Assembly: GCF_050920415.1 (NCBI RefSeq)
Contig: NZ_CP169309.1
Source: Escherichia coli
Lineage (GTDB): Bacteria > Pseudomonadota > Gammaproteobacteria > Enterobacterales > Enterobacteriaceae
Direction: 5' to 3' (one strand)
Length of the DNA: 64,000 nucleotides
The notes beneath the pieces were generated by a model. It searched no databases. It was not told the origin of the DNA and was given only the letters and a program-made list of their open reading frames with translations. The position numbers and the translations under genes were made by a program. This document shows, piece by piece, positions 1 through 64,000 of the stretch. Each line of letters opens with the position of its first letter. Positions within the stretch are counted from its first letter, which is position 1.

Positions 1-14482: not shown

Positions 14483-14510
14483 AAAAAAACCCGCTTCGGC
14501 GGGTTTTTTT
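14483..14510 (+). terminator. Intrinsic terminator of rplM-rpsI operon
   Basis: AAAAAAACCCGCTTCGGCGGGTTTTTTT hairpin with T7. Confidence 0.9.
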
Positions 14511-14843
14511 ATGGCTAAAATCTGAATCAGCGTAAAAAAAGGAATGTTGATTTTTGCTGTCGCCTGACAGACAGAAAACAAAAACCACATCGCCGATAAG
14601 GGACTAAGTCAACCATTTCAGACTAAAGCGCATCTCTTTTTCCCCATTTCCGGCATCGACTCACCACAAAGGTCACAAAATCTGGTAAACTATCATCCAA
14701 TTTTCTGCCCAAATGTCGGGTATTGCTCATTTTTTGTTTGATTTTCGAACAAAGAGAGTCGTTCCTTACTGGGTAACACAACTTCTGACTGGCCACCTGG
14801 TGGCTGGTAGCAGTAAAAATTCTGACTATACCTGGAGGTTTTC

Positions 14844-15482
14844 ATGGCTGTCGCTGCCAACAAACGTTCGGTAATGACGCTGTTTTCCGGTCCTACTGAC
14901 ATCTATAGCCATCAGGTCCGCATTGTGCTGGCTGAGAAAGGTGTAAGTTTCGAGATCGAACACGTGGAAAAGGACAATCCGCCTCAGGATCTGATTGACC
15001 TCAACCCGAATCAGAGCGTTCCGACCCTGGTGGATCGTGAGCTGACCCTGTGGGAATCTCGCATCATTATGGAATATCTGGATGAGCGTTTCCCGCATCC
15101 GCCACTGATGCCTGTTTACCCGGTAGCTCGCGGTGAAAGCCGTCTGTACATGCATCGCATCGAAAAAGACTGGTACACGCTGATGAACACCATCATCAAC
15201 GGTTCAGCTTCTGAAGCAGATGCCGCACGTAAGCAACTGCGCGAAGAACTGCTGGCGATTGCGCCGGTCTTCGGTCAGAAGCCGTACTTCCTGAGCGATG
15301 AGTTCAGCCTGGTCGATTGCTACCTTGCTCCGCTGCTGTGGCGTCTGCCGCAACTGGGCATCGAGTTCAGCGGTCCGGGTGCGAAAGAGCTGAAAGGCTA
15401 TATGACCCGCGTCTTTGAACGTGACTCTTTCCTTGCTTCTTTAACTGAAGCAGAACGTGAAATGCGTCTGGGCCGGAGTTAA
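14844..15482 (+). CDS. sspA: Stringent starvation protein A (GST-like, RNAP-associated)
   Basis: 212-aa ORF MAVAANKRSVMTLFSGPTDIYSHQVRIVLAEKG... Confidence 0.96.
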   Translation: MAVAANKRSVMTLFSGPTDIYSHQVRIVLAEKGVSFEIEHVEKDNPPQDLIDLNPNQSVPTLVDRELTLWESRIIMEYLDERFPHPPLMPVYPVARGESRLYMHRIEKDWYTLMNTIINGSASEADAARKQLREELLAIAPVFGQKPYFLSDEFSLVDCYLAPLLWRLPQLGIEFSGPGAKELKGYMTRVFERDSFLASLTEAEREMRLGRS

Positions 15483-15487
15483 TCTGT

Positions 15488-15985
15488 ATGGATTTGTCAC
15501 AGCTAACACCACGTCGTCCCTATCTGCTGCGTGCATTCTATGAGTGGTTGCTGGATAACCAGCTCACGCCGCACCTGGTGGTGGATGTGACGCTCCCTGG
15601 CGTGCAGGTTCCTATGGAATATGCGCGTGACGGGCAAATCGTACTCAACATTGCGCCGCGTGCTGTCGGCAATCTGGAACTGGCGAATGATGAGGTGCGC
15701 TTTAACGCGCGCTTTGGTGGCATTCCGCGTCAGGTTTCTGTGCCGCTGGCTGCCGTGCTGGCTATCTACGCCCGTGAAAATGGCGCAGGCACGATGTTTG
15801 AACCTGAAGCTGCCTACGATGAAGATGCCAGCATCATGAATGATGAAGAGGCATCGGCAGACAACGAAACCGTTATGTCGGTTATTGATGGCGACAAGCC
15901 AGATCACGATGATGACACTCATCCTGACGATGAACCACCGCAGCCACCACGCGGTGGTCGACCGGCATTACGCGTTGTGAAGTAA
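15488..15985 (+). CDS. sspB: Stringent starvation protein B (ClpXP adaptor)
   Basis: 165-aa ORF MDLSQLTPRRPYLLRAFYEWLLDNQLTPHLVV... with acidic C-terminal tail. Confidence 0.96.
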   Translation: MDLSQLTPRRPYLLRAFYEWLLDNQLTPHLVVDVTLPGVQVPMEYARDGQIVLNIAPRAVGNLELANDEVRFNARFGGIPRQVSVPLAAVLAIYARENGAGTMFEPEAAYDEDASIMNDEEASADNETVMSVIDGDKPDHDDDTHPDDEPPQPPRGGRPALRVVK

Positions 15986-15989
15986 AATG

Positions 15990-16022
15990 AAAACAGGCCC
16001 TGGCGGCCTGTTTTGTCTTTTT
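15990..16022. terminator. Bidirectional terminator between sspB and dcuD
   Basis: AAAACAGGCCCTGGCGGCCTGTTTTGTCTTTTT hairpin flanked by A/T runs. Confidence 0.8.
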
Positions 16023-16028
16023 AATCGC

Positions 16029-17396
16029 TTAATAAAATAGCGTGATAGTGGCAATCATATTCACCACGAAACCGACTGACATGGGGATCGCTGTCCGCTT
16101 CACTACCGCAAAAGGCGAAACGCCTGCAATTCCTGACGTAACGACCACCACCGCAGTAATCGGCGAAACAGCGCGCGCTAGCGTCGTGGCAAAATGCATC
16201 GGCATAATCATTACAACCGCTGGTACATGTAGTCCGGCTGCGATATTCGGAATAAGACTGGCAAATGACATAAATGGCGCATTGCCTGAGCCCATCACAA
16301 TGGCACAAATGGCAATGACCAGCGCCATAATAATCATCACGCCAATACCGCCCAGACCAGAATGCTCCGCCCCCCTGATAACCGCATCGACAGTGCCAAT
16401 CGTCGTTAAGCCTTTCGCAAATATTTCACCCGCGACCACCAGCGTTACCACGTTGGCAAACTGCGTACCCATGCCGTCAAAAAACGCCTGCACATTGTCC
16501 ATTGTTTCGCGCAAATTATGCTTGCGGAAAAACTCAACAAACATCGTCACCGTCAAACTCAGTAACATCACCACCACCAGATGCAGTTCTGACTGCATCA
16601 GTCCAGCGTGGGCGAGGAACAGCGAGCCGAGCATCAGGATTAACGGCATCACCGGTAAAATGGCGTAATAGAGCGGCGGGACATTATCGAGAGCTTTTTG
16701 CTCCGCCTGCTCGTGATTGATATTTTTATCTTTTTTGTCAAAAGCGCGTTGCACGAAAAAGTGAGAGATCGCTACCGAGATAATGACGCAAGAGGCGACC
16801 GGAAGCTGGTAGTGGAAGAAGTAAGTGGCAATTTTCATTCCTGCCACCTGGGCCGCAAAAATAGAGTTCGTTTCCAGAATCCCCCACTCAATGGACATCG
16901 TGGTTGCGATAACTGCCACCGCAGAGAGTCGACTTACTCCCAGACTCACTAGTGTTGGAAATAAGGTGACCATCAGCAACATACCCAGACCGGAGGCGCT
17001 GGTAATAAACTGCGCCATGATTTGGCCGATAACGTAAGTTGCCGACAGAATAAGATACGGCGAGCGAATGAGTTTTAACGGGCGGCTTAACAAGCTCACC
17101 ATCGCCCGACTGGCTCCTATGCGCTCCATGTAGCGGGCATACCCGCCCACAGCCATAATCGACAACCCTAACCCGGCAATGCGGTTGGACAGCATGCGCA
17201 GGATTTCATTATAAATATCGACGATCAAGTAGCCGCTGCTTTTGGCGGGATCGAGTACTCCACCGAACCCTAACCAGACACCGCACATCATCAGGAAGAT
17301 ACCTGCGGCAGCCAGCACCACTTGAGGTTTGTAGTTTTTCAGGATCAAATAGCCCATCGTCATTAATACGATGACAGATATAATTATGCCGAACAT
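16029..17396 (-). CDS. dcuD: C4-dicarboxylate transporter, DcuC family (DcuD)
   Basis: 455-aa polytopic membrane ORF from [25 protein letters not shown]...; the ORF-track start at 17414 is 6 codons upstream. Confidence 0.9.
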
Positions 17397-17775
17397 TGTT
17401 GAACTCCGTGTCAAAAGAAAACGGTCAATCCCATAAACGGCAGATTGAAAACAGTGATGTTATATTTTTTGCAAGGCTATTTATGGTGTTGGTGTCGTAT
17501 TTTTTAATTCTGGATGAGGCGATTTTTCATTATAAAATATGCATTTATGATTATTTTGTAAGAACATATTCGTAATATTCATAATGCTTGTGAATAGTCT
17601 TATGAATAATTCATTCAGGATGTTTTTATCGGCGTTACACTAATTTTCGCAATAGTTAATTATTACGTTAATTATGATAATAATGAGACACAAAGAGAAA
17701 AAACCGCCATTTCCCCCTACTTTCAATCCTGTGATAGGATGTCACTGATGATGTTAATCACACTGACCTTACAGA

Positions 17776-18567
17776 ATGGGCCTTATGAACGCATTTGATT
17801 CGCAAACCGAAGATTCTTCACCTGCAATTGGTCGCAACTTGCGCAGCCGCCCGCTGGCGCGTAAAAAACTCTCCGAAATGGTGGAAGAAGAGCTGGAACA
17901 GATGATCCGCCGTCGTGAATTTGGCGAAGGTGAACAATTACCGTCTGAACGCGAACTGATGGCGTTCTTTAACGTCGGGCGTCCTTCGGTGCGTGAAGCG
18001 CTGGCAGCGTTAAAACGTAAAGGTCTGGTGCAAATAAACAACGGCGAACGCGCTCGCGTCTCACGTCCTTCTGCGGACACCATCATCGGCGAGCTTTCCG
18101 GCATGGCGAAAGATTTCCTTTCTCATCCTGGCGGGATTGCCCATTTCGAACAATTACGTCTGTTCTTTGAATCCAGCCTGGTGCGCTATGCGGCTGAACA
18201 TGCCACCGATGAGCAAATCGATTTGCTGGCAAAAGCACTGGAAATCAACAGTCAGTCGCTTGATAACAACGCGGCATTCATTCGTTCAGACGTTGATTTC
18301 CACCGCGTGCTGGCGGAGATCCCCGGTAACCCAATCTTTATGGCGATCCACGTTGCCCTGCTCGACTGGCTGATCGCCGCACGTCCAACCGTGGCTGATC
18401 AGGCTCTGCACGAGCATAACAACGTTAGCTATCAACAGCATATTGCGATCGTTGATGCGATCCGCCGCCACGATCCCGATGAAGCCGATCGCGCGTTGCA
18501 ATCGCATCTCAACAGCGTCTCTGCTACCTGGCACGCCTTCGGTCAGACCACCAACAAAAAGAAATAA
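17776..18567 (+). CDS. nanR: GntR/FadR-family repressor NanR
   Basis: 263-aa ORF with HTH and FCD domain; precedes nanATEK. Confidence 0.95.
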
Positions 18568-18630
18568 TGCCACTTTAGTGAAGCAGATCGCATTATAAGC
18601 TTTCTGTATGGGGTGTTGCTTAATTGATCT

Positions 18631-18653
18631 GGTATAACAGGTATAAAGGTATA
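18631..18653 (+). promoter_or_regulatory. NanR operator: three GGTATA direct repeats in nanA promoter
   Basis: GGTATAACAGGTATAAAGGTATA about 35 bp upstream of nanA start. Confidence 0.8.
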
Positions 18654-18688
18654 TCGTTTATCAGACAAGCATCACTTCAGAGGTATTT

Positions 18689-19582
18689 ATGGCAACGAAT
18701 TTACGTGGCGTAATGGCCGCACTCCTGACTCCTTTTGATCAACAACAAGCACTGGATAAAGCGAGTCTGCGTCGCCTGGTTCAGTTCAATATTCAGCAGG
18801 GCATCGACGGTTTATACGTGGGTGGTTCTACCGGCGAAGCCTTTGTACAAAGCCTTTCCGAGCGTGAACAGGTACTGGAAATCGTCGCCGAAGAGGCGAA
18901 AGGCAAGATTAAACTCATCGCTCATGTAGGTTGCGTCAGCACTGCTGAAAGCCAACAGCTTGCGTCTTCAGCCAAACGTTATGGCTTCGATGCCGTCTCC
19001 GCCGTCACGCCGTTCTACTACCCTTTCAGCTTTGAAGAACACTGCGATCACTATCGGGCAATTATTGATTCGGCGGATGGGTTGCCGATGGTGGTGTACA
19101 ACATTCCGGCGTTAAGCGGCGTTAAACTGACCCTGGATCAGATTAACACTCTGGTTACGTTGCCTGGTGTCGGCGCGCTGAAACAGACCTCTGGCGATCT
19201 CTATCAGATGGAGCAGATCCGTCGTGAACATCCGGATCTGGTGCTCTATAACGGTTACGACGAAATCTTTGCTTCTGGTTTGTTGGCGGGCGCTGATGGT
19301 GGTATCGGCAGTACTTACAACATTATGGGCTGGCGTTATCAGGGTATCGTGAAGGCGCTGAAAGAAGGCGATATCCAGACCGCGCAGAAGCTGCAAACCG
19401 AATGTAATAAAGTCATTGATTTACTGATCAAAACGGGCGTATTCCGCGGCCTGAAAACGGTCCTGCACTATATGGATGTCGTTTCTGTGCCGCTGTGCCG
19501 CAAACCGTTTGGTCCGGTCGATGAAAAATATCTGCCAGAACTGAAGGCGCTAGCCCAGCAGTTGATGCAAGAGCGCGGGTGA
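18689..19582 (+). CDS. nanA: N-acetylneuraminate lyase
   Basis: 297-aa [53 protein letters not shown] (DHDPS/NAL family). Confidence 0.96.
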
Positions 19583-19690
19583 GTTGTTTCCCCTCGCTCG
19601 CCCCTACCGGGTGAGGGGAAATAAACGCATCTGTACCCTACAATTTTTATACCAAAGCGTGTGGGCATCGCCCACCGCGGGAGACTCACA

Positions 19691-21181
19691 ATGAGTACTA
19701 CAACCCAGAATATCCCGTGGTATCGCCATCTCAACCGCGCACAATGGCGCGCATTTTCCGCTGCCTGGTTGGGATATCTGCTTGACGGTTTTGATTTCGT
19801 TTTAATCGCCCTGGTACTCACCGAAGTACAAGGTGAATTCGGGCTGACGACGGTACAGGCGGCAAGTCTGATCTCCGCAGCCTTTATCTCTCGCTGGTTC
19901 GGCGGCCTGATGCTTGGCGCTATGGGCGACCGCTACGGGCGTCGTCTGGCAATGGTTACCAGTATCGTTCTCTTCTCGGCCGGGACGCTGGCCTGCGGCT
20001 TTGCGCCAGGCTACATCACCATGTTTATTGCTCGTCTGGTCATCGGCATGGGGATGGCGGGTGAATACGGTTCCAGCGCCACCTATGTCATTGAAAGCTG
20101 GCCAAAACATCTGCGTAACAAAGCCAGTGGTTTTCTGATTTCAGGCTTCTCGGTGGGTGCCGTCGTTGCCGCTCAGGTCTACAGCCTGGTGGTTCCGGTC
20201 TGGGGCTGGCGTGCATTGTTTTTTATCGGCATCTTACCAATCATCTTTGCTCTCTGGCTGCGTAAAAACATCCCGGAAGCGGAAGACTGGAAAGAGAAAC
20301 ACGCAGGTAAAGCACCAGTACGCACAATGGTGGATATTCTCTACCGTGGTGAACATCGTATCGCCAATATCGTGATGACACTGGCGGCGGCCACTGCGCT
20401 GTGGTTCTGCTTCGCCGGTAACCTGCAAAATGCCGCAATCGTCGCTGTACTCGGGCTGTTATGCGCCGCAATCTTTATCAGCTTTATGGTACAGAGTACG
20501 GGCAAACGCTGGCCAACGGGCGTAATGCTGATGGTGGTCGTGTTGTTTGCTTTCCTCTACTCATGGCCGATTCAGGCGCTGCTGCCAACGTATCTTAAAA
20601 CTGAACTTGCTTATAACCCGCATACTGTCGCCAATGTGCTGTTCTTTAGTGGCTTTGGTGCGGCGGTGGGGTGCTGCGTCGGTGGCTTCCTCGGTGACTG
20701 GCTGGGAACCCGCAAAGCGTACGTTTGCAGTCTGCTGGCCTCACAGCTGCTGATTATTCCGGTATTTGCGATTGGTGGCGCAAACGTCTGGGTGCTCGGT
20801 TTGTTACTGTTCTTCCAGCAAATGCTTGGACAAGGGATCGCCGGGATCTTACCGAAACTGATTGGCGGTTATTTCGATACCGACCAGCGTGCAGCGGGGC
20901 TGGGCTTTACCTACAACGTTGGCGCATTGGGCGGCGCACTGGCCCCAATCATCGGCGCGTTGATCGCTCAACGTCTGGATCTGGGTACTGCGCTGGCATC
21001 GCTTTCGTTTAGCCTGACGTTCGTGGTGATCCTGCTGATTGGGCTGGATATGCCTTCTCGCGTTCAGCGTTGGTTGCGCCCGGAAGCGTTGCGTACTCAT
21101 GACGCTATCGACGGCAAACCATTTAGCGGTGCCGTACCGTTTGGCAGCGCTAAAAACGATTTAGTCAAAACCAAAAGTTAA
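19691..21181 (+). CDS. nanT: Sialic acid transporter NanT (MFS)
   Basis: 496-aa MFS ORF from [22 protein letters not shown]...; the ORF-track start at 19661 is an upstream extension. Confidence 0.95.
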
Positions 21182-21227
21182 TCCTGTTGCCCGGTCCTGG
21201 ACCGGGCCTTTTGCTAAGGGAAGATGT

Positions 21228-21913
21228 ATGTCGTTACTTGCACAACTGGATCAAAAAATCGCTGCTAACGGTGGCCTGATTGTCTCCTGCCAGCCGGTTC
21301 CGGACAGCCCGCTCGATAAACCGGAAATCGTCGCTGCTATGGCATTAGCGGCAGAGCAGGCGGGCGCGGTTGCCATTCGCATTGAAGGTGTGGCAAATCT
21401 ACAAGCCACGCGTGCGGTGGTGAGCGTGCCGATTATCGGGATTGTGAAGCGCGATCTGGAGGATTCTCCGGTACGCATCACGGCCTATATTGAAGATGTT
21501 GATGCACTGGCGCAGGCGGGTGCGGATATCATCGCTATTGATGGCACCGATCGCCCGCGCCCGGTTCCAGTTGAAACACTGCTGGCGCGTATTCACCATC
21601 ACGGTTTACTGGCGATGACCGACTGTTCAACGCCGGAAGACGGCCTGGCTTGCCAAAAGCTGGGAGCCGAAATTATTGGTACTACGCTTTCTGGCTATAC
21701 CACGCCTGAAACGCCAGAAGAGCCAGACCTGGCACTGGTGAAAACATTAAGCGACGCCGGATGTCGGGTGATTGCCGAAGGGCGTTACAACTCGCCTGCT
21801 CAGGCGGCGGATGCGATGCGACACGGTGCATGGGCGGTAACGGTCGGTTCTGCTATCACGCGTCTTGAACACATTTGTCAGTGGTACAACACAGCGATGA
21901 AAAAGGCGGTGCT

Positions 21914-21917
<4 letters not shown>
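21228..21917 (+). CDS. nanE: N-acetylmannosamine-6-phosphate 2-epimerase
   Basis: 229-aa [42 protein letters not shown]... Confidence 0.96.
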
Positions 21918-23250
<1,333 letters not shown>

Positions 23251-23268
23251 AACTTAGTTCGTTTTAAA

Positions 23269-23296
23269 GATTCTGCAGACACTGTCTGCAGAATTC
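23269..23296. repeat. Palindromic unit GATTCTGCAGAC-ACT-GTCTGCAGAATTC (fourth copy of the yhcG-internal repeat family), between convergent nanQ and yhcG
   Basis: Near-perfect 12-13 bp inverted arms around CAGAC-ACT-GTCTG; same core as repeats at 24031-24135. Confidence 0.75.
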
Positions 23297-23309
23297 GAAA
23301 CCGCTGAAA

Positions 23310-24437
23310 TTAACGGCGTCTATAGCCTTCCTCTAGCACCGCTTGTGTTCGAACGAGTTCATCCGCGAGTCGTTTTTCATCAGGTAGTTGCATCTTATAT
23401 TCGCTTGCCAGAACGGTGTTAGGCAAACCAGCCAGTGCATAATGTGCTTCTCCGACTCCTTTTTCTGCACAGAGAACCAGACCGATGGGCGGATTTTCAT
23501 CCGGTAGCGTCCAGTGCTCTTTGGCGTAGTTGAGATACATATTCATCTGTCCGGCATCGCTATAGCTGAATTTGCCCACTTTTAGATCGACGATTAGCAG
23601 GCAGCGTAAACGGCGGTGGAAAAACAGCAGATCGACACGAAACCAGTTGTCATCAATGCGTAACCTTCGCTGTCGACCAACAAAGGCAAAATCATCCCCA
23701 AGTTCCAGCATGAAATCCATCAGGTGGTTGATCAGCGCCTCCTCAAAATCGGATTCTGAGTATTCATCTTTCAATTCCAAAAATTCGAGCACAAAGGGAT
23801 CGCGTATCGCCTGTTGCGGAAGAATATGCGTCTCGGCAGGGGCGTGTTGTTGCAGCATGGCTGATTTGTCATATGACAGTAGTGTCCGCTCATAAAATTG
23901 GGTCGCAATTTGCCGCTCTAGCTGGCGGACAGACCAACCACAGCGGAGCGCCTCTTTTTCATAAAAGCTGCGGGCGTCAGCGTTTTTAACGGAAAGTAGA
24001 CGGACGTAGGTGGACCAGGGCAGTGGGAAGGATTTGGCAGACAGCGTCTGCCAAATCTTTGCCGATGGGAATTCTGCAGACGGTGTCTGCGGAATTCCCA
24101 ATGGTGTTAATTCGCCAGACACTGTCTGGCGAATTTCAACATGTTGAAAAAAGAGGTAAAAAAGCCTCATTTGGCGTAAGTTTTTTGCAGAGAACCCACG
24201 CTTATACCTTAGACTTAAATCCTTTGAGAGCCGTTTGATAAGCTGTGCACCATAAGCCGCTCTGGCCTCGCCGCCTTGTTCAAATTCGACAATCCGTCGA
24301 CCAATTTCCCAGTATGTCGCGGTCATTAACGCGTTAACGCTACGTACCGTTTCCGTGCGGGCGCTATCGACCAGGTGAATAATACCGTCGTGGATTTGCT
24401 GGTAGCCTGCTGTGGTTCCTTCTGAGAGCGATTCCAT
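23310..24437 (-). CDS. yhcG: DUF1016/YhcG-family protein with C-terminal PD-(D/E)xK nuclease-like motifs
   Basis: 375-aa ORF; C-terminal ...RIDDNWFRVDLLFF...LLIVDLKVGKF resembles a PD-(D/E)xK core; contains in-frame tandem repeats (IRQTVSGELTPLG / IPQTPSAEFPSAK / IWQTLSAKSFPLPW). Confidence 0.85.
   Translation of the reverse strand: MESLSEGTTAGYQQIHDGIIHLVDSARTETVRSVNALMTATYWEIGRRIVEFEQGGEARAAYGAQLIKRLSKDLSLRYKRGFSAKNLRQMRLFYLFFQHVEIRQTVSGELTPLGIPQTPSAEFPSAKIWQTLSAKSFPLPWSTYVRLLSVKNADARSFYEKEALRCGWSVRQLERQIATQFYERTLLSYDKSAMLQQHAPAETHILPQQAIRDPFVLEFLELKDEYSESDFEEALINHLMDFMLELGDDFAFVGRQRRLRIDDNWFRVDLLFFHRRLRCLLIVDLKVGKFSYSDAGQMNMYLNYAKEHWTLPDENPPIGLVLCAEKGVGEAHYALAGLPNTVLASEYKMQLPDEKRLADELVRTQAVLEEGYRRR
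24031..24135. repeat. Three tandem 39-bp-spaced palindromic repeats inside yhcG coding sequence
   Basis: Units GATTTGGCAGACAGCGTCTGCCAAATC (24031-24057), GGGAATTCTGCAGACGGTGTCTGCGGAATTCCC (24068-24099), AATTCGCCAGACACTGTCTGGCGAATT (24109-24135); period 39 bp = 13 codons. Confidence 0.8.
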
Positions 24438-24635
24438 TATCTGTCCCTTTATATGGCGCTGCGTTGAATAATGGGATCAGCTATACGCCGGGCATCTGCC
24501 GGTAACAATCCAGGTGGGCTTGTTACATGGGTTTTCTTCACGTTATGCGAGGCGCTTTCCAGCAATTGTGCTGTAACGTTGTGCTGAAGATGAAGCAAAT
24601 AAAAAGGCCGGAGCGGGCGCATCCGACCAGAATTT

Positions 24636-25805
24636 TCAGGAAGTTTCTCTTGCTGTCACTACGCCATTTTGCGCAGCCCACAGATTCACATCTTCCTTAC
24701 GAATGGCGGCGGCCATCATGCCGGGGAATAAATCAGGGGTACAGGCAAAGGAGGGAATACCCATGGCGGCGAGTTTTCCTGCCAGTGACCGGTCGTAAAA
24801 CGGTGCGCCTTCGTCGCTTAAGGCCAGCAGGGTAACCACCTGTACGCCGGACTGAATCAACTCACTGGCGCGTTGCAACAGATTGCGTTCCACACCACCT
24901 TCGTAGAGGTCGGAAATCAGCACCAGAATGGTATTACGCGGATCGCGAATCAAAGACTGGCAGTAACCTACCGCGCGGTTGATGTCGGTGCCGCCGCCCA
25001 GCTGCACGCCAAACAGCAGCTCTACCGGATCGTCGAGCTTCTCTGTCATATCAACCACTGCGGTGTCGAAAACCACCAGATGCGTTTTTACCGCCGGGAG
25101 CGATGCCATTACTGCGCCAAAAATACTGGAATAGACCACCGAGGAGGCCATCGACCCACTCTGGTCGATACATAAAATGATCTCCTTTTGCGTGCGTTGA
25201 GACTTGCGCCCGTAGCCGATTAACGTTTCAGGAACAATACTTTTGTACTCTTCCTGCCAGTGGCGCAGGTTGGCGCGAATGGTGCGCTGCCAGTCAATTT
25301 CCGCGTGGCGCGGGCGACGATTACGTACCGCACGATTAAGAGCGCCGCTTACCGCGCTACGCATTGGCTCTTCAAGCTGTTTCATCAATTGCTCGACAAC
25401 TTTACGCACCACAATCCTGGCGGTTTCTTTGGTTTTGGCCGGAATTACGCCATTCAGCGACATCAGCGTGGAGACCAGATGAACATCAGGCTGGACGTTT
25501 GCCAGCATCTCTGGCTCCAGCAACATACTGTGCAAATTAAGACGTTCAAAGGCGTCTTTTTGCATCACCTGAACCACAGAAGAGGGGAAATACTGGCGAA
25601 TATCACCCAGCCAGCGAGCGACTTTGGGTGACGATCCACCCGTGCCGCCGCGTAATCCATGTTTACCGTCTGGCTGATAGAGCGCCGCCAGCGCGGCATC
25701 AATCGCGGACTCTCTGGCATCCAGCGCCACGTTACAGGCATTGTCGGCATCTTCTCCAAGGATCAGACGCCAGCGGCGCAGCCGTTCCATCTCGTTACTC
25801 GACAT
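24636..25805 (-). CDS. von Willebrand factor A (vWA) domain protein with MIDAS motif; YehP-like
   Basis: 389-aa ORF; DxSxS MIDAS motif in ILCIDQSGSM; last gene of the five-gene operon; overlaps upstream gene by 11 nt; SD-like GGGAA before ATG. Confidence 0.8.
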   Translation of the reverse strand: MSSNEMERLRRWRLILGEDADNACNVALDARESAIDAALAALYQPDGKHGLRGGTGGSSPKVARWLGDIRQYFPSSVVQVMQKDAFERLNLHSMLLEPEMLANVQPDVHLVSTLMSLNGVIPAKTKETARIVVRKVVEQLMKQLEEPMRSAVSGALNRAVRNRRPRHAEIDWQRTIRANLRHWQEEYKSIVPETLIGYGRKSQRTQKEIILCIDQSGSMASSVVYSSIFGAVMASLPAVKTHLVVFDTAVVDMTEKLDDPVELLFGVQLGGGTDINRAVGYCQSLIRDPRNTILVLISDLYEGGVERNLLQRASELIQSGVQVVTLLALSDEGAPFYDRSLAGKLAAMGIPSFACTPDLFPGMMAAAIRKEDVNLWAAQNGVVTARETS

Positions 25806-28044
25806 GATTTTCCCTTTCGTGTGGTGGCAAAGCCAGAATGCGGCGCAGTAGCGGCAGCATTAACGCGGCACGCTGTTCATCCCATATACCGCTGGTCTCT
25901 TCTTGCTGCGCGACACGCTCGCCCTGCGCGGCGCGTTCGCCTAACTGGCGGCGTTCCGGGCTGGAAAAACGGCCGAATGTCCGCCGCAGCATCGGCAGGA
26001 TCCGGGTGAAGTGATTGTCGTTCAGGCCGCTTAGCCAGGCATCGATCAACTGCCATAATTCGCTATTGTGCAGTAGCACCATCGCGCTGTCGTTGAGGAA
26101 ACCTTCCGCCCATGCGGCACTTTCCGCCGGGGGATTGGCTGGCGATAGCGCCAGGTTCATCAGCGTGGTGATCCGTTCTGTCGTTAACGTTTGCAGATCA
26201 AACAACAGGCGCGTCGCCGTTCCGCGAAGCAGCGCGTGTGCGGTACTGCCCTCTGCCAGCACCATCAACGCCTGCAACCAGCCCGCCAACAGATCTTCGT
26301 TATCCAGCAACCGCAGCGCGGCGTGAGCGTCGATAACTTTTTCTCTCATACTGGCGGCGCTGTCGTCGTTGAGCGCCGAACAGGCACCGGGTAGGGCGAT
26401 GGCGGCGCGCGGGGCGAGGCTCATCAGTACCTGCATTACCATACCAGAGTCGGTCTGGCGCACGTTGCCGTAGCGGACAATCGCCACCAGCGGTGCCAGG
26501 GCTTCCAGCAACTGTTCGATATTGCCCTGAGTGGCAGCCAGTGATTCCAGTGTATTGGCGATGGGGGCAATCGCGGCCTGTAAATCGGCCAGTAGCACTT
26601 GTTGGATAAGCTTTGCCAGTTCCGGCAGCGTGCTGGCGTATTGCGCCCTCACAATGGCATAGCGGGAGCTGGCCTGCTCAATGCTGTTACCCCAACGGCT
26701 GGCGGTAATGATGTTCATTGCCAGTGCCGGTTCCCAGCGCAGCGACCAGACTTCGTGGAACGTCCCTTTGCTGTTATTTCCTTGTCCAGCCAGACGGCCC
26801 CAGGAAATGTCGAGTAAGGTCAGGCGATGCAGTAAATGGCTACGCGCCAGATCGCCGGGTTTGCGCAGATCAAGATCCAGCACTTTTTCGCTGGCTTCTG
26901 CCTTCAGGCGCAGCGTTTTTTGCTGTTGCGTAATGTCGCGTTGGAGCGGCACGACGGGCGTATCATCCGGTACGCTTCCCAGCGCGTCGCCGACAATTAA
27001 CTTCTGGCGAATCATCTGCATTGGCGCGCTTTCGCCCATACACACTACGGTTTGCAGCGCTTCGCAAAGTTCGTCAAGCCCCGGCTGCGGGTGATGGCGC
27101 ATAATCGCCAGCGTCTGCGCCAGCCGCGCCGCTTCGATAATGTGGGCGCTGGAACAGTCGAGATCGGCTTCGCGAAACAGCCTTGCCGCGCGTGACAGCC
27201 AGCCGATATCGCGGTGAGAAGCGCCCTGATAACGCCACAGATGATCGTACCATTCCGGTGACACCACCCCTGCGCCATAACCGCTGGCGCGGCTTAACGC
27301 CTCGTAGCTCCAGGGCGTCCAGGCTGCCGCGACCTTGCACTTCGGCAAATTTTTCAGCAGTTCGTTATCATTCTTTGCGGGCGGCAGGTTTTCCAGCGCC
27401 GGAACGTGCCACGCACCGCAGACTACCGCGATGCGCGAGAAGCCCTCTTTTTTCGCCTGACGTAGCGTCTTGCGCATATACGCTTCACGCAGTTGATCTC
27501 TGGCTGAGTTTCGGGCTTCGGGAGTTGCCTGGCGTAGGGCAATCATCGCCTCGCGAATCGCCTCGAACAGAGACAAATCATCTTCGCGTTCCTCTACTCT
27601 GTGGCTCCACCAGCTTTCCCCATCGGTGTAACCGGCGGCGCGGCCCAGCCAGTCCAGCGGATCGCCGTCGGGACTGGCTTCAACGGCATCATCGTCATCG
27701 CTCTCTTTTTCGTCATCAAGCGCGAACTGATGACTGATGGGCAAGTCCATAAAGCGCACGGCGATATTTTGCTCAAAACCATAGCGCAGCGCCTGCCATT
27801 CCGGGGAGAACGCCGCAAAGGGGTAAAACGCGGCGTGATGTGAGTCGTCCGGGGCATAAATCAGTAGCGCGACCGGCGGTTGCATCTGTTCATGCTGCAT
27901 GAAAGGCAGGATGGATTCGCCGTCGGGCGGCCCTTCCACCAGCAGGCAGTCGGGCTGTAGCGTCTCCAGCGCCTTTCGCAGGCTGCGCGCGCAGCCAGGG
28001 CCATGGTGACGGATGCCAAACAAATGAACGGTTTGTTCAGTCAT
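25795..28044 (-). CDS. Large uncharacterised protein (749 aa) with N-terminal TraB/PrgY/GumN (TIKI)-like motifs; YehM-like by size and position
   Basis: N-terminal VHLFGIRHHGPG...DCLLVEGPPD and later RIAVVCGAWHVPAL resemble the two conserved motif blocks of the TraB/TIKI family; long helical C-terminal region; domain call from motif recognition only. Confidence 0.7.
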   Translation of the reverse strand: MTEQTVHLFGIRHHGPGCARSLRKALETLQPDCLLVEGPPDGESILPFMQHEQMQPPVALLIYAPDDSHHAAFYPFAAFSPEWQALRYGFEQNIAVRFMDLPISHQFALDDEKESDDDDAVEASPDGDPLDWLGRAAGYTDGESWWSHRVEEREDDLSLFEAIREAMIALRQATPEARNSARDQLREAYMRKTLRQAKKEGFSRIAVVCGAWHVPALENLPPAKNDNELLKNLPKCKVAAAWTPWSYEALSRASGYGAGVVSPEWYDHLWRYQGASHRDIGWLSRAARLFREADLDCSSAHIIEAARLAQTLAIMRHHPQPGLDELCEALQTVVCMGESAPMQMIRQKLIVGDALGSVPDDTPVVPLQRDITQQQKTLRLKAEASEKVLDLDLRKPGDLARSHLLHRLTLLDISWGRLAGQGNNSKGTFHEVWSLRWEPALAMNIITASRWGNSIEQASSRYAIVRAQYASTLPELAKLIQQVLLADLQAAIAPIANTLESLAATQGNIEQLLEALAPLVAIVRYGNVRQTDSGMVMQVLMSLAPRAAIALPGACSALNDDSAASMREKVIDAHAALRLLDNEDLLAGWLQALMVLAEGSTAHALLRGTATRLLFDLQTLTTERITTLMNLALSPANPPAESAAWAEGFLNDSAMVLLHNSELWQLIDAWLSGLNDNHFTRILPMLRRTFGRFSSPERRQLGERAAQGERVAQQEETSGIWDEQRAALMLPLLRRILALPPHERENHVE

Positions 28045-28061
28045 AGTGGTTGCCTTGCTGA

Positions 28062-29156
28062 TTACACAATTTCGCGGCAGGCGCGATAGAGATCGTTCCA
28101 GTCGCTGCGCTCTTTGACGATAGTTTCCAGATATTCACGCCATACCACGTCGTCCTGCACGGGATCTTTTACCACCGCGCCGATAAGGCTTGCGGCGATA
28201 TCCCGCGGATGCAGCACGCCGTCGCCAAAATGGCCCGCCAGCGCCATACCGTTGTTGATAACGGAGATCGCCTCCGCGGTGCTGAGAGTACTGGTTGGCG
28301 ACTTAATTTTCGTTTTGCCGTCAACCGTCAGGCCGTTTCGCAGTTCGCGGAAGATTTGCACGACTCGCTGGATCTCTTTAAGCGCTGGCGGTTTGGCAGG
28401 AAGTGCCAGCGCCTGACCCAGTTCGGCGACGCGGCGAGTGACAATGTTAATCTCTTCTTCTTCGCTGGCGGGTACGGGCAAAATGACCGTGTTGAAACGA
28501 CGTTTAAGCGCGGAAGAAAGCTCGTTAACGCCTTTATCCCGGTTGTTGGCGGTGGCGATAACGTTAAAGCCGCGCGTCGCCTGGACCTCTTCATTCAGTT
28601 CGGGGATAGGCAGCGTTTTTTCCGACAGGATCGTGATCAGCGTGTCCTGAACATCAGCAGGAATACGCGTCAGCTCTTCTACGCGTGCAATCTGCCCGCG
28701 CGCCATCGCCCGCATCAACGGACTTTCTACCAGCGCCAAACGTGACGGACCTTTAGAGAGCAACTCCGCGTAGTTCCAGCCATAACGCATTTGTTCTTCA
28801 CCGGTGCCTGCGGTGCCCTGAATAATTAACGTTGAGTCGCCGCTGATGGCAGCCGCCAGATGTTCAGATACCCAGGATTTCGCAGTGCCGGGTACGCCAT
28901 ACAACAGCAGTGCGCGATCGGTTGGCAGCGTGGCAACGGCGGTTTCGATAATCCGCCGGTTGCCGATATATTTCGGCGTGACCTCAAAGCCATTTTCCAG
29001 CTGCCCGCCCAACAGATAGGTGGCGACGGACCATGGAGAAATGGCCCAGTTTTCCGGGCGCGGATGAGTATCGTTTTTTTGCAGCTCATCCAGTTCTTCA
29101 GCAAATTGTTGTTCGGCATGTCGGCGTAAAACGGCGGCAGTAGCGGTAGCATTCAT
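28062..29156 (-). CDS. MoxR-type AAA+ ATPase (YehL-like)
   Basis: 364-aa ORF; Walker A GVPGTAKS; sensor-1-like FNVIATANNRD; ATGA overlap with upstream gene. Confidence 0.82.
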   Translation of the reverse strand: MNATATAAVLRRHAEQQFAEELDELQKNDTHPRPENWAISPWSVATYLLGGQLENGFEVTPKYIGNRRIIETAVATLPTDRALLLYGVPGTAKSWVSEHLAAAISGDSTLIIQGTAGTGEEQMRYGWNYAELLSKGPSRLALVESPLMRAMARGQIARVEELTRIPADVQDTLITILSEKTLPIPELNEEVQATRGFNVIATANNRDKGVNELSSALKRRFNTVILPVPASEEEEINIVTRRVAELGQALALPAKPPALKEIQRVVQIFRELRNGLTVDGKTKIKSPTSTLSTAEAISVINNGMALAGHFGDGVLHPRDIAASLIGAVVKDPVQDDVVWREYLETIVKERSDWNDLYRACREIV

Positions 29157-30757
29157 AAAGTGGTTTCTCCGACAAAAAGCGAATTAAGTTGAATTCGGTT
29201 CGCCAGCGCGGCGCTCAGGGCAGTAAAGGCTGCCTCGCAATAAGGCGTTTGTTGTGCGTCGTGCGGCCACTTGTCAATGACATCATTGAGGACTTCGGGG
29301 GCCAGCAGGCAGGCGAAATCACTCATCACATGGCGCAGGGCGTAGTCAAAGCGCGCGGAATCATATTTCACCCAACGGTGTAGCTCCGTGACCATTTGCT
29401 GGCTCAGGCGCAGGCTAAAGAGCGACGCATCCAGCGGTAACAGGCTGATGTAGCGATGTAAATGTTCGCCGCCCACCACTGAGAACAATGACCGTAACAT
29501 CGGCTCGTGTTCTTCTACAGGCAGACATTGCAAAAGCTCAAAGGCGTTAATCTTCACGCCTGCAGGATGATGAATGCTCATTCCGACGGGCAGCATGGCG
29601 AGAAACGCCTGCGCCCACTGCGGATTTTTTTCGCGCAGTACGGCGTGATACCAGGCGCGCAGTAGCGCCTTCTGCCAGTCGGTTTTCCCGGCCCAGCGCA
29701 GCAGTTCAACGGGGGTAGCCTGCAGTTGCGTTTGCCACCAGTCGAGCGGAACCGCTGCAACTATCTGATACAGCCACCATGCGCGCTGGCCCAACTTTTC
29801 GCCTTTGGGCTTAGTTTCTTCCAGCGCATCGGCCTTCCACTCTGGTAAGAACGCCTCCGGGGCATCAAGGGCGACGTGCAGCATTTTTTCTTTGCCGGAT
29901 AAGCCTTTTAGCCTTTCAAGTAAGGTCTCAGGAGCGGGGGATGAACTGAGCAACGGCGCTAACCGAGACTTCATGCGCGAGATCCAGGCGCTTTCCGGCA
30001 GACAACACAGTAACCGTGCCGCAGTTTGCCGCACCTCTTTGCTGCGATCGGATAATGTCTGTTCCAGAAAGGCTTCGTCGTGTTGGGAGATCTCCACTTC
30101 CAGCACAGCCAGCAGCTGTGCGCGTTCGCGGGCATCCAGCGAACTCATCTCCTGCGCCAGCCGATCGCGACCCTGTTCCGGGGCGCGAATGCGCATTTGC
30201 GTCAGATATTGCAGACGCTGTTCGGACGTGCCGTGCAGCCACATTTCTTCATCCAGCGGAGCGTCAACGGAGGCAAGAAAATAGCGCCAGTCGGCGTTAA
30301 TTTGCGCCAGCCAGCGCCCGCGAGCGCCGAGGACATTGGGCAGAATGCCGCGTATTGATGGATTTTGTACGCCGTAATTCAGCAGTGCCGGTAACAGCAG
30401 GGGCGGAGAAAGAAGCTGACGCTGGACCAGGTGATCAAGCGCTGACCACAGTAAACGCGGCGGCCCTTCTGCCAGCAACAGATGCAGCAGTCCCGCAAAA
30501 GCCGGGTTGTTTATTGGCTCGGCATTTTCTTTATCGATTTCCGGCAGCGGTGCGGGGTCAATCGCCTGCGGCACCCAGCCAGCCAGATGGCAGAGCGCCA
30601 GAACGCCCGCCGAGCGCAGTAGCTGTTGCTCTGCGGATGTGTTATTCGCCAGTTCAGACAGTAACAGCCCAATCTCACTTTGCGACGCCGACGGTGTGAA
30701 CGCTTTTTTGTCTGTGCCGAGTAGCGCTGTGCGGGTTAAATTTTGCCATTCGTTCAT
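29153..30757 (-). CDS. Uncharacterised protein (about 534 aa), helical, no recognised catalytic motif
   Basis: Long ORF (ORF track 29153-30778); preferred start ATG at 30757, which has GGAGG 7 nt upstream and forms an ATGA overlap with the stop of the SWIM gene. Confidence 0.7.
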   Translation of the reverse strand: MNEWQNLTRTALLGTDKKAFTPSASQSEIGLLLSELANNTSAEQQLLRSAGVLALCHLAGWVPQAIDPAPLPEIDKENAEPINNPAFAGLLHLLLAEGPPRLLWSALDHLVQRQLLSPPLLLPALLNYGVQNPSIRGILPNVLGARGRWLAQINADWRYFLASVDAPLDEEMWLHGTSEQRLQYLTQMRIRAPEQGRDRLAQEMSSLDARERAQLLAVLEVEISQHDEAFLEQTLSDRSKEVRQTAARLLCCLPESAWISRMKSRLAPLLSSSPAPETLLERLKGLSGKEKMLHVALDAPEAFLPEWKADALEETKPKGEKLGQRAWWLYQIVAAVPLDWWQTQLQATPVELLRWAGKTDWQKALLRAWYHAVLREKNPQWAQAFLAMLPVGMSIHHPAGVKINAFELLQCLPVEEHEPMLRSLFSVVGGEHLHRYISLLPLDASLFSLRLSQQMVTELHRWVKYDSARFDYALRHVMSDFACLLAPEVLNDVIDKWPHDAQQTPYCEAAFTALSAALANRIQLNSLFVGETTL

Positions 30758-32076
30758 TGTGCGCCTCCGGTTGCCCAAATCACGCTACCGGCAAGCCAGG
30801 CGCTACAGGGCGTCAGCTGCTGACCATCCCATTCCCCCATTAGCATAAACGGCGCGCCGCCGCTGGCCGCCAGTAACCGCCAACCCTCGTCCGACGACAG
30901 GTGCGTCGGTAAGTGCTGGCCCTGTGTCGAGACGAATCGCCAGCCGCTCTCGTGCGGGTAAATCAATATTTCGCTTACTCGCAGCGGCAGAGGCCATTGC
31001 CAGGGATTCGCGCTAAGCCGCTGCGCCATGTCATGCAGCGCGTCCGGGAGGGGTAATTCTGCAAGCGGGAATCTTTCACCGCGGGTAAACGGCTCCACAA
31101 TCCGCGCCCGTAGCGGTGATGCGCCAGGGAAAAAGGCAAGCGCGCCCTGGCAGACTTGCCCGGTGATAAAGTGCTGGGGAAAGTTTTTACCACCGTGTGA
31201 ATAGTCCAGCAGTAGCGCGGTGCGGTGGCTCTTTTCTCCGTACAGCCAGACCCGGCGTCGCCACAGATTATTCTCTTCTTGCGCGCTTTGGCCTAAGACC
31301 TGCCAGTTATCAAGGCAGGTTAGTCCGTCAGCGATGTCATGTTTATCCGGGGTTATTCCCAATGCTGCATGGAGATCGCTAAGTTGTGCCGGGGATAACA
31401 TTTGTTGCTGGCGCCAGGCGTCAATAATCAGCTGTAGCTGCCCCAGTTCTTTGCACAGGCTCGATGGCCATACCTCGGCGGTAGTAAAAAGAGTGGTCAG
31501 ATTGTTCAGGCGAGCGGCAATTCCCGGTAGTTGAGCGTCGACCATGCGGGCGGCGATCCCGGCAAAAGGCAACTGTTGTGCAGAGATCTGCGCCAGACCG
31601 TGGCGGATCAGGTCGTGCATCCACTGTTCGAGGAAATCCAGCCCCGCCGTCATTTTTTGGTTGCGTGCCGCTTCCCGTTTGGCGGCAGCCTGCGGGTCGG
31701 CAGCTTTTGCCTCAGCCTGCTCTTTCTTTTCTTCTTTGCGAACCGCTCGCTGCTGGCGCGAGGTTAGCCACTCGCTTACCCATTCCGGCGGCTCGCCAGC
31801 GGTGAAACTTGCGGTGTGTTGCACCTGGAGCAAAAGCAACGCAAGGCTATGTTTACAGGGGAATTTACGGCTGGGGCAGGAACATTTACAGGCCAGATCC
31901 TGCCTGTCGACCCGTACCTGATAAGGGCGGGAGCCGCTGCCTTTACATTCTCCCCAGAACGCGGTCTCGCTATATCCCAGCGTCGGCCATTTTGCGGGGG
32001 CAACCAGGCCACGAGCCGCTTTAACCGAGGCGTCATCGGGCGCCAGGGCTTGCACTGATTCAACGGTCAGTTCCAT
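30754..32076 (-). CDS. SWIM zinc-finger domain protein (YehQ-like), first gene of operon
   Basis: 440-aa ORF; CxCxnCxH signature in DLACKCSCPSRKFPCKHSLALL; remainder unrecognised. Confidence 0.75.
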   Translation of the reverse strand: MELTVESVQALAPDDASVKAARGLVAPAKWPTLGYSETAFWGECKGSGSRPYQVRVDRQDLACKCSCPSRKFPCKHSLALLLLQVQHTASFTAGEPPEWVSEWLTSRQQRAVRKEEKKEQAEAKAADPQAAAKREAARNQKMTAGLDFLEQWMHDLIRHGLAQISAQQLPFAGIAARMVDAQLPGIAARLNNLTTLFTTAEVWPSSLCKELGQLQLIIDAWRQQQMLSPAQLSDLHAALGITPDKHDIADGLTCLDNWQVLGQSAQEENNLWRRRVWLYGEKSHRTALLLDYSHGGKNFPQHFITGQVCQGALAFFPGASPLRARIVEPFTRGERFPLAELPLPDALHDMAQRLSANPWQWPLPLRVSEILIYPHESGWRFVSTQGQHLPTHLSSDEGWRLLAASGGAPFMLMGEWDGQQLTPCSAWLAGSVIWATGGAQ

Positions 32077-32239
32077 TACAATTCTCTATTGGCGTGGGGA
32101 AATCGATGGGGTCAAGGAGGCGTTAAGCAAAGCAGGAGGAGACTGTTTTCCGTAACAGCGTATTGCGCGTCCATCGCAAATTTGTAGTGAGTATAGCGGG
32201 CGGTAAATTCAGGAAACAATGGCGGATAGCGGAAAGTGT

Positions 32240-32298
32240 AGTTTTTCGGAAAAAGATAACTTTATCCCGTGTAACCCGTTTTAAGCGGGCTACACGGG
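32240..32298 (-). terminator. Putative terminator downstream of gltD
   Basis: Minus-strand hairpin CCCGTGTAGCCCGCTTAAAACGGGTTACACGGG 8 nt after gltD stop, followed after a spacer by a T5 run; U-tract not directly adjacent. Confidence 0.4.
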
Positions 32299-32308
32299 AG
32301 GCTGCAAT

Positions 32309-33739
<1,431 letters not shown>

Positions 33740-36700
33740 TTACTGCGCCTGCACGCGCAACTCTGCTGCGCTACGACTACGGTGACCCAGCAGTGCTTTT
33801 ACATCACTGGACTTCGGTTTAACCAGCGCAAATTTCGTGGCGAAGGTTGACCAGTTAGCCAGAATCTCTTCACCACGCTGGGAACCGGTATGCTGAACAT
33901 GCTCGGTGATAAGACCACGCAGATGCTCTTCATGGATCGCCAGGGAGTCAACGCTTAAGACCTCGACCAGTTCCGGGTTAACGCGTTTGCGGAAATCGCC
34001 GCTTTCATCGAGAACGTAAGCGAAGCCGCCGGTCATGCCCGCGCCGAAGTTAACGCCGGTTTTACCCAGAATACAGACAATACCGCCCGTCATATATTCA
34101 CAGCCGTTGTCGCCAATGCCTTCTACCACGGTGATAGCACCGGAATTACGCACGCCGAAACGTTCACCCGCGCGGCCTGCGGCATACAGACGACCACCGG
34201 TCGCGCCATACAGGCAGGTATTGCCGATAATGCTTGCTTCATGGCTGCGGAAGGCTGAGCCAACCGGAGGACGAATGGCGATTAAGCCGCCCGCCATGCC
34301 TTTACCGACATAGTCGTTGGCATCACCGGTCAGGTACAGTTCCACGCCGCCCGCGTTCCACACACCGAAGCTCTGGCCTGCGGTGCCGTTGAAGTACGCT
34401 TTAATCGGATCGGCTGCCAGCCCCTGATCGCCGTGCGTCTGGGCGATATAGCCCGAAAGCGATGCACCCACGGAACGGTCGGTGTTGCGAATATCGAACC
34501 AGAAGGTTTTGCTCTGACGCTCATCGACAAACGGTTTTGCCTGTTGCAGCAACTGCGCGTTTAGCAGGCCATTATCAAACGGCGGGTTGTTTTCGGTACA
34601 GTAGAGCGCCTTACCTGGATGCGGCTCGGCAGTCTCCAGCAGCTTCGACAGCGCCAGTTTCTGCTGTTTGGCGGTGAAACCGTCCAGCTCTTTGAGCAGG
34701 TCGGTACGGCCAATCAGATCCACCAGGCGCGTTACGCCCAGTTGCGCCATCAGCTCGCGGGTTTCACGGGCGATAAATTCAAAGTAGTTGGTCACTTTGA
34801 ACGGTAAGCCGTGATAGTGGTTCTTACGCAGTTTGTCATCCTGAGTTGCTACACCGGTGGCGCAGTTGTTCAGGTGGCAGATTCGCAGGTATTTACAGCC
34901 GAGCGCCACCATCGGGCCAGTGCCGAAGCCGAAGCTTTCTGCGCCGAGAATCGCCGCTTTGATGATATCGACACCTGTTTTCAGGCCGCCATCGACCTGC
35001 AAACGGATCTTATGACGCAAGCCGTTGGCAACCAGCGCTTGTTGTGTTTCAACAAGCCCCAGTTCCCACGGGCAGCCTGCGTATTTCACCGATGAAAGCG
35101 GACTTGCGCCAGTGCCGCCGTCATAGCCTGCGATGGTGATTAAATCGGCATAAGCTTTCGCTACACCTGTGGCGATGGTACCAACGCCCGGTTCGGACAC
35201 CAGCTTCACGGAGATCATCGCTTTCGGGTTGACCTGCTTGAGGTCGAAAATGAGCTGCGCTAAGTCCTCGATAGAGTAGATATCGTGGTGCGGCGGCGGG
35301 GAGATCAGCGTCACTCCGGGCACCGAATAGCGCAGTTTGGCGATGTAAGGAGTGACTTTGTCGCCCGGCAACTGACCGCCTTCGCCCGGCTTCGCGCCCT
35401 GGGCGACTTTAATCTGAATGACGTCAGCATTGACCAGGTACGCCGGAGTAACGCCGAAGCGACCAGAAGCCACCTGCTTGATGCGCGACACTTTGTTAGT
35501 GCCGTAGCGCGCCGGATCTTCACCCCCTTCACCGGAGTTCGAGTTACCGCCGATGCTGTTCATCGCTTCCGCCAGCGCCTCGTGGGCTTCCGGGCTTAAC
35601 GCGCCGATAGACATCGCAGCAGTATCGAAGCGTTTAAACAGTTCGCTTGCCGGTTCAACATCAGCAATGTTGACCGCGTTTTCACCCGGTGTAATTGCCA
35701 GCAGATCGCGCAGCGTGGTTGCCGGACGTTCATTAACCAGCTTCGCGTATTCCTGATAGTCGCTATACTCGCCGCTCTGTACCGCCTGTTGCAGCGTGCG
35801 CACCACGTCCGGGTTGTAGGCGTGGTATTCGCCACCGTGCACATATTTCAATAGGCCGCCCTGGCTGATGGGCTTGCGCGCCAGCCAGGCACGTTTCGAC
35901 AGATTCAGCAGATCCTGCTGGAAGTCTTCAAAGCTTGCCCCACCAATGCGGCTGACCGCCCCCTGGAAGCACAGGCCCACTACATCATCGTGCAGACCGA
36001 CCGCTTCGAACAGTTTCGAGCAGCGGTAAGACGCGATGGTGGAGATGCCCATTTTGGACATGATTTTGTACAAGCCTTTGTTGATGCCGTTACGGTAGTT
36101 GAGCATCACGGTACGATAATCTTTGGCAATCGCGTGGGTGTCTACCAGGCGGCCCAGCGTTTCATAGGCCAGGTACGGATAAATAGCCGTCGCGCCGAAG
36201 CCCAGCAACACGGCGAAGTGGTGCGGGTCGCGGGCGCTGGCGGTTTCGACGATGATGTTGGCATCGCAACGCAGGCTTTGATCGACCAGACGAGTCTGGA
36301 TCGCGCCAACCGCCATTGGGGCCGGAACCGGCAGGCGATCTTTAGCGATATTCCGGTCGGAGAGCACCAGCAGCACGGTGCCGCTACGTACCATTTTTTC
36401 GGCTTTGTCGCACAGCTCTTTGACCGTCGATTCGAGCGTGGTTTTAGTGACGTCAAAGGTGATATCCAGTGTATCTGCGCGGTAGTGCTCCTCTTTCATC
36501 GTCGTGAGCTGTTTGAAATCGGAGTAGAGCAGAATCGGCGATTTAAAACTTAAACGGTGCGCCTGGCCCTCTGCTTCACAGAAGACGTTCATTTCACGCC
36601 CGATGCTGGTGGCGAGCGACATAACATGCGCTTCACGCAGTGGGTCGATTGGCGGGTTGGTGACCTGGGCAAATTGCTGGCGGAAGTAATCGTAAATAAT

Positions 36701-38293
36701 GCGCGGCTGACTGGAGAGCACGGCGAATGGGGTGTCGTCGCCCATCGAACCGACCGCTTCCTGACCGTTTTCACCCAGTACGCGAATTACGGAGTCCAGC
36801 TCTTCCGCGCTGTAGTTAAACTGTTTCTGGTAGCTGACAAGCGTGTCGTCGTCCAGTTCGCGGCTACCCACTTCTTCATCGGGCAGATCTTCAAACGGTA
36901 CCAGACGGCGGACGTTTTTCTCCATCCACTCTTTATATGGATGGCGGCTTTTCAGATCGTCATCGGTTTCTGCCGAGTGCAGAATACGCCCACTGCGGGT
37001 GTCGATAACCATCAGTTCGCCTGGCCCCACGCGGCCTTTTTCGACCACTTCGTCAGGCTGATAATCCCAGATACCGACTTCAGAGGCGCAGGTGATGAGC
37101 TTATCTTTGGTGATGACGTAGCGCGCCGGACGCAGACCGTTACGGTCGAGGTTACAGGCAGCAAAACGACCATCGGACATCACGATGCCCGCCGGGCCAT
37201 CCCACGGCTCCATATGCATGGAGTTAAAGTCAAAGAAGGCACGCAGTTCCGGGTCCATATCCGGGTTGTTCTGCCAGGCGGGTGGTACTAACAGACGCAT
37301 GGCGCGGATGATATCCATCCCGCCCGCCAGCAGCAGTTCCAGCATGTTATCCATGGAACTGGAGTCAGAGCCGGTTTCGTTGACGAACGGCGCGGCGTCG
37401 TGCAGGTCAGGGATCAGCGGTGTCTGGAATTTATAGGTACGCGCGCGCGCCCATTGGCGGTTACCGGTGATGGTGTTGATTTCACCGTTATGCGCCAGGT
37501 AGCGGAACGGCTGTGCCAGCGGCCAGCGCGGTACGGTGTTAGTGGAGAAGCGCTGGTGGAACAGGCAAATGGCCGATTCCAGACGCAGGTCCGCAAGATC
37601 CAGGTAGAAGCGCGGCAGATCCGCCGGCATACACAGACCTTTATAGATGTTCACCAGATTCGACAGGCTACAGACGTAGAAGTCTTTGTCAGCTTCGAGA
37701 CGCTTTTCAATGCGGCGGCGGGCGATAAACAGACGGCGCTCCATATCGCGCGGACGCCAACCTGCCGGGGCGTTCACAAAAATTTGCTCAATGCGTGGCA
37801 GAGAGGAGAGGGCGATTTCACCCAGCACGCCTTCGTTAGTGGGGACATCACGCCAGCCGACAATCGACAACGTTTCGCGTTGCAGCTCTTCTTCAACGAT
37901 GCGGCGTGCGGTCGCGGCGAGTTCAGGATCTTTATTCAGGAAAAGCATCCCGACGGCGTAGTTTTTCGCTAAACGCCAGCCTCGCTCCTGCGCAACAATG
38001 TGAAAAAAGCGATCCGGTTTTTGTAACAGCAAGCCGCAACCGTCACCGGTTTTACCATCGGCGAGAATCGCGCCACGGTGCTGCATGCGGGCCAGTGCGT
38101 GTATTGCAGTACGCACTACCTTGTGGCTAGGTTCGCCTTCTATGTGGGCGATCAGGCCGAAACCACAGTTATCCCTCTCAAGGGATTTATCGTACAACAT
38201 ATCGTGAACCTCCCCCAGGCTCTGCGGGAACCCCACTTCCGAACCGCTGCGCACGGGCACAGAAAGAGCGTGGCGACGGGGTTTGCGTTTCAT
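33740..38293 (-). CDS. gltB: Glutamate synthase large subunit
   Basis: about 1517-aa ORF from MKRKPRRHALS...; amidotransferase Cys in ...LERDNCGFGLIAHIEGE; the ORF track extends 5 codons further to 38308. Confidence 0.96.
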   Translation of the reverse strand: MKRKPRRHALSVPVRSGSEVGFPQSLGEVHDMLYDKSLERDNCGFGLIAHIEGEPSHKVVRTAIHALARMQHRGAILADGKTGDGCGLLLQKPDRFFHIVAQERGWRLAKNYAVGMLFLNKDPELAATARRIVEEELQRETLSIVGWRDVPTNEGVLGEIALSSLPRIEQIFVNAPAGWRPRDMERRLFIARRRIEKRLEADKDFYVCSLSNLVNIYKGLCMPADLPRFYLDLADLRLESAICLFHQRFSTNTVPRWPLAQPFRYLAHNGEINTITGNRQWARARTYKFQTPLIPDLHDAAPFVNETGSDSSSMDNMLELLLAGGMDIIRAMRLLVPPAWQNNPDMDPELRAFFDFNSMHMEPWDGPAGIVMSDGRFAACNLDRNGLRPARYVITKDKLITCASEVGIWDYQPDEVVEKGRVGPGELMVIDTRSGRILHSAETDDDLKSRHPYKEWMEKNVRRLVPFEDLPDEEVGSRELDDDTLVSYQKQFNYSAEELDSVIRVLGENGQEAVGSMGDDTPFAVLSSQPRIIYDYFRQQFAQVTNPPIDPLREAHVMSLATSIGREMNVFCEAEGQAHRLSFKSPILLYSDFKQLTTMKEEHYRADTLDITFDVTKTTLESTVKELCDKAEKMVRSGTVLLVLSDRNIAKDRLPVPAPMAVGAIQTRLVDQSLRCDANIIVETASARDPHHFAVLLGFGATAIYPYLAYETLGRLVDTHAIAKDYRTVMLNYRNGINKGLYKIMSKMGISTIASYRCSKLFEAVGLHDDVVGLCFQGAVSRIGGASFEDFQQDLLNLSKRAWLARKPISQGGLLKYVHGGEYHAYNPDVVRTLQQAVQSGEYSDYQEYAKLVNERPATTLRDLLAITPGENAVNIADVEPASELFKRFDTAAMSIGALSPEAHEALAEAMNSIGGNSNSGEGGEDPARYGTNKVSRIKQVASGRFGVTPAYLVNADVIQIKVAQGAKPGEGGQLPGDKVTPYIAKLRYSVPGVTLISPPPHHDIYSIEDLAQLIFDLKQVNPKAMISVKLVSEPGVGTIATGVAKAYADLITIAGYDGGTGASPLSSVKYAGCPWELGLVETQQALVANGLRHKIRLQVDGGLKTGVDIIKAAILGAESFGFGTGPMVALGCKYLRICHLNNCATGVATQDDKLRKNHYHGLPFKVTNYFEFIARETRELMAQLGVTRLVDLIGRTDLLKELDGFTAKQQKLALSKLLETAEPHPGKALYCTENNPPFDNGLLNAQLLQQAKPFVDERQSKTFWFDIRNTDRSVGASLSGYIAQTHGDQGLAADPIKAYFNGTAGQSFGVWNAGGVELYLTGDANDYVGKGMAGGLIAIRPPVGSAFRSHEASIIGNTCLYGATGGRLYAAGRAGERFGVRNSGAITVVEGIGDNGCEYMTGGIVCILGKTGVNFGAGMTGGFAYVLDESGDFRKRVNPELVEVLSVDSLAIHEEHLRGLITEHVQHTGSQRGEEILANWSTFATKFALVKPKSSDVKALLGHRSRSAAELRVQAQ

Positions 38294-38874
38294 ACGCGCG
38301 CCTCGCATTCGCCCCCTTGTTGTCCTTTTCGCATCGATTAATACGGTGAAGAGGGGATCTCAATTACTGCATAAATATGATGAGCAGGCTGCTCATCCAG
38401 AAAGCTTCCAGCGGATTTCCAACTTATCGGGAAAGCTGATACAGGTCAAATGGCAAGCTTATTGGTACAGAAATGTGCTTTAGCGCAAAATTCTTTATTA
38501 ATTCATTGAAATTAAAAAGGATTTGTTAATTAAGTTGAAAAGAGGCGTCGTTAGGGAAGCAGTCATTTCCTGACTGTCATAAAGGCGTGTTAACCCTTAT
38601 CCTGCCTTGAACTGATGAGAAAACCAGCATTTTATACTGCCTTAATTGGTAATGACGTTTCATGCTACTGTTTTTGCCTAAAATCCATAAGGAGATAAAA
38701 AAATCTGACACAAGATAAGCAAAAGTGATTTATGTGATTATGCATGAAATTTCGGTAATTTTGATTGATTATGCAATTGATAAAAGCAGGCTGGGACGAT
38801 TGATCCAGGTCATCGCCGAATTGAGCTAAAAATGGCAGGCTTTGGCCTCTTTTCAAGGCGCGGTCTATCAGATT

Positions 38875-39804
38875 ATGCAGTTACAGAAATTAGTCAATAT
38901 GTTTGGTGGTGATCTCACCCGTCGTTATGGGCAAAAGGTGCATAAGCTGACGCTGCACGGCGGTTTTAGCTGCCCTAACCGTGACGGTACCATCGGGCGT
39001 GGTGGCTGCACATTCTGTAATGTTGCCTCGTTTGCCGATGAAGCGCAGCAGCATCATTCCATTGCCGAGCAACTGGCGCACCAGGCGAATTTAGTTAACC
39101 GCGCTAAACGCTATCTGGCCTACTTTCAGGCGTATACCAGCACCTTTGCCGAAGTTCAGGTGCTGCGTTCTATGTATCAGCAGGCGGTGAGCCAGGCCAA
39201 TATTGTCGGTTTGTGTGTTGGTACCCGCCCGGACTGCGTGCCGGATGCGGTGCTGGATCTGCTTTGCGAATATAAAGACCAGGGCTACGAAGTGTGGCTG
39301 GAGCTGGGGCTACAAACCGCCCACGACAAAACGCTGCATCGCATCAATCGCGGTCATGATTTTGCCTGCTATCAGCGCACGACGCAGCTGGCGCGTGAGC
39401 GCGGGCTGAAGGTGTGTTCTCACTTAATTGTCGGCCTGCCTGGAGAAGGGCAGGCTGAATGTTTGCAAACGCTGGAGCGAGTGGTTGAAACCGGCGTGGA
39501 CGGCATAAAGCTGCATCCGCTACATATAGTAAAAGGCAGCATTATGGCGAAAGCCTGGGAAGCGGGGCGTTTGAACGGTATTGAACTGGACGATTACACG
39601 CTCACTGCCGGAGAAATGATTCGCCATACGCCACCGGAAGTGATCTACCACCGCATTTCCGCCAGCGCCCGTCGCCCGACGCTGCTTGCTCCGCTGTGGT
39701 GCGAAAATCGATGGACGGGAATGGTCGAGCTGGATCGCTATCTGAATGAACATGGCGTACAGGGATCGGCGCTGGGACGTCCGTGGCTACCTCCAACGGA
39801 GTAG
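38875..39804 (+). CDS. yhcC: Radical SAM family protein YhcC
   Basis: 309-aa ORF from MQLQKLVNMFGG...; cysteine-rich GGFSCPNRDGTIGRGGCTFC region; divergent from gltB. Confidence 0.88.
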   Translation: MQLQKLVNMFGGDLTRRYGQKVHKLTLHGGFSCPNRDGTIGRGGCTFCNVASFADEAQQHHSIAEQLAHQANLVNRAKRYLAYFQAYTSTFAEVQVLRSMYQQAVSQANIVGLCVGTRPDCVPDAVLDLLCEYKDQGYEVWLELGLQTAHDKTLHRINRGHDFACYQRTTQLARERGLKVCSHLIVGLPGEGQAECLQTLERVVETGVDGIKLHPLHIVKGSIMAKAWEAGRLNGIELDDYTLTAGEMIRHTPPEVIYHRISASARRPTLLAPLWCENRWTGMVELDRYLNEHGVQGSALGRPWLPPTE

Positions 39805-39899
39805 GCCATTGAGGGGAATTCCGCATTTCTCACACAATTTATAACGTAACTGTCAGAATTGGGTATTATTGGGGCAGGTTGTCGTGAAGGAATTCCCTA

Positions 39900-42236
39900 A
39901 TGAAGCAAATTCGTCTGCTGGCGCAGTATTATGTTGACCTGATGATGAAGTTAGGTCTGGTGCGCTTCTCAATGTTGCTGGCGCTGGCCCTCGTCGTTCT
40001 TGCCATTGTGGTACAAATGGCAGTGACCATGGTGCTGCATGGTCAGGTCGAAAGCATTGATGTTATTCGTTCTATCTTCTTTGGTTTGCTGATTACGCCG
40101 TGGGCGGTCTACTTTCTATCGGTGGTCGTCGAGCAACTGGAGGAGTCACGACAACGTCTGTCACGGCTGGTGCAAAAACTGGAGGAGATGCGCGAGCGCG
40201 ATTTGAGCCTCAACGTTCAGTTAAAAGATAATATTGCCCAGCTAAATCAGGAAATTGCCGTTCGTGAAAAAGCGGAAGCAGAACTGCAGGAAACCTTCGG
40301 CCAACTGAAAATTGAAATTAAAGAGCGCGAAGAGACACAAATTCAGCTCGAGCAGCAATCCTCATTCTTACGTTCCTTCCTTGATGCTTCACCCGACCTG
40401 GTTTTTTATCGTAACGAAGATAAAGAGTTTTCCGGCTGTAACCGCGCGATGGAGCTGCTGACCGGAAAAAGCGAAAAACAACTGGTTCATTTAAAACCTG
40501 CTGATGTTTACTCACCGGAAGCCGCTGCGAAAGTCATTGAAACCGATGAAAAAGTGTTCCGTTATAATGTGTCACTGACCTATGAGCAGTGGCTGGATTA
40601 TCCCGACGGACGCAAAGCCTGCTTTGAAATCCGTAAAGTGCCGTACTACGACCGCGTGGGTAAACGTCACGGTTTAATGGGTTTTGGTCGCGACATTACC
40701 GAGCGTAAGCGGTATCAGGATGCACTTGAACGCGCCAGCCGCGACAAAACAACGTTTATCTCCACCATCAGTCACGAATTGCGTACACCGCTGAACGGTA
40801 TCGTCGGCCTGAGCCGCATTCTGCTGGATACTGAACTTACCGCTGAGCAGGAAAAATATCTCAAAACCATCCATGTTTCTGCCGTCACGCTGGGGAATAT
40901 CTTCAACGATATTATCGACATGGATAAGATGGAACGGCGCAAGGTCCAGCTTGATAATCAGCCGGTTGATTTCACCAGCTTCCTTGCCGACCTGGAAAAT
41001 CTCTCCGCATTGCAGGCGCAACAGAAAGGATTGCGCTTTAATCTGGAGCCGACGCTGCCATTACCGCATCAGGTCATTACCGACGGGACGCGTTTACGGC
41101 AGATCCTGTGGAATCTCATCAGTAACGCCGTCAAATTCACCCAGCAAGGCCAGGTTACCGTGCGCGTGCGCTACGATGAAGGCGATATGCTGCATTTTGA
41201 AGTGGAAGACTCTGGTATCGGCATTCCGCAGGATGAGCTGGATAAAATCTTCGCCATGTATTACCAGGTGAAAGACAGTCATGGCGGTAAACCTGCCACT
41301 GGCACCGGTATTGGTCTGGCCGTTTCTCGTCGTCTGGCGAAAAATATGGGCGGCGATATTACGGTTACCAGCGAACAGGGCAAAGGTTCCACCTTTACGT
41401 TGACGATCCACGCACCATCGGTGGCTGAAGAGGTCGATGATGCGTTTGACGAAGACGATATGCCTTTACCGGCGCTGAATGTGCTGCTAGTAGAGGACAT
41501 TGAACTGAACGTGATTGTCGCGCGTTCTGTGCTGGAAAAATTAGGAAACAGCGTTGATGTCGCCATGACCGGCAAGGCGGCGCTGGAGATGTTTAAACCG
41601 GGTGAATACGACCTGGTGTTGCTGGATATTCAGTTGCCAGATATGACCGGGCTGGATATCTCTCGTGAACTGACGAAGCGATATCCGCGCGAGGATTTAC
41701 CACCGCTGGTAGCCTTAACCGCTAACGTGCTGAAAGACAAACAAGAGTACCTCAATGCTGGAATGGATGATGTGCTGAGTAAGCCGCTTTCTGTTCCGGC
41801 GCTAACCGCGATGATCAAGAAATTCTGGGATACCCAGGATGATGAGGAGAGTACGGTGACGACAGAAGAGAACAGTAAATCAGAAGCATTGCTCGATATT
41901 CCCATGCTGGAACAGTATCTCGAACTTGTAGGACCGAAGTTGATCACCGATGGGTTAGCGGTGTTTGAGAAGATGATGCCGGGATATGTCAGCGTGCTGG
42001 AGTCGAATCTGACGGCGCAGGATAAAAAAGGCATTGTTGAGGAAGGACATAAAATTAAAGGTGCGGCGGGGTCAGTGGGGTTACGCCATCTGCAACAGCT
42101 GGGTCAGCAAATTCAGTCTCCTGACCTTCCAGCCTGGGAAGATAACGTCGGTGAATGGATTGAAGAGATGAAAGAAGAGTGGCGTCACGACGTAGAAGTA
42201 CTGAAAGCGTGGGTGGCAAAAGCTACTAAAAAATGA
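39900..42236 (+). CDS. arcB: Aerobic respiration control sensor kinase ArcB (hybrid histidine kinase)
   Basis: 778-aa ORF: TM region, PAS, HisKA H-box (ISHELRTPLN), HATPase, receiver and HPt domains. Confidence 0.96.
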   Translation: MKQIRLLAQYYVDLMMKLGLVRFSMLLALALVVLAIVVQMAVTMVLHGQVESIDVIRSIFFGLLITPWAVYFLSVVVEQLEESRQRLSRLVQKLEEMRERDLSLNVQLKDNIAQLNQEIAVREKAEAELQETFGQLKIEIKEREETQIQLEQQSSFLRSFLDASPDLVFYRNEDKEFSGCNRAMELLTGKSEKQLVHLKPADVYSPEAAAKVIETDEKVFRYNVSLTYEQWLDYPDGRKACFEIRKVPYYDRVGKRHGLMGFGRDITERKRYQDALERASRDKTTFISTISHELRTPLNGIVGLSRILLDTELTAEQEKYLKTIHVSAVTLGNIFNDIIDMDKMERRKVQLDNQPVDFTSFLADLENLSALQAQQKGLRFNLEPTLPLPHQVITDGTRLRQILWNLISNAVKFTQQGQVTVRVRYDEGDMLHFEVEDSGIGIPQDELDKIFAMYYQVKDSHGGKPATGTGIGLAVSRRLAKNMGGDITVTSEQGKGSTFTLTIHAPSVAEEVDDAFDEDDMPLPALNVLLVEDIELNVIVARSVLEKLGNSVDVAMTGKAALEMFKPGEYDLVLLDIQLPDMTGLDISRELTKRYPREDLPPLVALTANVLKDKQEYLNAGMDDVLSKPLSVPALTAMIKKFWDTQDDEESTVTTEENSKSEALLDIPMLEQYLELVGPKLITDGLAVFEKMMPGYVSVLESNLTAQDKKGIVEEGHKIKGAAGSVGLRHLQQLGQQIQSPDLPAWEDNVGEWIEEMKEEWRHDVEVLKAWVAKATKK

Positions 42237-42348
42237 CCCCGGCTAGACCGGGGTGCGCGAATACTGCGCCAACACCAGGGAAATCTTGGCTGCGCCGTAA
42301 ATTATTATGATGAGTTACAAGGGCACAGCACTGTTTTTCAGGCCGCAC
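42228..42348 (-). ncRNA. arcZ: ArcZ small RNA (Hfq-dependent), overlapping arcB 3' end in antisense
   Basis: Minus-strand sequence GTGCGGCCTGAAAAACAGTGCTGTGCCC...CCCCGGTCTAGCCGGGGTCATTTTTT recognised as ArcZ, including its 3' terminator; lies between arcB and elbB. Confidence 0.8.
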
Positions 42349-42465
42349 GCAGTTAAGATAGCAAAACTTAAATGATTTGTTACATGAATCAGTTAAATGT
42401 GTGATGCGTAGCATTTTTATTAAAAAAATTAATGTGTTTCAGTCAATTGCGAAAGGATGATCACA

Positions 42466-43119
42466 ATGAAGAAAATTGGCGTAATTCTGAGCGGATGCGG
42501 CGTCTATGACGGTTCTGAAATTCATGAAGCGGTGTTGACGTTGTTAGCTATTTCACGCAGCGGTGCGCAGGCGGTCTGCTTTGCACCGGATAAGCAGCAG
42601 GTTGATGTTATCAACCATTTAACTGGCGAAGCGATGACGGAAACGCGCAATGTGCTGATTGAAGCGGCACGAATAACGCGCGGTGAAATCCGTCCTCTGG
42701 CTCAGGCCGATGCCGCTGAACTGGATGCGTTGATTGTGCCGGGGGGGGTTGGCGCGGCGAAGAATTTAAGCAATTTTGCCAGTCTTGGTAGCGAATGCAC
42801 CGTTGACCGTGAATTAAAGGCGCTGGCACAAGCGATGCATCAGGCCGGAAAACCGCTTGGTTTTATGTGTATTGCCCCGGCGATGCTGCCGAAAATTTTC
42901 GATTTCCCGCTGCGTTTGACCATCGGTATTGATATCGATACCGCAGAAGTGCTGGAAGAGATGGGCGCGGAGCATGTGCCGTGTCCTGTCGATGATATCG
43001 TGGTTGATGAAGACAATAAGATTGTCACCACCCCGGCATATATGCTTGCGCAGAACATTGCAGAAGCGGCGAGCGGCATTGATAAGCTGGTTTCCCGCGT
43101 GCTGGTTCTGACTGAATGA
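42466..43119 (+). CDS. elbB: DJ-1/PfpI-family glyoxalase ElbB
   Basis: 217-aa [24 protein letters not shown]... Confidence 0.92.
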
Positions 43120-43844
43120 GTAAAAGCCGCTTAACGGTGTTTAGTTTCGTTCGCCGTTTTCTTCTACGGTTAATGGTTGTCCTCGCCGTTTTCTGGGGCG
43201 GGGGCATCGCGTTGTTTAGCGTTGCGCCTGTTCCTTTCTCAGCGGTAATGGCCGAGCGACAAGTCAGCGCCTGGCTGCATGGCAATTTTCGTTACGTGGC
43301 ACATTCTGACTGGGTCAGTATGGATCAAATCTCGCCGTGGATGGGACTGGCGGTGATTGCCGCAGAAGATCAGAAGTTTCCTGAGCACTGGGGCTTTGAT
43401 GTCGCTTCCATTGAGCAAGCCCTGGCGCACAACGAGCGCAATGAAAACCGTATTCGCGGCGCATCAACGATTTCTCAGCAAACAGCCAAAAATCTCTTTT
43501 TATGGGATGGACGTAGCTGGGTACGAAAAGGGTTGGAAGCCGGATTAACGCTGGGGATAGAAACAGTCTGGAGCAAAAAGCGTATCCTGACGGTTTACCT
43601 GAATATCGCCGAATTTGGCGACGGTGTGTTTGGCGTCGAAGCTGCGGCACAACGTTATTTCCACAAACCCGCGAGCAAACTTACCCGGTCGGAAGCTGCG
43701 TTACTGGCTGCCGTATTACCTAATCCACTGCGTTTCAAAGTCTCCGCGCCATCGGGCTATGTGCGTAGCCGTCAGGCGTGGATTTTACGGCAGATGTATC
43801 AGTTAGGCGGTGAGTCGTTTATGCAACAACACCAGCTGAATTAA
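43116..43844 (+). CDS. mtgA: Monofunctional peptidoglycan glycosyltransferase
   Basis: 242-aa ORF with N-terminal TM and transglycosylase motifs ([23 protein letters not shown]); 4-nt overlap with elbB. Confidence 0.94.
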
Positions 43845-44473
43845 GCTTCGCGCGAAGTGAGGGCCAGCGTTTTGCTCTCACGTGGTTGCAGATCTTTCTG
43901 TAGGGCAATAGCCAGTGCCGGCTGGGCGATAAACCGTTTCCATAACCGCTCTTGCTTTCGCTGACAACACCACTTTGACCAGGTCGCCAGTGGAATCAAC
44001 GTGCTTTCACCAATGTTGTCGCAGACGACGGGGATAACCTCTGACTCACTGATGCGGTGACAGAGGATATTCTGCGGCTTCAACGACATCGTCACGATAT
44101 GGTTATCCTGCAAATAACGTTTCAGCTGTTTCAGTAACTGGCGCAGCTGTGCAACGTCTTCTTCGTAACGGCATTGTTCTGCAAATTCGGTCAGCGTAAC
44201 GGAGGGCTTACCGTCGAAATCGGCAATCACATCGTAGACATAACCCGTTCCGCAATCCGTCTCCACGGTACCGTGATAGCGCGGTATTCCACTCCAGTCT
44301 TTTAACCGGCGACCAAGATGCGCGTAATACTTTAACTCACGGCGGATCTCTTTATCACCACCATCACCACGGTGGTAGACAATCTTGATACAGCGTTGGG
44401 CATCTTCCGGATGCGCATAGCATTTCCGATGTCTTCCGGTGCCCAGGGGATTTTGTTCAGATAAGCGAATCAT
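43841..44473 (-). CDS. yrbL: PhoP-regulated protein YrbL
   Basis: 210-aa ORF from [24 protein letters not shown]...; convergent and 4-nt overlapping with mtgA; the ORF track extends to 44530. Confidence 0.85.
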
Positions 44474-44685
44474 ACCATCTCCTGGAAATATTTTCTGACG
44501 ATCTCCAGTATGGTCGAATAACTTAAACAAAACCTAAACAATGCCTCTTAAGGTTTTCTTAAGGTTCTTCTGAAAGTGAAAAGCGCACAAAATGTACAAT
44601 TTCCGTCATTAATAACGATTTCAGTACGCGCTTTTTTTATTGTCGGGGGGAGCTTGAAGGGATTTGTATGTCAAAGTGATGAAAA

Positions 44686-44958
44686 TTAATCTTCATCAAA
44701 ACCAGAGTTAAAGAGGGCGATAACGGCGGCCAGTGCTTCCTCTTCCTGTGGACCGGTCGCTTCGACTTCAATCTGCCGTCCTTTGGCAGAATCCAGCATC
44801 AGCAGCGCAATAACGCTGTTGGCTTCAGCTTCAGTGCCTTCATCGTTACGTAACAGCACTTCAGCGTCAAAACCCTGCATTAATTCAAACAGCTTCATTG
44901 CAGGCCGGGCATGCATGCCCAGCTTGTTTGTGATTTCAACAGTTTGCTTGACGGTCAT
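44686..44958 (-). CDS. ptsO: Phosphocarrier protein NPr (nitrogen PTS)
   Basis: 90-aa HPr-like [23 protein letters not shown]. Confidence 0.94.
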
Positions 44959-45809
44959 GGTTTACGTTTTTCCAGCGTACGATGGCGTGACTGGACGTTT
45001 TTACCGCGTGAACGGAAGTAGTCTGCCAACTGCTCTGCAATATACACCGAACGGTGCTTCCCGCCAGTACAACCAATGGCGACCGTCAGGTAGCTACGGT
45101 TGTTGGTTTCCAGCATAGGTAACCATAGCTCAAGATAGCTTCGCGTCTGGTAAATAAAATTGTGTACTTCTGTGTGGCGGTCGAGGAACGCGGCGACAGG
45201 CTTATCAAGACCTGTCATCGGACGCAGTTTTGGATCCCAGTGCGGGTTCGGCAAGAAGCGCACGTCAAAGACGTAATCTGCATCGATAGGGATACCGTGT
45301 TTGAAGCCGAAAGACTCAAAGACCATGGTCAGTTCGCGTTCACGTTTACCCAGTAAACGGGTACGCAACATTTCTGCCAGCTCGTGAACGGACATTTCTG
45401 AGGTATCGACAATCAGATCCGCTCGCGAACGCAGTGGTTCCAGTAGATCGCTTTCTTTGTCGATAGCACTTTCCAGCGACAGGTTTTTGCTGGAAAGCGG
45501 ATGCAGGCGGCGCGTGTCACTGTAACGACGAATTAAGGTATTACGGTCGGCATCCAGGAACAGGAGTTGCGGTGAGAAAGCGTCAGGTAGGTTACTCATC
45601 GCCTGTTCGAATATTTCTGGTGACTCCGGCATATTACGAACATCAATGCTGACGGCGGCAGAAATCTCGCGATCGGCCAGAGTTCGAGCCAGATCGGGTA
45701 ACAACACTACGGGGAGGTTATCCACGCAGTAAAAACCCATATCTTCCAGAGCACGAAGGGCGACAGATTTACCTGAACCTGAACGTCCGCTGACGATCAT
45801 CAGTACCAT
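44955..45809 (-). CDS. rapZ: RNase adaptor protein RapZ (YhbJ), P-loop NTPase
   Basis: 284-aa [36 protein letters not shown] (Walker A GRSGSGKS). Confidence 0.94.
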
Positions 45810-45854
45810 GTACTGTTTCTCCTCACAACGTCTAAAAGAGACATTACCGAATAA

Positions 45855-46346
45855 CTACGCTTCATCCGGAGTACCTTCGGTATCCGTAATGATTTGATAC
45901 AGCTCTTCATCGCTCTGGGCTGCGCGTAAACGGCGGCAGATGGTTTTATCCGCCAGACGTTTCGCTACCAGCGACAGAGTATGCAGGTGCGTTTTGGTTT
46001 GGTCAGCTGGAACCAGCAACGCAAACAGTAAATCTACCGGTTGGTTGTCAATGGCATCGAAAGCTATGGGCGTTTCGAGCTGAACGAAAACGCCAACGGC
46101 GCGCAGAGTATCTTCTTCCAGTTTGCCATGCGGAATGGCTATACCATTGCCGATACCGGTACTGCCCATTTTTTCCCGCGTCAGGATAGCTTCAAAAACC
46201 ACCTGAGGCGGCAGGCTAAGTTGTTTCGCCGCCAGCTCGCTGATGATTTCCAGGGCGCGTTTTTTGCTCTGACAGTGGACGCGGCTTCGCGTACATTCCC
46301 TGTTAAGAACAGTGCTAAGCTGTAGAGTTGTATCATTATTTGTCAT
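45855..46346 (-). CDS. ptsN: Nitrogen PTS enzyme IIA (PtsN)
   Basis: 163-aa ORF from MTNNDTTLQLS...; active-site His in IAIPHGK; the ORF track extends upstream to 46370. Confidence 0.93.
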   Translation of the reverse strand: MTNNDTTLQLSTVLNRECTRSRVHCQSKKRALEIISELAAKQLSLPPQVVFEAILTREKMGSTGIGNGIAIPHGKLEEDTLRAVGVFVQLETPIAFDAIDNQPVDLLFALLVPADQTKTHLHTLSLVAKRLADKTICRRLRAAQSDEELYQIITDTEGTPDEA

Positions 46347-46463
46347 AATTTCACCTAAGAACCTGCTCACTCAAACGGTGGAACAGGTTCGGAGCATTAA
46401 CTGTACAAATGGCCCGTTGTGCCGCACAACAGGCCGCCATGCACATGCTAATTGCCCGGACAA

Positions 46464-46751
46464 TTAGTGTTGTTTCAGTTTATCTTTATGTTTGGTCAAC
46501 TGGCGTGCCAGCTTATCAATTAAGCCATCAATGGCAGCGTACATGTCCTGACCTTCCGCGCTGGCATGAATTTCACCACCGTTTACATGCAGTGTTGCAT
46601 CTGAGGTATGGGTGACTTTCTCCACTTTCAGAACAACATAGACCTGGTTGATTCGGTCAAAATATTGCTCAAGTTTGGCAAATTTAGCAGTAACAAATTC
46701 GCGCAGTGCCTCGGTGATCTCGACGTTATTTCCGGTAATGTTGAGCTGCAT
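46464..46751 (-). CDS. hpf: Ribosome hibernation promoting factor
   Basis: 95-aa ORF MQLNITGNNVEITEALREFV...; the ORF track extends upstream to 46835. Confidence 0.93.
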   Translation of the reverse strand: MQLNITGNNVEITEALREFVTAKFAKLEQYFDRINQVYVVLKVEKVTHTSDATLHVNGGEIHASAEGQDMYAAIDGLIDKLARQLTKHKDKLKQH

Positions 46752-46773
46752 AGTGTCTTCCTTATCGGTTGGG

Positions 46774-48207
46774 TCAAACGAGCTGTTTACGCTGGTTTGA
46801 CGGCGGAATGGATAAAGACTCTCGGTACTTCGCAACAGTGCGGCGTGCCACCATGATACCTTGTTCTGACAGCAAAGAGGTTAACTTGCTGTCGCTTAGC
46901 GGTTTCGCTGGGTTTTCCGCCGCGATTAATTTCTTCACCAGCGCACGAATTGCCGTTGAGGAAGCTTCGCCGCCGCCCTCGGTATTGACGTGACTGGAAA
47001 AGAAATACTTCAGTTCAAAAATGCCTCGTGGACTATGCAGGTATTTTTGCGTGGTCACGCGAGATATCGTCGATTCATGCATTTCGACAGCCTGGGCGAT
47101 ATCGGCCAGTACCATCGGTTTCATATATTCTTCGCCTTGCTCAAAGAAGGCTTGCTGCTGTTCAACGATACAGCGACTCACGCGTAGTAGCGTATCGTTA
47201 CGGCTTTCCAGACTCTTGATCAACCATTTGGCATCCTGCAGATTGCTGCGGATAAACTGGCTGTCACCGTCGTTGCGCGCGTTATTGCACATCGAGGCGT
47301 AGTGCTGGTTGATTTGCAGACGCGGAATGCTGTCGCTGTTGAGTTCTACTATCCAGTGACCGTTATGCTTACGCACCAGTACATCTGGAATGACATACTC
47401 CGGTTCGCCAGTCTGGATCGACTGTCCGGGGCGTGGATCGAGCGACTGGATCAGATTGACGGCTTCTTTCAGCACATCTTCTTTCAGTCGCGTGACGCGC
47501 ATTAAGGTACGGAAGTCGTGATTGGCTAACAGATCGAGATGATCGCTAATGATCAGTCTCGCCTCTTCCAGCCACGGCGTAGTTTTATCGAATTGGGAGA
47601 GTTGGATCAGCAGGCAGTCACGCAGATCTTTCGCCGCTACGCCGACCGGATCAAACCGTTGGATCCGCTTCAGGACGGCTTCAACTTCATCGATGTCGAT
47701 TTCTTCATCGCCCATACTTTCGAGAATATCTTCCAGCGGAACAGTCAGATAACCGGTGTCATCAACGGCATCGACGATAGAGGTAGCAATAGCGCGGTCA
47801 GTGTCGGAAAACGGTGTCAGCTCGACTTGCCACATCAGGTAATCTTGCAAGGTCTGCGTTGTTTCGCCCTGATAGACCGGCAGCTCGTCGTCAATGTAGT
47901 CACCGCTGGTGCCGGAGGGTGTACCAGCGGTGTAAATGGTGTCCCAACTGGCATCGAGCGGCAGCTCTTCCGGCATCTCTTTTTGTTCGAGCGCGTCGGC
48001 GGTGTCCAGTGTTTCACTGTCTTGCGTTTCGCGGGTGTCGATTTCTTCATGAGTGTCGATTTGCTCAAGCAGCGGATTACTCTCCAGCGCCTGCTGTAGC
48101 TCCTGCTGAAGTTCCAGCGTCGACAACTGCAACAGACGAATAGCCTGTTGGAGCTGTGGCGTCATCGCCAGTTGTTGGCTAAGCCTGAGTTGCAAACCTT
48201 GCTTCAT
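46774..48207 (-). CDS. rpoN: RNA polymerase sigma-54 factor
   Basis: 477-aa ORF with Gln-rich N-terminus and C-terminal RpoN box ([10 protein letters not shown]). Confidence 0.97.
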
Positions 48208-48254
48208 GTTCAGAATCGTACTCTCCTGATAAAACGTCGCAAACTTCTACCCTA

Positions 48255-48980
48255 TCAGAGTCTGAAGTCTTCCCCAAGGTATACACGCTTAACATGTTCG
48301 TCTTGTAAGATTTCTGTAGGCGTGCCGTGGGCGATCAAATGCCCCTGACTGACGATATAAGCGCGTTCACAAACCGCCAGCGTTTCACGCACGTTATGGT
48401 CGGTGATCAGCACGCCCAGGCCGCTGTCGCGCAAGTGCTCAATGATGCGTTTGATGTCGATAACCGAGATCGGGTCAACCCCGGCAAACGGTTCATCAAG
48501 CAGAATAAATTTCGGATTCGCAGCCAGTGCTCGGGCAATTTCTACACGGCGACGTTCACCCCCGGAGAGTGACTGCCCCATGCTGTCACGCAGGTGTTCG
48601 ATGTGAAACTCTTCCATCAGCTCGTTCGCGCGGTCTTCACGTTGTTCAGCAGACAAGTCGTCACGAATTTGCAGTACCGCCATCAGGTTATCGTAAACGC
48701 TGAGGCGACGAAAAATGGAGGCTTCCTGCGGCAGATAGCCGATACCGCGGCGCGCGCGCGCATGCAGAGGCAGCAGACTGATATCGTCATCATCAATAAT
48801 GATATTGCCCGCATCGCGCGGCACAATGCCAACAACCATGTAGAAAGTGGTGGTCTTACCGGCACCGTTTGGCCCCAGCAGACCGACAATTTCCCCGGAG
48901 TTGACGGTCAGGCTGACGTCTTCTACCACGCGGCGGCCTTTATAGGCTTTTGCAAGGTTCTTTGCAGTTAATGTTGCCAT
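48255..48980 (-). CDS. lptB: LPS export ABC transporter ATP-binding protein LptB
   Basis: 241-aa ORF with Walker [13 protein letters not shown] signature LSGGERRR, Walker B ILLDEP. Confidence 0.97.
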
Positions 48981-48986
48981 AACGAA

Positions 48987-49544
48987 TTAATTACCCTTCT
49001 TCTGTGCCGGGGTCTGGCCTTTGTTGTTTTTGTCCTGCAGCTGCGACGGCACCAGAACGGTGGTTACGCGCTTGCCTTTGTCGCTGAACGCCTGCATTTT
49101 CTGCTCTTTCACCAGGTAAGTGATCTTATCACCCTTAATGTTGCTATCGACCTGCTGCAGATAAGCATTACCCGTCAGAACGACAAAATCTTTTGCCAGT
49201 TCGTAGTGCATCTGGGAAGCGTGACCTTCAACGGGTTTACCGTTGTCCTGCATCTGGTAGAACGTTGCCGGTTTACCGTAGCCGTCAATCACTTCTTTAC
49301 CTTGTTCGCCGCCCGGACGGGTAACGACCACTTTGTCGGCATTAATTTTGATGGTGCCCTGGGTGACGATGACATTACCGGTAAAGGTAACCACGTTGCC
49401 TTGCATATCAAGAGATTGCTGGTCCGATTCAATGTGGATCGGCTGATCAGTGTCTCCGGTTACGGCAAATGCCGGAATGCTGGCGGCCAGAAGTGAGCTG
49501 GCAAGCACAAGATTAAGGCTGAGTTTGTTTGTTTTGAATTTCAT
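48987..49544 (-). CDS. lptA: LPS transport periplasmic protein LptA
   Basis: 185-aa ORF from MKFKTNKLSLNLVLASSLLAASIPAFA (signal peptide); the ORF track extends to 49565. Confidence 0.95.
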   Translation of the reverse strand: MKFKTNKLSLNLVLASSLLAASIPAFAVTGDTDQPIHIESDQQSLDMQGNVVTFTGNVIVTQGTIKINADKVVVTRPGGEQGKEVIDGYGKPATFYQMQDNGKPVEGHASQMHYELAKDFVVLTGNAYLQQVDSNIKGDKITYLVKEQKMQAFSDKGKRVTTVLVPSQLQDKNNKGQTPAQKKGN

Positions 49545-50088
49545 AGGATGTTCTAACCTTTTCAATCAGCTCGGCGTTCTTGCTGCGTAAGTTGCCGCGC
49601 ATTTTCAGACCGCTGGAGTTAAATGTTGTTCCGTATAACGTGACAAGGTCTTCAGAGGTAACATCCTGCGTCACCAGATTGATCTGCGCGTTATCCGTCG
49701 TGATTCTGCGAAGTTGAGAGTCCGGCACGAGTGCGTTGACTTCAACGTGTCCATATAAATAGAGCATCCGGTCATTGGTCAGCTTGGCTTTATCTGCTTT
49801 TACGGACCATGTCGGGATTTTATCCTTATCAAACGTGGTAAGTACCGGCTGCGTAAACCACGAAACGGCCTGATCGGAATAATATTCAACGTGTTGAGCA
49901 ATCAATCGATAGCTTAGTGCCCCTTCTGGGTTATAGACGAGCGTGTCCGTATGCTCGCTTTTATAGGTGGGATCATTGTTGTTGACGACCACCTGGGCGG
50001 TATCGTCTTTTTCGGCCATATTAATGCCGATCATCACCAGAACCGCCAGTGATAGCACAATGATAACCCAACGTCTGGCTTTACTCAT
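49513..50088 (-). CDS. lptC: LPS transport protein LptC
   Basis: 191-aa ORF with N-terminal TM anchor; overlaps lptA start. Confidence 0.95.
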   Translation of the reverse strand: MSKARRWVIIVLSLAVLVMIGINMAEKDDTAQVVVNNNDPTYKSEHTDTLVYNPEGALSYRLIAQHVEYYSDQAVSWFTQPVLTTFDKDKIPTWSVKADKAKLTNDRMLYLYGHVEVNALVPDSQLRRITTDNAQINLVTQDVTSEDLVTLYGTTFNSSGLKMRGNLRSKNAELIEKVRTSYEIQNKQTQP

Positions 50089-50651
50089 ATCGATTGCCCT
50101 TTGGCTTCATCCAGTTTGCCCTGCGCCAGGAGTAATAAGTCGCAAACTTCTCGCACTGCGCCACGACCGCCAGCAATGCGCGTTACGTAATCGGCGCGCG
50201 GGAGCAACAGTGGATGCGCATCGGCCACGGCGATGCTTAAACCCACTTTTTCCATTACCGGCCAGTCAATGAGATCATCGCCGACATAAGCCACATTTTC
50301 CGGGGCAATTGCCAGTTTTTCCAGCAGATCGCTAAAGGCGATCAGTTTGTTTGACTGCCCCTGATACAAGTGAGTGATCCCCAATGTGGCACAACGATCT
50401 TCTACCAGTTTAGCCTTTCGCCCGGTAATGATAGCGACTTCAATATCAGAGGTGAGCGCACAACGAATGCCATAACCGTCACGAACGTTGAACGCTTTCA
50501 GCTCTTCGCCATTATTGCCCATATAAATCAGGCCATCTGACAGTACGCCATCGACATCGAGGATCAGCAGACGAATGTTCTCTGCTTTTGCCATAACGTC
50601 GGCGCTGACAGGGCCGTAACAGGTCGCAAGCGACGCACCTGCTTTGCTCAT
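50085..50651 (-). CDS. kdsC: KDO-8-phosphate phosphatase (HAD family)
   Basis: 188-aa ORF with HAD motif I in LLILDVDGVLSDG; 4-nt overlap with lptC. Confidence 0.95.
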   Translation of the reverse strand: MSKAGASLATCYGPVSADVMAKAENIRLLILDVDGVLSDGLIYMGNNGEELKAFNVRDGYGIRCALTSDIEVAIITGRKAKLVEDRCATLGITHLYQGQSNKLIAFSDLLEKLAIAPENVAYVGDDLIDWPVMEKVGLSIAVADAHPLLLPRADYVTRIAGGRGAVREVCDLLLLAQGKLDEAKGQSI

Positions 50652-50671
50652 TGTTGTTTATCCTTGAATCT

Positions 50672-51658
50672 TTACACTACGCCTGCACGCAGTAAATCAT
50701 GCATATGTAACACACCGAGTAAATGGTCGCCATCGGCAACCATCACGGAGGTGATATGGCGGGACTGCATTAAGTTCAGTGCCTCAACGGCCAGAATGCC
50801 AGGGCGTACACGTATTCCCCCCGGCGTCATCACATCGGCAATACTTAACTGACGAACATCCACACCCATATCGAAGACACGGCGTAAATCACCGTCGGTA
50901 AAGATGCCTTCAATCATCATATTGTCATCGCAAATGACCGTCATACCAAGATTTTTGCGGGTAACTTCCAGCAACGCGTCGCGCAGGCTGGCCGTTTTCT
51001 TAACATGCGGGATCTCATCGCCCGTATGCATAATATCGTTTACGCGCAGCAGAAGTTTACGACCCAGTGCGCCGCCGGGGTGTGAGAGCGCAAAATCTTC
51101 AGCAGTAAAGCCGCGTGCTTTTAACAGCGCGACAGCGAGCGCATCGCCCATAACCAGCGTGGCGGTCGTGCTGCTGGTCGGTGCCAGCCCTAACGGACAG
51201 GCTTCTTTCGCTACTTTAACACACAGATGCACATCTGCGGCGCGCGCCATGCTGCTCTCCGGGCGACCGGTGATGCAGATTAACGGCACGTGAAGACGCT
51301 TAAGCACTGGAATTAAGGCCGTGATTTCGCTGGATTCACCGGAGTTAGAGATAGCAATCACCACGTCCTGCGGGGTGACCATACCCAAATCACCATGAGC
51401 AGCTTCACCTGGATGGACGAAAAATGAAGGTGTACCAGTGCTGGCAAACGTTGCCGCCATTTTGCGCCCAATATGCCCCGATTTCCCCATCCCCATGACG
51501 ACAACTTTCCCTTTACACCAGAACATCTTTTCACAGGCAAGCGTGAAATTCTGATTGATGTATTGATCAAGCTCCGCCAGGCATTCACGTTCAATCGCCA
51601 GGACTTCTTTACCTGCTTGCTGAAAGTCAAAACCCGGTTGTAACTCTACGTGCGACAT
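50672..51658 (-). CDS. kdsD: D-arabinose 5-phosphate isomerase (SIS + CBS domains)
   Basis: 328-aa ORF from MSHVELQPGFDFQQAGKEVL...; the ORF track extends 7 codons upstream. Confidence 0.94.
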   Translation of the reverse strand: MSHVELQPGFDFQQAGKEVLAIERECLAELDQYINQNFTLACEKMFWCKGKVVVMGMGKSGHIGRKMAATFASTGTPSFFVHPGEAAHGDLGMVTPQDVVIAISNSGESSEITALIPVLKRLHVPLICITGRPESSMARAADVHLCVKVAKEACPLGLAPTSSTTATLVMGDALAVALLKARGFTAEDFALSHPGGALGRKLLLRVNDIMHTGDEIPHVKKTASLRDALLEVTRKNLGMTVICDDNMMIEGIFTDGDLRRVFDMGVDVRQLSIADVMTPGGIRVRPGILAVEALNLMQSRHITSVMVADGDHLLGVLHMHDLLRAGVV

Positions 51659-51671
51659 AATACGTTTCCAG

Positions 51672-52649
51672 TTATTCAACGAGTATTGGCGATAACCAGT
51701 ACAACATCGCCAGCCATACGATAAATCCGCCAGTTAATAATACCCCTACACCACGGCCCGGTTGCTGGGAGCGCCGCCAGCACAGCAACGCAAAAATAAT
51801 GCTCACCAGCAACATCACGCTGTAGTCACGACTGTACGCCAGTGGATCAATCTCTCCAGGCGTTATCAGCGCGGGTAAACCCAACACGATGACAATATTA
51901 AAAATGTTTGCGCCAATGATATTCCCGACAGCAATGTCGTTTTCACCTTTGCGAACCCCCGCGATTGCGGTTGCCAGTTCTGGCAGACTGGTTCCGATAG
52001 CGATTGCCGTCAGACCCATCGTCAACTCGCTGATGGCAAAGTAATTCGCCAGCACCGTGGCGTTATCAACCACCATCCGCGTGGCCACTGGCATGATGAT
52101 CAGCGCAATGCCGAGCCATAAAAACGCGACGGGCAATCCGCCTTCACGCGGCAGCTCTGCAAGCTGCTCTCTGGTCAGGCTGTCAGTCCCCTGACGTTCA
52201 GCCAGACGTGCAAGTTTAACAATGAACAGCAGCCATAGCACAGCCAGAAAGAGGAGAAAGATACCATCGCTGCGACTAAGTTGTCCGTCATAGAGTACGG
52301 AACCGGCCACCACACTGACCAACAACATTAAGGGTAATTCGCGGCGCAGAACATCGGAATGGACGGTAAAAGGACGTACCAGCGCAGCCAGACCGAGGAT
52401 CAGCAAAATATTGATAATGTTTGATCCGAGGGCTACACCAACGGCTAAATCGCGTTGTTCGTGCAGTGATGCGGCAAGCGAAACGATGATTTCTGGTAAC
52501 GATGTGCCAATACTGACCACCGTCATGCCGATGATCAGTGGCGGTATGCCAAAGGATCGGCAAAGAATGGACGCGGCAAATACCAGGCGGTCGGCACTGT
52601 AAACGACCAAAAGTAAACCAACAATTAACAGTGCCGTAGCTAAAAGCAT
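51672..52649 (-). CDS. yrbG: CaCA-family cation/Ca2+ exchanger-like membrane protein YrbG
   Basis: 325-aa polytopic ORF with two internal repeats (GTSLPE motifs). Confidence 0.9.
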   Translation of the reverse strand: MLLATALLIVGLLLVVYSADRLVFAASILCRSFGIPPLIIGMTVVSIGTSLPEIIVSLAASLHEQRDLAVGVALGSNIINILLILGLAALVRPFTVHSDVLRRELPLMLLVSVVAGSVLYDGQLSRSDGIFLLFLAVLWLLFIVKLARLAERQGTDSLTREQLAELPREGGLPVAFLWLGIALIIMPVATRMVVDNATVLANYFAISELTMGLTAIAIGTSLPELATAIAGVRKGENDIAVGNIIGANIFNIVIVLGLPALITPGEIDPLAYSRDYSVMLLVSIIFALLCWRRSQQPGRGVGVLLTGGFIVWLAMLYWLSPILVE

Positions 52650-52858
52650 CTAACGTCCTTTCTTCAGGTATACTCGCCGGTCCGCTGAAGATTTTCAGAA
52701 AGCCGTAACGGATTCTTAATTTTGACTTTATGCGGCTAAAAAGTAAAACAAATGCCAGCTTTCGCTAACCACGGCGGGTAATATTCTGTAAATATGTTGG
52801 GTTCAAGGTTAAATTGAGCGCCATGCTTAGAAAATCAACGCAAGACGAAGGGTGAATT

Positions 52859-54458
<1,600 letters not shown>

Positions 54459-54462
54459 GTTC

Positions 54463-55014
54463 ATGCAAACGAAAAAAAATGAAATTTGGGTGGGTATCTT
54501 TTTATTAGCAGCACTGCTGGCGGCGCTGTTTGTTTGCCTGAAGGCGGCGAACGTGACGTCCATACGTACTGAACCGACCTATACGCTTTATGCGACGTTC
54601 GATAACATTGGCGGCCTGAAAGCGCGCTCTCCGGTCAGCATTGGTGGCGTTGTTGTGGGCCGGGTGGCGGATATTACGCTGGACCCGAAAACCTATCTGC
54701 CACGCGTAACGCTGGAAATTGAACAACGTTATAACCACATTCCTGATACCAGTTCGCTGAGCATCCGTACTTCCGGCCTGCTGGGGGAACAATATCTGGC
54801 ATTAAACGTCGGTTTTGAAGACCCGGAACTGGGGACTGCTATCCTGAAGGATGGCGATACAATCCAGGACACTAAGTCTGCGATGGTGCTGGAAGATCTC
54901 ATTGGTCAGTTCCTTTACGGTAGTAAAGGCGATGACAATAAGAATAGTGGCGATGCGCCAGCTGCTGCGCCAGGTAATAATGAAACCACTGAACCTGTGG
55001 GTACAACGAAATAA
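54463..55014 (+). CDS. mlaD: MCE-domain periplasmic protein MlaD
   Basis: 183-aa ORF from MQTKKNEIWVGIFLLAALLAALFV... Confidence 0.94.
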   Translation: MQTKKNEIWVGIFLLAALLAALFVCLKAANVTSIRTEPTYTLYATFDNIGGLKARSPVSIGGVVVGRVADITLDPKTYLPRVTLEIEQRYNHIPDTSSLSIRTSGLLGEQYLALNVGFEDPELGTAILKDGDTIQDTKSAMVLEDLIGQFLYGSKGDDNKNSGDAPAAAPGNNETTEPVGTTK

Positions 55015-55667
<653 letters not shown>

Positions 55668-55668
<1 letters not shown>

Positions 55669-55961
55669 TGAGCGAGTCACTGAGCTGGATGCAGACGGGT
55701 GACACGCTGGCGTTATCCGGAGAGCTGGATCAGGACGTTCTGCTACCGCTTTGGGAAATGCGTGAGGAGGCGGTGAAGGGGATTACCTGCATCGATCTTA
55801 GCCGTGTATCCCGCGTTGATACAGGTGGACTGGCGCTGCTGCTCCATCTTATCGATCTGGCGAAAAAGCAGGGCAACAATGTGACGCTTCAGGGGGTAAA
55901 CGACAAAGTGTATACCCTGGCGAAATTGTATAATTTGCCTGCTGATGTTCTGCCTCGTTAA
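55668..55961 (+). CDS. mlaB: STAS-domain protein MlaB
   Basis: 97-aa ORF MSESLSWMQTGDTLALSGELD...; TAATG overlap with mlaC stop; the ORF track extends upstream. Confidence 0.9.
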
Positions 55962-56120
55962 ATTTTTTCAGGCCGGATAAGGCGTTAACCGCCTGTCCGG
56001 CAAACCTGCCTGCAAGTTGAGCCTTGTCTGATTTATCAGCGAGGCTTTTTGCTTATTTATGCCAGCGCAACTTTGCTCTAAGATGTTTCGCTGGTTTATT
56101 AACTGATGATTGAAGATCCC

Positions 56121-56375
56121 ATGGAAAATAATGAAATTCAGAGCGTGTTGATGAACGCTCTCTCCCTCCAGGAAGTCCACGTTTCCGGCGATGGCAGCCA
56201 CTTTCAGGTTATTGCCGTGGGTGAGTTGTTTGACGGCATGAGTCGGGTTAAAAAACAGCAGACGGTCTATGGCCCGCTGATGGAATATATTGCGGATAAC
56301 CGCATTCATGCTGTGTCGATCAAAGCGTATACCCCTGCGGAGTGGGCGCGCGATCGCAAACTGAACGGCTTTTGA
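56121..56375 (+). CDS. ibaG: BolA-family acid-stress protein IbaG
   Basis: 84-aa ORF from [16 protein letters not shown]... Confidence 0.9.
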
Positions 56376-56429
56376 GCTATGGGCGATTCGCCGGTAGCGG
56401 ATATGAATTGTTAACTGAGAACAAACTAA

Positions 56430-57689
<1,260 letters not shown>

Positions 57690-57705
57690 TCGTCCGAGAG
57701 CTGGC

Positions 57706-57723
57706 AGCCCCGTTCGCGGGGCT
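57706..57723. terminator. GC-rich stem-loop between convergent murA and sfsB (possible terminator)
   Basis: AGCCCCGTTCGCGGGGCT hairpin 16 nt after murA stop; T-run follows only after 16 nt. Confidence 0.4.
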
Positions 57724-57736
57724 ACCGCCAGACCAC

Positions 57737-58015
57737 TCATTTTTTCGGTTTAGTGTAGCTACGCATCAACTGCGTTCTGTCGATAAACTCATGGGTCTGC
57801 GGATCATGGTAGCGTGATGGCCAGATAACCCAGGGGTCAGTTCCCAGTGCTTTCGCAATAATCATCTCTCCTTTCGGCCATGGGCGCGATAATGCGTTCG
57901 CCAGCGTTGAGGAACTCAAACCATTTCTACGAGATTCCGCCGCCATTGACGTTCCTTTCTTGCGTAAACCCGCAATGATGTCAGCGGGATGCCAGTCAAT
58001 GAAATTACTTTCCAT
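57737..58015 (-). CDS. sfsB: Ner-like DNA-binding protein SfsB (Nlp)
   Basis: 92-aa ORF MESNFIDWHPADIIAGLRKKGTSMAAESRRNGLSSSTLANAL... Confidence 0.9.
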   Translation of the reverse strand: MESNFIDWHPADIIAGLRKKGTSMAAESRRNGLSSSTLANALSRPWPKGEMIIAKALGTDPWVIWPSRYHDPQTHEFIDRTQLMRSYTKPKK

Positions 58016-58243
58016 CTTTCCTCACTCCTTAAGTTAGTCGCTTTCATTCAGAACACTTCTTCTGTCGAGCATCACTATACTCCTGATGGCCTATTGCTCT
58101 AAAAAGTTCCTGTAAAGAGTGTGAATATTCAGAATATATAAAGATACATACACTGGTTTTTCAGGCGTTATTACGCTGAATAAGTGTTTTTATGGAACTT
58201 ATTGGAATCATCCCGCGCACTGCGCGGGATGAGGGGGAGGGGA

Positions 58244-59215
58244 TTAACGATCGCGTTGAACAGCGATGTGCGCGAGGCCGATGAGTGCTTCTCGCCACGG
58301 GGTGTCCGGGAGCACCTGTAACGCTGCGATGGCTTTGTCTGCTTCTTCCTCGGCACGCTGACGCGTCCATTCAAGAGAGCCACAAGCGTTCATTGCTTCC
58401 AAAACCGGTTCCAGAAGATGACGACCGTTACCCTGTTCGATGGCGGTACGGATCATCTGCGCCTGTTCAGGTGTGCCATGATGCATCGCATGCAGCAGCG
58501 GCAGCGTTGGTTTACCTTCGTTCAGATCGTCGCCGACGTTTTTACCCAACTGTTCGCCATCGGCATTGTAATCGAGCAAATCGTCGATCAACTGGAAAGC
58601 GGTGCCGAGATAACGCCCATAATCTTGCAGGCCTTTCTCCTCCTCCGGCGAACAACCTGCCAGAATCCCGGAACACTGCGCGGCAGCCTCAAACAGACGC
58701 GCGGTCTTGCTGTAGATAACGCGCATGTAGTTTTCTTCGGTGATGTCCGGGTCGTTAACGTTCATCAGTTGCAGAACTTCACCTTCTGCGATGACGTTTA
58801 CGGCTTCAGACATCACTTCCAGCACTTTGAGCGAACCGAGGCTGGTCATCATCTGGAACGCGCGGGTATAAATAAAATCGCCTACCAGCACACTGGCAGC
58901 ATTGCCAAACGCAGCGTTGGCGGTAGCTTTACCCCTGCGCATATCTGATTCATCCACTACGTCGTCGTGTAGCAGAGTCGCCGTGTGGATAAATTCGATC
59001 AGGGCTGCAATGGTGACATGCGCATTTCCCTCATAGCCAACAGCTCGTGCAGCCAGTACAGCAATCATCGGACGAATACGTTTACCGCCGCCGCTGACGA
59101 TGTAATAGCCTAACTGATTGATCAGTTGGACGTCGGAATTAAGCTGCTCGAGAATTGCCGCATTAACACCCGCCATATCTTGCGCGGTTAACTCATTGAT
59201 TTTTTCTAAATTCAT
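58244..59215 (-). CDS. ispB: Octaprenyl diphosphate synthase
   Basis: 323-aa ORF with two DDxxD motifs (LLHDDVVDESD and LIDDLLD). Confidence 0.96.
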   Translation of the reverse strand: MNLEKINELTAQDMAGVNAAILEQLNSDVQLINQLGYYIVSGGGKRIRPMIAVLAARAVGYEGNAHVTIAALIEFIHTATLLHDDVVDESDMRRGKATANAAFGNAASVLVGDFIYTRAFQMMTSLGSLKVLEVMSEAVNVIAEGEVLQLMNVNDPDITEENYMRVIYSKTARLFEAAAQCSGILAGCSPEEEKGLQDYGRYLGTAFQLIDDLLDYNADGEQLGKNVGDDLNEGKPTLPLLHAMHHGTPEQAQMIRTAIEQGNGRHLLEPVLEAMNACGSLEWTRQRAEEEADKAIAALQVLPDTPWREALIGLAHIAVQRDR

Positions 59216-59437
59216 CGCAAAAGCCGGGCTTTTCGCCCCGATTACCTTACTGTGAACAAAGGCAACTTAGGGTTTATGGTTAGGAATATAGGGTGATTGT
59301 ACTGAAAAAATGGCACAGATAAACGTTACCGTACAAGTTGTGTTTTTTTTCTTCGTGTATTGACTGTAGCACTTGTCAAAGGCGTGCGTTTTGCGTAATA
59401 TTCGCGCCCTATTGTGAATATTTATAGCGCACTCTGA

Positions 59438-60063
<626 letters not shown>

Positions 60064-60088
60064 GTTTTTCGCGTCCCGGTAACGGATG

Positions 60089-60118
60089 AAAGCCCCGCAA
60101 CACGTTGCGGGGCTTTTT
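60089..60118 (+). terminator. Intrinsic terminator of rplU-rpmA
   Basis: AAAGCCCCGCAACACGTTGCGGGGCTTTTT. Confidence 0.9.
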
Positions 60119-60189
60119 ACATTCGATAACCGGTAAAAATTCGCATCGTGCGGCGTTAACTCGCAAATGCGTTTTGTAGGGAATACGGT

Positions 60190-61155
60190 ATGAAGCAGCA
60201 GGCAGGCATTGGCATTCTTTTGGCGCTCACTACCGCAATTTGCTGGGGTGCGTTGCCAATCGCAATGAAGCAGGTGCTGGAGGTGATGGAACCTCCGACA
60301 ATCGTGTTTTACCGTTTCTTGATGGCGAGTATTGGCCTTGGTGCCATTCTTGCGGTGAAGAAGAGGTTGCCGCCATTACGCGTGTTTCGTAAGCCACGCT
60401 GGTTGATTTTGTTGGCAGTGGCGACCGCCGGGCTGTTTGGGAACTTCATCCTGTTCAGCTCATCCTTGCAATACCTGAGTCCGACCGCTTCGCAGGTGAT
60501 TGGGCAACTCTCGCCAGTTGGCATGATGGTTGCCAGCGTATTTATCCTGAAAGAGAAAATGCGCAGCACCCAGGTAGTGGGGGCATTGATGCTCCTGAGC
60601 GGCCTGGTGATGTTTTTTAACACCAGTCTGGTTGAGATATTTACAAAGCTCACCGATTACACCTGGGGAGTTATTTTTGGGGTCGGTGCGGCGACGGTTT
60701 GGGTGAGTTATGGCGTAGCGCAGAAGGTTTTATTGCGTCGGCTGGCCTCACCGCAGATCCTGTTTTTGCTGTACACTTTATGTACAATTGCGCTCTTCCC
60801 TCTGGCAAATCCTGGAGTGATAGCGCAGCTTAGCCACTGGCAGCTCGCATGTTTAATTTTTTGCGGACTGAATACATTGGTAGGATATGGCGCCCTGGCG
60901 GAAGCGATGGCTCGCTGGCAGGCAGCGCAGGTGAGCGCGATCATCACGCTCACCCCACTGTTTACGCTGTTTTTTTCAGATCTTTTATCACTGGCCTGGC
61001 CCGATTTCTTCGCCAGACCGATGTTAAACCTTTTAGGTTATCTCGGTGCGTTTGTCGTGGTTGCGGGCGCGATGTATTCCGCCATTGGTCATCGTATTTG
61101 GGGCGGATTACGTAAGCATACAACGGTGGTATCGCAACCCCGCGCAGGCGAATGA
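60190..61155 (+). CDS. yhbE: EamA/DMT-family inner membrane transporter YhbE
   Basis: 321-aa polytopic ORF; conserved position between rpmA and obgE. Confidence 0.9.
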   Translation: MKQQAGIGILLALTTAICWGALPIAMKQVLEVMEPPTIVFYRFLMASIGLGAILAVKKRLPPLRVFRKPRWLILLAVATAGLFGNFILFSSSLQYLSPTASQVIGQLSPVGMMVASVFILKEKMRSTQVVGALMLLSGLVMFFNTSLVEIFTKLTDYTWGVIFGVGAATVWVSYGVAQKVLLRRLASPQILFLLYTLCTIALFPLANPGVIAQLSHWQLACLIFCGLNTLVGYGALAEAMARWQAAQVSAIITLTPLFTLFFSDLLSLAWPDFFARPMLNLLGYLGAFVVVAGAMYSAIGHRIWGGLRKHTTVVSQPRAGE

Positions 61156-62343
<1,188 letters not shown>

Positions 62344-62349
62344 TCAGCT

Positions 62350-62374
62350 AAACCCCGGCCATGTGCCGGGGTTT
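62350..62374. terminator. Bidirectional terminator between obgE and dacB
   Basis: AAACCCCGGCCATGTGCCGGGGTTT hairpin flanked by A/T. Confidence 0.85.
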
Positions 62375-62383
62375 CTCTTTAGA

Positions 62384-63817
62384 CTAATTATTCTGATAAA
62401 TATCTTTATACAAACGGCTTTCAAAACGCACTAACGGAATGCGGCGATTACGCTGAGCCGCGGGTTCTACCGCATAGCCAGAAAGATATTGTACAAACGC
62501 CATTCGTTGCCCGCTCGCTGTGGTAATGAATCCCGCCAGGTTATATACCCCCTGCAAAGAACCGGTTTTTGCTGAGACCTTTCCGTCCACGCCAGCCTGA
62601 TGCAGGCCCGCACGGTACTGCAAAGAGCCGTCATAGCCTGCCAGCGGCAGCATAGAGATAAAGTTAAGTTCATTGTCATGTTGGGCAATGTATTGCAGCA
62701 CCTGCATCATGGTGGCAGGTGCAATCAGGTTATGCCGCGAAAGCCCTGAACCATCGGCAATAATCGTGTTACCAATATCGATACCAGCTTGCTGACGCAG
62801 GATCTGACGTACGGCATCCGATCCGGCCCGCCATGTTCCGGGCACATTGAAGCGCGCATGGCCTATCATGCGGAAAACCGTATCGGCAATCATGTTGTCT
62901 GACTTTTTCAGCATAATCTTAAGCAGATCGTGCAACGGGGCCGACTGTTTACTGGCAACTACCGTTCCGGGTTCATTAACCTGAGTCTGGCGCAGTAGTG
63001 TTCCGCTCCAGGTGATACCTGCCTGTTTTAACTCATCTTTCAGAATTGCACCGGCATAGCTGGCTCCATCCTGTATGGCAAAAGCCAACGGGAGCGGCTC
63101 AGAACGTTGTGGCAGGCATCCGGTCAGCGTAAAGCGGTTCAGGTCGCCTGGCACCACATCCAGCTCGCAATATTGCGCTTCGGCAGAACCACGGGGGAGG
63201 GTGCGTACCTGGCTGAACATCGTAACAGGGTAATAAGATGCCACGCGTATAAAGGCCATATCACCGGGTTTTTGGGCACTGTAGAGCGAGACGGAGAAAC
63301 AGTTGCGGTCAACTATGGCGGCGGCAGGCGGAGCGCTAAAGCATTGTGTCATGTCATTCCACGGCCAGCCGGGGGCTTTATCGTGGCTGGCAAAAATGGA
63401 GGTGTCTATCAACACATTACCATCAATTTGGTTGACGCCAGATTTTTTCAAAGTCGTGACCATATTGCGAATATCCTGACGTTTTAACGTCGGATCGGCA
63501 CCAAATCGCGCCACTAAGTCACCCTTGAGTACGCCGTTTTCCACATTGCCTTTGGTTTCAAGCGTAGTGGTAAAACGAAAATCGGGGCCGAGTTGAATCA
63601 ACGCCGCCAGCGCAGTAATCACTTTCTGCGTACTCGCGGGCAACGCCATCTGCTGGCTGTGGTAATCAATAGCGGGGGCCGACGCGCCGACTTTTTGCAC
63701 CATCAGGGCAAGGTTGGCACCAGCGGGAAGTTGAGTAATGTACTCATCAACATTTGCGGCCTGAACACTGAACGCTATACAGCTGGTCAATCCGATGATA
63801 AATCTGGAAAATCGCAT
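62384..63817 (-). CDS. dacB: D-alanyl-D-alanine carboxypeptidase/endopeptidase PBP4
   Basis: 477-aa ORF with signal peptide MRFSRFIIGLTSCIAFSVQA and SxxK active site (STQK). Confidence 0.96.
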   Translation of the reverse strand: MRFSRFIIGLTSCIAFSVQAANVDEYITQLPAGANLALMVQKVGASAPAIDYHSQQMALPASTQKVITALAALIQLGPDFRFTTTLETKGNVENGVLKGDLVARFGADPTLKRQDIRNMVTTLKKSGVNQIDGNVLIDTSIFASHDKAPGWPWNDMTQCFSAPPAAAIVDRNCFSVSLYSAQKPGDMAFIRVASYYPVTMFSQVRTLPRGSAEAQYCELDVVPGDLNRFTLTGCLPQRSEPLPLAFAIQDGASYAGAILKDELKQAGITWSGTLLRQTQVNEPGTVVASKQSAPLHDLLKIMLKKSDNMIADTVFRMIGHARFNVPGTWRAGSDAVRQILRQQAGIDIGNTIIADGSGLSRHNLIAPATMMQVLQYIAQHDNELNFISMLPLAGYDGSLQYRAGLHQAGVDGKVSAKTGSLQGVYNLAGFITTASGQRMAFVQYLSGYAVEPAAQRNRRIPLVRFESRLYKDIYQNN

Positions 63818-63905
63818 AATCTCGCGCTAACAACCTGGAATCGAGCCGTCATACTACGGCGCAACGCCCTATAAAGTAAACGATGACCCTTCGGGAACTT
63901 CAGGG

Positions 63906-63970
63906 TAAAATGACTATCAAAATGTGAATTGTAGCTGACCTGGGACTTGTACCCGGGTCGGTATTTTTTT
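63906..63970 (+). ncRNA. Putative greA leader with intrinsic terminator (GraL-like short transcript)
   Basis: TAAAAT -10-like hexamer at 63906-63911; hairpin GACCTGGG-ACTTGTA-CCCGGGTC followed by T7 at 63964-63970, divergent from dacB, upstream of the expected greA start beyond the window. Confidence 0.4.
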
Positions 63971-64000
63971 GCTTCTGGTCCCGGTGAGGAGTTATGCCGG

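Follow-up and report, generated by a model that had tools for sequence, protein, structure and literature searches.

The three GGTATA hexamers at positions 18631-18653 (+) of the window, the 64,000-nucleotide stretch of Escherichia coli DNA analyzed here, form, with a probability of about 0.96, the NanR operator of the E. coli nanATEK-nanQ (yhcH) promoter. This operator is already known, it lies in its canonical place, and it is the same as in the K-12 reference. Given this identity, NanR is expected to bind the site and to regulate the operon in the present strain as it does in K-12. We found no sequence features that argue against the site being a NanR operator. The finding is mainly an annotation check: this E. 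coli chromosome has a complete, repressor-controlled operon for the catabolism of sialic acid, a trait linked to gut colonization. It adds nothing to existing knowledge of NanR and serves as a textbook-grade positive control for the detection of regulatory sites in raw sequence.

The GGTATA array and its gene context

NanR operators are defined by three direct GGTATA repeats with gaps of 2-3 nt (PMC3658417, PMC8012715). The same arrangement was found in the window at 18631-18653, where the operator core GGTATAACAGGTATAAAGGTATA comprises hexamers at 18631-18636, 18640-18645 and 18648-18653, all on the + strand and separated by the spacers ACA and AA. The first-pass annotation had described three direct hexamers upstream of nanA at a spacing of 9 bp. 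The hexamers are indeed present, starting at 18631, 18640 and 18648, but the spacing is correct for the first interval only: start to start, the distances are 9 and then 8 bp, corresponding to gaps of 3 nt (ACA) and 2 nt (AA). Tandem Repeats Finder delimited the same interval as an array of 2.7 copies with a period of 8-9, and neither this program nor a repeat finder detected a palindrome across it.

GGTATA occurs 23 times in the window when both strands are counted, compared with 13.3 occurrences expected. These three copies are the only ones that lie on the same strand less than 30 bp apart. From the base composition, about 3.5e-5 triple GGTATA arrays with gaps of 1-5 nt are expected per 64 kb; when the window was simulated 300 times with a first-order Markov model, five GGTATA pairs and no triple were obtained. 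The full operator pattern, with up to three mismatches allowed, has a single occurrence in the window.

The array is situated in the 121-bp gap between nanR and nanA (18568-18688), directly 5' of the sialic-acid operon, and its end is separated from the ATG of nanA (18689) by 35 nt. Upstream, nanR (17776-18567, +) encodes a GntR/FadR-type regulator of 263 amino acids that matches NCBIfam NF003011 with 408.9 bits (cut-off 260). Downstream, nanA (18689-19582, +), the first gene of the operon, encodes N-acetylneuraminate lyase and matches the equivalog TIGR00683 with 570.5 bits (cut-off 382). It is followed on the same strand by nanT (19691-21181), nanE (21228-21917), nanK (21914-22789) and nanQ (yhcH; 22786-23250), each with an NCBIfam match above the curated cut-off. 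All six proteins, NanR, NanA, NanT, NanE, NanK and NanQ, are full-length, cover their NCBIfam profiles in full and are 95.9-99.7% identical to their K-12 counterparts (tblastn), with NanA at the upper (99.7%) and NanK at the lower end (95.9%). Therefore, the earlier statement that the nan locus is intact holds at the sequence level. In the RefSeq annotation of a strain that is identical over 351 bp around the operator, the gene order is likewise dcuC(dcuD)-nanR-nanA-nanT-nanE-nanK-nanQ-yhcG.

Further downstream in the window, between yhcG and gltD, five genes on the minus strand (24636-32076) encode proteins of the types VWA_CoxE, DUF5682, AAA_5 MoxR-like ATPase, DUF5691 and SWIM zinc-finger. 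At the same position, K-12 has gltF and the fimbrial genes yhcA-yhcF (with IS5) in place of this cluster, which is a strain-variable island. Rfam matches above the gathering score were obtained for the sRNA ArcZ and for the enterobacterial greA leader (42241-42348 (-) and 63848-63969 (+), respectively), as is expected for this chromosomal region of E. coli.

Conservation of the operator region

A 161-bp stretch that runs from the 3' end of nanR across the spacer into nanA is identical to K-12 MG1655 (NC_000913.3) at 161 of 161 positions. Comparison with the characterized nanA promoter, which had been proposed as a check, thus gave 100% identity, and the match to the known NanR-binding arrangement was borne out, as the sequence is that of the K-12 operator bound by NanR (PMC8012715). 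Within the species, identity was at least 99% for the 121-bp nanR-nanA spacer in 5382 of 5408 complete E. coli genomes; for the 40 bp centered on the array, 5351 of the 5414 complete genomes that gave a match reached this level. The copy number of the repeat is fixed in these genomes, and the locus does not behave like a variable short tandem repeat (VNTR or contingency locus). In contrast, when the query was extended to 351 bp so that it included coding flanks, identity of at least 99% was reached in just 335 genomes. The spacer is therefore constrained at least as much as the coding flanks, and from these alignments it looks unusually constrained over its whole length, beyond the operator alone. 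Sequence similar to the 40-bp block is found at a median of two and a maximum of four places per E. coli genome, which fits the two or three operons known to be controlled by NanR.

The two other known NanR-controlled operons are those of nanX/yjhB and nanC. In K-12, the identical 23-mer is located upstream of nanX (yjhB), and a near copy, GGTATAACAGGTATAAAGGTGCA, upstream of nanC. Alignment of the three K-12 sialoregulon operators revealed an invariant block of 27 bp, TTGATCTGGTATAACAGGTATAAAGGT, corresponding to 18624-18650 in the window. We also scanned one genome per species for GGTATA-N1-4-GGTATA-N1-4-GGTATA; the matches listed are not a census of NanR operators. The only informative loci among them are those of two Enterobacter species with the same 23-mer between nanR and nanA, whose NanR and NanA proteins are about 83% and about 90% identical, respectively, to those of the window. 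In the alignment of E. coli with these two species, TCTGGTATAACAGGTATAAAGGTATATCGTT (18628-18658) is invariant, whereas the 20-25 nt between this block and the ribosome-binding site have diverged. Judged by this pattern, the invariant stretch amid a diverged spacer is a phylogenetic footprint of the operator. Taken together, the alignments of the K-12 operators and of E. coli with Enterobacter delimit an extended conserved block, TTGATCT plus operator plus TCGTT, at 18624-18658 (+).

Spacer and flank bases are invariant at the three E. coli operators and/or in the two Enterobacter species (five sequences compared). A tentative reading, which we regard as possible but rather doubtful, is that the operator is a composite element of about 27-31 bp in which the spacers ACA and AA, the 9/8-bp phasing and the flanks (TTGATCT on the left and, at nanA, TCGTT on the right) are selected as strongly as the hexamers. 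In such an element, the second, 'non-consensus' domain of the asymmetric NanR dimers would read the spacers and flanks and might set the order in which dimers are loaded. The five compared sequences are consistent with a composite operator without establishing it.

The scan also matched arrays in other settings. Pseudoalteromonas sp. TB64 (L003:9135-9212) and Shewanella sp. KT0246 (L034:431-481) carry plain arrays, (GGTATAACT)n and (GGTATAGAA)n, of about 8-10 copies. We rejected them as homologous operators because they are plain 9-nt tandems and because the fetched loci of both genera contain neither nan genes nor a homologue of NanR or NanA. At least 12 Collinsella genomes among the matches listed have in common TTGGTATAACTCGGTATAAGTTGGTATAACT, in which GGTATAA is repeated three times with a period of 10 bp (C. 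aerofaciens L054:5873-5898; also L004, L005, L011, L056 and others). This array follows a TetM/EF-G-like gene and precedes, by about 35 nt, a gene pair encoding an AAA_16 ATPase and a UvrA-like ABC protein; it resembles an operator but has no relation to nan genes. In the Bacteroidetes MAG OH_CBrB_217 (JAEZBX01 contigs, L058-L122), more than 60 loci contain dispersed GGTATA(A/G)GGTATA... arrays with a period of about 7 nt, a repeat family that appears to be genome-specific.

NanR binding, promoter anatomy and alternative readings

Binding of NanR to the (GGTATA)3 operator of E. coli K-12 was previously demonstrated by EMSA, analytical ultracentrifugation and cryo-EM (PMC8012715). The site is occupied cooperatively by three NanR dimers, with a KD of 20-39 nM and a Hill coefficient of about 2, and at least two repeats with native spacing are needed: one repeat is bound poorly, two repeats give two complexes, and lengthening the spacers by 6 nt weakens binding (PMC8012715). 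Each dimer sits asymmetrically, in that one of its domains occupies GGTATA while the second contacts neighboring non-consensus DNA, and binding of Neu5Ac weakens DNA binding 28-fold (PMC8012715). The NanR protein of the window aligns over residues 1-263 to PDB 6ON4/6WFQ/6WG7, of which 6WFQ and 6WG7 were solved with the protein on this operator, and is identical at 262 of 263 positions; the sole change, T206A, is outside the DNA-binding domain, in the effector domain. Kalivoda and colleagues reportedly described, in 2003, a NanR footprint of about 30 bp that covers the promoter.

The hexamers TATAAC (18633-18638) and TATAAA (18642-18647) on the + strand, read from the sequence, are candidate -10 elements of nanA and lie inside the operator. 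Nevertheless, a consensus scan of 18500-18750 identified neither a canonical sigma-70 -35/-10 pair nor a terminator. Failure to detect a canonical promoter can be expected where the promoter depends on an activator and its -35 element is poor. The nan operon is described in the literature as activated by CRP (PMC10334811, PMC12562284) and as being under the combined control of CRP and NanR (PMC10334811). A CRP-like site, AGTGAagcagaTCGCA, is present at 18577-18592 (+), with two mismatches to TGTGA-N6-TCACA. Its center is 46.5 bp upstream of the operator start, against a background of 13 such matches per 64 kb. A CRP-like site 46.5-47.5 bp before the operator was found in five of five promoter regions, namely those of E. 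coli nanA, nanX and nanC and of nanA in the two Enterobacter species. If the CRP site is centered at -61.5, the transcription start would be near 18646 and TATAAC would be the -10 element; if it is centered near -71.5, the start would be near 18656 and TATAAA would serve as -10. Under either placement, the operator would cover the -10 region. The Shine-Dalgarno sequence of nanA, GAGG (18680-18683, +), is positioned 5 nt before the ATG and is conserved in the Enterobacter alignment. A perfect 7-nt inverted repeat, ATAATGC/GCATTAT (18564-18570 and 18590-18596), encloses the CRP-like site together with the stop codon of nanR. This repeat may act as a weak terminator hairpin for nanR or may extend the symmetry of the CRP site, and its arms are not conserved in Enterobacter.

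Based on these data, the nanA promoter would work as follows. When sialic acid is absent, three NanR dimers would load cooperatively on the three GGTATA repeats, each placing one winged-helix domain on GGTATA and the other on neighboring non-consensus DNA, with the 32-residue N-terminal extensions of NanR making the dimer-dimer contacts. Since the array overlaps the -10-like hexamers of nanA, the complex would sterically block RNA polymerase. This is in line with the published mechanism of repression, steric occlusion of RNA polymerase by an operator that overlaps the -10 element (PMC8786299). Once N-acetylneuraminate has entered the cell, it would bind the C-terminal domain of NanR and lock a conformation with approximately 28-fold lower affinity for DNA. 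The operator would then be vacated and the operon transcribed, aided by cAMP-CRP bound about 47 bp upstream. In genomic SELEX, the one site that NanR still bound when Neu5Ac was present was the nanC/fimB spacer, not nanA (PMC5934670), which is compatible with inducer-driven release at nanA.

Considering that every GGTATA forms a -10-like hexamer with the bases that follow it (TATAAC, TATAAA and TATATC), and that the array is in the expected position of a promoter, 35-58 nt before the ATG of nanA, the TATA-rich repeats might be read as reiterated core-promoter elements without any repressor site. We consider this very improbable. The two functions are not mutually exclusive, as overlap of operator and -10 element is how repression was reported to work. 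Furthermore, a bare -10 element requires neither an invariant GG, nor three copies, nor fixed ACA and AA spacers, all of which are conserved at nanA, nanX, nanC and in Enterobacter, and binding of NanR to exactly this arrangement of repeats has been measured (PMC8012715).

Even less credit can be given to the other two explanations. One holds that the array is the target of another regulator, for example one that reads NarL-type heptamers: a GGTATA-containing motif was scored for both NanR and NarL in phylogenetic footprinting (PMC13058942), and the reverse complement contains the TAC-led heptamers TACCTTT and TACCTGT. However, these heptamers mismatch TACYYMT at the M position, the array is direct instead of 7-2-7 inverted, no nitrate-related genes adjoin it, and it occurs together with nanR and sialic-acid genes at three E. 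coli loci and in Enterobacter. The other explanation is a functionless short tandem repeat that arose by chance or slippage, as the Tandem Repeats Finder call and the plain (GGTATANNN)n arrays without nearby nan genes in Pseudoalteromonas and Shewanella would suggest. Here the low expectation per window and the lack of triples in the simulations speak against chance, more than 5300 E. coli genomes keep the same copy number and sequence, and between genera the array is unchanged although the neighboring spacer has diverged. Chance or slippage is excluded by the statistics together with the invariance in more than 5300 genomes and two further species. We therefore retain the assignment of 18631-18653 as the NanR operator of the nan operon.

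Comparison with known operators

The closest known system is the nanATEK-yhcH operator of K-12 (Kalivoda et al. 2003, 2013; Horne et al. 2021, PDB 6WG7). The operator and the 121-bp spacer are identical to it, the gene order is the same, and NanR differs from the solved protein at one of 263 residues. The strain differs from K-12 in NanK (95.9% identical) and in the gene island downstream of yhcG.

Of the other two K-12 operons, nanXY (yjhBC) has the same 23-mer, and nanCMS shares the first 20 nt but has a degenerate third repeat (GGTGCA); both operators control different downstream genes. The left flank TTGATCT is common to them and the window, and a CRP-like site is found 47.5 bp upstream of each, whereas the flanks diverge beyond the 27-bp invariant block.

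Compared with the palindromic operators of the FadR/GntR family, such as the FadR site, the same winged-helix fold reads the major groove (PMC8012715). Unlike these palindromes, which are bound by one dimer on an inverted repeat, the NanR operator consists of direct repeats that are occupied by three dimers in an asymmetric and cooperative manner.

Follow-up and report, generated by a model that had tools for sequence, protein, structure and literature searches.

The 64,000-nt stretch of Escherichia coli DNA analysed here (hereafter, the window) carries yhcG, so annotated in RefSeq, at positions 23310..24437 of the minus strand; it encodes a 375-aa PD-(D/E)XK nuclease of the DUF1016/YhcG family. 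In Pfam, residues 208-360 match YhcG_C (PF06250, E = 2.9e-56), placing the protein in the family, and residues 19-184 match DUF1016_N (PF17761, E = 1e-41), with ~30 residues more than the model. PADLOC returned a PDC-S02 match (PDLC04807, E = 2.5e-135, residues 9-370), a candidate single-gene anti-phage system. The convergent neighbour, nanQ (yhcH), occupies 22786..23250 on the plus strand. Kosinski et al. (2005, PMC1189080) found that the YhcG nuclease resembles archaeal Holliday-junction resolvases and YraN most closely, deletion of yhcG is synthetically lethal with dnaB, dnaN and parE hypomorphs (Hu et al. 2009, PMC2672614), and DUF1016 genes are frequent inside type I R-M operons (PMC9881135). 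In Foldseek searches the nuclease domain gave structure matches to Cas4-family proteins, MGME1 and NucS, matches that go no further than the generic PD-(D/E)XK domain, and for the N-terminal domain there was no informative hit; a PDB sequence search with the family profile found no solved homologue.

Four palindromic units at the yhcG locus

Exact matches to CAGACNNNGTCTG start at 23276, 24038, 24077 and 24116 and nowhere else in the whole window, where 0.03 are expected by chance and none of 100 shuffles reached four. Each lies within a palindrome with the core CAGAC-N3-GTCTG (23270-23294, 24032-24056, 24071-24095 and 24110-24134). As the preliminary description stated, three such units fall inside yhcG, and each proved to be a near-perfect palindrome; they are in frame, with a 39-bp period between starts, and encode ...EIRQTVSGELTPLGIPQTPSAEFPSAKIWQTLSAKSFPLPW... 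within the 375-aa ORF. They sit in a variable linker, its length differing among homologues (coding stretch 24018..24149, minus strand, about residues 97-140), which joins the helix at residues 84-96 to the 'FPLPWSTY' helix of DUF1016_N. The AlphaFold2 model of YhcG has residues 97-125 as coil, with 10-residue pLDDT block means of 46-59 across residues 101-130, and the loop encoded by the units is predicted to be disordered.

Unit 3, the first in the protein (24110..24134, minus strand; I-R-Q-T-V-S-G-E-L; ATTCGCCAGACACTGTCTGGCGAAT), is a perfect palindrome over 24109-24135, its 13-bp arms (24109-24121 and 24123-24135) being complementary at 13/13 positions, and it occupies the position of the single unit in the Salmonella and Citrobacter orthologues. 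Unit 2 (24071..24095, minus strand; I-P-Q-T-P-S-A-E-F; ATTCTGCAGACGGTGTCTGCGGAAT) has arms reaching GGGAATTC.../...GAATTCCC (24067-24099), with a single mismatch that reads T.G on the plus strand and C.A on the sense strand. In unit 1 (24032..24056, minus strand; I-W-Q-T-L-S-A-K-S; ATTTGGCAGACAGCGTCTGCCAAAT) the arms 24025-24042 and 24046-24063 are 89% complementary over 18 nt. Unit 4 (23270..23294; ATTCTGCAGACACTGTCTGCAGAAT) is non-coding and lies, as first described, between the convergent nanQ and yhcG stops; its arms (23270-23281 and 23283-23294) are 12/12 complementary, and the copy as a whole, GATTCTGCAGACACTGTCTGCAGAATTC at 23269-23296, begins 19 nt past the nanQ stop and ends 13 nt before the yhcG stop.

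The GAATTC-like arms initially ascribed to the units hold only in a more general form, (A/G)ATT...AAT(T/C), as GAATTC itself occurs in two of the four; a relevance of the EcoRI site was dropped on this count and on the family consensus of ATT...AAT. The units share core and ends and are ~60-76% alike outside the core, a divergence that explains why Tandem Repeats Finder called no array at a score of at least 30, so that by the usual definition they are not a tandem array. The antisense ORF reported earlier (24023..24238, plus strand, 71 aa, MGRIWQTASAKS...) is present, but only as the mirror image of the palindromes: it is a by-product of their symmetry and does not point to a gene.

The palindrome has a fixed position and frame across the DUF1016 family

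We selected 80 DUF1016 loci on protein similarity alone, from Bacteroidota, Verrucomicrobiota, Desulfobacterota, Cyanobacteria, Proteobacteria and others, and defined the linker as the stretch between 'FYxxYP' and 'LSWSHY' in two sets, one of 79 diverse genes and one of 65 distinct genes from viral contigs. Rather than an invariant three-copy protein motif without palindromy, we found 0-4 units per linker in the first set, and again in the second, with palindromy pervasive. Most DUF1016 genes have a single unit. The consensus is (A)ATT-N5-G-W-C-R-N-Y-G-W-C-N5-AAT(T), 25-27 bp long and centred on one nucleotide. With arms of 11 bp or more there were 63 palindromes in 23.7 kb of linker, contributed by 49/79 genes, compared with none in the 68 kb of remaining gene sequence and 0.14 per kb in the flanks. 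All except one of them (62/63) share a common reading frame, in which ATT encodes Ile, and this fixed position and frame hold in homologues of many phyla down to ~28% protein identity.

The same was seen with an anchor test that takes every in-frame ATT-N19-AAT in the linker, a selection not biased toward palindromes. The 101 units so found had 6.70 of 8 interior pairs complementary, against 2.44 in the rest of the gene and 2.47 in the flanks, and the replicate with the 65 viral-contig genes gave 6.78 against 2.1-2.8 in the controls. By this test 21/79 and 28/65 homologues (about a quarter to 40%) have no unit, which is dispensable in many lineages. Where a gene has several, the spacing between them is always a multiple of three, most commonly 36 (39 in E. 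coli). Copies within one gene are often identical or near-identical (loci L064, L022, L026 and L071), while units with different cores share a gene in L040, L033/L039 and L034.

A sequence-only scan of viral contigs detected 27 units, 14 of them in intact DUF1016 genes and four in DUF1016 relics; the relics L107, L119 and L120 still carry their units. Nine units are solitary and lie between toxin-antitoxin or defence-type genes, and L034 has a unit 76 nt after its stop. A viral scan for units with the CAGTC core, common in the genome set, gave no match.

Base pairing is conserved and the encoded peptide is not

In the covariation test, paired cells reached 89.5% versus 67.2% in shuffled data (0/500 shuffles were as high), the covariation score was 0.546 versus 0.166, slid controls stood at 22-47%, and doubly changed cells numbered 278 versus 102. 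By the generic yardstick the palindrome is a conserved base-paired nucleic-acid element, in two independent sets. Compensated changes are visible even within Enterobacteriaceae and E. coli (CGC/GCG, CCG/CGG, GTG/CAC, CTC/GAG, TGG/CCA), and the encoded peptide differs widely (IRQTVSGE, IRESLTPE, IVRSVTEQ, ILGLTTQE, IGQLPIAQ). Because the interior varies yet stays complementary, covariation between amino acids is forced: R goes with G-E, V with A-Q, W with A-K and G with D-Q. It is recovered from proteins only, among 62 motifs drawn from a library of 1.84 billion proteins, in which the first base of x1 predicts x4 (C with E in 9/11, T with K in 7/11, G with Q in 11/16) and the first base of x3 is G in 59/62.

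One reading offered at the outset was a duplicated peptide motif; I-x-Q-T-x-S-x-E-F would then be conserved as such and the DNA palindromy incidental. QTxS does recur in many homologues, and nearly all units are bounded by Ile and a subsequent F, L or S. However, lineages differ freely in the peptide but retain the complementarity, and the covariation of x1, x3 and x4 tracks base pairing, not side-chain chemistry. Codon choice points the same way, with Ile nearly always ATT (T at the third position in 61/66 units found by palindrome search alone) and Ser encoded by TCT in every unit with a CAGAC core; the palindrome persists in non-coding copies, and the loop is predicted to be disordered. We regard a peptide-level cause as hardly credible. 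The alignments show instead a conserved nucleic-acid palindrome; the peptide is its passenger, and which residues vary together is set by the pairing. A base-paired element kept in coding sequence across phyla points to a function or partner at the nucleic-acid level, and the YhcG palindrome offers a clean natural case of nucleic-acid structure constraining protein sequence. It also serves as a warning that the 'QTxS repeat' of these proteins, like the antisense ORF, merely reflects the symmetry of the DNA. That the yhcG repeats are copies of an ancient palindrome module integral to DUF1016/YhcG genes seems to us very likely. We found the palindromes of DUF1016 genes described nowhere in the databases or literature searched, and they have no Rfam family or solved structure.

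Pairing in the units could operate in DNA or in RNA. As single-stranded DNA, units 1-4 fold with z-scores of -6.1 to -8.3, and a 171-nt stretch of the yhcG mRNA forms three strong hairpins (-69.7 kcal/mol, z = -8.1). Such hairpins might act through host machinery, slowing ribosomes, stabilising or destabilising the message or terminating it prematurely, and thereby keep expression of a toxic nuclease low, with unit 4 as a 3'-end hairpin. In keeping with this, unit 4 has convergent genes on either side, a setting in which one expects a terminator or 3'-end stabiliser, and strains without yhcG have a single unit between the nanQ and gltD stops. Against it, none of the four units was called as a canonical terminator in a promoter/terminator scan, and the sequences following the stems (TTCGAAACC, TCTTTGCC, TCCCAATG, TTCAACAT) have no U-tract, so that the units do not qualify as intrinsic terminators. 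Searching window positions 22500-25000 against Rfam 15 in E-value mode gave only a spurious miRNA match (22.7 bits versus a gathering score of 100), and ten diverse DUF1016 loci gave no match at the gathering score. Complementarity also runs into the would-be loop: it extends to the positions beside the centre (odds ratio 3.3, p = 0.02), where pairing is not needed for hairpin stability. Finally, G.U is not favoured over A.C on the sense strand, with 16 v 27 (p = 0.13) among few and partly related sequences and 4 v 13 in the viral replicate, a count confounded by related sequences; these numbers argue weakly against a sense-RNA hairpin. We consider this account quite unlikely.

A second possibility is that the palindromes are products of mutation. 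In a loop nearly free of amino-acid constraint, template switching at quasi-palindromes and hairpin slippage would make, perfect, duplicate and delete them, only those that are in frame and free of stops would survive, and the sequence would be a passenger that perpetuates itself. Near-perfect pairing beside the centre, which adds nothing to hairpin stability, is what such a process would leave, and the mismatches lack the strand asymmetry that an RNA function would give. The identical or near-identical copies within genes indicate recent duplication, copy number differs among close relatives, many homologues have no unit, and the loop is predicted to be disordered. Template-switch correction of quasi-palindromes could keep palindromes perfect in the absence of a selected function. 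Yet position and frame are the same to ~28% protein identity in many phyla, the ATT/AAT ends and the inner G-W-C are conserved, and the other 68 kb of the same genes hold no comparable palindromes; a purely neutral process is not expected to hold one site for so long, or to be confined to one family. We judge mutation as the sole cause unlikely, though less so than a hairpin acting in mRNA.

Local history of the units in E. coli

Alleles of yhcG in E. coli encode proteins of 349, 370, 375 or 382 aa and carry one, two or three units, so that the copy number does vary between strains, as a comparison of alleles suggested in the preliminary description was meant to reveal. The three-unit array is strongly inferred to have arisen by in-frame tandem duplication of a single ancestral unit of the kind seen in Salmonella and Citrobacter. 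Unit 4 is probably the relic of a DUF1016 linker fragment, since its homology to the region of the first unit in other yhcG alleles continues past the unit itself, by ~14 nt on the upstream side and ~10 nt on the downstream side; it is possibly reused as a 3'-end hairpin. A 391-aa variant (P0009) reads through unit 4 in frame, and strain MRY15-117 has a compensated variant of it with CTC/GAG arms.

To look for further copies, a 35-nt unit was used as a blastn query against 5,426 E. coli genomes, a search sensitive to near-identical copies. Each genome had matches at 1-5 places (median 2), a count in which the palindrome can match both strands. Among the matches listed, 40/40 with an annotated feature fell in yhcG or a DUF1016 gene, the rest lying in unannotated DNA, and no near-identical copy was detected outside the locus in 5,121 genomes. 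An element that had spread locally, another of the initial readings, is thus borne out only in so far as the array of E. coli expanded locally, in tandem, and unit 4 stems from a linker fragment; the palindrome itself is ancient and family-wide.

A selfish palindromic element, RPE- or MITE-like, that invaded yhcG would agree with units that are ORF-compatible in both orientations, with copies outside ORFs (unit 4, the gltD-adjacent unit and that of L034) and with the nine solitary units between toxin-antitoxin or defence-type genes. However, at blastn sensitivity no further near-identical copies were detected in the 5,121 E. coli genomes, the 64 kb window has no other copy, 14/27 units of the viral scan lie in intact DUF1016 genes and four more in relics, position and frame are fixed in the family, and units of only 25-27 bp have no transposition signature. 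No target-site duplications were seen, and the copy-number polymorphism that is present fits tandem slippage. We rate a selfish origin as very improbable.

Several junctions fall at the units. Between the 375-aa and 370-aa alleles identity is 95-100%, save around nt 210-540, where it drops to 33-68%; divergence between alleles clusters around the linker. A segment replacement in strain tcmA_3 has its junction at the outer edge of unit 1, and IS1 adjoins unit 1 in strain LR-71-1. In K-12, units bracket the entire yhcG-gltF island, and one remains in 'empty' strains. On strong inference, deletions, IS junctions and allelic replacements end preferentially at units, and the units help account for the nanQ-gltD interval as a rearrangement hotspot of E. 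coli. It may be that the palindromes are maintained for this very reason, because they let the linker readily change length in frame, exchange alleles and shuffle cassettes and so diversify a defence nuclease, in agreement with alleles of one, two or three units, with spacings always a multiple of three (mostly 36) and with alleles that diverge only around one segment. But most genes have a single unit and cannot vary by slippage, simple direct repeats would be equally suitable, and the general fragility of palindromes predicts such breakpoints whatever their purpose. We find maintenance for recombination slightly less plausible still than a hairpin acting in the message.

Comparison with known systems

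Palindromes in coding sequence have a precedent in the Rickettsia palindromic elements (RPEs), reportedly described by Ogata and colleagues in 2000 as selfish palindromic DNA lying in frame in protein-coding genes. RPEs and YhcG units alike are palindromes inside ORFs that keep the frame and add a tolerated peptide segment. RPEs, however, are ~100-150 bp long, presumably mobile and scattered through a single genus, both in many unrelated genes and between genes, whereas YhcG units are 25-27 bp, belong to one family and are found at one position and in one frame across phyla. More generally, with near-identical matches at 1-5 places per E. coli genome and no other copy in the window, they do not behave as a dispersed repeat of the REP/BIME, ERIC, RPE-like or MITE kind.

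Quasi-palindromes are said, from the work of Ripley and of the Lovett laboratory, to be template-switch hotspots in E. coli, one arm being copied from the other. Template switching yields compensated multi-base changes and perfect palindromes, which fits YhcG units that are near-perfect as far as the centre. Being a process at arbitrary sites, it leaves their fixed position, the ATT/AAT ends, the G-W-C and the restriction to DUF1016 unexplained.

In REP/RAYT 'REPtrons', as in our proposal below, short hairpin palindromes are linked to the gene for a nucleic-acid enzyme presumed to act on them. REPs, however, are intergenic, number hundreds of copies, have a conserved GTAG and flank a Y1/HUH transposase gene, while the YhcG palindromes are low-copy and lie inside the coding sequence of a PD-(D/E)XK nuclease. 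ToxIN resembles YhcG in its tandem short repeats (~36-nt ToxI; 36, and 39 in E. coli, here), its nuclease gene and its defence context, and binding of the YhcG repeats to their enzyme is conceivable. The ToxI repeats, which neutralise a nuclease toxin, though, are upstream of the toxin gene and non-palindromic and form RNA pseudoknots that act on a ToxN-fold RNase, whereas the YhcG repeats are palindromic, lie in the ORF of a PD-(D/E)XK enzyme and lack a sense-RNA wobble signature; in repeat location and enzyme fold yhcG does not match a type III toxin-antitoxin system.

In type IC HsdS (EcoR124I/EcoR124II) the copy number of an in-frame 12-bp (TAEL) repeat changes in the central region. Copy-number variation of an in-frame short repeat in the linker of a restriction- or defence-locus protein is common to HsdS and YhcG, but the HsdS repeats are direct rather than palindromic and act on the spacer length of the recognition site. 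Judged by size and position, the units are not integron attC sites, being 25-27 bp versus 57-141 bp, near-perfect and inside an ORF, and no integrase gene is annotated at the E. coli yhcG locus. Operators of the controller-protein or GntR-/CodY-/TetR-type were considered for the intergenic units and set aside, as units of the same gene differ where such a protein would read them.

Possible self-recognition by the YhcG nuclease

A recognition site for a protein, or one of DNA structure, had been put forward as a reading of the repeats; it is compatible with all the evidence and is the one we tentatively prefer. We suggest that the palindrome module may act on DNA, as a hairpin- or cruciform-forming cis element, and that its partner may be the protein that this gene encodes, a structure-specific PD-(D/E)XK nuclease, the outcome being self-recognition or autogenous control of a potentially toxic enzyme. 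YhcG is named as partner because it is the only specific factor that always travels with a horizontally mobile single gene, and that it binds or cuts the palindrome is our best guess from co-inheritance alone. The structure matches of its nuclease domain, its resemblance to Holliday-junction resolvases and the synthetic lethality of the yhcG deletion are in keeping with this choice. As units of one gene differ in their cores, any recognition must be mainly structural. Arms of 12-13 bp are short for spontaneous cruciform extrusion in vivo.

Taken as a whole, an ancient module that works as a cis element at the DNA level with its own nuclease as partner is a tentative statement, to which we give slightly less than an even chance. 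Self-recognition in the specific sense, with the YhcG nuclease binding or cutting the hairpin or cruciform that a sequence within its gene forms, or else that hairpin in the transcript, is more doubtful, although we hold it likelier than mutation as the sole cause. If true, one gene would combine a structure-specific nuclease with its own cis control or decoy site, making up an autoregulated module of defence or toxicity that consists of just one gene and travels across phyla as a unit, and YhcG activity would have left the solitary and relic units where neighbouring genes meet as its footprints.

The family concerned is large, with 24,608 cluster representatives at E <= 0.001, and widely transferred, occurring in type I restriction-modification operons, integrative conjugative elements, prophages and defence islands; the palindrome makes the function of DUF1016 nucleases experimentally approachable.

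Palindromic units in and beside yhcG

In the stretch inspected (window 23100-24500), nanQ (22786..23250, plus strand) and yhcG (23310..24437, minus strand, 375 aa) are convergent. The sequence CAGACNNNGTCTG has four exact matches in the 64 kb window (starts 23276, 24038, 24077, and 24116) and no others, where 0.03 chance matches are expected; permitting one mismatch adds just two further, unrelated sites. Three copies, units 1, 2, and 3 (24032-24056, 24071-24095, and 24110-24134), lie in yhcG at a start-to-start distance of 39 bp, and unit 4 (23270-23294) lies between the stop codons of nanQ and yhcG. Every copy is a near-perfect palindrome, and single-strand folding of the units is much better than that of shuffled sequence (z = -6 to -8). 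The peptides that the preliminary description had quoted for the yhcG repeats agree with translation of the ORF; the antisense ORF quoted there is present as well, and is simply a mirror image of the palindromes.

Tandem Repeats Finder reported no array over the units, because it is chiefly their cores and ends that are alike. None of the units of the window carries a U-tract, and none matches an Rfam family. On the defining features compared, they do not qualify as an array of tandem repeats or an intrinsic terminator, nor as REP/RPE/MITE repeats (judged by dispersed copy number), attC sites, or ToxI-type repeats. What they share with RPEs is palindromic DNA in frame, and with REP-RAYT systems the coupling of hairpins to a nuclease-like gene.

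The yhcG region is present in 5,078 of 5,426 complete E. coli genomes, with allele lengths of 349, 370, 375, 382, and 391 aa, the 375-aa form being the commonest (cluster P0002, 4,131 member sequences). Alleles are separated by unit number: one in comparison locus L001, two or three in the 370- and 382-aa forms, and three in the window and K-12. Salmonella, Citrobacter, and related genera keep the gene order gltD-yhcG-nanQ and have one unit, so the single unit is the ancestral state here, from which the E. coli array expanded in tandem and in frame. Outside the linker, the variable stretch between 'FYxxYP' and 'LSWSHY', identity between the 375-aa and 370-aa alleles is 95-100%, falling to 33-68% over yhcG nt 210-540 (window about 23900-24230, compared with L002/L003); this suggests that a segment centred on the palindromes was imported or is fast-evolving. 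A stationary-phase transcript, G0-10703, runs divergently from yhcG with a 128-bp overlap of its 5' region (PMC7967276); the region corresponds to window about 24438-24640, upstream of yhcG, and the units lie outside the transcript.

The triplet separating the ATT end from the core varies by unit and by strain, and both arms always change jointly. Within the window the pairs are CTG/CAG, TGG/CCA, and CGC/GCG. Other E. coli alleles show GTG/CAC and CTC/GAG, and among them is unit 4 of strain MRY15-117, which is non-coding. The orthologous unit carries CCG/CGG in Salmonella; in Pseudocitrobacter it carries GTG/CAC. Some of the substitutions affect the encoded residues: with Val (GTG) at x1, the first variable residue of the encoded motif I-x-Q-T-x-S-x-x-[FLS], the residue after x3 becomes Gln (CAA) and not Glu (GAA).

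A base-pairing-constrained palindrome across the DUF1016 family

A full HMMER search of the family gave 24,608 cluster representatives, many with one to three I-x-Q-T-x-S-x-x-[FLS] motifs in the linker and others with repeated peptides of another sequence in that position. The DNA of 80 homologues, selected on protein similarity as the sole criterion, was retrieved from Bacteroidota, Verrucomicrobiota, Desulfobacterota, Cyanobacteria, Proteobacteria, Elusimicrobiota, and others, and scanned for palindromes with arms of at least 11 bp and at most one mismatch. The linkers (23.7 kb) contained 63 palindromes in 49 of 79 genes, the remainder of those genes (68 kb) none, and the flanks (212 kb) 29, mostly terminator-like (0.14 per kb). 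One reading frame is common to 62 of the 63 linker palindromes. Their consensus is (A)ATT-N5-G-W-C-R-N-Y-G-W-C-N5-AAT(T), centred on a single nucleotide; the core varies by lineage (CAGAC, CAGTC, GGAGTC, CGGTC, GGGAC, CCGAC, TCGAC, GGGTTG, GTATC, and TCCGC among others), both arms again always changing jointly. Counted with the anchor described below, 21 of the 79 genes have no unit, 34 one, 20 two, three have three, and one has four, and every inter-unit spacing is a multiple of three, most commonly 36. In Candidatus Dependentiae (L035 1798-1930), four tandem units with a 36-bp period and the core CAGCC/GGCTG lie within the tblastn match (1501-2667), about 1 kb upstream of the ORF picked by script.

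Since this first set of units had been selected for palindromy, complementarity was retested on units defined by the anchor ATT-N19-AAT, which leaves interior pairing free. In frame in the linker, 6.70 of 8 interior pairs were complementary in the genome set (n=101; at least 7 in 71 units), compared with 2.44 in the rest of the gene (n=36) and 2.47 in the flanks (n=161). A viral-contig set of 65 distinct genes, with protein identity down to about 28%, gave 6.78 of 8 (n=45) and 2.1-2.8 of 8 in controls. By the anchor test, 27-43% of genes have no unit; the 144 genes analysed as DNA were retrieved through two peptide-pattern sets from one family alignment (A3), and some counts are inflated by related sequences. 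For 104 units defined by the anchor and aligned without gaps (alignment A4), 89.5% of cells were paired vs 67.2% after shuffling (0/500 shuffles equally high), 278 vs 102 cells had changed on both sides, and the covariation score was 0.546 vs 0.166; sliding the partner by 1-3 columns left 22-47% paired. The analysis as a whole shows a base-pairing-constrained palindrome of the DUF1016 family, housed in a permissive loop, which duplicates and deletes in frame and is a local breakpoint hotspot. We hold this descriptive account, taken on its own without a mechanism, with high confidence. The element is a conserved structured nucleic-acid element within coding sequence, with unusually clear covariation and an unusually wide distribution; no published description of DUF1016 palindromes was found in the literature searched.

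The encoded peptide

An alternative is that the repeats are conserved as a peptide motif, as the recurrence of I-x-Q-T-x-S-x-x-[FLS] could suggest. A perfect palindrome in this frame predicts that a first base of C, T, or G at x1 gives Glu, Lys, or Gln, respectively, at x4, that the x3 codon begins with G, and that the codon of the following residue begins with T. Among 62 distinct motifs from representative proteins, C was accompanied by E in 9/11, T by K in 7/11, and G by Q in 11/16; x3 was A, G, D, V, or E in 59, and the residue following the variable part was S, L, or F in 61. The Ile codon is nearly always ATT (third-position T in 61/66 units from the palindrome search alone). AlphaFold2 predicts YhcG residues 97-125 as a coil between two confident N-terminal-domain helices, with 10-residue-block mean pLDDT of 46-59 over residues 101-130. 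As the variable residues follow the palindrome, the Ile codon is nearly always ATT, and the loop is predicted coil at low pLDDT, the peptide reading is unlikely and was rejected; the protein sequence is a passenger of the palindrome.

RNA or DNA

The strong folding of the units would also suit an mRNA hairpin recognised by host machinery. Mismatches in otherwise good units are G.U on the sense strand in 16 cases vs A.C in 27 (p = 0.13), so G.U is not favoured; a replicate from partly redundant sequences gave 4 vs 13. Complementarity extends to the positions adjacent to the centre, which are unable to pair in a hairpin: they are A-T in 49 cases, G-C in 13, A.C in 12, and G.T in 16 (odds ratio 3.3, p = 0.02). 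The two patterns, neither of them decisive, point more to DNA-level symmetry, whether in a cruciform or duplex site or as a template-switch footprint, than to selection for a stable hairpin in the sense mRNA, and we consider the mRNA hairpin improbable.

Flanking units and rearrangements

Homology between unit 4 and the first-unit region of other alleles (FQRFRILQTVSAES vs FQRIEILQTLSAEF) continues past the unit, by about 14 nt on the upstream and 10 nt on the downstream side. In the 391-aa variant the stop is read through into unit 4, encoding ...ILQTLSGES... again; by its sequence the unit looks like a linker-fragment relic. Units outside the ORF in a Bacteroidales MAG (L034 2750-2774, 76 nt past the DUF1016 stop) and Paraflavisolibacter (L044 3660-3684, about 1.07 kb downstream) echo it. 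In K-12 a fifth unit directly follows the gltD stop, so the yhcG-gltF island is unit-flanked as a whole; at that place the window has a different hairpin (cccgtgtaacccgttttaagcgggctacacggg, 32265-32300). In strains without yhcG a single unit remains, located between the stop codons of nanQ and gltD.

Rearrangement junctions coincide with units. In strain LR-71-1 (L005), IS1 lies between what remains of units 1 and 5, both truncated (2326-2341 and 3100-3135), and in strain tcmA_3 (L007) foreign DNA replaces the C-terminal (3') two-thirds of yhcG, with the junction (2015-2045) falling precisely on the outer edge of unit 1; the replacement includes a 101-aa ORF annotated 'transposase', which had no NCBIfam match. 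Such junctions would fit a role of the palindromes in recombination or contingency, though this role strikes us as quite improbable. The nanQ-gltD interval is a hypervariable island (window 24636-32076 vs L010, L006), which beside yhcG holds genes for a VWA protein, DUF5682, an ATPase, and DUF5691 in the window, the fimbrial-type yhcF-yhcE-yhcD-yhcA-gltF genes in K-12, and in some strains one palindrome unit and nothing more.

Possible mechanism

The DUF1016 gene is a single cassette moving horizontally through many phyla and contexts, so the element would have as its partner either machinery universal among hosts or the protein that the gene itself encodes. Universal machinery would be the less likely, since the ends and the inner G-W-C are conserved and there are neither terminator features nor a sense-RNA signature. 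A structure search groups the YhcG PD-(D/E)XK nuclease with Cas4-family proteins, MGME1, and NucS, and YhcG matches the candidate defence family PDC-S02. Its nuclease was placed closest to Holliday-junction resolvases (Kosinski et al. 2005, PMC1189080), and YhcG has been tied to replication intermediates, HsdMRS, and McrABC (Hu et al. 2009, PMC2672614). We favour a model in which a hairpin or cruciform in the gene would mediate self-recognition or autogenous control by the YhcG nuclease; taken in full, with its mechanism, this model is tentative. Its main rival, a function-free palindrome that perpetuates itself through template switching in an unconstrained loop, would account for the perfection of the arms, a likeness to quasi-palindrome hotspots, and has the conserved ends and inner G-W-C to explain; we regard it as doubtful.

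Units outside intact DUF1016 genes

Scanning viral contigs by sequence alone for the pattern AATT-N3-CAGAC-N3-GTCTG-N3-AATT yielded 27 units at 25 loci, all 11-13/13 complementary despite the free N positions. Fourteen lie within intact DUF1016 ORFs and four in decayed DUF1016 genes (L107, L119, and two in L120) that retain 'QTVSEEFRLSWSHYLVLMRIENINARNFYEIEAF' and the 3' end of the gene. The other nine are solitary, and the genes on either side are of kinds usual in mobile or defence regions: a SocA-like antitoxin module, an integrase, a large recombinase-like ORF, and RhuM-like or AbiE-like ORFs, the SocA match alone coming from a tool and the other likenesses being judged by eye. Since solitary and decayed-gene units are found, the unit tends either to persist beyond the loss of its gene or to lie at the ends of the deletions by which the gene is destroyed. 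Solitary units could also be read as a selfish element; blastn with one unit, sensitive to near-identical copies only, found no such copy outside the locus in E. coli genomes, and this reading is unlikely.

In AT-rich viral or prophage contigs, a module of the SocA-like antitoxin and a 126-aa ORF, with a tyrosine-integrase-like ORF nearby, is flanked by direct repeats of >100 bp, which are decayed DUF1016 fragments with two palindrome units still inside (decayed sites at L120 4700-4800 and 6020-6120, L119 10520-10610, and L107 8770-8900). In L106 (9937-9986), two abutting units (AATTCATCAGACACTGTCTGATGAATTGGGCAGACGTTGTCTGCCCAATT), around which no DUF1016 remnant was found, lie directly upstream of a 568-aa ORF resembling a large serine recombinase, and may be part of an attachment site. 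In L117, a contig of 61% G+C, the 3' end of a clamp-loader-like ATPase ORF (...RIFQTLSGKLEGAC*) consists of a solitary unit (3206-3232, AATTTTCCAGACACTGTCTGGAAAATT), which also overlaps the beginning of the following ORF.

Follow-up and report, generated by a model that had tools for sequence, protein, structure and literature searches.

What fills the interval between yhcG and gltD in this Escherichia coli genome, how did it come to be there, and what might it do? The original prediction held that within the window (the whole stretch of DNA analysed, 64,000 nucleotides in length) this interval is occupied entirely by a five-gene operon, at the place where K-12 carries gltF and yhcADEF. Both points are borne out: five minus-strand genes lie between 24437 and 32309, and K-12 has gltF-yhcA-yhcD-yhcE-yhcF at the same position, with yhcE split by IS5. 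We hold with high confidence that this operon (hereafter, the cassette) is one of at least five alleles of a nanQ–gltD intergenic hot spot and is distantly paralogous to the K-12 yehLMP(Q) genes (YehL subfamily), themselves near-universal. The features of the locus are as follows, in window coordinates.

23310–24437, minus strand: yhcG, left flank, outside the cassette (annotation of the identical record); product a PD-(D/E)xK nuclease, DUF1016 (Pfam DUF1016_N and YhcG_C; PADLOC candidate PDC-S02, E 2.5e-135)
24438–24565, no strand assigned: conserved region upstream of yhcG, common to the cassette allele, the allele with yhcG beside gltD and the K-12 allele
24566–32308, minus strand: variable segment of 7,743 bp, comprising the five-gene cassette, its own leader, its own terminator and an allele-specific gltD terminator
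24597–24628, minus strand: probable intrinsic terminator at the end of the cassette, with a hairpin at 24606–24628 and then a U-run at 24597–24605
24636–25805, minus strand: VWA protein, CoxE-type, 389 aa (Pfam PF05762)
25795–28044, minus strand: DUF5682 protein, 749 aa, with a TraB/ChaN (TIKI)-like alpha/beta domain predicted at the N-terminus and helical repeats at the C-terminus
28062–29156, minus strand: MoxR-type AAA+ ATPase, AAA_5, 364 aa (Pfam PF07728)
29153–30757, minus strand: DUF5691 protein, 534 aa when read from the ATG start of the annotation (Pfam PF18944, E 4e-121)
30754–32076, minus strand: SWIM zinc-finger protein, 440 aa, with a SWIM domain, a long helical hairpin and beta-rich C-terminal domains
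32077–32264, minus strand: cassette leader and putative promoter region (-10-like TATACT at 32195–32190)
32265–32299, minus strand: allele-specific hairpin immediately past the gltD stop, probably the terminator for gltBD
32309–33727, minus strand: gltD, right flank; the right junction is the gltD stop codon

The block is a self-contained operon, its genes tightly packed in one orientation, with overlaps of 4, 4 and 11 bp and a single gap of 17 bp (the longest DUF5691 open reading frame starts at a TTG at 30778). Its leader is alignable over approximately 190 nt with the region upstream of the Klebsiella huaxiensis cassette, including a 39-nt core that is 85% identical. A consensus scan of the leader gave no strong sigma-70 match and Rfam no match. 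The putative cassette terminator folds at −16.6 kcal/mol and is followed by UUUUUAUUU; its z-score is only −1.1 and the call therefore rests on shape and position. The hairpin on the gltD side folds at −26.7 kcal/mol (z −5.2).

The accessory character claimed for the whole of 24438–32308 applies to 24566–32308, but not to the 128 bases at 24438–24565, the conserved yhcG upstream region, which were matched in 3,019 genomes at approximately 94%. The end of these bases is the left junction, where GCTTTCCAG gives way to CAATTG, and in a three-way alignment all alleles part at this one point. Compared with the empty allele, the variable segment stands in place of the 58-bp spacer of the commonest state. 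All yhcG-bearing alleles share this left junction, whereas their gltD-adjacent terminators differ, with three different hairpins found among the alleles just past the gltD stop. The K-12 allele retains a palindromic gltD terminator, as do ST131-type genomes, while the cassette allele has another hairpin. The K-12 fimbria-like cluster thus shares with the cassette its interval and its left junction, 125–128 bp upstream of yhcG, but its content is unrelated, consisting of chaperone-usher fimbrial genes with an AT-rich spacer.

The genome comparison that the original prediction proposed for this locus took the form of an allele census that covered 5,426 complete E. coli genomes. In the commonest state, seen in 3,141 of them, yhcG lies directly beside gltD; another 947 have nanQ next to gltD and also lack yhcG. 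K-12-type gltF-yhcAD fimbrial genes occur in approximately 1,130 (1,122–1,148), with identity never below 99% among the 1,148 carriers. The K-12 arrangement, an insertion carried by a minority, cannot serve as the reference state. The cassette is present in 33 genomes (29 of these with one identical-scoring allele) and missing from 99.4%. It is therefore not the common state in most E. coli, the alternative against which the replacement reading had originally been set, yet its composition does not look foreign either.

The prediction that the block is richer in GC than the flanking core genes stands in part. At 57.3% GC it exceeds the remainder of the window (51.6%) and yhcG (49.3%), but not in any marked way gltD (55.8%), gltB (56.8%) or nanK (57.1%). 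Third-position GC of the block genes (0.60–0.67) is close to that of gltD and gltB (0.63–0.66), and their codon-usage distance to pooled core genes (0.07–0.11) falls inside the core range (0.07–0.23). The cassette is thus not foreign-looking in composition, nor is its codon usage an outlier.

As had been noted from the sequence, there is no sign of mobile machinery: the annotation of the block lists neither integrase nor transposase, ARAGORN found the 15–42 kb part of the window free of tRNA genes, and the repeat search revealed no flanking direct repeats, only short matches at chance level. No close copy was found on plasmids (all plasmid matches were below 60% identity and mostly on non-mobilizable replicons) or in phages (a single match, at 30%). 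With no mobility gene, tRNA, repeat or close plasmid or phage copy, the block does not qualify as a genomic island or integrative mobile element. In Superficieibacter electus and one Enterobacteriaceae metagenome-assembled genome the cassette lies elsewhere, at ygjQ–ygjR, and has therefore moved by some route.

Could the cassette nevertheless be a recent arrival, an island from a GC-rich proteobacterial donor that entered by illegitimate or site-specific recombination and ousted gltF-yhcADEF? Its rarity in E. coli would fit, as would its being the GC-richest 7.7-kb stretch in the window and the affiliation of its nearest relatives outside the Enterobacteriaceae, which among the matches listed lie, all at 47–61% identity, in Rhodocyclales, Competibacteraceae, Pseudomonas and Comamonadaceae (GC-rich) and in Bilophila. 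However, even the nearest non-enterobacterial DUF5682 protein among the matches listed reaches just some 60% identity, and a plausible recent donor has thus not come to light; third-position GC and codon usage resemble those of the adjoining core genes; and the supposedly displaced K-12 genes are themselves a minority, near-clonal insertion. In addition, K. huaxiensis carries the cassette at the same gltD–nan locus and in the same orientation as E. coli, with synonymous divergence between the two species (dS 1.0–1.3) equal to that of the flanking gltD, nan and ssp genes (0.7–1.7). Values of dS near 1 approach saturation, and this comparison rules out a recent Klebsiella–Escherichia transfer without proving vertical descent. 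Four E. coli cassette alleles are, moreover, deeply recombinant mosaics, with patches 7–11% apart. The window and the SMS-3-5 allele, for instance, are identical over 32000–32332 (333 bp across the right junction), an identity that stops 24 bp into gltD and gives way to 3.6% divergence within that gene. Taken against this evidence, recent acquisition is disfavoured and appears very unlikely.

At the other extreme, the cassette may already have been at gltD–nan in the Escherichia–Klebsiella ancestor, all other alleles being later deletions or replacements. The locus and orientation shared with K. huaxiensis, the homologous leader of approximately 190 nt, the parity of dS with the flanks and the ameliorated composition all speak for this. 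Yet almost all E. coli lack the cassette, no remnants of it were seen in the empty, K-12 and ST131 spacers, and there were no Enterobacterales genomes among the best 80 of 167 matches in the species-representative scan. The junctions also differ in K. huaxiensis, where yhcG is absent and approximately 590 extra bases lie beside gltD, and within E. coli the cassette shows a lower dS (0.01–0.11) than the flanks (0.09–0.27), which suggests spread between lineages. We consider this strictly ancestral history improbable, though less so than a recent arrival.

The shared locus in K. huaxiensis, the dS parity and the mosaic alleles argue instead for an intermediate history: the cassette looks like a long-resident allele that lineages have inherited, lost and swapped, with homologous recombination taking place in gltD and yhcG/nan as the conserved flanks, rather than a recent foreign island. 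Of the proposal that the locus had undergone a replacement, its variable contents and the lack of mobile machinery remain, but the recent swap of foreign DNA does not. All cassette genes are under purifying selection (dN/dS 0.04–0.27), and gene order is kept in 78 of 85 loci from Beta-, Gamma- and Deltaproteobacteria, Akkermansiaceae and Planctomycetes.

The core of this operon is the ATPase gene and the VWA_CoxE gene, which co-occur in 80 of the 85 loci. BLASTP against K-12 paired the ATPase with YehL (41% identity over 350 residues, E 8e-77), DUF5682 with YehM (27%, E 3e-41) and the VWA protein with YehP (37%, E 2e-79). The YehL subfamily of MoxR systems was defined previously (PMC3893208), and the cassette is assigned to it here from pairwise identity to YehL and from the homologous YehM and YehP neighbours; its placement there over the MRP, RavA, CGN, APE2220, PA2707 and APE0892 subfamilies should be read as provisional. 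In the ATPase, Walker A (GxPGTAKS), Walker B (RhEE), sensor 1 (IATAN) and RR finger (KRRF) motifs are invariant in 87 homologues including YehL, while the MIDAS motif of the VWA protein is intact (DQSGS...T...D), with DQSGS, GGGTD and SD invariant in 84 homologues. The two operons have in common a MoxR-type AAA_5 ATPase and proteins of the DUF5682, CoxE-like VWA and SWIM zinc-finger types, and their MIDAS and ATPase motifs are identical. They differ in gene order (AAA-DUF5682-VWA-SWIM in yeh; SWIM-DUF5691-AAA-DUF5682-VWA in the cassette), in the separate DUF5691 gene found only in the cassette, and in their SWIM proteins, which share no detectable homology beyond the zinc-finger motif: BLASTP found no YehQ homologue in the cassette, and hhalign aligned the SWIM motif only (probability 0.3%). 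The cassette is thus not a strict yehLMPQ-type operon, possessing homologues of YehL, YehM and YehP but neither one of YehQ nor the same gene order. The two also contrast in distribution, yehLMPQ being present in 5,209 of the 5,426 genomes. Our literature search found no experimental data on either.

The remaining proteins are less familiar. A high-confidence structural model predicts that the N-terminal domain of DUF5682 is TraB/ChaN (TIKI)-like, with a parallel beta-sheet core as in solved members. The catalytic signature of that superfamily is a 2His/2Glu set, made up of paired GxxH motifs plus Glu, within the active-site cleft. Across 50 sequences, YehM among them, residues H13/H14, E37, E187 and H213 do not vary, and in the model these His and Glu residues follow strands beta1, beta2 and one later strand. 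The domain departs from the TIKI/TraB/PrgY/ChaN/erythromycin-esterase superfamily in having no sequence-profile match to Pfam TraB (for TraB_PrgY_gumN and similar families, hmmscan reported only DUF5682 at E up to 10), and in being fused to approximately 450 residues of helical repeats inside a MoxR/VWA operon. A PDB profile search with DUF5682 gave no match and a global Foldseek search nothing significant. ChaN and PMT are TIKI-fold proteins without hydrolase function. The DUF5691 protein, which shows a weak HEAT match beside PF18944, is the fastest-evolving component (27–57% identity across taxa; dN/dS 0.27) and contains divergent mosaic patches among the E. coli alleles. The SWIM protein (dN/dS 0.16–0.18) was characterized by a structural model and a match to ZSWIM8. 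No transmembrane or signal-like segments were detected in the cassette proteins.

How these parts may work together can be proposed only tentatively. In our working model, for which we have rather less than even confidence, an ATP-driven MoxR/VWA switch controls a putative TIKI-like hydrolase. The five cytoplasmic proteins would form one complex, an assumption made from operon structure only. A MoxR hexamer would hydrolyse ATP and remodel the DUF5682 subunit; the VWA protein would mediate this, its MIDAS site gripping an acidic residue or peptide, in keeping with the general MoxR/VWA remodelling model (PMC7159879). The TIKI-fold domain of DUF5682, with its invariant His and Glu, would be the likely catalytic hydrolase (a protease or esterase), the helical DUF5682 C-terminus and DUF5691 may provide a scaffold, and the SWIM protein, through its SWIM finger and beta-barrel domains, may select the ligand or substrate.

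Characterized MoxR systems are maturation factors (PMC3893208, PMC7159879), and the cassette might likewise be a dedicated chaperone in the manner of CoxD/CoxE, NorQ/NorD, CbbQ/CbbO and RavA/ViaA, one that matures, or inserts metal into, an enzyme whose gene lies elsewhere, a candidate client being the neighbouring iron-sulfur flavoenzyme GltBD. In all of these, as here, the gene for an AAA+ MoxR ATPase adjoins that for a VWA partner. By Pfam the cassette VWA protein is of the CoxE family; in the PDB the ATPase matches NorQ and the AAA domains of midasin, and it also matches the GvpN/MadB family. Whereas an external client enzyme has been identified for CoxD/CoxE-type pairs, the flanks of the cassette are wholly different from taxon to taxon (gltD/nan, ygjQ/ygjR, signalling genes in Bilophila), and there is therefore no conserved external client. 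Three more conserved proteins, including that with the TIKI-fold domain, always accompany the ATPase–VWA pair, which implies that the client or effector is internal, and GltBD is made without the cassette in 99% of E. coli. The chaperone function is accordingly quite unlikely.

Somewhat better placed, though still unlikely, is a role in defence against phages or in some other conflict, in which a MoxR/VWA threshold switch would free the TIKI-like protease effector once the SWIM/OB-like subunit senses an invader. MoxR–vWA pairs derived from CoxD/CoxE are the switches of several predicted conflict systems (PMC7159879), and the cassette resembles the vWA-MoxR ternary systems described there in its MoxR–vWA core with dedicated extras, its patchy accessory distribution and its ATP-gated switch logic. 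It also sits in a variable hot spot adjoining yhcG, a PADLOC defence candidate. The putative sensor and scaffold subunits (SWIM and DUF5691) evolve fastest, DUF5691 having divergent mosaic patches, and TIKI-fold toxins are known (RRSP, HopBA1). Ternary systems are, however, defined by a VMAP, iSTAND, FtsH or beta-propeller component, or by an effector or EAD fused to vWA (Kaur et al. 2020, PMC7159879). The Pfam content of the cassette is SWIM, DUF5691, AAA_5, DUF5682 and VWA (389 aa with no extra domains), and lacking both the third component and such fusions it does not belong to that class; the words 'SWIM' and 'YehL' are absent from the text of PMC7159879. Nor does it match a known anti-phage system: in PADLOC-DB v2.0.0 four of the five proteins had no match, and the ATPase matched IetA at P-loop level only (E 0.0017). 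The near-universal presence of the paralogous yehLMPQ is unlike that of typical defence genes, dN/dS is far below 1 throughout, and in other taxa no defence genes are consistently adjacent.

Taken as a whole, the combination of operon identity, an old recombining allele and the proposed MoxR/VWA-controlled mechanism is in our judgement the best explanation, and one that is reasonably probable. As one of several fillings of a variable spot the cassette represents ordinary pangenome variation in E. coli, yet the machine that it encodes is widespread and unstudied.

The interval between yhcG and gltD is occupied, as originally predicted, by five minus-strand open reading frames, here called the cassette. 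Three neighbouring pairs overlap, by 4, 4 and 11 bp, and the fourth pair is separated by 17 bp, a tight spacing from which we conclude that the five genes form one operon:

23310-24437, minus strand: yhcG (left flank), DUF1016 PD-(D/E)xK nuclease
24636-25805, minus strand: VWA gene, 389 aa, Pfam PF05762 (VWA_CoxE)
25795-28044, minus strand: DUF5682 gene, 749 aa, Pfam PF18934
28062-29156, minus strand: ATP-binding AAA5 gene, 364 aa, Pfam PF07728 (AAA_5)
29153-30757, minus strand: DUF5691 gene, 534 aa counted from the annotated ATG, Pfam PF18944
30754-32076, minus strand: SWIM zinc-finger protein gene, 440 aa, Pfam SWIM
32309-33727, minus strand: gltD (right flank)

Positions 23300-33800 are 100% identical to Escherichia coli MFDS1022581 (NZ_CP169399.1), in which the cassette products are annotated as SWIM zinc finger, DUF5691, ATP-binding, DUF5682 and VWA proteins, with concordant precomputed Pfam assignments. 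Positions 12-18853 are also identical to NZ_CP169399.1, save for one mismatch and an 11-bp deletion in aaeB (~4328) that would frameshift this efflux-pump subunit, so the window stems from a very near relation of that strain rather than from the strain itself. The cassette gave no PADLOC system match, its proteins matched only families of unknown function in PHROGs, and NCBIfam returned just sub-threshold MadB/GvpN matches, for the ATPase. PDB sequence searches with DUF5682, VWA, DUF5691 and the SWIM profile returned nothing, and signal-like or clearly membrane-spanning segments are lacking in all five proteins. Behind the VWA gene, a hairpin followed by a U-run (24597-24628) plausibly serves as terminator of the operon; the consensus scan missed it because its loop is 9 nt long. 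No sigma-70 site that could convincingly serve the operon came out of the promoter scan, likewise by consensus, and Rfam gave no family at E up to 1 over 23000-33900.

The junctions were set by alignment of the window with a genome where yhcG directly neighbours gltD across a 183-bp spacer (the empty allele). The left junction lies at 24565/24566 (...GCTTTCCAG/CAATTG...) and the right one at 32308/32309, exactly at the gltD stop codon. The block thus does lie within the interval first assigned to it (24438-32308), but its first 128 bases are conserved sequence from upstream of yhcG, seen in 3,019 genomes, and the variable segment is 24566-32308 (7,743 bp), in place of which the empty allele has 58 bp. 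Divergence of the K-12 fimbrial insert starts at the same left point as in the other alleles, and three distinct hairpins occur directly 3′ of gltD, depending on the allele (32265-32299 in the window, -26.7 kcal/mol, z -5.2). The reading of the block as an allele at a variable locus rather than a mobile element holds: four allele states were counted, no tRNA, transposase or integrase was found for the block, and the junction search revealed no flanking direct repeats. A 7-nt TTCCAGC common to both junctions was rejected as a target duplication because both copies are present in every allele, one of them within the gltD coding sequence. Members of a palindrome family, ATTCnnCAGACnnnGTCTGnnGAAT, lie between nanQ and yhcG and, in three copies, within the yhcG coding sequence (23270-23295 and 24032-24134); the family also supplies the gltD terminator in K-12 and ST131-type genomes and is absent from that position in the window and in the empty allele. 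At this locus, the palindromes may be traces of where old recombination events or deletions ended. An apparent fourth copy at 24565-24604 matched at only 60% and was judged to be due to chance.

We surveyed 5,426 complete E. coli genomes, a clinically biased collection in which counts are per genome and not per lineage:

yhcG adjacent to gltD: 3,141 genomes (58%)
K-12-type gltF-yhcA-yhcD: 1,122-1,148 genomes (21%), all at least 99% identical
nanQ directly beside gltD, without yhcG (e.g. ST131): 947 genomes (17%)
five-gene cassette: 33 genomes (0.6%)

The nanQ-gltD interval is a multi-allelic hot spot with at least five states. The gene content given for K-12 (gltF and yhcADEF) was accurate, this strain having gltF, yhcA, yhcD, an IS5-split yhcE and yhcF there. 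Its use as the point of reference is not supported, since the counts make the cassette rare and show that K-12 is not the default state, its fimbrial genes being a near-clonal minority insertion. The identity of at least 99% across 1,148 carriers (L004, the K-12 locus, 4429-8441), unlike the divergent flanks, suggests a recent origin or spread of gltF-yhcA-yhcD. Among the 33 cassette carriers, 29 share one identical-scoring allele of the SMS-3-5 type, with two small hypothetical genes instead of yhcG; one has an IS-truncated yhcG, and in three, including the window type, yhcG is intact. In SMS-3-5 itself (L002, 5114-5801) the replacing genes encode 190 and 48 aa, have no PADLOC match and leave a 123-bp yhcG remnant. 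The yhcG gene (23310-24437, minus strand), which matches the PADLOC phage-defence candidate PDC-S02 (E 2.5e-135), is itself polymorphic: intact, IS-truncated, replaced or, in 947 genomes, missing. A few kb from the hot spot, a dcuC/dcuD-like transporter gene between sspB and nanR (16029-17396, minus strand) is present in the window and missing from the ST131-type genome, a further presence/absence polymorphism.

The block is the GC-richest stretch of its size (7.7 kb) within the window, at 57.3% against 51.6% for the remainder, so that the reported GC enrichment holds in part; it does not set the block apart from core genes such as gltD (55.8%), gltB (56.8%) and nanK (57.1%), and GC3 of the block genes (0.60-0.67) matches that of gltD and gltB (0.63-0.66). 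Synonymous-codon-usage distances to the pooled non-block genes (0.07-0.11) fall within the core range (0.07-0.23), and rare codons (3.4-8.4%) are as frequent as in weakly expressed core genes. Composition is therefore a weak argument for foreign origin.

The E. coli DUF5682 proteins belong to one 90% cluster. Beyond it come the relatives from Klebsiella huaxiensis (77% identity) and from Superficieibacter electus and an Enterobacteriaceae MAG (65-67%), followed, among the matches listed (partly the best 80 of 167 hits of a species-representative scan), by Bilophila, Rhodocyclales, Competibacteraceae, Pseudomonas and Comamonadaceae (47-61%). The K. huaxiensis cassette lies at the same locus (gltB-gltD-cassette-nanQ), with ~190 nt of upstream leader alignable to the window, while in Superficieibacter and the MAG it lies between ygjQ and ygjR. 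No close copy was found in the plasmids and phages searched. Nei-Gojobori dS between the window and K. huaxiensis, with values near saturation, was 1.0-1.3 for the five cassette genes, compared with 0.9 for gltD, 1.2-1.7 for nanE, nanR, nanA and nanT, and 0.7-1.2 for sspA and sspB. Within the limits of near-saturated dS, both cassettes are therefore as old as the divergence of their hosts.

Among E. coli alleles, dS is lower in the cassette (0.01-0.11) than in the flanks (0.09-0.27), and four cassette alleles form a mosaic in which AAA5 and DUF5691 patches are 7-11% apart (window 28214-28613 and 29414-30613) and adjoining stretches are identical between alleles. These patches are tracts acquired by recombination from unsampled cassette alleles of greater divergence. 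Across the right junction (32000-32332) the window matches SMS-3-5 without a difference, and 3.6% divergence follows inside gltD. Taken together, locus, dS, mosaicism, composition and replicon evidence fit an old accessory allele that few lineages have kept and that passes between them through homologous recombination in the flanks. The recent foreign import implied by the original prediction does not agree with codon usage in the core range, the dS parity, the mosaic alleles and the shared K. huaxiensis locus; strict ancestry, with the cassette already in the Escherichia-Klebsiella ancestor, is a possible though less probable alternative. Between E. coli lineages, the region from nanR to gltB (~17800-38300) shows an unusual degree of divergence (2-5% nucleotide; dS 0.09-0.27). 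Flanks just 95-96% identical to most E. coli raised the possibility that the window comes from a divergent cryptic clade, which we rejected because all lineages mutually differ by 2-4% here and rplM-sspB, just upstream of the divergent nan-gltBD region, is 98.8% identical.

In a tblastn search with the five proteins, 78 of 85 loci had their genes arranged as SWIM-DUF5691-AAA5-DUF5682-VWA, and most of the others were contig ends. The loci belong to Beta-, Gamma- and Deltaproteobacteria, Akkermansiaceae and Planctomycetes. Identities across loci ranged over 69-93% for AAA5, 64-88% for VWA, 38-69% for SWIM and 27-57% for DUF5691, and dN/dS of 0.04-0.27 indicates purifying selection on all cassette genes. 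The DUF5682 family comprises 4,445 clusters at 50% identity (E 0.001 or better). A second MoxR system (AAA_3, DUF2201 and a HEAT/LRV protein) is found immediately upstream of the S. electus cassette (L095, 1-3000), and one metagenomic lineage has a rhomboid protease gene inserted between its DUF5682 and VWA genes (L096, 10256-10867).

The cassette probably represents a variant of its own among YehL-type MoxR/VWA systems, YehL having given its name to one of seven MoxR subfamilies (PMC3893208). The K-12 operon yehLMPQ, found in 5,209 of the 5,426 genomes, encodes a MoxR ATPase (YehL), YehM, a VWA protein (YehP) and a SWIM protein (YehQ). By BLASTP, AAA5 is 41% identical to YehL, DUF5682 27% to YehM and VWA 37% to YehP, whereas the cassette SWIM protein and DUF5691 show no detectable homology to YehQ beyond the zinc-finger motif, and hhalign of the SWIM family with YehQ was not significant. 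Literature searches found no papers on DUF5682/DUF5691, only gene lists and unrelated word matches for yehL/M/P/Q, and no functional study of either system.

ATPase motifs are invariant in 87 homologues and the MIDAS motif in 84. The confident DUF5682 model (pLDDT 87.5) combines an alpha/beta domain at the N-terminus with ~450 helical residues; G10, R12, H13, H14, E37, R186, E187, G210 and H213 are invariant in 50 sequences including YehM. Scores for a TIKI/TraB-like fold were moderate, Pfam gave no TraB match, and a global Foldseek search returned helical-repeat noise only, with nothing at E 0.001 or better. Following the general MoxR/VWA model (PMC7159879), the cassette proteins would form a cytoplasmic complex in which the MoxR ring and VWA adaptor may spend ATP to remodel or gate the putative TIKI-like hydrolase, with DUF5691 and the DUF5682 C-terminus as a probable scaffold and the SWIM protein as a candidate selector. 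We tentatively propose, as a possibility still open to considerable doubt, that the cassette and by extension yehLMPQ are an undescribed class of MoxR/VWA-gated machines, combining a TIKI/TraB-fold hydrolase (DUF5682/YehM) with a SWIM/OB-like sensor, whose task in stress or in conflict between genomes would be that of a regulated protease or esterase in the cytoplasm.

A conflict or defence system would account for the accessory distribution, the hot-spot site beside a PADLOC candidate and the mosaic, faster-evolving DUF5691; we consider it rather unlikely, given that the cassette itself escapes PADLOC, lacks every part that defines the published vWA-MoxR ternary systems (PMC7159879) and has a near-universal paralogue. 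A maturation chaperone is more improbable still, as no external client gene is conserved beside the cassette; the remaining probability falls to a housekeeping or stress role of unspecified kind. These five genes make up a compact, strongly conserved module with a paralogue in almost every E. coli, and the predicted TIKI/TraB-like fold and invariant His/Glu residues of DUF5682/YehM lead to the testable hypothesis of a MoxR/VWA-controlled hydrolase, which K-12, carrying yehLMPQ, and SMS-3-5, carrying both systems, make accessible to experiment. If true, this would provide the first function for more than 4,000 sequence clusters and four K-12 'y-genes'.

Follow-up and report, generated by a model that had tools for sequence, protein, structure and literature searches.

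A five-gene SWIM, DUF5691, MoxR-type AAA+, DUF5682, and vWA operon in Escherichia coli that is related to yehLMPQ and occurs across phyla

The operon and its locus

Five co-directional genes occupy positions 24636 to 32076, on the minus strand, of the 64,000-nucleotide stretch of Escherichia coli DNA analyzed here, which we refer to as the window. In order, they encode a SWIM zinc-finger protein, a DUF5691 protein, a MoxR-type AAA+ ATPase, a DUF5682 protein, and a CoxE-type vWA protein (Table 1). An initial annotation made from the sequence alone had listed five minus-strand open reading frames (ORFs) with overlapping or near-abutting boundaries; all five are uninterrupted, lie where it had placed them, and have the sizes that it gave. 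The SWIM/DUF5691 and DUF5691/AAA junctions are ATGA overlaps, the AAA and DUF5682 genes are separated by 17 nt, and the DUF5682 and vWA genes overlap by 11 nt. For the DUF5691 gene, the longest ORF encodes 541 aa from a TTG at 30778, and the RefSeq ATG start gives 534 aa. In strain MFDS1022581, where the region is identical, RefSeq annotates the same five genes, free of pseudogene flags, and we conclude that the five ORFs are real genes rather than chance ORFs.

Table 1. Features of the cluster and its surroundings (positions in the window)
Feature	Coordinates	Strand	Size or basis
SWIM zinc-finger gene (gene 1)	30754..32076	-	440 aa
DUF5691 gene (gene 2)	29153..30757	-	534 aa from RefSeq ATG
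MoxR-type AAA+ ATPase gene (gene 3; AAA_5, YehL-like)	28062..29156	-	364 aa
DUF5682 gene (gene 4)	25795..28044	-	749 aa
CoxE-type vWA gene (gene 5)	24636..25805	-	389 aa
Intrinsic terminator-like hairpin and U-run, operon end	24601..24628	-	RNAfold
Intergenic region upstream of SWIM gene, inside variable segment	32077..32308	-	232 nt
Whole accessory segment	24493..32308		7.8 kb; blastn vs K-12

Directly 3' of the vWA stop codon lies a terminator-like hairpin with the stem GGUCGGA...UCCGGCC followed by UUUUUAUUU (-14.2 kcal/mol, RNAfold). Because the genes overlap or abut and a terminator is present, we read them as one translationally coupled operon closed by a predicted intrinsic terminator. 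The median junction across loci is -4 nt for SWIM/DUF5691 and likewise for DUF5682/vWA.

The accessory segment sits between gltD and yhcG, in the place of gltF-yhcA-yhcD-yhcE-yhcF of K-12; homology to K-12 stops at 24492 and picks up again at 32309. The GC content of the coding block is 0.577, compared with 0.523 for the whole window. No integrases or transposases flank the cluster, and no structured RNAs were detected in or around it at Rfam gathering thresholds. The intergenic region upstream of the SWIM gene contains a 14-bp hairpin just past the gltD stop (32265-32299, -26.7 kcal/mol) and a LexA-box-like CTGT-N8-ACAG at 32143-32158, 67 to 82 nt upstream of the SWIM start. A promoter scan found no sigma-70 consensus promoter on the operon strand within this region.

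Features of the five proteins

Every SWIM, Walker A, sensor-1, and MIDAS motif quoted in the initial annotation is present, and Pfam profile searches agree with its MoxR, vWA, and SWIM assignments (AAA_5, E 2e-38; VWA_CoxE, E 3.6e-52; SWIM, E 1.2e-6). In the ATPase, the Walker A motif GVPGTAKS spans G87-S94 (nt 28875-28898), the Walker B-like segment ends in E160/E161 (h-h-h-h-E-E instead of D-E), the ATAN sensor-1 lies at N204, and arginines stand at R219/R220; all are at least 95% conserved among 56 orthologues. The closest solved relatives are the AAA domains of midasin (E 1e-16) and NorQ (E 2e-5), and there is a weak partial Pfam match to bpMoxR (E 0.0011). From its sequence, we classify the protein as a motif-intact AAA+ ATPase of the MoxR type with YehL, midasin, and NorQ among its relatives. 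Its provisional assignment to the YehL subfamily, one of seven in the Snider and Houry classification, is based on pairwise similarity (41% identity to YehL, E 7e-78) and on common DUF5682 and vWA neighbours. The second gene after it in the operon encodes the vWA/MIDAS partner, a pairing kept at 62 of 80 loci. The vWA domain covers residues 149-359 of that partner, and its MIDAS is complete (DQSGS, D214-x-S216-x-S218, nt 25152-25166; T273; D299) and at least 95% conserved in 56 orthologues. The N-terminal 150 residues, outside the vWA domain, form a putative helical extension.

The fourth protein matches Pfam DUF5682 (E 6.7e-268), a family of ∼4,400 clusters at 50% identity. Its N-terminal alpha/beta domain (approximately residues 1-260, nt 27265-28044) is followed by an all-helical solenoid of ∼480 residues (263-736). 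R12-H13-H14, E37, and G210/H213 are invariant, with H13/H14, E37, and H213 found in 59 of 59 sequences. In the structural model, H13/H14, E37, and H213 stand just past beta-strands 5-11, 33-36, and 204-210, respectively, and these strand-end positions are those occupied by the catalytic residues of the TIKI superfamily (PMC6254334). From this position, we infer that the His/Glu/His set is a putative catalytic set; R12 stands where the RRSP-type E-x-H has its first Glu. The protein had been described as TraB-TIKI-like, and this description stands in part. As modelled, the N-terminal domain adopts the TIKI/TraB/Ere/ChaN superfamily fold, with a parallel beta core and helices, but the Pfam TraB family model (PF01963, TraB_PrgY_gumN) gave zero matches even at E ≤ 10, and a DUF5682 profile built from 59 sequences found no solved TIKI-family member. 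DUF5682 belongs to TIKI/TraB at the superfamily (fold) level only, outside the TraB family proper. Non-enzymatic proteins are also included in the superfamily: ChaN binds haem, and PMT lacks the motif.

In the SWIM protein, the motif CKCSCPSRKFPCKH contains the CxCxnCxH zinc-binding signature (C65-x-C67...C74-x-H76, nt 31849-31884), with C65, C67, C74, and H76 invariant in 50 orthologues. Invariant as well are R70, K71, and K75, which form a basic face of the finger. The finger is followed by a long helical hairpin and a helical bundle (residues 98-249) and then by two beta-rich C-terminal domains (253-330 and 363-435). Structurally, the best match is ZSWIM8; the N-terminal half is ZSWIM8-like in the model, and the beta domains appear OB/HIN-like, with modest likeness.

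Gene 2, initially listed as encoding an unknown protein, matches Pfam DUF5691 (PF18944, E 4.7e-121). A weak HEAT match at residues 237-258 accompanies this, and the product is probably an alpha-helical HEAT-like repeat protein. Relationship to DUF4132 (YehI/MolR) or to the DUF5682 C-terminal solenoid was rejected at hhalign probabilities of <2%; the first two of these tests are of limited sensitivity, as their templates were single sequences. No PDB entry was found with sequence profiles of the DUF5682, SWIM, DUF5691, and vWA proteins, none of the five proteins has an NCBIfam family assignment, and PHROG matches are to unannotated families only.

Distribution and conservation

The survey of presence and synteny suggested at the outset found the cluster in 33 of 5,426 complete E. 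coli genomes (0.6%). The order SWIM-DUF5691-AAA-DUF5682-VWA is kept, on one strand, at 62 of 80 loci, and the loci represent at least 10 phyla; groups among them include Gamma- and Betaproteobacteria, Desulfovibrionaceae, Cyanobacteria, Chloroflexi, Bacteroidota, Verrucomicrobia, Planctomycetes, Armatimonadetes, Deinococcales, and others. Strains of Variovorax, Acidovorax, Pedobacter, and Mucilaginibacter are among the carriers of this type of operon. DUF5682 without partners within 10 kb was seen in a few genomes (loci L019, L051, and L067). No neighbouring gene is conserved across the 80 loci: flanking genes are unrelated and lie equally on either strand, and the recurring neighbour families are generic ABC ATPases and histidine kinases. 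In a single case (locus L088), the neighbours are RtcB, PrfH-like, and FtsH-like genes.

The components differ in evolutionary rate. Mean identity is highest for the ATPase (0.72 across phyla; range, 67-81% between phyla) and falls through vWA (0.63), DUF5682 (0.48), and SWIM (0.37) to DUF5691, the fastest-evolving component, for which mean identity to the E. coli residue is 0.26 (59 orthologues) and the E. coli and Klebsiella orthologues are only 56% identical. The same per-protein ranking is reproduced when E. coli is compared with Klebsiella, whose copy occupies the same locus and has diverged to an extent that resembles the flanking core genes.

Carriage by mobile elements was considered and rejected, since the cluster is near-absent from phages, with one dubious record among 50,697 and one contig among the 2.9 million of IMG/VR. 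Plasmids seldom carry it (44 of 72,556), and most of those that do are megaplasmids or chromosomes labelled wrongly.

Possible functions and comparison with known systems

A general principle has been described for MoxR-vWA systems, in which the vWA protein captures a peptide and the MoxR protein remodels it (PMC7159879). We tentatively propose, rating the idea as somewhat short of an even chance, that the operon encodes an autonomous, multi-subunit, ATP-driven capture-and-cleave (or capture-and-remodel) machine. The vWA MIDAS would grip an acidic residue or peptide of the target, as in other MoxR-vWA pairs, and the AAA+ ring would supply the mechanical work, with MoxR as motor and vWA as adaptor. 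Chemistry on the target would fall to the TIKI/TraB-like domain of DUF5682, in all likelihood as a peptidase or esterase, with the solenoid serving as a platform for assembly. SWIM and DUF5691, which evolve fast, would be specificity or sensor subunits, possibly recognising nucleic acid or a nucleic-acid-bound protein. That the five proteins physically associate is something we infer from synteny only. The operon travels without a client gene, and the target would therefore be either a macromolecule that is ubiquitous in cells or one of foreign origin. Surveillance or quality control seems a likelier role than that of a dedicated assembly chaperone, although the very strong conservation of the ATPase and vWA protein between phyla would also fit a housekeeping chaperone with a conserved client.

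A further reading, which we consider unlikely as a whole, is an undescribed, ancient class of surveillance machine in prokaryotes. Foreign or damaged nucleoprotein would be recognised by a SWIM/OB receptor together with a HEAT-like adaptor and passed to a MoxR/MIDAS motor resembling midasin, which would feed or activate a protease of the TIKI type. If true, bacteria would possess an equivalent of the receptor-guided machines with which eukaryotes extract and degrade targets, and the role of the core E. coli genes yehLMPQ would be accounted for too.

Defence against phages or mobile elements is a biological-role version of the capture-and-cleave model, with no contradiction between the two, and we regard it as possible but doubtful. 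SWIM and DUF5691 would sense an invader molecule, MoxR-vWA would act as a threshold switch, and the TIKI/TraB-like peptidase of DUF5682 would be released, leading to abortive infection or cleavage of invader proteins. The patchy occurrence in E. coli, at a locus holding other cargo in other strains, is consistent with such a conflict system, as is the fast evolution of the putative sensors around a conserved engine. The parts list (MoxR, vWA, peptidase, and sensor) fits the MoxR-vWA ternary conflict systems (PMC7159879; PMC12839542), and yehL and yehM, genes of the paralogous operon, are silenced by H-NS/StpA like foreign DNA (PMC3686432). The cluster also adjoins yhcG, itself variable and a strong match to the PADLOC candidate PDC-S02 (E 2.5e-135). 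Some neighbours are defence-like (IetA-like, mad2, a weak PtuB, TIR_2 twice, and nSTAND3 twice), but defence-like immediate neighbours number only 3 of 29, and ordinary genes dominate the Pfam census. In PADLOC-DB v2, four of the cluster's proteins have no match and the ATPase has only a trivial P-loop-level match to IetA (E 0.0017). Also arguing against a conflict system are the scarcity on phages and plasmids and the lack of flanking integrases and transposases. Furthermore, yehLMPQ belongs to the E. coli core genome (present in 96%), and the cluster itself is frequent in Bilophila wadsworthia. The copies in E. coli and Klebsiella diverge at one locus like the core genes around them, and the ATPase identity between phyla is unusual for immune genes.

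A maturation or cofactor-insertion chaperone like NorQ-NorD, CbbQ-CbbO, CoxD-CoxE, or CobS-CobT-CobN is quite improbable. Under that alternative, DUF5682 would use its TIKI/ChaN-like domain to bind a metal or tetrapyrrole, and a client enzyme encoded elsewhere would receive this ligand from MoxR-vWA or be remodelled by the pair. Known MoxR-vWA chaperones adjoin their clients, whereas no neighbour is conserved here, and SWIM and DUF5691 have no parallel among them. The invariant His/Glu/His set fits hydrolytic superfamily members better than ChaN, and the patchy distribution in E. coli would be odd for the maturation factor of a conserved enzyme.

Very unlikely is a DNA-damage- or nucleic-acid-linked machine under SOS-type control, in which the SWIM/OB protein would bind damaged DNA or stalled nucleoprotein and the AAA+, vWA, and hydrolase components would remove or process trapped protein: the invariant basic face of the SWIM finger, the OB/HIN/SSB-like domains, the CTGT-N8-ACAG box, same-strand DUF4132 (MolR-type) genes that immediately follow the vWA gene at three Bacteroidota loci, and the WGR (yehF) and DUF4132 (yehH/yehI) genes just upstream of K-12 yehLMPQ would agree with it, but the OB/HIN similarity is modest, nearby repair genes are not conserved, DUF4132 is associated at only 3 of ∼41 loci, and the LexA-like box does not reach significance within the window (2 matches versus 0.74 expected; 15 of 100 shuffles reach 2) and is missing upstream of the Klebsiella orthologue and all other proteobacterial loci examined, with the sole other in-range match at L036 (MAG "bacterium UBA7470"). 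LexA/SOS control of the operon was rejected on these two grounds, significance and conservation.

Few AAA+ systems are as widespread, or as poorly understood, as MoxR-vWA pairs, and to our knowledge, the YehL branch has never been assigned a function since it was named. The full conserved unit is now defined as five genes in fixed order in at least 10 phyla, a fuller relative of yehLMPQ. DUF5682 gains a testable assignment as a putative hydrolase with a TIKI/TraB fold on a helical scaffold, with candidate catalytic residues named, and the SWIM protein gains one as a ZSWIM8-like protein with OB-like domains; a row of hypothetical proteins thus becomes a tractable hypothesis in a genetically easy organism. 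An immune or quality-control role, if true, would mean a new effector logic for MoxR-vWA systems, and a chaperone role would mean a new client class. We found no match of the cluster to any known defence system and, in the literature searched, no papers describing this five-gene architecture or mentioning DUF5682 or DUF5691.

The closest known system is yehLMPQ of K-12, a YehL-subfamily MoxR system of unassigned function (PMC3893208; PMC2790909). The initial annotation had proposed a yehLMP(Q)-like paralogous module at another locus with another gene order, which the comparison bears out for three genes. The ATPase, DUF5682, and vWA proteins are homologous to YehL, YehM (27% identity), and YehP (37%, E 2e-80) in the same internal order, and YehM carries all of the invariant TIKI-like residues. 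Both systems include a SWIM-finger protein, but in yehLMPQ this is YehQ (614 aa), the product of the last of four genes, whereas the cluster starts with its SWIM gene and has five genes in all, among them DUF5691, for which no counterpart was found among the yeh genes; yehLMPQ is core in E. coli and the cluster rare. The YehQ part of the proposal holds for the zinc finger and fails for the remainder of the SWIM protein (hhalign probability, <1%; no HMM match). The idea that YehQ is a fusion or remote homologue of SWIM and DUF5691 was likewise rejected, with BLAST, hhalign, and HMM comparisons negative beyond the finger. The +1 frameshift cassette reported for yehP is absent from the vWA paralogue of the cluster. 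Judged by sequence similarity, the cluster and yehLMPQ are paralogous systems with three of five genes homologous and not one same operon.

RavA-ViaA, NorQ-NorD, CbbQ-CbbO, and CoxD-CoxE likewise place a MoxR-clade AAA+ protein beside a vWA/MIDAS partner; the vWA protein of the cluster is CoxE-type, and NorQ is a detectable relative of its ATPase. Those systems have two components and adjoin client genes, whereas the cluster adds an obligatory TIKI-like scaffold, SWIM, and DUF5691 and lacks a conserved client neighbour. The MoxR-vWA ternary conflict systems (PMC7159879) resemble the cluster in combining a MoxR/vWA switch, a peptidase-type effector, and a variable sensor and in their preference for complex bacteria with large genomes. 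Kaur et al. (2020; PMC7159879) mention neither SWIM, TraB, TIKI, nor YehL. The third component of those systems is of the VMAP, iSTAND, beta-propeller, or FtsH type, and Pfam searches found none of these domains in the five proteins. The cluster differs from the ternary systems in that its vWA protein (389 aa) has no fused effector or extra domain and in that its ATPase and vWA protein are exceptionally conserved rather than diversifying.

Likeness to midasin (Rea1/Mdn1), a single giant polypeptide that acts on pre-ribosomes, and to ZSWIM8, which works with cullin-RING ligases, concerns single parts only and does not imply orthology. Finally, compared with the TIKI/TraB/PrgY/erythromycin-esterase/ChaN superfamily, the TIKI-like domain is here fused to a helical solenoid inside a MoxR-vWA operon, a context undescribed for that superfamily.

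Gene content and domain assignments

Five uninterrupted minus-strand genes, encoding SWIM, DUF5691, AAA+ (MoxR-type), DUF5682, and vWA (CoxE-type) proteins, were found where the initial annotation had placed a five-gene operon, confirming that observation. Every motif that it had read by eye is present and conserved among orthologues, and its SWIM, AAA+, and vWA assignments all have Pfam matches. The genes are joined by two ATGA overlaps, one 11-nt overlap, and one 17-nt gap. The window comes from the E. coli chromosome, and strain MFDS1022581 is 100% identical across window region 24400-32300.

Coordinates of the cluster, its surroundings, and compared loci (window positions unless a locus from the genome comparison is named)
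Feature	Position	Strand	Length	Detail
SWIM gene	30754-32076	minus	440 aa	Pfam SWIM, E 1.2e-6
DUF5691 gene	29153-30757	minus	534 aa from RefSeq ATG	Pfam DUF5691, E 4.7e-121
AAA+ gene	28062-29156	minus	364 aa	Pfam AAA_5, E 2e-38
DUF5682 gene	25795-28044	minus	749 aa	Pfam DUF5682, E 6.7e-268
vWA gene	24636-25805	minus	389 aa	Pfam VWA_CoxE, E 3.6e-52
Terminator (hairpin + U-run)	24601-24628			3' of vWA, the last gene
yhcG (PDDEXK/DUF1016)	23310-24437	minus		PADLOC candidate PDC-S02, E 2.5e-135; directly downstream of operon
Hairpin	32265-32299	minus	14 bp	-26.7 kcal/mol; begins 10 nt past gltD stop
CTGT-N8-ACAG, LexA-box-like	32143-32158			67-82 nt upstream of SWIM start codon
CTGT-N8-ACAG, other match	47158-47173			
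K-12 gltD-yhcG interval	L003 1618-8772			gltF-yhcADEF, IS5 inside yhcE
K-12 yehP	L002:11968-13104			
DUF4132 genes	L040:13411-16335; L043:13500-16130; L065:12131-15094		~900-990 aa	Bacteroidota
IetA-like ATPase	L014:69-1379			E 3e-40
MADS mad2	L039:14942-16333			E 3e-50
PtuB-like HNH	L053:13819-15234			weak, E 7e-11

The ATPase has a conserved Walker A, E160/E161, N204, and R219/R220, and its nearest solved relatives are the midasin AAA domains and NorQ; the MIDAS of the vWA protein is likewise complete and conserved. DUF5691 shows a weak HEAT signature and nothing more. The DUF5682 protein yielded a confident AF2 model (pLDDT 90.1, pTM 0.85) in which a helical solenoid (263-736) follows an alpha/beta domain (~residues 1-260), and the structures listed for it include three of the four TIKI-superfamily references named in PMC6254334. 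Residues H13/H14, E37, and H213, invariant across 59 DUF5682 sequences including YehM, lie at strand ends in the model, as would be expected for the TIKI family's catalytic His-Glu pair. Since the sequence matches neither Pfam TraB nor any solved family member, the model places DUF5682 in the TIKI/TraB superfamily at the level of fold. The DUF5682 and vWA proteins also match two unannotated PHROG families, phrog_30700 (E 5e-35) and phrog_31592 (E 1e-71), which probably stem from over-extended prophage calls around yeh-type genes.

Distribution and history of the locus

Clustered at 90% identity, the DUF5682 family falls into at least 8,000 groups; at 50% identity there are 4,445 (E <= 1e-3) or 1,469 (E <= 1e-30). 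Scanning one genome per species returned at least 561 loci, and 62 of the best 80 have the order SWIM-DUF5691-AAA-DUF5682-vWA on a single strand. Represented among these best 80 are, for example, Gamma- and Betaproteobacteria, Desulfovibrionaceae, Cyanobacteria, Chloroflexi, Bacteroidota, Verrucomicrobia, Planctomycetes, Armatimonadetes, Deinococcales, Victivallales, and Acidobacteria. Departures from the order are mostly contigs broken off; the genuine exceptions are three orphan DUF5682 genes (L019, L051, and L067) and two loci with no adjacent vWA gene (L020 and L028). The orphans, from Acaryochloris marina and two Bacteroidota MAGs, are full length, but the surrounding 10 kb contain no gene for any of the four partners. 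Those genes may sit at another genomic site, or DUF5682 may function by itself in these organisms.

Clustering of all flanking ORFs revealed no additional conserved gene beside the cluster, only generic ABC ATPases and histidine kinases; immediate neighbours occur equally on both strands, and a Pfam census of 144 of them is heterogeneous. The five-gene unit is therefore autonomous. Phages are essentially without it, and plasmids rarely carry it. In three Bacteroidota loci a same-strand DUF4132 (MolR/YehI-type) gene follows the vWA gene, recalling yehF (WGR) and yehH/yehI (DUF4132) beside K-12 yehLMPQ, and DUF4132 may be an optional sixth component of the operon. At one metagenome-assembled locus (L088:6093-10273), the strand that carries the operon continues with genes for RtcB, a PrfH-like protein containing an RF-1 domain, and an FtsH-like M41 protease, the single occurrence of this RNA/ribosome-repair-type module.

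In the window, gltB and gltD lie upstream on the same strand, and yhcG and then the divergent nan operon lie downstream. Homology to K-12 ends at 24492 and restarts at 32309, precisely the gltD stop codon; the 7.8-kb segment in between takes the place of the K-12 fimbrial genes gltF-yhcA-yhcD-yhcE-yhcF, and a hotspot of replacement thus lies between gltD and yhcG. In a set of 5,426 complete E. coli genomes, only 33 carry 80% or more of the cluster, always on the chromosome; for approximately 1,100 complete genomes, neither edge of the query gave a match. The larger carrier group (e.g., SMS-3-5) has all five genes intact but retains just a remnant of yhcG, adjacent to two small hypothetical genes.

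In Klebsiella huaxiensis the cluster occupies the same position (gltBD, the five genes, then nanQ-nanK), and protein identities to E. coli (AAA, 93%; vWA, 88%; DUF5682, 77%; SWIM, 69%; DUF5691, 56%) fall inside the range of flanking core genes (gltD, 93%; nanK, 69%; nanQ, 62.5%). These values are compatible with a cluster that has long resided at the gltD-nan locus and that most E. coli have lost or replaced; transfer via flanking homology is a compatible alternative. GC content is 0.577 in the cluster versus 0.523 in the window, no integrase or transposase adjoins the cluster, and there were no Rfam matches in or around it. The hairpin past gltD, within the variable segment and outside K-12-shared sequence, is separated from a U-run by 12 nt and could represent either a terminator of gltBD or a REP-like element.

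Predicted mechanism and alternative roles

In other MoxR-vWA pairs, the AAA+ ring remodels a target peptide that the MIDAS site has captured (PMC7159879). By analogy, the cluster's MIDAS site would grip a target peptide for remodelling by its AAA+ ring; the TIKI/TraB-like domain of DUF5682, the sole other enzyme-like module, would most likely be a peptidase or esterase, with the solenoid as a platform; and SWIM and DUF5691 would choose the target, possibly nucleic-acid-associated. The mean fraction of positions identical to the E. coli residue is 0.72 for AAA+, 0.63 for vWA, 0.48 for DUF5682, 0.37 for SWIM, and 0.26 for DUF5691, and this contrast between a highly constrained engine and rapidly changing accessory proteins suggests that specificity resides in the latter. 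Because the operon has no client gene that accompanies it, we favour a machine for surveillance or quality control rather than a chaperone dedicated to assembly.

The target may be cellular or, in an anti-phage or anti-mobile-element role, foreign. The patchy occurrence, variable locus, adjoining PDC-S02 gene, H-NS silencing of the paralogue, and resemblance of the component set to MoxR-vWA ternary conflict systems fit a defence role, whereas the cluster proteins have no PADLOC match, mobile elements essentially do not carry them, their neighbours are mostly ordinary, yehLMPQ is core in E. coli, and the ATPase is unusually conserved. PDC-S02 is a candidate single-gene defence family of PADLOC, and yhcG, being present also in K-12, is independent of the cluster. 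Neighbours matching defence models at three loci (L014, L039, and L053), and TIR_2 (two) and nSTAND3 (two to three) among the 144 neighbours, are too few for a conclusion. A DNA-damage link, prompted by the DUF4132/WGR associations, is unsupported, the LexA-like box being one of two in the window against 0.74 expected (not significant) and missing in the Klebsiella orthologue and nearly all proteobacterial loci.

Relation to yehLMPQ and other MoxR-vWA systems

In K-12, yehF and yehH/yehI precede yehL (MoxR ATPase), yehM, yehP (vWA), and yehQ (SWIM), and yehLMPQ occurs in 5,209 of 5,426 genomes. The proposal that the cluster is a paralogous module of yehLMPQ holds for the core triad, with 41% identity between the ATPase and YehL (E 7e-78), 27% between DUF5682 and YehM (E 6e-42), and 37% between vWA and YehP (E 2e-80), but not for the accessory proteins: alignment of SWIM with YehQ is confined to the zinc-finger surroundings, and BLAST, hhalign, and HMM searches found no DUF5691 counterpart in the yeh region. 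The +1 frameshift cassette reported for yehP is missing from the vWA gene of the cluster, where the codons at that place are GCG GTA GGT TAC TGC CAG. The uncharacterised YehL defines one of the seven subfamilies of MoxR ATPases (PMC3893208), the function of yehP is not known (PMC2790909), and yehL and yehM are silenced by H-NS/StpA (PMC3686432).

No paper in the literature searched describes this arrangement of five genes, assigns a TIKI fold to DUF5682, or reports a function. The genes themselves are not new, since RefSeq and Pfam carry the DUF annotations and MoxR reviews name the YehL branch. We regard the cluster as a variant of MoxR-vWA systems.

Follow-up and report, generated by a model that had tools for sequence, protein, structure and literature searches.

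A compact operon of five genes occupies the minus strand in the 64-kb window, i.e. the whole stretch of Escherichia coli DNA analysed here. The best explanation of the locus, and a fairly probable one, is that this operon encodes a MoxR-VWA remodelling cassette and is translated with reinitiation at its overlapping junctions.

The five-gene operon and its distribution

All five genes are read from the minus strand in the order SWIM, DUF5691, AAA+, DUF5682 and VWA. The first encodes a SWIM zinc-finger protein of 440 aa (30754..32076), and the second, formerly listed as an unknown gene, a DUF5691 protein of 534 aa (29153..30757). They are followed by the genes of a 364-aa AAA+ ATPase of the AAA_5/MoxR type, YehL subfamily (28062..29156), a 749-aa DUF5682 protein (25795..28044) and a 389-aa VWA (CoxE-like) protein with a MIDAS motif (24636..25805). 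The original prediction gave plus-strand numbers for these minus-strand genes, and its coordinates were reproduced.

No convincing internal minus-strand promoter was detected within the five-gene unit by a consensus scan, and the sole minus-strand terminator-like match inside it was a weak 5-bp stem in the VWA gene (24972-24959). Just past the VWA stop, folding gave a terminator-like hairpin (GGUCGGA...UCCGGCC) with the U-run UUUUUAUUU (24597..24628, minus strand), the energy of the region reaching only z -1.85. The hairpin and U-run probably mark the 3' end of the operon. They were missed by the consensus scan, probably because the 7-bp stem encloses 9 nt and the loop limit of the scan is 8 nt. 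At the other end, a 14-bp hairpin directly past the gltD stop (32265..32299, minus strand; fold -27 kcal/mol, z -5.25) parts gltBD from the cassette. A weak candidate promoter, TTGTTT-18 nt-TATACT (32190..32219, minus strand), was found by eye below the consensus-scan threshold; its assignment to the cassette is speculative.

The cassette is a horizontally acquired accessory island of 7.4 kb between gltD and yhcG. It is rare and patchy in E. coli (33 of 5,426 complete genomes, 0.6%), yet widespread among bacteria as an ATPase-driven five-protein set. Of 80 related loci, 58 keep all five genes collinear; they come from at least eight phyla and span a median of 7,478 nt, vs 7,441 nt for the E. 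coli cassette. No papers on the five-gene cassette were found. Median identity of the related proteins to those of E. coli is 72% for AAA+, 62% for VWA, 46% for DUF5682, 37% for SWIM and 30% for DUF5691, the last two being the fastest-evolving members. The YehL-subfamily AAA+ protein retains 67-81% identity across phyla.

Start codons and gene junctions

The five annotated starts are supported by RefSeq annotation: in the 100%-identical record NZ_CP169399.1, RefSeq/PGAP places exactly these five. N-terminal conservation also appears to support them, except for VWA, where it is indecisive. In the AAA+ gene, there is no alternative in-frame start from the upstream stop to codon 40.

It is very unlikely that a start was mis-assigned, with DUF5691 beginning at TTG 30778 (a 25-nt overlap) or VWA at ATG 25790. 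The DUF5691 open frame first offers TTG 30778 as a start, the sole alternative to ATG 30757. However, GGAGG lies downstream of this TTG, within the seven codons that it would add, and is therefore unable to serve it. ATG 30757, which the original prediction had preferred, is supported by PGAP, the placement of GGAGG, the family motif L..ALLGT (residues 7-15 from this ATG in the family alignment) and the Pfam model, which begins at residue 7. In the VWA gene, ATG 25790 lies only five codons inside and would turn the -11 overlap into a +4 gap. Conserved sequence begins only at residue 9, the first eight residues being unconserved, so conservation cannot decide between ATG 25805 and ATG 25790. 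Nevertheless, PGAP chose 25805, AAGGGAA stands ahead of it, and among relatives an overlap of 11 nt ranks second in frequency at this junction. With either alternative, the genes would still overlap or sit 4 nt apart.

Three of the four cassette junctions are stop/start overlaps (-4, -4 and -11), and one is a gap (+17). The two ATGA overlaps that had been proposed are both present. Between SWIM and DUF5691, plus-strand tcat at 30754-30757 reads ATGA on the minus strand (30754..30757), combining the DUF5691 ATG (30757-30755) with the SWIM TGA (30756-30754). Between DUF5691 and AAA+, the same tetranucleotide at 29153-29156 (29153..29156, minus strand) joins the AAA+ ATG (29156-29154) to the DUF5691 TGA (29155-29153). 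The 11-nt overlap of the VWA start with the end of the 749-aa DUF5682 gene was likewise found in the sequence (25795..25805, minus strand). Absent from the original prediction was the junction of AAA+ (stop 28062) and DUF5682 (ATG 28044), where the 17-nt spacer (28045..28061, minus strand) holds only a weak AAGG (-3.0 kcal/mol).

The predicted GGAGG Shine-Dalgarno (SD) site of DUF5691 is located in the SWIM coding end (30764..30768, minus strand), and its spacer to ATG 30757 was counted as 6 nt (30763-30758). Its anti-SD duplex, at -9.5 kcal/mol, is the strongest predicted among the five genes. SD-like sites are GGAGA, 9 nt ahead of the AAA+ ATG (29166..29170, minus strand; -6.6 kcal/mol), and AAGGGAA ahead of the VWA ATG (25810..25816, minus strand; -5.3 kcal/mol). 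The ribosome-binding regions are only partly paired, with a mean unpaired probability of 0.41-0.69 (about half unpaired).

The overlaps are real but commonplace, an ordinary bacterial arrangement. Seven of the 42 other same-strand neighbour pairs in the window overlap, five by exactly 4 nt; in the E. coli genome, -4 is the commonest gene spacing, and a spacing of -8..+6 nt is seen in 24% of same-strand pairs. The motif GGAGG-N4-9-ATG occurs seven times in the window vs 8.4 expected by chance.

Related cassettes and the yeh paralogue keep the close spacing of the genes, to a different extent at each junction. SWIM and DUF5691 overlap in 41 of 61 related loci (25 by 4 nt), and DUF5682 and VWA in 41 of 65 (-4 in 23, -11 in 10), the latter pair being at or below +6 nt in 72% of relatives. 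DUF5691 and AAA+ overlap in just 20 of 64 (31%; median gap +10.5 nt), and the median gap between AAA+ and DUF5682 is +18 nt. The proportion of relatives within -8..+6 nt is 72% for SWIM/DUF5691, 52% for DUF5682/VWA, 34% for DUF5691/AAA+ and 24% for AAA+/DUF5682. SD strength was among the criteria for choosing starts in the related loci, and the SD enrichment seen there is thus partly circular. In the Bacteroidota cassettes, the chosen starts have almost no SD-like sequence, and initiation there would therefore not be SD-driven.

Proposed translational coupling and protein amounts

Termination-reinitiation coupling is plausible at the three overlapping junctions, judging from their sequence. 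After terminating at the stop of SWIM, DUF5691 or DUF5682, a ribosome could reinitiate at the overlapping start, aided by the SD embedded in the upstream coding end, most strongly at DUF5691. SWIM with DUF5691 and DUF5682 with VWA, the pairs most often overlapping in relatives, may be co-produced by the same translating ribosomes. Reporter work in E. coli supports coupling of this kind at -4 overlaps (PMC6728339; PMC10666635). Termination-reinitiation was observed in four of five native E. coli -4 pairs, and removal of the SD usually lowered it (PMC6728339). The hyfHI, astDB and ydbH/ynbE pairs and the menDH pair, which are coupled in this way (PMC6728339; PMC10666635), resemble the cassette in being co-directional, with a -4 or -1 overlap and an SD inside the upstream gene. 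They differ in having been reporter-tested, the coupling in the cassette being predicted.

Reinitiation drops steeply with distance (PMC10666635). The +17 nt between AAA+ and DUF5682 is in the range of this falloff, and the coupling chain is therefore probably interrupted here, mid-operon. Behind this gap and its weak SD, DUF5682 would mostly depend on its own initiation.

Alternatively, the overlaps could be incidental compaction, having drifted into the commonest spacings (-4/-1) with each gene initiated mainly at its own SD; they would then say nothing about complex formation or stoichiometry. This is rather unlikely, though several observations agree with it: the genomic frequency of such spacings, the overlaps elsewhere in the window, and the DUF5691/AAA+ overlap, which is not kept in relatives. 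Furthermore, the strong GGAGG and the partly unpaired ribosome-binding regions leave room for independent initiation. The bioBF pair, of the same design as the coupled E. coli pairs, was the one of five overlapping pairs without coupling and was initiated de novo (PMC6728339). Against incidental compaction, overlaps at two junctions are shared by roughly two thirds of the cassettes across phyla, including the SD-poor Bacteroidota, and the yeh paralogue, 27-37% identical, has the DUF5682/VWA overlap as well. The coupling measured in most native -4 pairs also speaks against it.

Even with reinitiation as the preferred reading, the near-stoichiometric production claimed in the original prediction does not follow from coupling, because amounts would be equal only at about 100% reinitiation (PMC6728339). 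The overlaps would tie the expression of neighbours together, which alone does not give equal amounts. RavA and ViaA, a MoxR/VWA pair measured at about 350 and 90 per cell, are not equimolar (PMC3893208), and MoxR/VWA stoichiometry varies between systems (PMC7159879). Genes of heteromeric complexes are statistically enriched in short overlaps (PMC10666635).

Proposed protein roles and known systems

YehL gives its name to a subfamily of the MoxR family, whose genes are paired with VWA genes (PMC3893208). The cassette AAA+ protein (Pfam AAA_5, E 1e-38) has 41% identity to K-12 YehL (E 7e-78); in the PDB, its sequence best matches midasin AAA domains (1e-16) and also NorQ (E 2e-5). Conservation across 70 sequences covers its Walker A, Walker B (EE) and RRF motifs and, in the VWA protein (Pfam VWA_CoxE, E 3e-52), DQSGS, GGGTD and DL.EGG, which are read as putative MIDAS residues. 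Driven by ATP, the ATPase, presumably a hexamer, and the VWA/MIDAS protein would work as a remodelling pair in the manner of RavA-ViaA, NorQ-NorD and midasin, and would act upon the remaining three members of the cassette.

The candidate for the catalytic subunit is DUF5682. Its N-terminal alpha/beta domain carries two GxxH motifs with invariant Glu residues beside them and looks TIKI/TraB-like; its conserved His/Glu would fit a TIKI/TraB/ChaN-type hydrolase. TIKI enzymes have a 2His/2Glu site (PMC6254334), which the GxxH pair and invariant Glu of DUF5682 resemble within the TIKI/TraB/PrgY/ChaN/erythromycin-esterase superfamily. In contrast to this superfamily, the domain is fused to a helical domain of ~480 residues, lies within a MoxR-VWA operon and gives no significant sequence-profile or structural match: Foldseek against PDB returned none at E<=1e-3, in hhalign, the motifs lined up with those of a narrow YbaP/TraB profile, but at a probability of 0.6%, and only 3 of 67 family members gave Pfam matches to Tiki-clan families, all of them sub-threshold. 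The DUF5691 protein (Pfam PF18944, E 4e-121) shows weak HEAT-like signals, with a sub-threshold HEAT match at 230-251. Together with the SWIM protein, likewise faster-evolving, it could provide scaffold or target-recognition subunits.

The cassette might instead be an anti-phage or conflict system, in which the MoxR-VWA pair licenses a toxic DUF5682 hydrolase on infection rather than performing housekeeping-type maturation or remodelling. The rare, patchy distribution and the rapid evolution of SWIM and DUF5691 would agree with this, as would the variable site adjoining yhcG, a PDDEXK nuclease matching the PADLOC candidate PDC-S02. The cassette is also self-contained, its neighbourhoods holding no conserved neighbour as a potential client, and MoxR-vWA pairs are the cores of predicted conflict systems (PMC7159879). 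However, PADLOC matched none of the five proteins to known defence systems. Among the 110 genes directly flanking related cassettes, defence functions were not clearly enriched, the matches being generic (methyltransferase-like, cysteine desulfurase-like, AAA). Phage records almost never contain cassette-type loci, and plasmids seldom do. The fixed cassette architecture and gene order and highly conserved sequences are the opposite of the defining effector variability (PMC7159879). The MoxR-vWA-centric ternary conflict systems (Kaur, Burroughs, Iyer, Aravind 2020) share with the cassette the MoxR + vWA core, extra conserved partners and a mobile neighbourhood. Unlike them, the cassette has an invariant architecture with no variable effector domains, and none of the third components by which such systems are defined (VMAP, iSTAND, FtsH, beta-propeller) occurs in it; its bpMoxR Pfam match is below threshold (19.7 vs 27 bits). 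A defence role is considered improbable.

Among the closest known counterparts of the cassette is the uncharacterised K-12 paralogue yehLMPQ, located elsewhere on the chromosome. Both share the AAA+, DUF5682, VWA core in the same order (YehL 41%, YehM 27% and YehP 37% identity) and encode a SWIM protein. The yeh layout is a +10 gap followed by -8 and -4 overlaps; thus, the gap after AAA+ is 10 vs 17 nt and the DUF5682/VWA overlap 8 vs 11 nt. The SWIM gene yehQ (614 aa) is last in yeh and first in the cassette, with resemblance around the SWIM motif only. Upstream, yeh has DUF4132 (YehI) and YehK in place of DUF5691; DUF5691 showed no detectable relation to DUF4132 (hhalign 10.8%).

RavA-ViaA, NorQ-NorD and CbbQ-CbbO are operon-encoded, chaperone-like remodelling pairs of AAA+ and VWA/MIDAS proteins (PMC3893208). 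They belong to MoxR subfamilies other than that of the cassette AAA+. Their known clients are respiratory complexes, nitric oxide reductase and Rubisco, whereas the cassette has no linked client gene and three extra conserved proteins. The eukaryotic midasin (Rea1), with six fused AAA domains, acts in ribosome biogenesis, a role for which the cassette gives no evidence. Both follow the same AAA_5 + MIDAS logic, which midasin holds in a single polypeptide of ~4,800-4,900 residues and the cassette splits over two genes.

Junctions, start codons and translation

The five cassette genes lie on the minus strand in the order SWIM (30754-32076), DUF5691 (29153-30757), AAA+ (28062-29156), DUF5682 (25795-28044) and VWA (24636-25805). 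The overlaps described in the original prediction are accurate. At 30754-30757, tcat of the plus strand corresponds to ATGA in coding orientation and joins the SWIM TGA to the DUF5691 ATG at 30757, and the same tetranucleotide at 29153-29156 joins the DUF5691 stop to the AAA+ ATG at 29156. The 749-aa DUF5682 gene shares 11 nt with VWA (25805-25795), as had been proposed. With overlaps of 4, 4 and 11 nt, these three junctions belong to the class of gene pairs whose stop and start share 4 or 1 nt or sit a few nucleotides apart at most. A fourth junction, absent from the original prediction, falls outside this class: 17 nt separate the AAA+ stop from the DUF5682 ATG, which is preceded only by a weak AAGG.

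The DUF5691, AAA+ and VWA starts each have a Shine-Dalgarno (SD) site embedded in the upstream reading frame at functional spacing. The GGAGG expected ahead of DUF5691 was found on the minus strand at 30768-30764, with 6 nt between it and ATG 30757; of the five genes, this one has the strongest predicted pairing with the 16S 3' end (-9.5 kcal/mol). On the same strand, AAA+ is preceded by GGAGA (9-nt spacing, -6.6 kcal/mol) and VWA by AAGGGAA (4-nt spacing, -5.3 kcal/mol). A minus-strand consensus scan inside the cassette gave no convincing promoter or terminator match, the sole terminator-like match being a weak 5-bp stem in VWA (24972-24959). Folding revealed a terminator-like hairpin 3' of VWA, and no RNA family was detected by Rfam between 23000 and 33000.

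The five starts are well supported, VWA being the one soft spot. Exactly these starts are used by RefSeq in E. coli MFDS1022581 (NZ_CP169399.1), with which the window shares 100% identity. AAA+ has no in-frame alternative. For DUF5691, the sole alternative is TTG 30778, seven codons upstream of ATG 30757; counted from this ATG, the motif L..ALLGT is conserved at residues 7-15 in a 64-member family alignment, and the Pfam DUF5691 model starts at residue 7. The SWIM N-terminus (MELTVESVQALAPD) agrees with the SWIM family consensus. VWA has a second possible start at ATG 25790, and its first eight residues are unconserved; initiation at 25790 would turn the 11-nt overlap into a 4-nt gap, which is still tight.

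Such packing is ordinary for E. coli. Overlaps occur in 7 of the 42 other same-strand neighbour pairs of the window, five of them of exactly 4 nt (nanE/K, nanK/Q, elbB/mtgA, npr/rapZ and lptC/kdsC), and 20 of the 42 pairs lie no more than 20 nt apart. The core-genome operons with similar overlaps (nanEKQ, elbB-mtgA, npr-rapZ, lptC-kdsC, lptA-lptC and mlaC-mlaB) form a useful internal baseline; the lptA/lptC overlap region is at 49513-49544. Across the E. coli genome, the 4-nt ATGA overlap is the commonest spacing, and 707 of 2,987 unidirectional pairs (24%) are spaced from -8 to +6 nt (PMC10666635). GGAGG followed by ATG after 4-9 nt is not enriched in the window (7 observed, 8.4 expected), and three of the seven occurrences are at annotated starts, namely those of sspA, DUF5691 and gltB. 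The overlaps are those of a textbook compact operon whose junctions were already annotated, and the coupling signal adds little, ATGA with an embedded SD being the commonest operon junction in this species.

Co-translation by coupling is plausible at the three overlapping junctions. Ribosomes ending SWIM, DUF5691 and DUF5682 could reinitiate at the overlapping starts, aided by the embedded SD sites. Reinitiation was shown for four of five native E. coli pairs with 4-nt overlaps (PMC6728339) and declines steeply with distance (PMC10666635), so at the 17-nt AAA+-DUF5682 junction most initiation is probably independent. Local folding showed no sequestration of the ribosome-binding regions that would enforce coupling. 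These regions are 41-69% unpaired, and independent initiation could therefore add to the output at every junction, most of all at GGAGG. The further claim of near-stoichiometric production is unjustified, since equimolar output would need about 100% reinitiation (PMC6728339) and measured MoxR/VWA partners are unequal. RavA is present at about 350 and ViaA at about 90 molecules per cell (PMC3893208), and the stoichiometry of MoxR/VWA differs from system to system (PMC7159879). The expectation of a multi-protein complex fits the literature and is reasonable.

Conservation of the cassette and its chromosomal site

A DUF5682 profile, run against a single genome of each species, yielded 80 loci, distributed over Proteobacteria, Desulfovibrionales, Cyanobacteria, Chloroflexi, Bacteroidota, Planctomycetes, Verrucomicrobia, Armatimonadetes, Deinococcales and Victivallales. 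All five genes are collinear in 58 of these loci and span a median of 7,478 nt, versus 7,441 nt in the window; many of the remaining loci are incomplete contigs or have starts that were not located by the script. At three loci (L022, L054 and L069), DUF5682 has no detectable SWIM, DUF5691, AAA+ or VWA neighbours despite ample flanks, so it can exist outside the cassette, or its partner genes are located elsewhere. The Desertivirga brevis assembly carries two cassette copies on two scaffolds (loci L031 and L032) with the same locus coordinates, which reflects a genuine duplication or a duplicate created by the assembly. No conserved flanking gene family was found around more than 60 related cassettes, which marks the cassette as self-contained. 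The DUF5682 family as a whole comprises 4,445 clusters at 50% identity (E<=1e-3).

Starts in the related loci were picked heuristically by homology position, codon type and SD strength. With these starts, SWIM and DUF5691 overlap in 41 of 61 loci (by 4 nt in 25 and by 1 nt in 10), and DUF5682 and VWA in 41 of 65 (by 4 nt in 23 and by 11 nt in 10). Overlap of DUF5691 with AAA+ was found in 20 of 64 loci (median distance +10.5 nt) and of AAA+ with DUF5682 in 6 of 63 (median +18 nt). At three junctions the E. coli layout follows the family pattern; its DUF5691-AAA+ overlap is the exception. Outside Bacteroidota, SD-like sites accompany the SWIM-DUF5691 and DUF5682-VWA overlaps in 71% and 60% of cases versus a 10% background, an enrichment with some circularity, SD strength having been one criterion for choosing the starts. 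The modest value of the overlaps is as a pointer: the two that persist across phyla, and likewise in the yeh paralogue, suggest that SWIM is made together with DUF5691, and DUF5682 together with VWA, and that the members of each pair may bind each other. Median identity to the E. coli proteins is 72% for AAA+, 62% for VWA, 46% for DUF5682, 37% for SWIM and 30% for DUF5691.

In the window, the cassette occupies an accessory island of about 7.7 kb (24566-32308) between gltD (32309-33727) and yhcG (23310-24437). Of 5,426 complete E. coli genomes, 33 carry the island, always at that single site; SMS-3-5 is one of them. The island stands where K-12 has gltF-yhcADEF, so the window strain lacks gltF. 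This site is a hot spot of variable content. A further strain that was examined carries a transposase gene and a truncated yhcG remnant there, and SMS-3-5 has two small hypothetical genes at the site. The GC content of the island is 57.7% versus 51% in the outer flanks, and the adjacent gltBD is similar to the island (56.6%). The yhcG gene, on the minus strand directly downstream of the island, encodes DUF1016_N and a YhcG_C PDDEXK nuclease domain, with a PADLOC match to the defence candidate family PDC-S02 (E 2.5e-135); island carriers of the SMS-3-5 type retain only a pseudogene fragment of it.

Directly after the gltD stop, a perfect 14-bp hairpin occurs at 32265-32299 on the minus strand (-27 kcal/mol, z -5.25), which may terminate or stabilise the gltBD mRNA. 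The 232-nt gltD-SWIM spacer that contains it has no megablast match in island-free genomes, so the hairpin may have come with the island. Two of the 33 carriers, EC17CM2 and e1-39 (hit H43), show a gap of about 300 nt in the island alignment. In EC17CM2 (locus L088, 4949-5746), AAA+ is annotated at 798 nt versus 1095 nt, 99 codons shorter and consistent with an in-frame deletion, and the ATGA overlap and the remaining cassette are intact; e1-39 has the same alignment gap and product name. This shortening may inactivate the motor.

Protein families and the DUF5682 N-domain

The cassette proteins fall into the Pfam families SWIM, DUF5691, AAA_5, DUF5682 and VWA_CoxE, and an NCBIfam scan gave no family-level names for them. 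AAA+ belongs to the MoxR/AAA_5 module (AAA_5, E 1e-38) with intact nucleotide-binding motifs. Its GxPGTAKS, R.EELTR and LkRRF motifs, conserved in 70 sequences, are read as putative Walker A, Walker B and arginine-finger regions. It shares 41% identity over 350 aa with K-12 YehL (E 7e-78) and only weakly matches the GvpN, MadB and NorQ models; by sequence it thus appears nearer to YehL than to the other MoxR subfamilies. Its best solved-structure matches are midasin AAA domains (1e-16) and NorQ. The VWA protein (VWA_CoxE, E 3e-52) has an invariant MIDAS DxSxS motif (DQSGS) in 70 sequences, and this MIDAS-bearing cofactor is encoded one gene away from AAA+ in the same operon. YehL gives its name to one of seven MoxR subfamilies, whose genes are typically paired with a VWA gene (PMC3893208).

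DUF5691 contains a conserved DRS..VR..A..LL..LP segment that is read as HEAT-like, the Pfam HEAT match being sub-threshold. In Pfam scans with relaxed settings, DUF5691, both halves of DUF5682 and the C-terminal region of SWIM yielded sub-threshold HEAT-like matches only. Relationships of DUF5691 to DUF4132/YehI (hhalign, 10.8% probability) and to DUF5682 (profile comparison, 0.2%) were rejected. Literature searches on DUF5682 and DUF5691 returned, within the library covered, no paper mentioning either, and those on yehLMPQ and DUF4132 returned nothing useful.

The AF2 model of DUF5682 is confident (pLDDT 90.4): residues ~1-260 form an N-terminal alpha/beta domain, and a long helical domain comes next. 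Family members carry two GxxH motifs; GIRHHGPG lies behind strand 1, and CGAWH behind one of the later strands. Across 62-67 sequences, G10-x-x-H13(H14), E37, E82 and G210-x-x-H213 show little or no variation, and D100 is also invariant in the family. This layout parallels that of TraB/YbaP (GSIH, VEAD, GALH), and the site of the TIKI superfamily is 2His/2Glu (PMC6254334). Profile searches gave no significant similarity of the N-domain to a TIKI, TraB, ChaN or Ere family. Sequence-profile comparison of DUF5682 with solved structures found no real match, and Foldseek of the model against PDB nothing significant. An hhalign comparison with a YbaP/TraB profile aligned the motifs at 0.6% probability (E 0.095), a weak test given that the profile is narrow (Neff 1.9), and the Tiki clan families PF01963 and PF04187 matched 3 of 67 DUF5682 members at sub-threshold level. 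That the N-domain is a TIKI/TraB-like hydrolase domain is a reasonable but unproven proposal. In the mechanism we propose, a MoxR hexamer and its MIDAS partner would remodel or activate a complex containing DUF5682 as a candidate hydrolase, and SWIM and DUF5691 would act as faster-evolving scaffold or recognition subunits.

Comparison with known systems

The MoxR-vWA ternary conflict system of Kaur et al. 2020 was considered and rejected. Pfam scans detected no VMAP, iSTAND, FtsH, beta-propeller or variable effectors, the bpMoxR score was 19.7 bits versus a cutoff of 27, and the cassette architecture is invariant across 58 loci, unlike the variable effectors of that system. A PADLOC-DB v2 scan of the five proteins gave nothing relevant: four had no match, and AAA+ matched IetA only marginally, in the P-loop region (E 0.0017). 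No clear enrichment of defence genes was seen among 110 immediate neighbours of related cassettes. DUF5682 searches returned one dubious phage contig and 44 plasmid records, mostly large plasmids or chromids; the cassette is hardly ever carried by phages and seldom by plasmids. A conflict role is unsupported but conceivable, given that the cassette is rare and lies in a hot spot beside yhcG, the PDC-S02 candidate.

It also seems rather unlikely, though worth stating, that the cassette is a distinct ATP-driven machine, spreading horizontally from phylum to phylum, in which a midasin-like MoxR/VWA pair gates a TIKI/TraB-like DUF5682 while a ZSWIM8-like SWIM protein and DUF5691 choose the target. 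If so, it would represent an undescribed type of bacterial conflict or targeted-processing system, and the two conserved overlaps would mark the sub-complexes SWIM-DUF5691 and DUF5682-VWA. The lasting interest lies in the cassette itself, a YehL-type MoxR-VWA module that is widespread, invariant and unstudied and that includes a candidate His/Glu hydrolase. DUF5682 forms a large family and has no characterised member or defence-database entry, and the K-12 paralogue of the cassette is equally uncharacterised; the His/Glu hydrolase hypothesis offers a testable way into both the cassette and yehLMPQ.

The closest system is yehLMPQ, to which the cassette is paralogous at AAA+/YehL (41%), DUF5682/YehM (27%) and VWA/YehP (37%). 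The two differ in accessory proteins and gene order. In yehLMPQ the SWIM protein YehQ follows VWA, whereas in the window SWIM comes first, and the two are alike only at the SWIM motif; a profile comparison was collinear over the first ~85 residues and not significant. The yeh-type accessories, a YehQ-type SWIM after VWA and the DUF4132 protein YehI, were not found in the cassette. A DUF4132 (YehI/MolR-like) gene lies directly 3' of VWA in only three related loci, all Bacteroidota (L042 12396-15335, L046 12479-15130 and L067 12119-15094), and ties the cassette to another component of the K-12 yeh locus. Both systems have the AAA+, DUF5682 and VWA triad in the same order, and the K-12 junctions, with a 10-nt gap at yehL/yehM and overlaps of 8 nt at yehM/yehP and 4 nt at yehP/yehQ, are laid out similarly to those of the cassette.

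Follow-up and report, generated by a model that had tools for sequence, protein, structure and literature searches.

A conserved SWIM zinc-finger protein heads a five-gene MoxR-AAA+/VWA cassette of Escherichia coli, by sequence a paralogue of yehLMPQ

The window, i.e., the whole stretch of DNA analyzed here (64,000 nucleotides of E. coli contig NZ_CP169309.1), contains five co-directional, tightly packed genes, hereafter called the cassette, in the order SWIM, DUF5691, AAA_5 (a MoxR-class ATPase), DUF5682 and VWA_CoxE. The genes, together with the region preceding them and the features of the SWIM protein, are as follows.

32077..32308, minus strand: intergenic region 5' of the SWIM gene, read directly, with a 13-bp-stem inverted repeat (32266-32298) right after the gltD stop codon
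30754..32076, minus strand: gene of the SWIM zinc-finger family protein, first in the cassette (440 aa, ATG start; RefSeq WP_000424193.1, annotation taken from an identical genome)
31831..31902, minus strand: SWIM finger, aa 59-82, a Pfam match, with the predicted ligand residues C65, C67, C74 and H76 encoded at 31849-31884
31651..31755, minus strand: K/E/A-rich segment, aa 108-142 (composition A10 K6 Q5 E5 R4), which includes the stretch of aa 114-141 pointed out in a preliminary description of this DNA
30757..31326, minus strand: C-terminal domain rich in beta structure, aa 251-440, where the SWIM protein varies most
29153..30757, minus strand: DUF5691 protein gene (534 aa; Pfam PF18944, E 4e-121)
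28062..29156, minus strand: gene of a MoxR-class AAA+ ATPase (AAA_5), a YehL paralogue (364 aa; Pfam AAA_5, E 2e-38)
25795..28044, minus strand: DUF5682 protein gene, a YehM paralogue (749 aa; PF18934, E 7e-268), with an N-terminal TIKI/TraB-like fold
24636..25805, minus strand: VWA_CoxE protein gene, a YehP paralogue (389 aa; Pfam VWA_CoxE, E 4e-52), with a complete MIDAS

In the SWIM-gene region the plus-strand translation was riddled with stops, and the coding strand is the minus strand. The preliminary description had placed this gene at the head of an operon, and indeed it is the first of the five, while the inverted repeat after gltD, a strong one, sets apart the operon upstream. The SWIM stop codon was found by direct reading to overlap the DUF5691 start (ATGA), and such start/stop overlaps suggest coupled translation in the cassette. 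Since the inverted repeat lies just past the gltD stop, the cassette presumably has its own promoter in the intergenic region 32077..32308; a simple promoter scan of that region returned no minus-strand consensus promoter. The cassette has gltD on one side and yhcG on the other, a place taken in K-12 by gltF-yhcADEF, and its G+C content (56-60%) is close to that of the neighboring gltBD, and thus uninformative. No transmembrane segments were found.

The CxCxnCxH motif near the N-terminus of the first protein had been read as a SWIM finger from the peptide at aa 60-81, DLACKCSCPSRKFPCKHSLALL. This reading was borne out by hmmscan of the 440-aa protein, in which the Pfam SWIM profile (PF04434) matched aa 59-82 with an E-value of 1.2e-6 and a score of 28.4, the signature here being C65-x-C67-x6-C74-x-H76. 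The conservation of the Cys and His residues in homologues was also checked: all four were invariant in an alignment of 72 relatives with 34-54% identity, and CxC..CxH was found within the first 140 amino acids in each of the 269 fetched homologues, so that the motif is not a chance occurrence. In the AlphaFold model, a strand (63-65) and a helix (75-86) surround the ligand residues in the arrangement of a SWIM finger, in which the Cys pair sits on a beta element and the second Cys and the His lie where a helix begins, and the RefSeq product name is likewise ‘SWIM zinc finger family protein’. The 440-aa protein is a genuine, conserved SWIM finger protein, and it is predicted to bind zinc at these residues. 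Used as a profile against PDB sequences, the protein gave no matches.

The AlphaFold model of the SWIM protein as a whole has a pLDDT of 94.6, and an AFDB50 fold search returned members of the same family only. The best PDB structural match of the SWIM module was human ZSWIM8, a substrate receptor of a CUL3 ubiquitin ligase, in which the SWIM domain organizes assembly. This likeness is structural and local only; unlike ZSWIM8, the bacterial protein has no BC-box or cullin-box by Pfam, and its partner genes are AAA+/VWA rather than ubiquitin-system genes. The central low-complexity linker of the preliminary description survived in part: the K/E/A-rich stretch is real, has the lowest conservation in the N-terminal half of the protein, and has a charged counterpart at the equivalent position of a distant Firmicute homologue, but it is modeled inside two long helices (98-123 and 128-159; block pLDDT 84-98) and not as a disordered linker. 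Similarly, the C-terminal region had rightly been called Trp-rich, as the protein contains 17 Trp (3.9%), 10 of them within aa 245-440, and 11 of the 17 positions are at least 83% conserved. The same region had also been called unrecognizable, which did not hold; it is a beta-rich domain that is confidently modeled and has OB-fold-like PDB matches, DNA-binding proteins among them. Amino acids 251-440 are probably two OB-like barrels. Conservation along the protein drops from the finger toward the C-terminus.

Of 80 species genomes, representing more than 10 phyla, nearly all preserve the order of the five genes, and the cassette is frequent in large-genome and multicellular bacteria such as cyanobacteria and actinobacteria. 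Protein lengths are similar in nearly all of these 80 loci, the only variations being fusion of SWIM with DUF5691 and an occasional split of the cassette; the fusions occur in several lineages and are still located upstream of AAA_5-DUF5682-VWA. In a one-genome-per-species collection, at least 583 stretches among the 600 matched ones listed encode a relative. Identity to the E. coli proteins across phyla is graded, amounting to 67-82% for the AAA ATPase, 57-79% for VWA, 41-67% for DUF5682, 31-51% for SWIM and 24-38% for DUF5691, and the high values of the first suggest a strongly constrained activity. The layout is also that of a divergent Firmicute cassette, in which the SWIM similarity is confined to aa 1-227 (hhalign E 5e-25) and the second protein is unrelated to DUF5691. 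A profile search for distant DUF5682 systems lacking SWIM gave, among the matches listed, close family members only. Besides the five genes, no recurrent neighbor was found in the 80 species loci, where clustering of the flanking ORFs yielded only antisense artefacts and generic superfamilies (response regulators, kinases, ABC ATPases). An association with WGR/DUF4132 proteins had been considered as well, K-12 having yehF and yehI upstream of yehLMPQ, but it was rejected, there being no such neighbors in the 80 cassette loci.

These data bear on an alternative in which the SWIM protein binds nucleic acid and acts by itself as a regulator, perhaps of its own operon, its adjacency to the MoxR/VWA genes being incidental. 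SWIM fingers are carried by transposase-derived transcription factors, and the DNA-binding proteins among the OB-like matches of the C-terminal domain point the same way. However, a regulator of this kind would hardly be fused to DUF5691 in several lineages, keep its position before the same genes across phyla, or have a reading frame overlapping that of the next gene, and Pfam detected no helix-turn-helix or other sequence-specific DNA-binding domain in the protein. We consider this alternative very improbable.

Of the four partner proteins, the AAA ATPase has an invariant Walker A motif (GxPGTxK), an EE Walker B, N204 and R219/R220. Its strongest matches among PDB sequences were the AAA modules of midasin (E 1e-16), followed by matches that included NorQ; the match to bpMoxR (E 0.0011) and a Pfam match to nSTAND at the P-loop region were marginal. 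In the VWA protein, the MIDAS residues (D214-x-S216-x-S218, T273 and D299) are invariant. The DUF5682 protein consists of a TIKI/TraB-like hydrolase fold followed by about 480 amino acids of helical repeats, which trail the fold here and distinguish the protein from the TIKI/TraB/ChaN/erythromycin-esterase superfamily; Pfam has no link between DUF5682 and TraB. H13, E37, E82, E187 and H213 of DUF5682 are invariant, YehM included, in a comparison of sequences. DUF5682 matched the haem-binding ChaN and a part of the Mg-chelatase subunit BchI. In PDB sequence searches, no match was obtained for DUF5691, VWA or DUF5682, for the last also when used as a profile, and four of the five cassette proteins had no match in NCBIfam or PADLOC.

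Sequence comparison identifies the operon as a MoxR-AAA+/VWA system and as a paralogue of E. coli yehLMPQ, which the preliminary description had not recognized. YehL is one of seven MoxR subfamilies (PMC3893208). The AAA ATPase is 41% identical to YehL over 350 amino acids, DUF5682 is 27% identical to YehM (E 6e-42), and VWA is 37% identical to YehP. Both operons encode an AAA_5/MoxR ATPase, a DUF5682 protein, a VWA_CoxE protein with MIDAS and a SWIM-finger protein, and in both the DUF5682-type gene lies between the AAA and VWA genes. They differ in that the SWIM gene is last in yehLMPQ and first in the cassette, that YehQ has two SWIM fingers, and that yehLMPQ belongs to the E. coli core (5209 of 5426 complete genomes), whereas the cassette is found in only 33 of the 5426. 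Between the SWIM protein and YehQ no significant similarity was obtained (BLASTP E 0.94; hhalign E 0.17), only the N-terminal ~90 amino acids being in register in hhalign; the SWIM partner of the cassette thus belongs to a different family and is no YehQ orthologue. Since YehQ is not significantly similar beyond the finger, yehLMPQ gives no functional lead on the SWIM protein. DUF5691 showed no significant homology to YehQ either, and has no counterpart in yehLMPQ. A literature search brought up nothing functional on yehLMPQ or the YehL subfamily, no paper on DUF5691 or DUF5682, and none joining SWIM with MoxR/VWA in one system.

The patchy occurrence in E. coli raises the possibility of an anti-phage or conflict system, with the SWIM/OB protein as a sensor of foreign protein or nucleic acid, the MoxR-VWA pair as a switch that depends on NTP, and DUF5682, with its TIKI fold, as the effector protease. 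In keeping with this, the cassette is self-contained and occupies a variable slot adjoining yhcG, whose PDDEXK product matches the PADLOC candidate PDC-S02, and its motor evolves more slowly than the putative sensor parts. Ternary MoxR-vWA conflict systems are, moreover, known: the vWA-MoxR-VMAP and iSTAND systems (PMC7159879, Kaur et al. 2020) likewise combine a MoxR ATPase, a vWA protein and extra dedicated components in one operon, and they too are frequent in large-genome and multicellular bacteria. However, Pfam found no VMAP-C or inactive STAND component in the five proteins, and the cassette has an AAA_5-type ATPase and neither variable vWA effector domains nor architectural diversification; its rigid architecture lacks the effector displacement and domain shuffling that PMC7159879 puts first among its criteria for conflict systems. 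PADLOC-DB v2 had no matches for SWIM, DUF5691, DUF5682 or VWA and only very weak ones, to IetA (E 0.002-0.003), for AAA, so that none of the five proteins has a significant match. Also against a conflict role are the high AAA identity across phyla, the ordinary metabolic and regulatory genes flanking the cassette, the core status of the paralogue yehLMPQ in E. coli, and the genomic setting of the homologues, all of them chromosomal or on 17 large non-mobilizable plasmid records, with no other plasmid records. Altogether, we regard a conflict system as unlikely. A phage origin was rejected as well: PHROGs matches of DUF5682 and VWA led to a single ‘UNVERIFIED bacteriophage’ record, which proved to be a truncated version of a gut contig of bacterial origin, with the five-gene layout complete.

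A different role is suggested by the established MoxR/VWA pairs. In the general model of these, VWA is the adaptor and the hexamer an ATP-driven remodeler (PMC9976466), and the cassette shares with NorQ/NorD, CbbQ/CbbO, CoxD/CoxE and RavA/ViaA a MoxR-class AAA+ gene adjoining a VWA gene with intact MIDAS. It could therefore be a chaperone for cofactor insertion into, or maturation of, a metalloenzyme, like NorQ/NorD, CoxD/CoxE or CobS/CobT, with SWIM and the ChaN-like DUF5682 handling metal, haem or client. The VWA protein belongs to the CoxE family, the AAA ATPase resembles NorQ and GvpN and also matches a PHROGs family labeled porphyrin biosynthesis, DUF5682 has its ChaN and BchI matches, and maturation is the role established by experiment for MoxR/VWA pairs (PMC9976466, PMC3893208). 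Nevertheless, the known pairs are linked to, or act on, a defined client (cNOR, Rubisco, CO dehydrogenase, Nuo/Frd), whereas no client gene or candidate enzyme was linked to the cassette in the 80 loci, and the cassette adds three conserved proteins, namely SWIM, DUF5691 and the TIKI-fold DUF5682. The latter keeps TIKI-type, catalytic-style His and Glu residues, and so looks more like an enzyme than a carrier. The zinc of SWIM fingers, furthermore, is expected to be structural. The maturation role is accordingly rated as quite improbable. Midasin (Rea1) also pairs AAA_5 with a MIDAS domain, but there a single giant polypeptide contains six AAA modules and works on pre-ribosomes, while in the cassette the motor and MIDAS are separate small proteins; no link of the cassette to ribosomes was found.

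The reading that we prefer, and to which we assign about an even chance, is that the SWIM protein is a cytosolic, zinc-stabilized scaffold or adaptor of a five-protein machine made with DUF5691, the YehL-type MoxR AAA+ ATPase, DUF5682 and VWA/MIDAS. In such a machine, the conserved N-terminal SWIM module and helical bundle would bind DUF5691, and the pair would dock on the AAA/VWA/DUF5682 core; the variable C-terminal beta-barrel domain and the fast-evolving DUF5691 would recognize the target, which may be a protein or a nucleic-acid-containing complex. The VWA MIDAS would then hold on to an acidic residue in the target or in a partner, the way it does in NorQ/NorD or CbbQ/CbbO; ATP-driven remodeling would come from the AAA+ hexamer, and a hydrolytic step may be contributed by the TIKI fold of DUF5682. 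Zinc binding, the contacts between subunits, which way information flows and what kind of target is recognized are all our inference in this adaptor model. Among the observations on the side of the adaptor are the invariant SWIM motif with its strand-then-helix, the DUF5691 fusions and the start/stop overlaps, as well as the cross-phylum gene order, the identity gradient, the intact Walker and MIDAS motifs and the absence of transmembrane segments; its counterpoints are the absence of a linked client in the 80 loci and of YehQ similarity beyond the finger. The preliminary description had suggested a sensor or targeting component, and for the SWIM protein this remains plausible: such a role fits the ZSWIM8 match of the SWIM region and the DUF5691 fusions, and it also fits the fall of conservation toward the C-terminus and the retention of only the N-terminal 227 amino acids in the divergent Firmicute version.

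The cassette is already named in databases and is not a new kind of system. A bolder proposal, which we put forward as a long shot, is that the cassette and yehLMPQ together form an unrecognized class of ATP-dependent targeting and hydrolysis machine, in which a macromolecule, of the cell or of an invader, would be selected by a SWIM/OB adaptor pair, extracted or remodeled by a midasin-like AAA_5/MIDAS motor, and then cleaved by the TIKI-fold DUF5682/YehM. If true, this would be a bacterial counterpart to the eukaryotic SWIM-domain receptors that present substrates to a processing machine. MoxR/VWA pairs are widespread and few have a known client, and the cassette is a widespread, rigidly conserved relative of the YehL subfamily. 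For its DUF genes, testable hypotheses now follow from the link through SWIM/DUF5691 fusion, the ZSWIM8-like module, and the TIKI/TraB hydrolase-like DUF5682/YehM with invariant His and Glu. These hypotheses can be tested in E. coli, which has the rare cassette as well as its core paralogue yehLMPQ.

The minus-strand frame at 30754-32076 translates from an ATG into a 440-residue protein, the plus-strand frame there being interrupted by many stops, and an identical copy is recorded in RefSeq as 'SWIM zinc finger family protein' (WP_000424193.1). The preliminary description had recognized a SWIM finger in this protein, quoting a peptide that corresponds to residues 60-81, and the Pfam scan indeed placed SWIM (PF04434) at residues 59-82 (E 1.2e-6). 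When the query was aligned with 71 relatives, mostly 50%-identity cluster representatives that were 34-54% identical to it, all four ligand positions (C65, C67, C74 and H76) were invariant, as were W30, W41, G42, G46, Y52, P73 and K75, while C44 was nearly so. The CxC..CxH motif was found within the first 140 residues of every fetched homologue (269/269). The claimed richness in tryptophan was also borne out, with 17 residues (3.9%), at 11 of which conservation was at least 83%. Taken together, the invariant ligands, the universal motif and the conserved Trp positions document that the signature is real and not due to chance. The gene is the first of five:

30754-32076, minus strand: SWIM gene (PF04434, E 1.2e-6)
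29153-30757, minus strand: DUF5691 gene (Pfam DUF5691, E 4e-121)
28062-29156, minus strand: AAA_5 gene, MoxR-class ATPase (Pfam AAA_5, E 2e-38)
25795-28044, minus strand: DUF5682 gene (Pfam DUF5682, E 7e-268)
24636-25805, minus strand: VWA_CoxE gene (Pfam VWA_CoxE, E 4e-52)
32266-32298: inverted repeat, 13-bp stem (one G-T pair), 7-nt loop, about 10 bases past the gltD stop

All five genes lie on the minus strand and either overlap or almost abut one another; an ATGA is shared by the SWIM stop and the DUF5691-gene start. No transmembrane-like segment was found in any of the five products. The inverted repeat looks like the gltBD terminator, which suggests that the cassette is probably transcribed on its own; the terminator scan did not call it, since its T-run is not directly adjacent, and a simple promoter scan located no minus-strand promoter upstream of the SWIM gene. 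The closest PDB sequence matches of the ATPase were the midasin AAA modules (E 1e-16) and NorQ. No variation was seen in its Walker A (GxPGTxK), EE Walker B, N204 or R219/R220, nor in the full MIDAS set of the VWA protein (D214-x-S216-x-S218, T273, D299), and both sets are kept in the K-12 paralogues.

The window matched E. coli strain MFDS1022581 at 100%. Here the cassette fills the gltD-yhcG interval (24437-32309), whereas K-12 has gltF-yhcA-yhcD-yhcE-yhcF in the same place, the yhcA-yhcF genes being of fimbrial type and yhcE carrying an IS5; this interval is therefore a hot-spot of replacement. Among 5426 complete E. coli genomes, the cassette is present in only 33. Directly downstream lies yhcG (23310-24437, minus strand), encoding a PDDEXK/DUF1016 protein with a very strong match to PDC-S02, a candidate defence family in PADLOC (E 2.5e-135); since K-12 has yhcG at the same place, the gene does not belong to the cassette.

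Beyond E. coli, over 3000 50%-identity clusters belong to the SWIM family at E <= 0.001, and when one genome per species was scanned, 583 of 600 stretches among the matches listed encoded a relative. The 80 loci kept for comparison came from Proteobacteria, Verrucomicrobia, Cyanobacteria, Melainabacteria, Planctomycetes, Chloroflexi, Acidobacteria, Bacteroidota, Actinobacteria, Deinococcales and other groups. In nearly all of them the order was SWIM, DUF5691, AAA, DUF5682, VWA. This order was also found in Mailhella and Rheinheimera. A minority (L019, L026, L044, L067, L083, L046, L065 and L032) were split or interrupted, some having SWIM-DUF5691, alone or together with the AAA gene, but no DUF5682 or VWA within 7-10 kb, and others having several kb inserted between the genes, which hints at two sub-modules. 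Clustering of all flanking ORFs of the 80 loci revealed no further recurrent family; the cassette is self-contained. A role as a metalloenzyme maturation chaperone, which the family resemblances of the proteins favour, is quite unlikely, no linked client having been found in these loci. Identity to the E. coli proteins formed a gradient:

Identity to the E. coli protein across 80 loci
AAA: 67-82%
VWA: 57-79%
DUF5682: 41-67%
SWIM: 31-51%
DUF5691: 24-38%

Judged from these sequences, the constraint on the ATPase is unusually strong for an uncharacterised accessory gene. The 67-82% range spans E. coli versus Cyanobacteria, Bacteroidota, Actinobacteria, Planctomycetes and others, in contrast to only 41% versus YehL of K-12. 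Plasmid-borne homologues amounted to only 17 records, all on large non-mobilizable plasmids, and the cassette is not typically mobile. A phage origin was rejected, the sole 'phage' record being a truncated copy of a bacterial contig: MT835988.1 (L090), labelled 'UNVERIFIED: Bacteriophage sp.' in GenBank, copies a gut contig (L091) whose divergent SWIM-X-AAA_5-DUF5682-VWA cassette has GntR, GntP and ILVD_EDD genes on its flanks. Sequences of this kind may be the origin of the PHROGs families phrog_30700 and phrog_31592.

The paralogous K-12 operon yehLMPQ encodes the MoxR ATPase YehL, YehM, the VWA protein YehP and the SWIM protein YehQ. Its products are 41% (YehL), 27% (YehM versus DUF5682) and 37% (YehP) identical to their cassette counterparts, but YehQ has two SWIM fingers and no significant similarity to the cassette SWIM protein or DUF5691. 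Unlike the cassette, yehLMPQ is core in E. coli (5209 of the 5426 genomes). Seven MoxR subfamilies are recognised, and 'YehL' is one of them (PMC3893208); no functional study of YehL or yehLMPQ was found in the literature searched. Upstream of yehLMPQ in K-12 (L005, 2196000-2216000) lie yehF (annotated as PF05406 family), the pseudogene yehH and yehI (DUF4132), and no YehF or YehI homologue was found near the cassette in the 80 loci. Across 37 DUF5682 sequences including YehM, H13 (GIRHH), E37, E82, R186-E187 and G210..H213 are invariant, the rest of the protein being helical repeats; on this residue set, DUF5682/YehM probably contributes a putative hydrolase-like domain. That the cassette is a conflict or anti-phage system, a reading favoured by its patchiness in E. 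coli and its yhcG neighbour, is unlikely: its paralogue is core, its architecture is rigid, its ATPase is very highly conserved, its context is non-mobile and no significant PADLOC match was obtained. It also fails when judged by the criteria in Kaur et al. 2020 (PMC7159879).

An AlphaFold2 model of the SWIM protein, built from the 72-sequence alignment (mean pLDDT 94.6, pTM 0.81), showed the following regions:

aa 1-86: short N-terminal helical segment, small sheet and finger
aa 98-159: two long helices, 98-123 and 128-159, holding the K/E/A-rich stretch
aa 160-249: helical bundle
aa 253-435: beta-rich C-terminal region

In the model C65 lies on strand 63-65 and C74/H76 where helix 75-86 begins. 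The K/E/A-rich stretch, previously taken for a low-complexity linker, falls within the two long helices, and that view was not upheld. From the order of strands and helices, the C-terminal region may tentatively be read as a pair of barrels; in the second of these the elements follow one another as beta1-3/helix/beta4-5, as is typical of OB folds. Conservation peaks at aa 31-95, which cover the sheet and the finger, and declines steadily to the last barrel.

Several cluster representatives (950-1120 aa) are SWIM+DUF5691 fusions, two demonstrated by direct alignment and two more by Pfam domains, one of the latter lying upstream of AAA_5-DUF5682-VWA; genomes of Tahibacter, Nocardia, Lysobacter and Hydrogenophaga likewise contain single long ORFs as large as such fusions. 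Such fusions are classic evidence of physical cooperation and, with the synteny, contradict a stand-alone regulator, which is highly improbable. In a divergent Firmicute cassette (SWIM, 680-aa protein, AAA_5, DUF5682, VWA_CoxE), the second protein has no Pfam match and is unrelated to DUF5691. Its SWIM protein aligns with the cassette family over aa 1-227 only (hhalign probability 99.65%, E 5e-25), with a charged stretch at the position of the K/E/A-rich segment, and its C-terminal part gave no hhalign alignment. Three layers can therefore be distinguished in the system. AAA, DUF5682 and VWA make up a conserved core, the SWIM and helical module at the N-terminus is conserved as well, and the SWIM C-terminus and the second protein form a variable periphery.

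In NorQ/NorD and related pairs, a MoxR hexamer uses one VWA protein as adaptor, whose MIDAS motif engages the client at an acidic patch, and remodelling is driven by ATP hydrolysis (PMC9976466). By this analogy, and from the structure, operon, distribution and fusion evidence, it is about evenly balanced that the SWIM protein and DUF5691 would form the targeting and assembly adaptor of a MoxR/VWA-type machine, to which DUF5682 would possibly add a hydrolytic step. Domain identities, conservation, fusions and synteny are direct observations; all contacts, zinc binding and the target itself are inferred. Automated annotation has already given the proteins names, and the MoxR/VWA, YehL-subfamily class is known. 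The cassette as a unit, the SWIM-DUF5691 partnership, the predicted ZSWIM8-like and OB-like architecture and the predicted TIKI-like fold of DUF5682/YehM appear to be undescribed in the searchable literature. A new principle is not demonstrated; what the cassette offers is a solid, tractable 'unknown machine'.

Follow-up and report, generated by a model that had tools for sequence, protein, structure and literature searches.

The gltD gene in this stretch of the Escherichia coli chromosome is followed by a stable and conserved hairpin that, as far as can be read from the DNA, is not a canonical intrinsic terminator, and that looks like the protective 3' structure of a Rho-terminated gltBD mRNA. 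The operon that comes next on the same strand probably has a promoter of its own. We give about even chances to the composite picture, in which a Rho-type 3' end of the gltBD message and the operon's own control region share the gap between the two transcription units. The layout is an ordinary, known kind of regulatory architecture; its interest lies in the cassette, a rare five-gene SWIM/MoxR/VWA unit for which transcription-unit boundaries can now be proposed.

The window, that is, the whole 64,000-nt stretch analyzed, is E. coli chromosome and is 100% identical to strain MFDS1022581. Gene names were taken from the RefSeq annotation of NZ_CP169399.1, a record that is also 100% identical, and minus-strand features are written from the high to the low coordinate. 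On that strand the order is gltB, gltD, a 232-nt gap, a packed operon of five genes in which neighbors overlap or almost abut (ORF list), yhcG and the nan genes (Table 1). An earlier note on this DNA had called the locus an island, and the label is borne out by its distribution. Of 5426 complete E. coli genomes, 33 carry the SWIM gene and the spacer, each time together and next to gltD, and K-12 has gltF-yhcADEF where the cassette sits. Between the K-12 and the cassette arrangements, the gltD stop codon is the precise point at which homology breaks off. At 53-60% G+C the cassette is like gltBD, and neither the annotation nor the Pfam scan showed an integrase or transposase gene at the cassette. 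The spacer sequence is the same in 32 of the 33 E. coli carriers, whose SWIM genes are 97.8-100% identical to that of the window. For comparison we used sister lineages from public assemblies (L003/L016 and L010), in which the SWIM proteins are 91% (L003) and 91-94% (L010) identical to that of the window, and a distant enterobacterial lineage (L004/L005/L017).

Table 1. Genes and proposed control elements around the gltD-SWIM spacer (window coordinates, high to low).
Feature	Coordinates	Strand	Details
gltB	38308..33740	minus	
gltD, glutamate synthase small subunit	33727..32309	minus	TAA stop 32311..32309; ORF list and RefSeq annotation
gltD-SWIM spacer, 232 nt	32308..32077	minus	the SWIM ORF begins at 32076
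Stem-loop U-CCCGUGUAGCCCG / CUUAAAA / CGGGUUACACGGG-A	32299..32265	minus	5' arm 32299..32286, loop 32285..32279, 3' arm 32278..32265
C-rich, G-poor, weakly structured tract	32259..32182	minus	candidate rut region for gltD transcripts; 25 C and 7 G in 78 nt
T5 run	32254..32250	minus	10 nt past the stem; probably not a terminator U-tract
TTCCGAAAA block	32251..32243	minus	in the palindrome TTTTTC-C-GAAAAA (32254..32242); upstream edge of the sequence in common with the distant lineage
-35-like hexamer TTGTTT	32219..32214	minus	3/6 matches; spacing to the -10 18 nt; little conserved (L004 has TTACCG)
-10-like hexamer TATACT	32195..32190	minus	5/6 matches, context GCTATACTCAC; candidate SWIM-operon promoter
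Predicted leader (5' UTR), about 105 nt	32184..32077	minus	C-rich; most conserved part of the spacer
Possible 20-codon upstream ORF MDAQYAVTENSLLLLCLTPP*	32174..32112	minus	ATG at 32174; weak candidate
Imperfect leader hairpin UGUUACGGAAAACAG / UCUCCUC / CUGCUUUGCUUAACG	32157..32121	minus	pyrimidine-rich loop
Weak Shine-Dalgarno and SWIM start codon	32087..32074	minus	AGAGAA 32087..32082, ATG 32076..32074
Five-gene SWIM/MoxR/VWA operon	32076..24636	minus	Pfam scan, RefSeq annotation
SWIM gene, first in the operon	32076..30754	minus	ATG 32076..32074; Pfam scan
DUF5691 gene	30778..29153	minus	Pfam scan
AAA_5 MoxR-like ATPase gene	29156..28062	minus	Pfam scan
DUF5682 gene	28044..25795	minus	Pfam scan
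VWA_CoxE (CoxE-type VWA) gene, last in the operon	25805..24636	minus	Pfam scan
Canonical-looking intrinsic terminator after the VWA gene	24628..24597	minus	GGUCGGAUGCGCCCGCUCCGGCC then UUUUUAUUU; -14.2 kcal/mol, z -2.6

The earlier note had reported a GC-rich minus-strand hairpin 8 nt after the gltD stop, a T-run beyond it and a spacer of 232 bp before the SWIM gene, and most of this holds. The sequence CCCGTGTAGCCCGCTTAAAACGGGTTACACGGG occurs once in the window, at 32298..32266 on the minus strand, and both the length of the spacer and the later T-run are as described. The hairpin does lie close behind the stop codon, but its stem begins 9 nt and the quoted CCC 10 nt past it. With an extra U-A pair, the structure has a 7-nt loop closed by 14 bp, one of which is a G.U. 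Its folding energy of -25.9 kcal/mol (z = -7.0) was matched by none of 200 dinucleotide shuffles, and it is the fourth strongest 40-nt local fold of the 64-kb window. It is unaltered in the 33 E. coli genomes and in L003. Against the latter its 35 nt show no change, as compared with 21.1% of third codon positions changed in gltD and 16.8% in SWIM. The sole substitution seen in any lineage, a C for T in L010 (spacer position 35), turns the G.U into a G-C pair and brings the fold to -28.3 kcal/mol. The hairpin is real, conserved and constrained. A dispersed palindromic repeat of the REP/BIME kind was considered and rejected, as the sequence stands in one place per genome in the 33 carriers and in none of the other 5393 genomes. 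Searches of the window at up to 3 mismatches and of plasmids returned no copy beyond the single one, and the Rfam covariance models gave no family match, the lone match (E = 9.5) being one expected by chance.

In having a GC-rich stem of 14 bp and a loop of 7 nt, the hairpin resembles a canonical intrinsic terminator, from which it differs in lacking an adjoining U-tract. The U-tract looked for was a stretch of 8 nt with 5 U or more that begins no further than 2 nt past the stem; the first 8 nt past this stem are UAAAGUUA, with 3 U among them. The more distal T5 run is not conserved either, as it reads TTATT, with A for the middle T, in L003, L016 and L010, all of which keep the hairpin intact. 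A consensus terminator scan of the minus strand of the window reported no terminator. Read from these features, the hairpin is not a canonical intrinsic terminator, and the premise implied in the earlier note, that hairpin and T-run together make a classical one, is not sustained. The missing U-tail is informative because the operon's own end, 8 nt past the VWA stop codon, has a hairpin directly followed by UUUUUAUUU; the consensus scan overlooked this second structure in which, by our count, 9 nt are unpaired between the outer seven pairs, where the loop limit of the scan is 8.

A different class of 3' end fits better what lies downstream of gltD. In E. coli, Rho-dependent transcripts have 3' ends just past stable stem-loops without U-rich tails, which shield them from 3'-5' exonucleases, and their rut sites sit just downstream of these stem-loops (Dar and Sorek 2018, PMC6061677). 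Both parts of this pattern are found here, namely, a stable stem-loop at the gene end that is not followed by U-rich sequence and, immediately downstream, untranslated RNA that is C-rich, G-poor and weakly structured. The C-rich tract takes up spacer positions 50-127, and in C/G ratio it belongs to the top 0.02% of 78-nt windows, both strands counted. No other part of the region is as little structured, its mean unpaired probability being 0.61 and that of its flanks 0.40-0.43; the tract has no conserved ORF, and 14 YC dimers occur in the 86-nt stretch 32264..32179. The likeness to the published Rho-dependent ends is therefore one of arrangement (hairpin near the stop codon, no U-rich tail, then C-rich RNA), and by this analogy the hairpin looks like the protective 3' structure of a Rho-terminated gltBD mRNA. 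The difference is that the tract after gltD overlaps the DNA of the next operon's putative promoter and leader, so that its C-rich composition could serve the operon's own transcript and not the termination of gltBD.

In the mechanism that we propose, ribosomes would leave at the gltD stop codon and the stem-loop would fold 9 nt further on. Rho would then load on the naked C-rich RNA and halt most transcription within or just past the gap, after which 3'-to-5' exonucleases would trim the message to the base of the stem-loop, the hairpin thereby stabilizing the gltBD mRNA. The predicted steady-state 3' end lies near window positions 32264..32259, which is where the end of the gltBD mRNA should be looked for. 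Because such termination is factor-dependent it may be incomplete, and since Rho termination is rarely complete some gltBD read-through is possible. Partial read-through into the operon, which the earlier note had put forward as an alternative to an independent promoter, is possible and is compatible with termination of this kind.

The gltD 3' end of K-12 provides an analogue. There a hairpin (AUUCGCCAGAC-UGU-GUCUGGCGAAU, -17.1 kcal/mol), also without a U-tract, lies 15 nt past the gltD stop. The primary gltD 3' end identified by Term-seq in M63 glucose is at 3360660 (Adams et al. 2021, PMC7815308, supplementary file 1), which in our own mapping of coordinates onto the K-12 locus (L002) is 4 nt past the stem, and a Rho termination region has been placed at 3361307, inside gltF (Rho score 4.10, p = 2e-16; PMC7815308, supplementary file 2). 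Similar to the cassette arrangement are the strong hairpin without U-tract after the stop of the same gene and the same-strand gene cluster downstream. The sequences, however, are unrelated, homology stopping at the stop codon, and the C-rich stretch begins about 140 nt further downstream in K-12 than in the island allele. The K-12 hairpin, moreover, belongs to a family of palindromes, SCAGAC-NNN-GTCTGS, that is also present in and after yhcG, whereas the island hairpin is single-copy. The dependence on Rho proposed here is drawn from composition and from this non-homologous analogue. The same study lists a second, orphan K-12 Term-seq 3' end at NC_000913.3 3360783 (+), 123 nt past the primary gltD end (PMC7815308), and an earlier deep-sequencing study reported a 90-nt cis-antisense sRNA candidate, ECS0018, in the K-12 gltBDF operon (PMC3175480).

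In the distant lineage (L004/L005/L017) yet another unrelated hairpin, at -27.3 kcal/mol and again without a U-tract, lies 8 nt past the gltD stop. Three non-homologous alleles downstream of gltD, those of the window, K-12 and the distant lineage, accordingly each have a strong hairpin, and none has a U-tract. The recurrence of the same structure from three unrelated sequences speaks for a function in the gltBD message itself and not in the gene that follows. It suggests a convergent design, in which the gltBD message would need such a 3' cap regardless of the sequence downstream.

As regards the operon's own promoter, the best sigma-70-type candidate in the window, L003 and L010 is TTGTTT-18-TATACT. 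Its score of 9.2 is not significant alone; for the best score per shuffle, the median is 7.6 and the 95th percentile 11.3. The built-in promoter scan, at 9/12 matches, found no promoter in the spacer, and a check by eye for the sigma-54, sigma-28 and sigma-E consensus gave no convincing match. More telling is conservation in relatives, which for TATACT extends to both the element and its position. The hexamer lies inside a conserved block, 119 nt from the ATG in the window and L003 and 118 nt from it in L004, and in L010 it is found unchanged at the spacer position that it has in the window. The proximal 170 nt or so before the SWIM start align with L004/L017, in which the SWIM protein is 69% identical. 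The blocks conserved with the distant lineage are TTCCGAAAA, CCG-TATACTC-CT, ATGGA, GTTGTTAYGGAAAACAG...CTGCTTTG..TAACGCC and the ribosome-binding region; the first of them could be an upstream promoter or activator site.

The gene order of the distant lineage (L017) is arcB, a uxuA-like gene, yhcC, gltB, gltD, a frame-shifted yhcG remnant (matching YhcG residues 164-240 and 326-369 at 77% identity), the SWIM operon and nanQ. In this lineage, 784 nt separate gltD from the start of SWIM, and the hairpin of E. coli is missing. Since the proximal 170 nt have been kept despite the pseudogene in between, they move with the operon, which the hairpin does not. On this comparison the SWIM operon probably has its own promoter. 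The earlier note had also placed an independent promoter in the spacer; the conservation of the proximal segment with its TATACT supports that proposal, on other grounds than the hairpin and T-run then invoked. The segment from about 32251 to 32077 would be the operon's control region, with a weak, -35-poor promoter of the sigma-70 type whose -10 element is the TATACT at 32195..32190. Its CTATACT context in E. coli would suit sigma-S too, and the promoter is possibly activator-dependent. The operon would be transcribed chiefly from this weak promoter, which lies some 105 nt ahead of the start of SWIM. The transcription start site of the operon, predicted near 32184..32182, is the second place to look.

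The predicted leader is the part of the spacer that varies least. From spacer position 125 to the ATG there are no changes in L003 and 3 in L010, and blocks are conserved with L004. The stems of the leader hairpin are kept and its loop varies between lineages (L004); its energy is -8.4 kcal/mol in the window (z -0.6, not significant) and -13.9 kcal/mol in L004 (z -2.8). The RNA structure of the whole spacer is not better than that of shuffles (z -1.0), and a consensus fold of the leader showed almost no covariation. We keep the upstream ORF as a weak possibility only; its ATG is conserved in L004, in which a 1-nt indel shifts the frame, and the peptides differ. CsrA-type sites were rejected, as the three conserved A(U/C)GGA motifs amount to an ordinary GGA count, reached by 562 of 5000 shuffles.

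The leader may hold a regulatory element. One form that this might take, which we consider quite unlikely, is an undescribed attenuator in the C-rich leader, with its hairpin and kept ATG, that makes expression of the operon conditional and to which leaky gltBD read-through adds. Such an attenuator could work by Rho-dependent premature termination, modulated by translation of the short upstream ORF or by an RNA-binding protein. If this were true, transcription from the gltBD promoter, which is strongly controlled by nitrogen and Lrp, would partly escape Rho behind the gltD hairpin and contribute as read-through, and the SWIM/DUF5691/MoxR/DUF5682/VWA operon would be tied to nitrogen status.

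The variation in the spacer should be read with its surroundings in mind. Eight E. coli haplotypes segregate at 17 sites in the 100 nt that end gltD, at 1 in the 232 nt of the spacer and at 13 in 300 nt at the start of SWIM, and divergence from L003 is 2.2% in the spacer, compared with 7.3% in gltD and 8.5% in SWIM. Against the distant lineage, the proximal spacer differs by 32.7% and is no better conserved than SWIM (28.7%). The SWIM differences cluster in tracts common to sister lineages, and mosaic recombination, instead of selection, could be in part responsible for how little the spacer varies within E. coli. The extreme conservation within E. coli was accordingly tempered as a proof of selection, the diversity of SWIM and gltD being mosaic and driven by recombination. 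Taken from these alignments, the spacer pattern is evidence that hairpin and leader are constrained, and of nothing exceptional. When the SWIM protein and an alignment of close relatives were searched against species-representative genomes, no enterobacterial locus was found, and the lone match was epsilonproteobacterial and 30% identical. The conserved leader pattern recovered from metagenomes just the L003 lineage again (L016), and on plasmids neither a close relative of SWIM (36% identity at best) nor a spacer match was present.

Other explanations of the hairpin and of the gap have to be weighed against a Rho-type end followed by a separate promoter. The hairpin, perhaps with the distal T-run, might be a weak, non-canonical intrinsic terminator that stops a fraction of transcripts without Rho while the rest enter the operon. 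Its very stable GC-rich stem and short loop, the 3 U in the first 8 nt, the T5 run 10 nt downstream and the short distance from the stop codon, which is common for terminators, would all suit such a role; even so, we think it unlikely, given that the defining U-tract is absent directly after the stem, that the T-run is not conserved and the hairpin is, and that the operon ends with a proper hairpin and U-tract, so such signals are in use at the locus. The K-12 analogue, in addition, is tied to a Rho termination region. An arrangement that would dispense with the second promoter altogether has the operon depend mainly on a gltBD-SWIM read-through transcript, in which the hairpin would be an intercistronic stabilizer or processing stop that sets separate levels of gltBD mRNA and operon mRNA. 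All the genes are on the same strand with a gap of just 232 nt, there is no significant promoter match, the SWIM gene of a 56%-identical relative (L006) starts 21 nt past the upstream gene, which indicates co-transcription in the operon family, and the neighboring K-12 gene has been described as a member of a gltBDF operon (PMC1784095). This arrangement nevertheless seems improbable to us, as it sits badly with the retention in L004 of about 170 nt and the -10 hexamer despite a decayed pseudogene and 784 nt to gltD, and a highly expressed gene followed by a long stretch of untranslated, C-rich RNA offers Rho its classic substrate.

The repeat could also act as DNA, either as the operator of a dimeric regulator of the operon or as the scar left by, or the target used in, the recombination by which the cassette came to lie after gltD, and a near-perfect inverted repeat of 13 bp, conserved in all carriers and located where K-12 homology ends, would be in keeping with this. 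We hold it to be very unlikely, however, because some 70 nt separate the repeat from the candidate -35 downstream and it directly follows a stop codon, a position typical of RNA 3' structures, and because the single substitution seen strengthens an RNA pair. Nor does the other end of the cassette have a matching repeat, the sequence being single-copy in the window; the distant lineage retains the operon module without it, and no integrase or transposase gene is present. That the hairpin is a functionless chance palindrome has practically no likelihood, considering its z of -7.0 with no shuffle among 200 folding as well, the 1 match against 0.00 expected in the pattern search, and its conservation where synonymous sites have diverged by 17-21%.

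The closest known relative of the operon under the control of this spacer is the K-12 cluster yehLMPQ, of the MoxR AAA+/VWA/SWIM type. YehL, YehM and YehP have paralogues in the AAA_5 (40% identity), DUF5682 (27%) and VWA (37%) proteins of the cassette, respectively, which are encoded at window 24636-29156; yehL-yehM-yehP of K-12 lie at 8597-13104 of L018. The gene order differs, SWIM being last in the yeh cluster, whereas the cassette has SWIM and DUF5691 in front, and at an E value below 1e-3 BLASTP matched neither of these two proteins to YehQ. Homologues of the operon are spread over many phyla, with examples in Deinococcus, Hymenobacter, Rhizobium and Nocardia megaplasmids. A relation to the PADLOC defense families was discarded, as the ATPase alone matched, twice, both times to IetA (E = 0.002-0.003), which was treated as noise. 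No mention of DUF5682 or DUF5691 was found in the literature.

Some further features of the flanking genes were observed. The last 190 nt or so of gltD (window 32309-32500) are only 90-95% identical to most E. coli genomes, and the synonymous sites in this 3' end are unusually polymorphic among the island carriers, as the 17 segregating sites in its last 100 nt illustrate. Judged from these alignments, the pattern fits an import of the cassette and part of gltD from diverged Escherichia lineages, later partly overwritten by recombination. The position of yhcG, of the PDDEXK nuclease family, relative to the cassette also varies. In E. coli the order is gltD, SWIM operon, yhcG and nanQ; in the distant lineage (L004 3217-4000 / L017 9217-10000) the frame-shifted yhcG remnant lies between gltD and the SWIM operon, which is followed by nanQ; and in the island-bearing strain SMS-3-5 (NC_010498.1; L008 17679-17801) an N-terminal yhcG fragment alone is left after the VWA gene. 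The sequence comparison suggests independent insertions or rearrangements around this gene.

The palindrome SCAGAC-NNN-GTCTGS has 4 exact copies in the window (23275-23289, 24037-24051, 24076-24090 and 24115-24129), compared with 0.42 expected, and these copies give rise to the window's two strongest local hairpins. One copy is just past the yhcG stop and three are in the yhcG frame, 39 nt apart, where they encode a 13-residue triplication (IRQTVSGELTPLG / IPQTPSAEFPSAK / IWQTLSAKSFPLP). The K-12 hairpin after gltD (L002 ~8633-8657) has the same core as this family.
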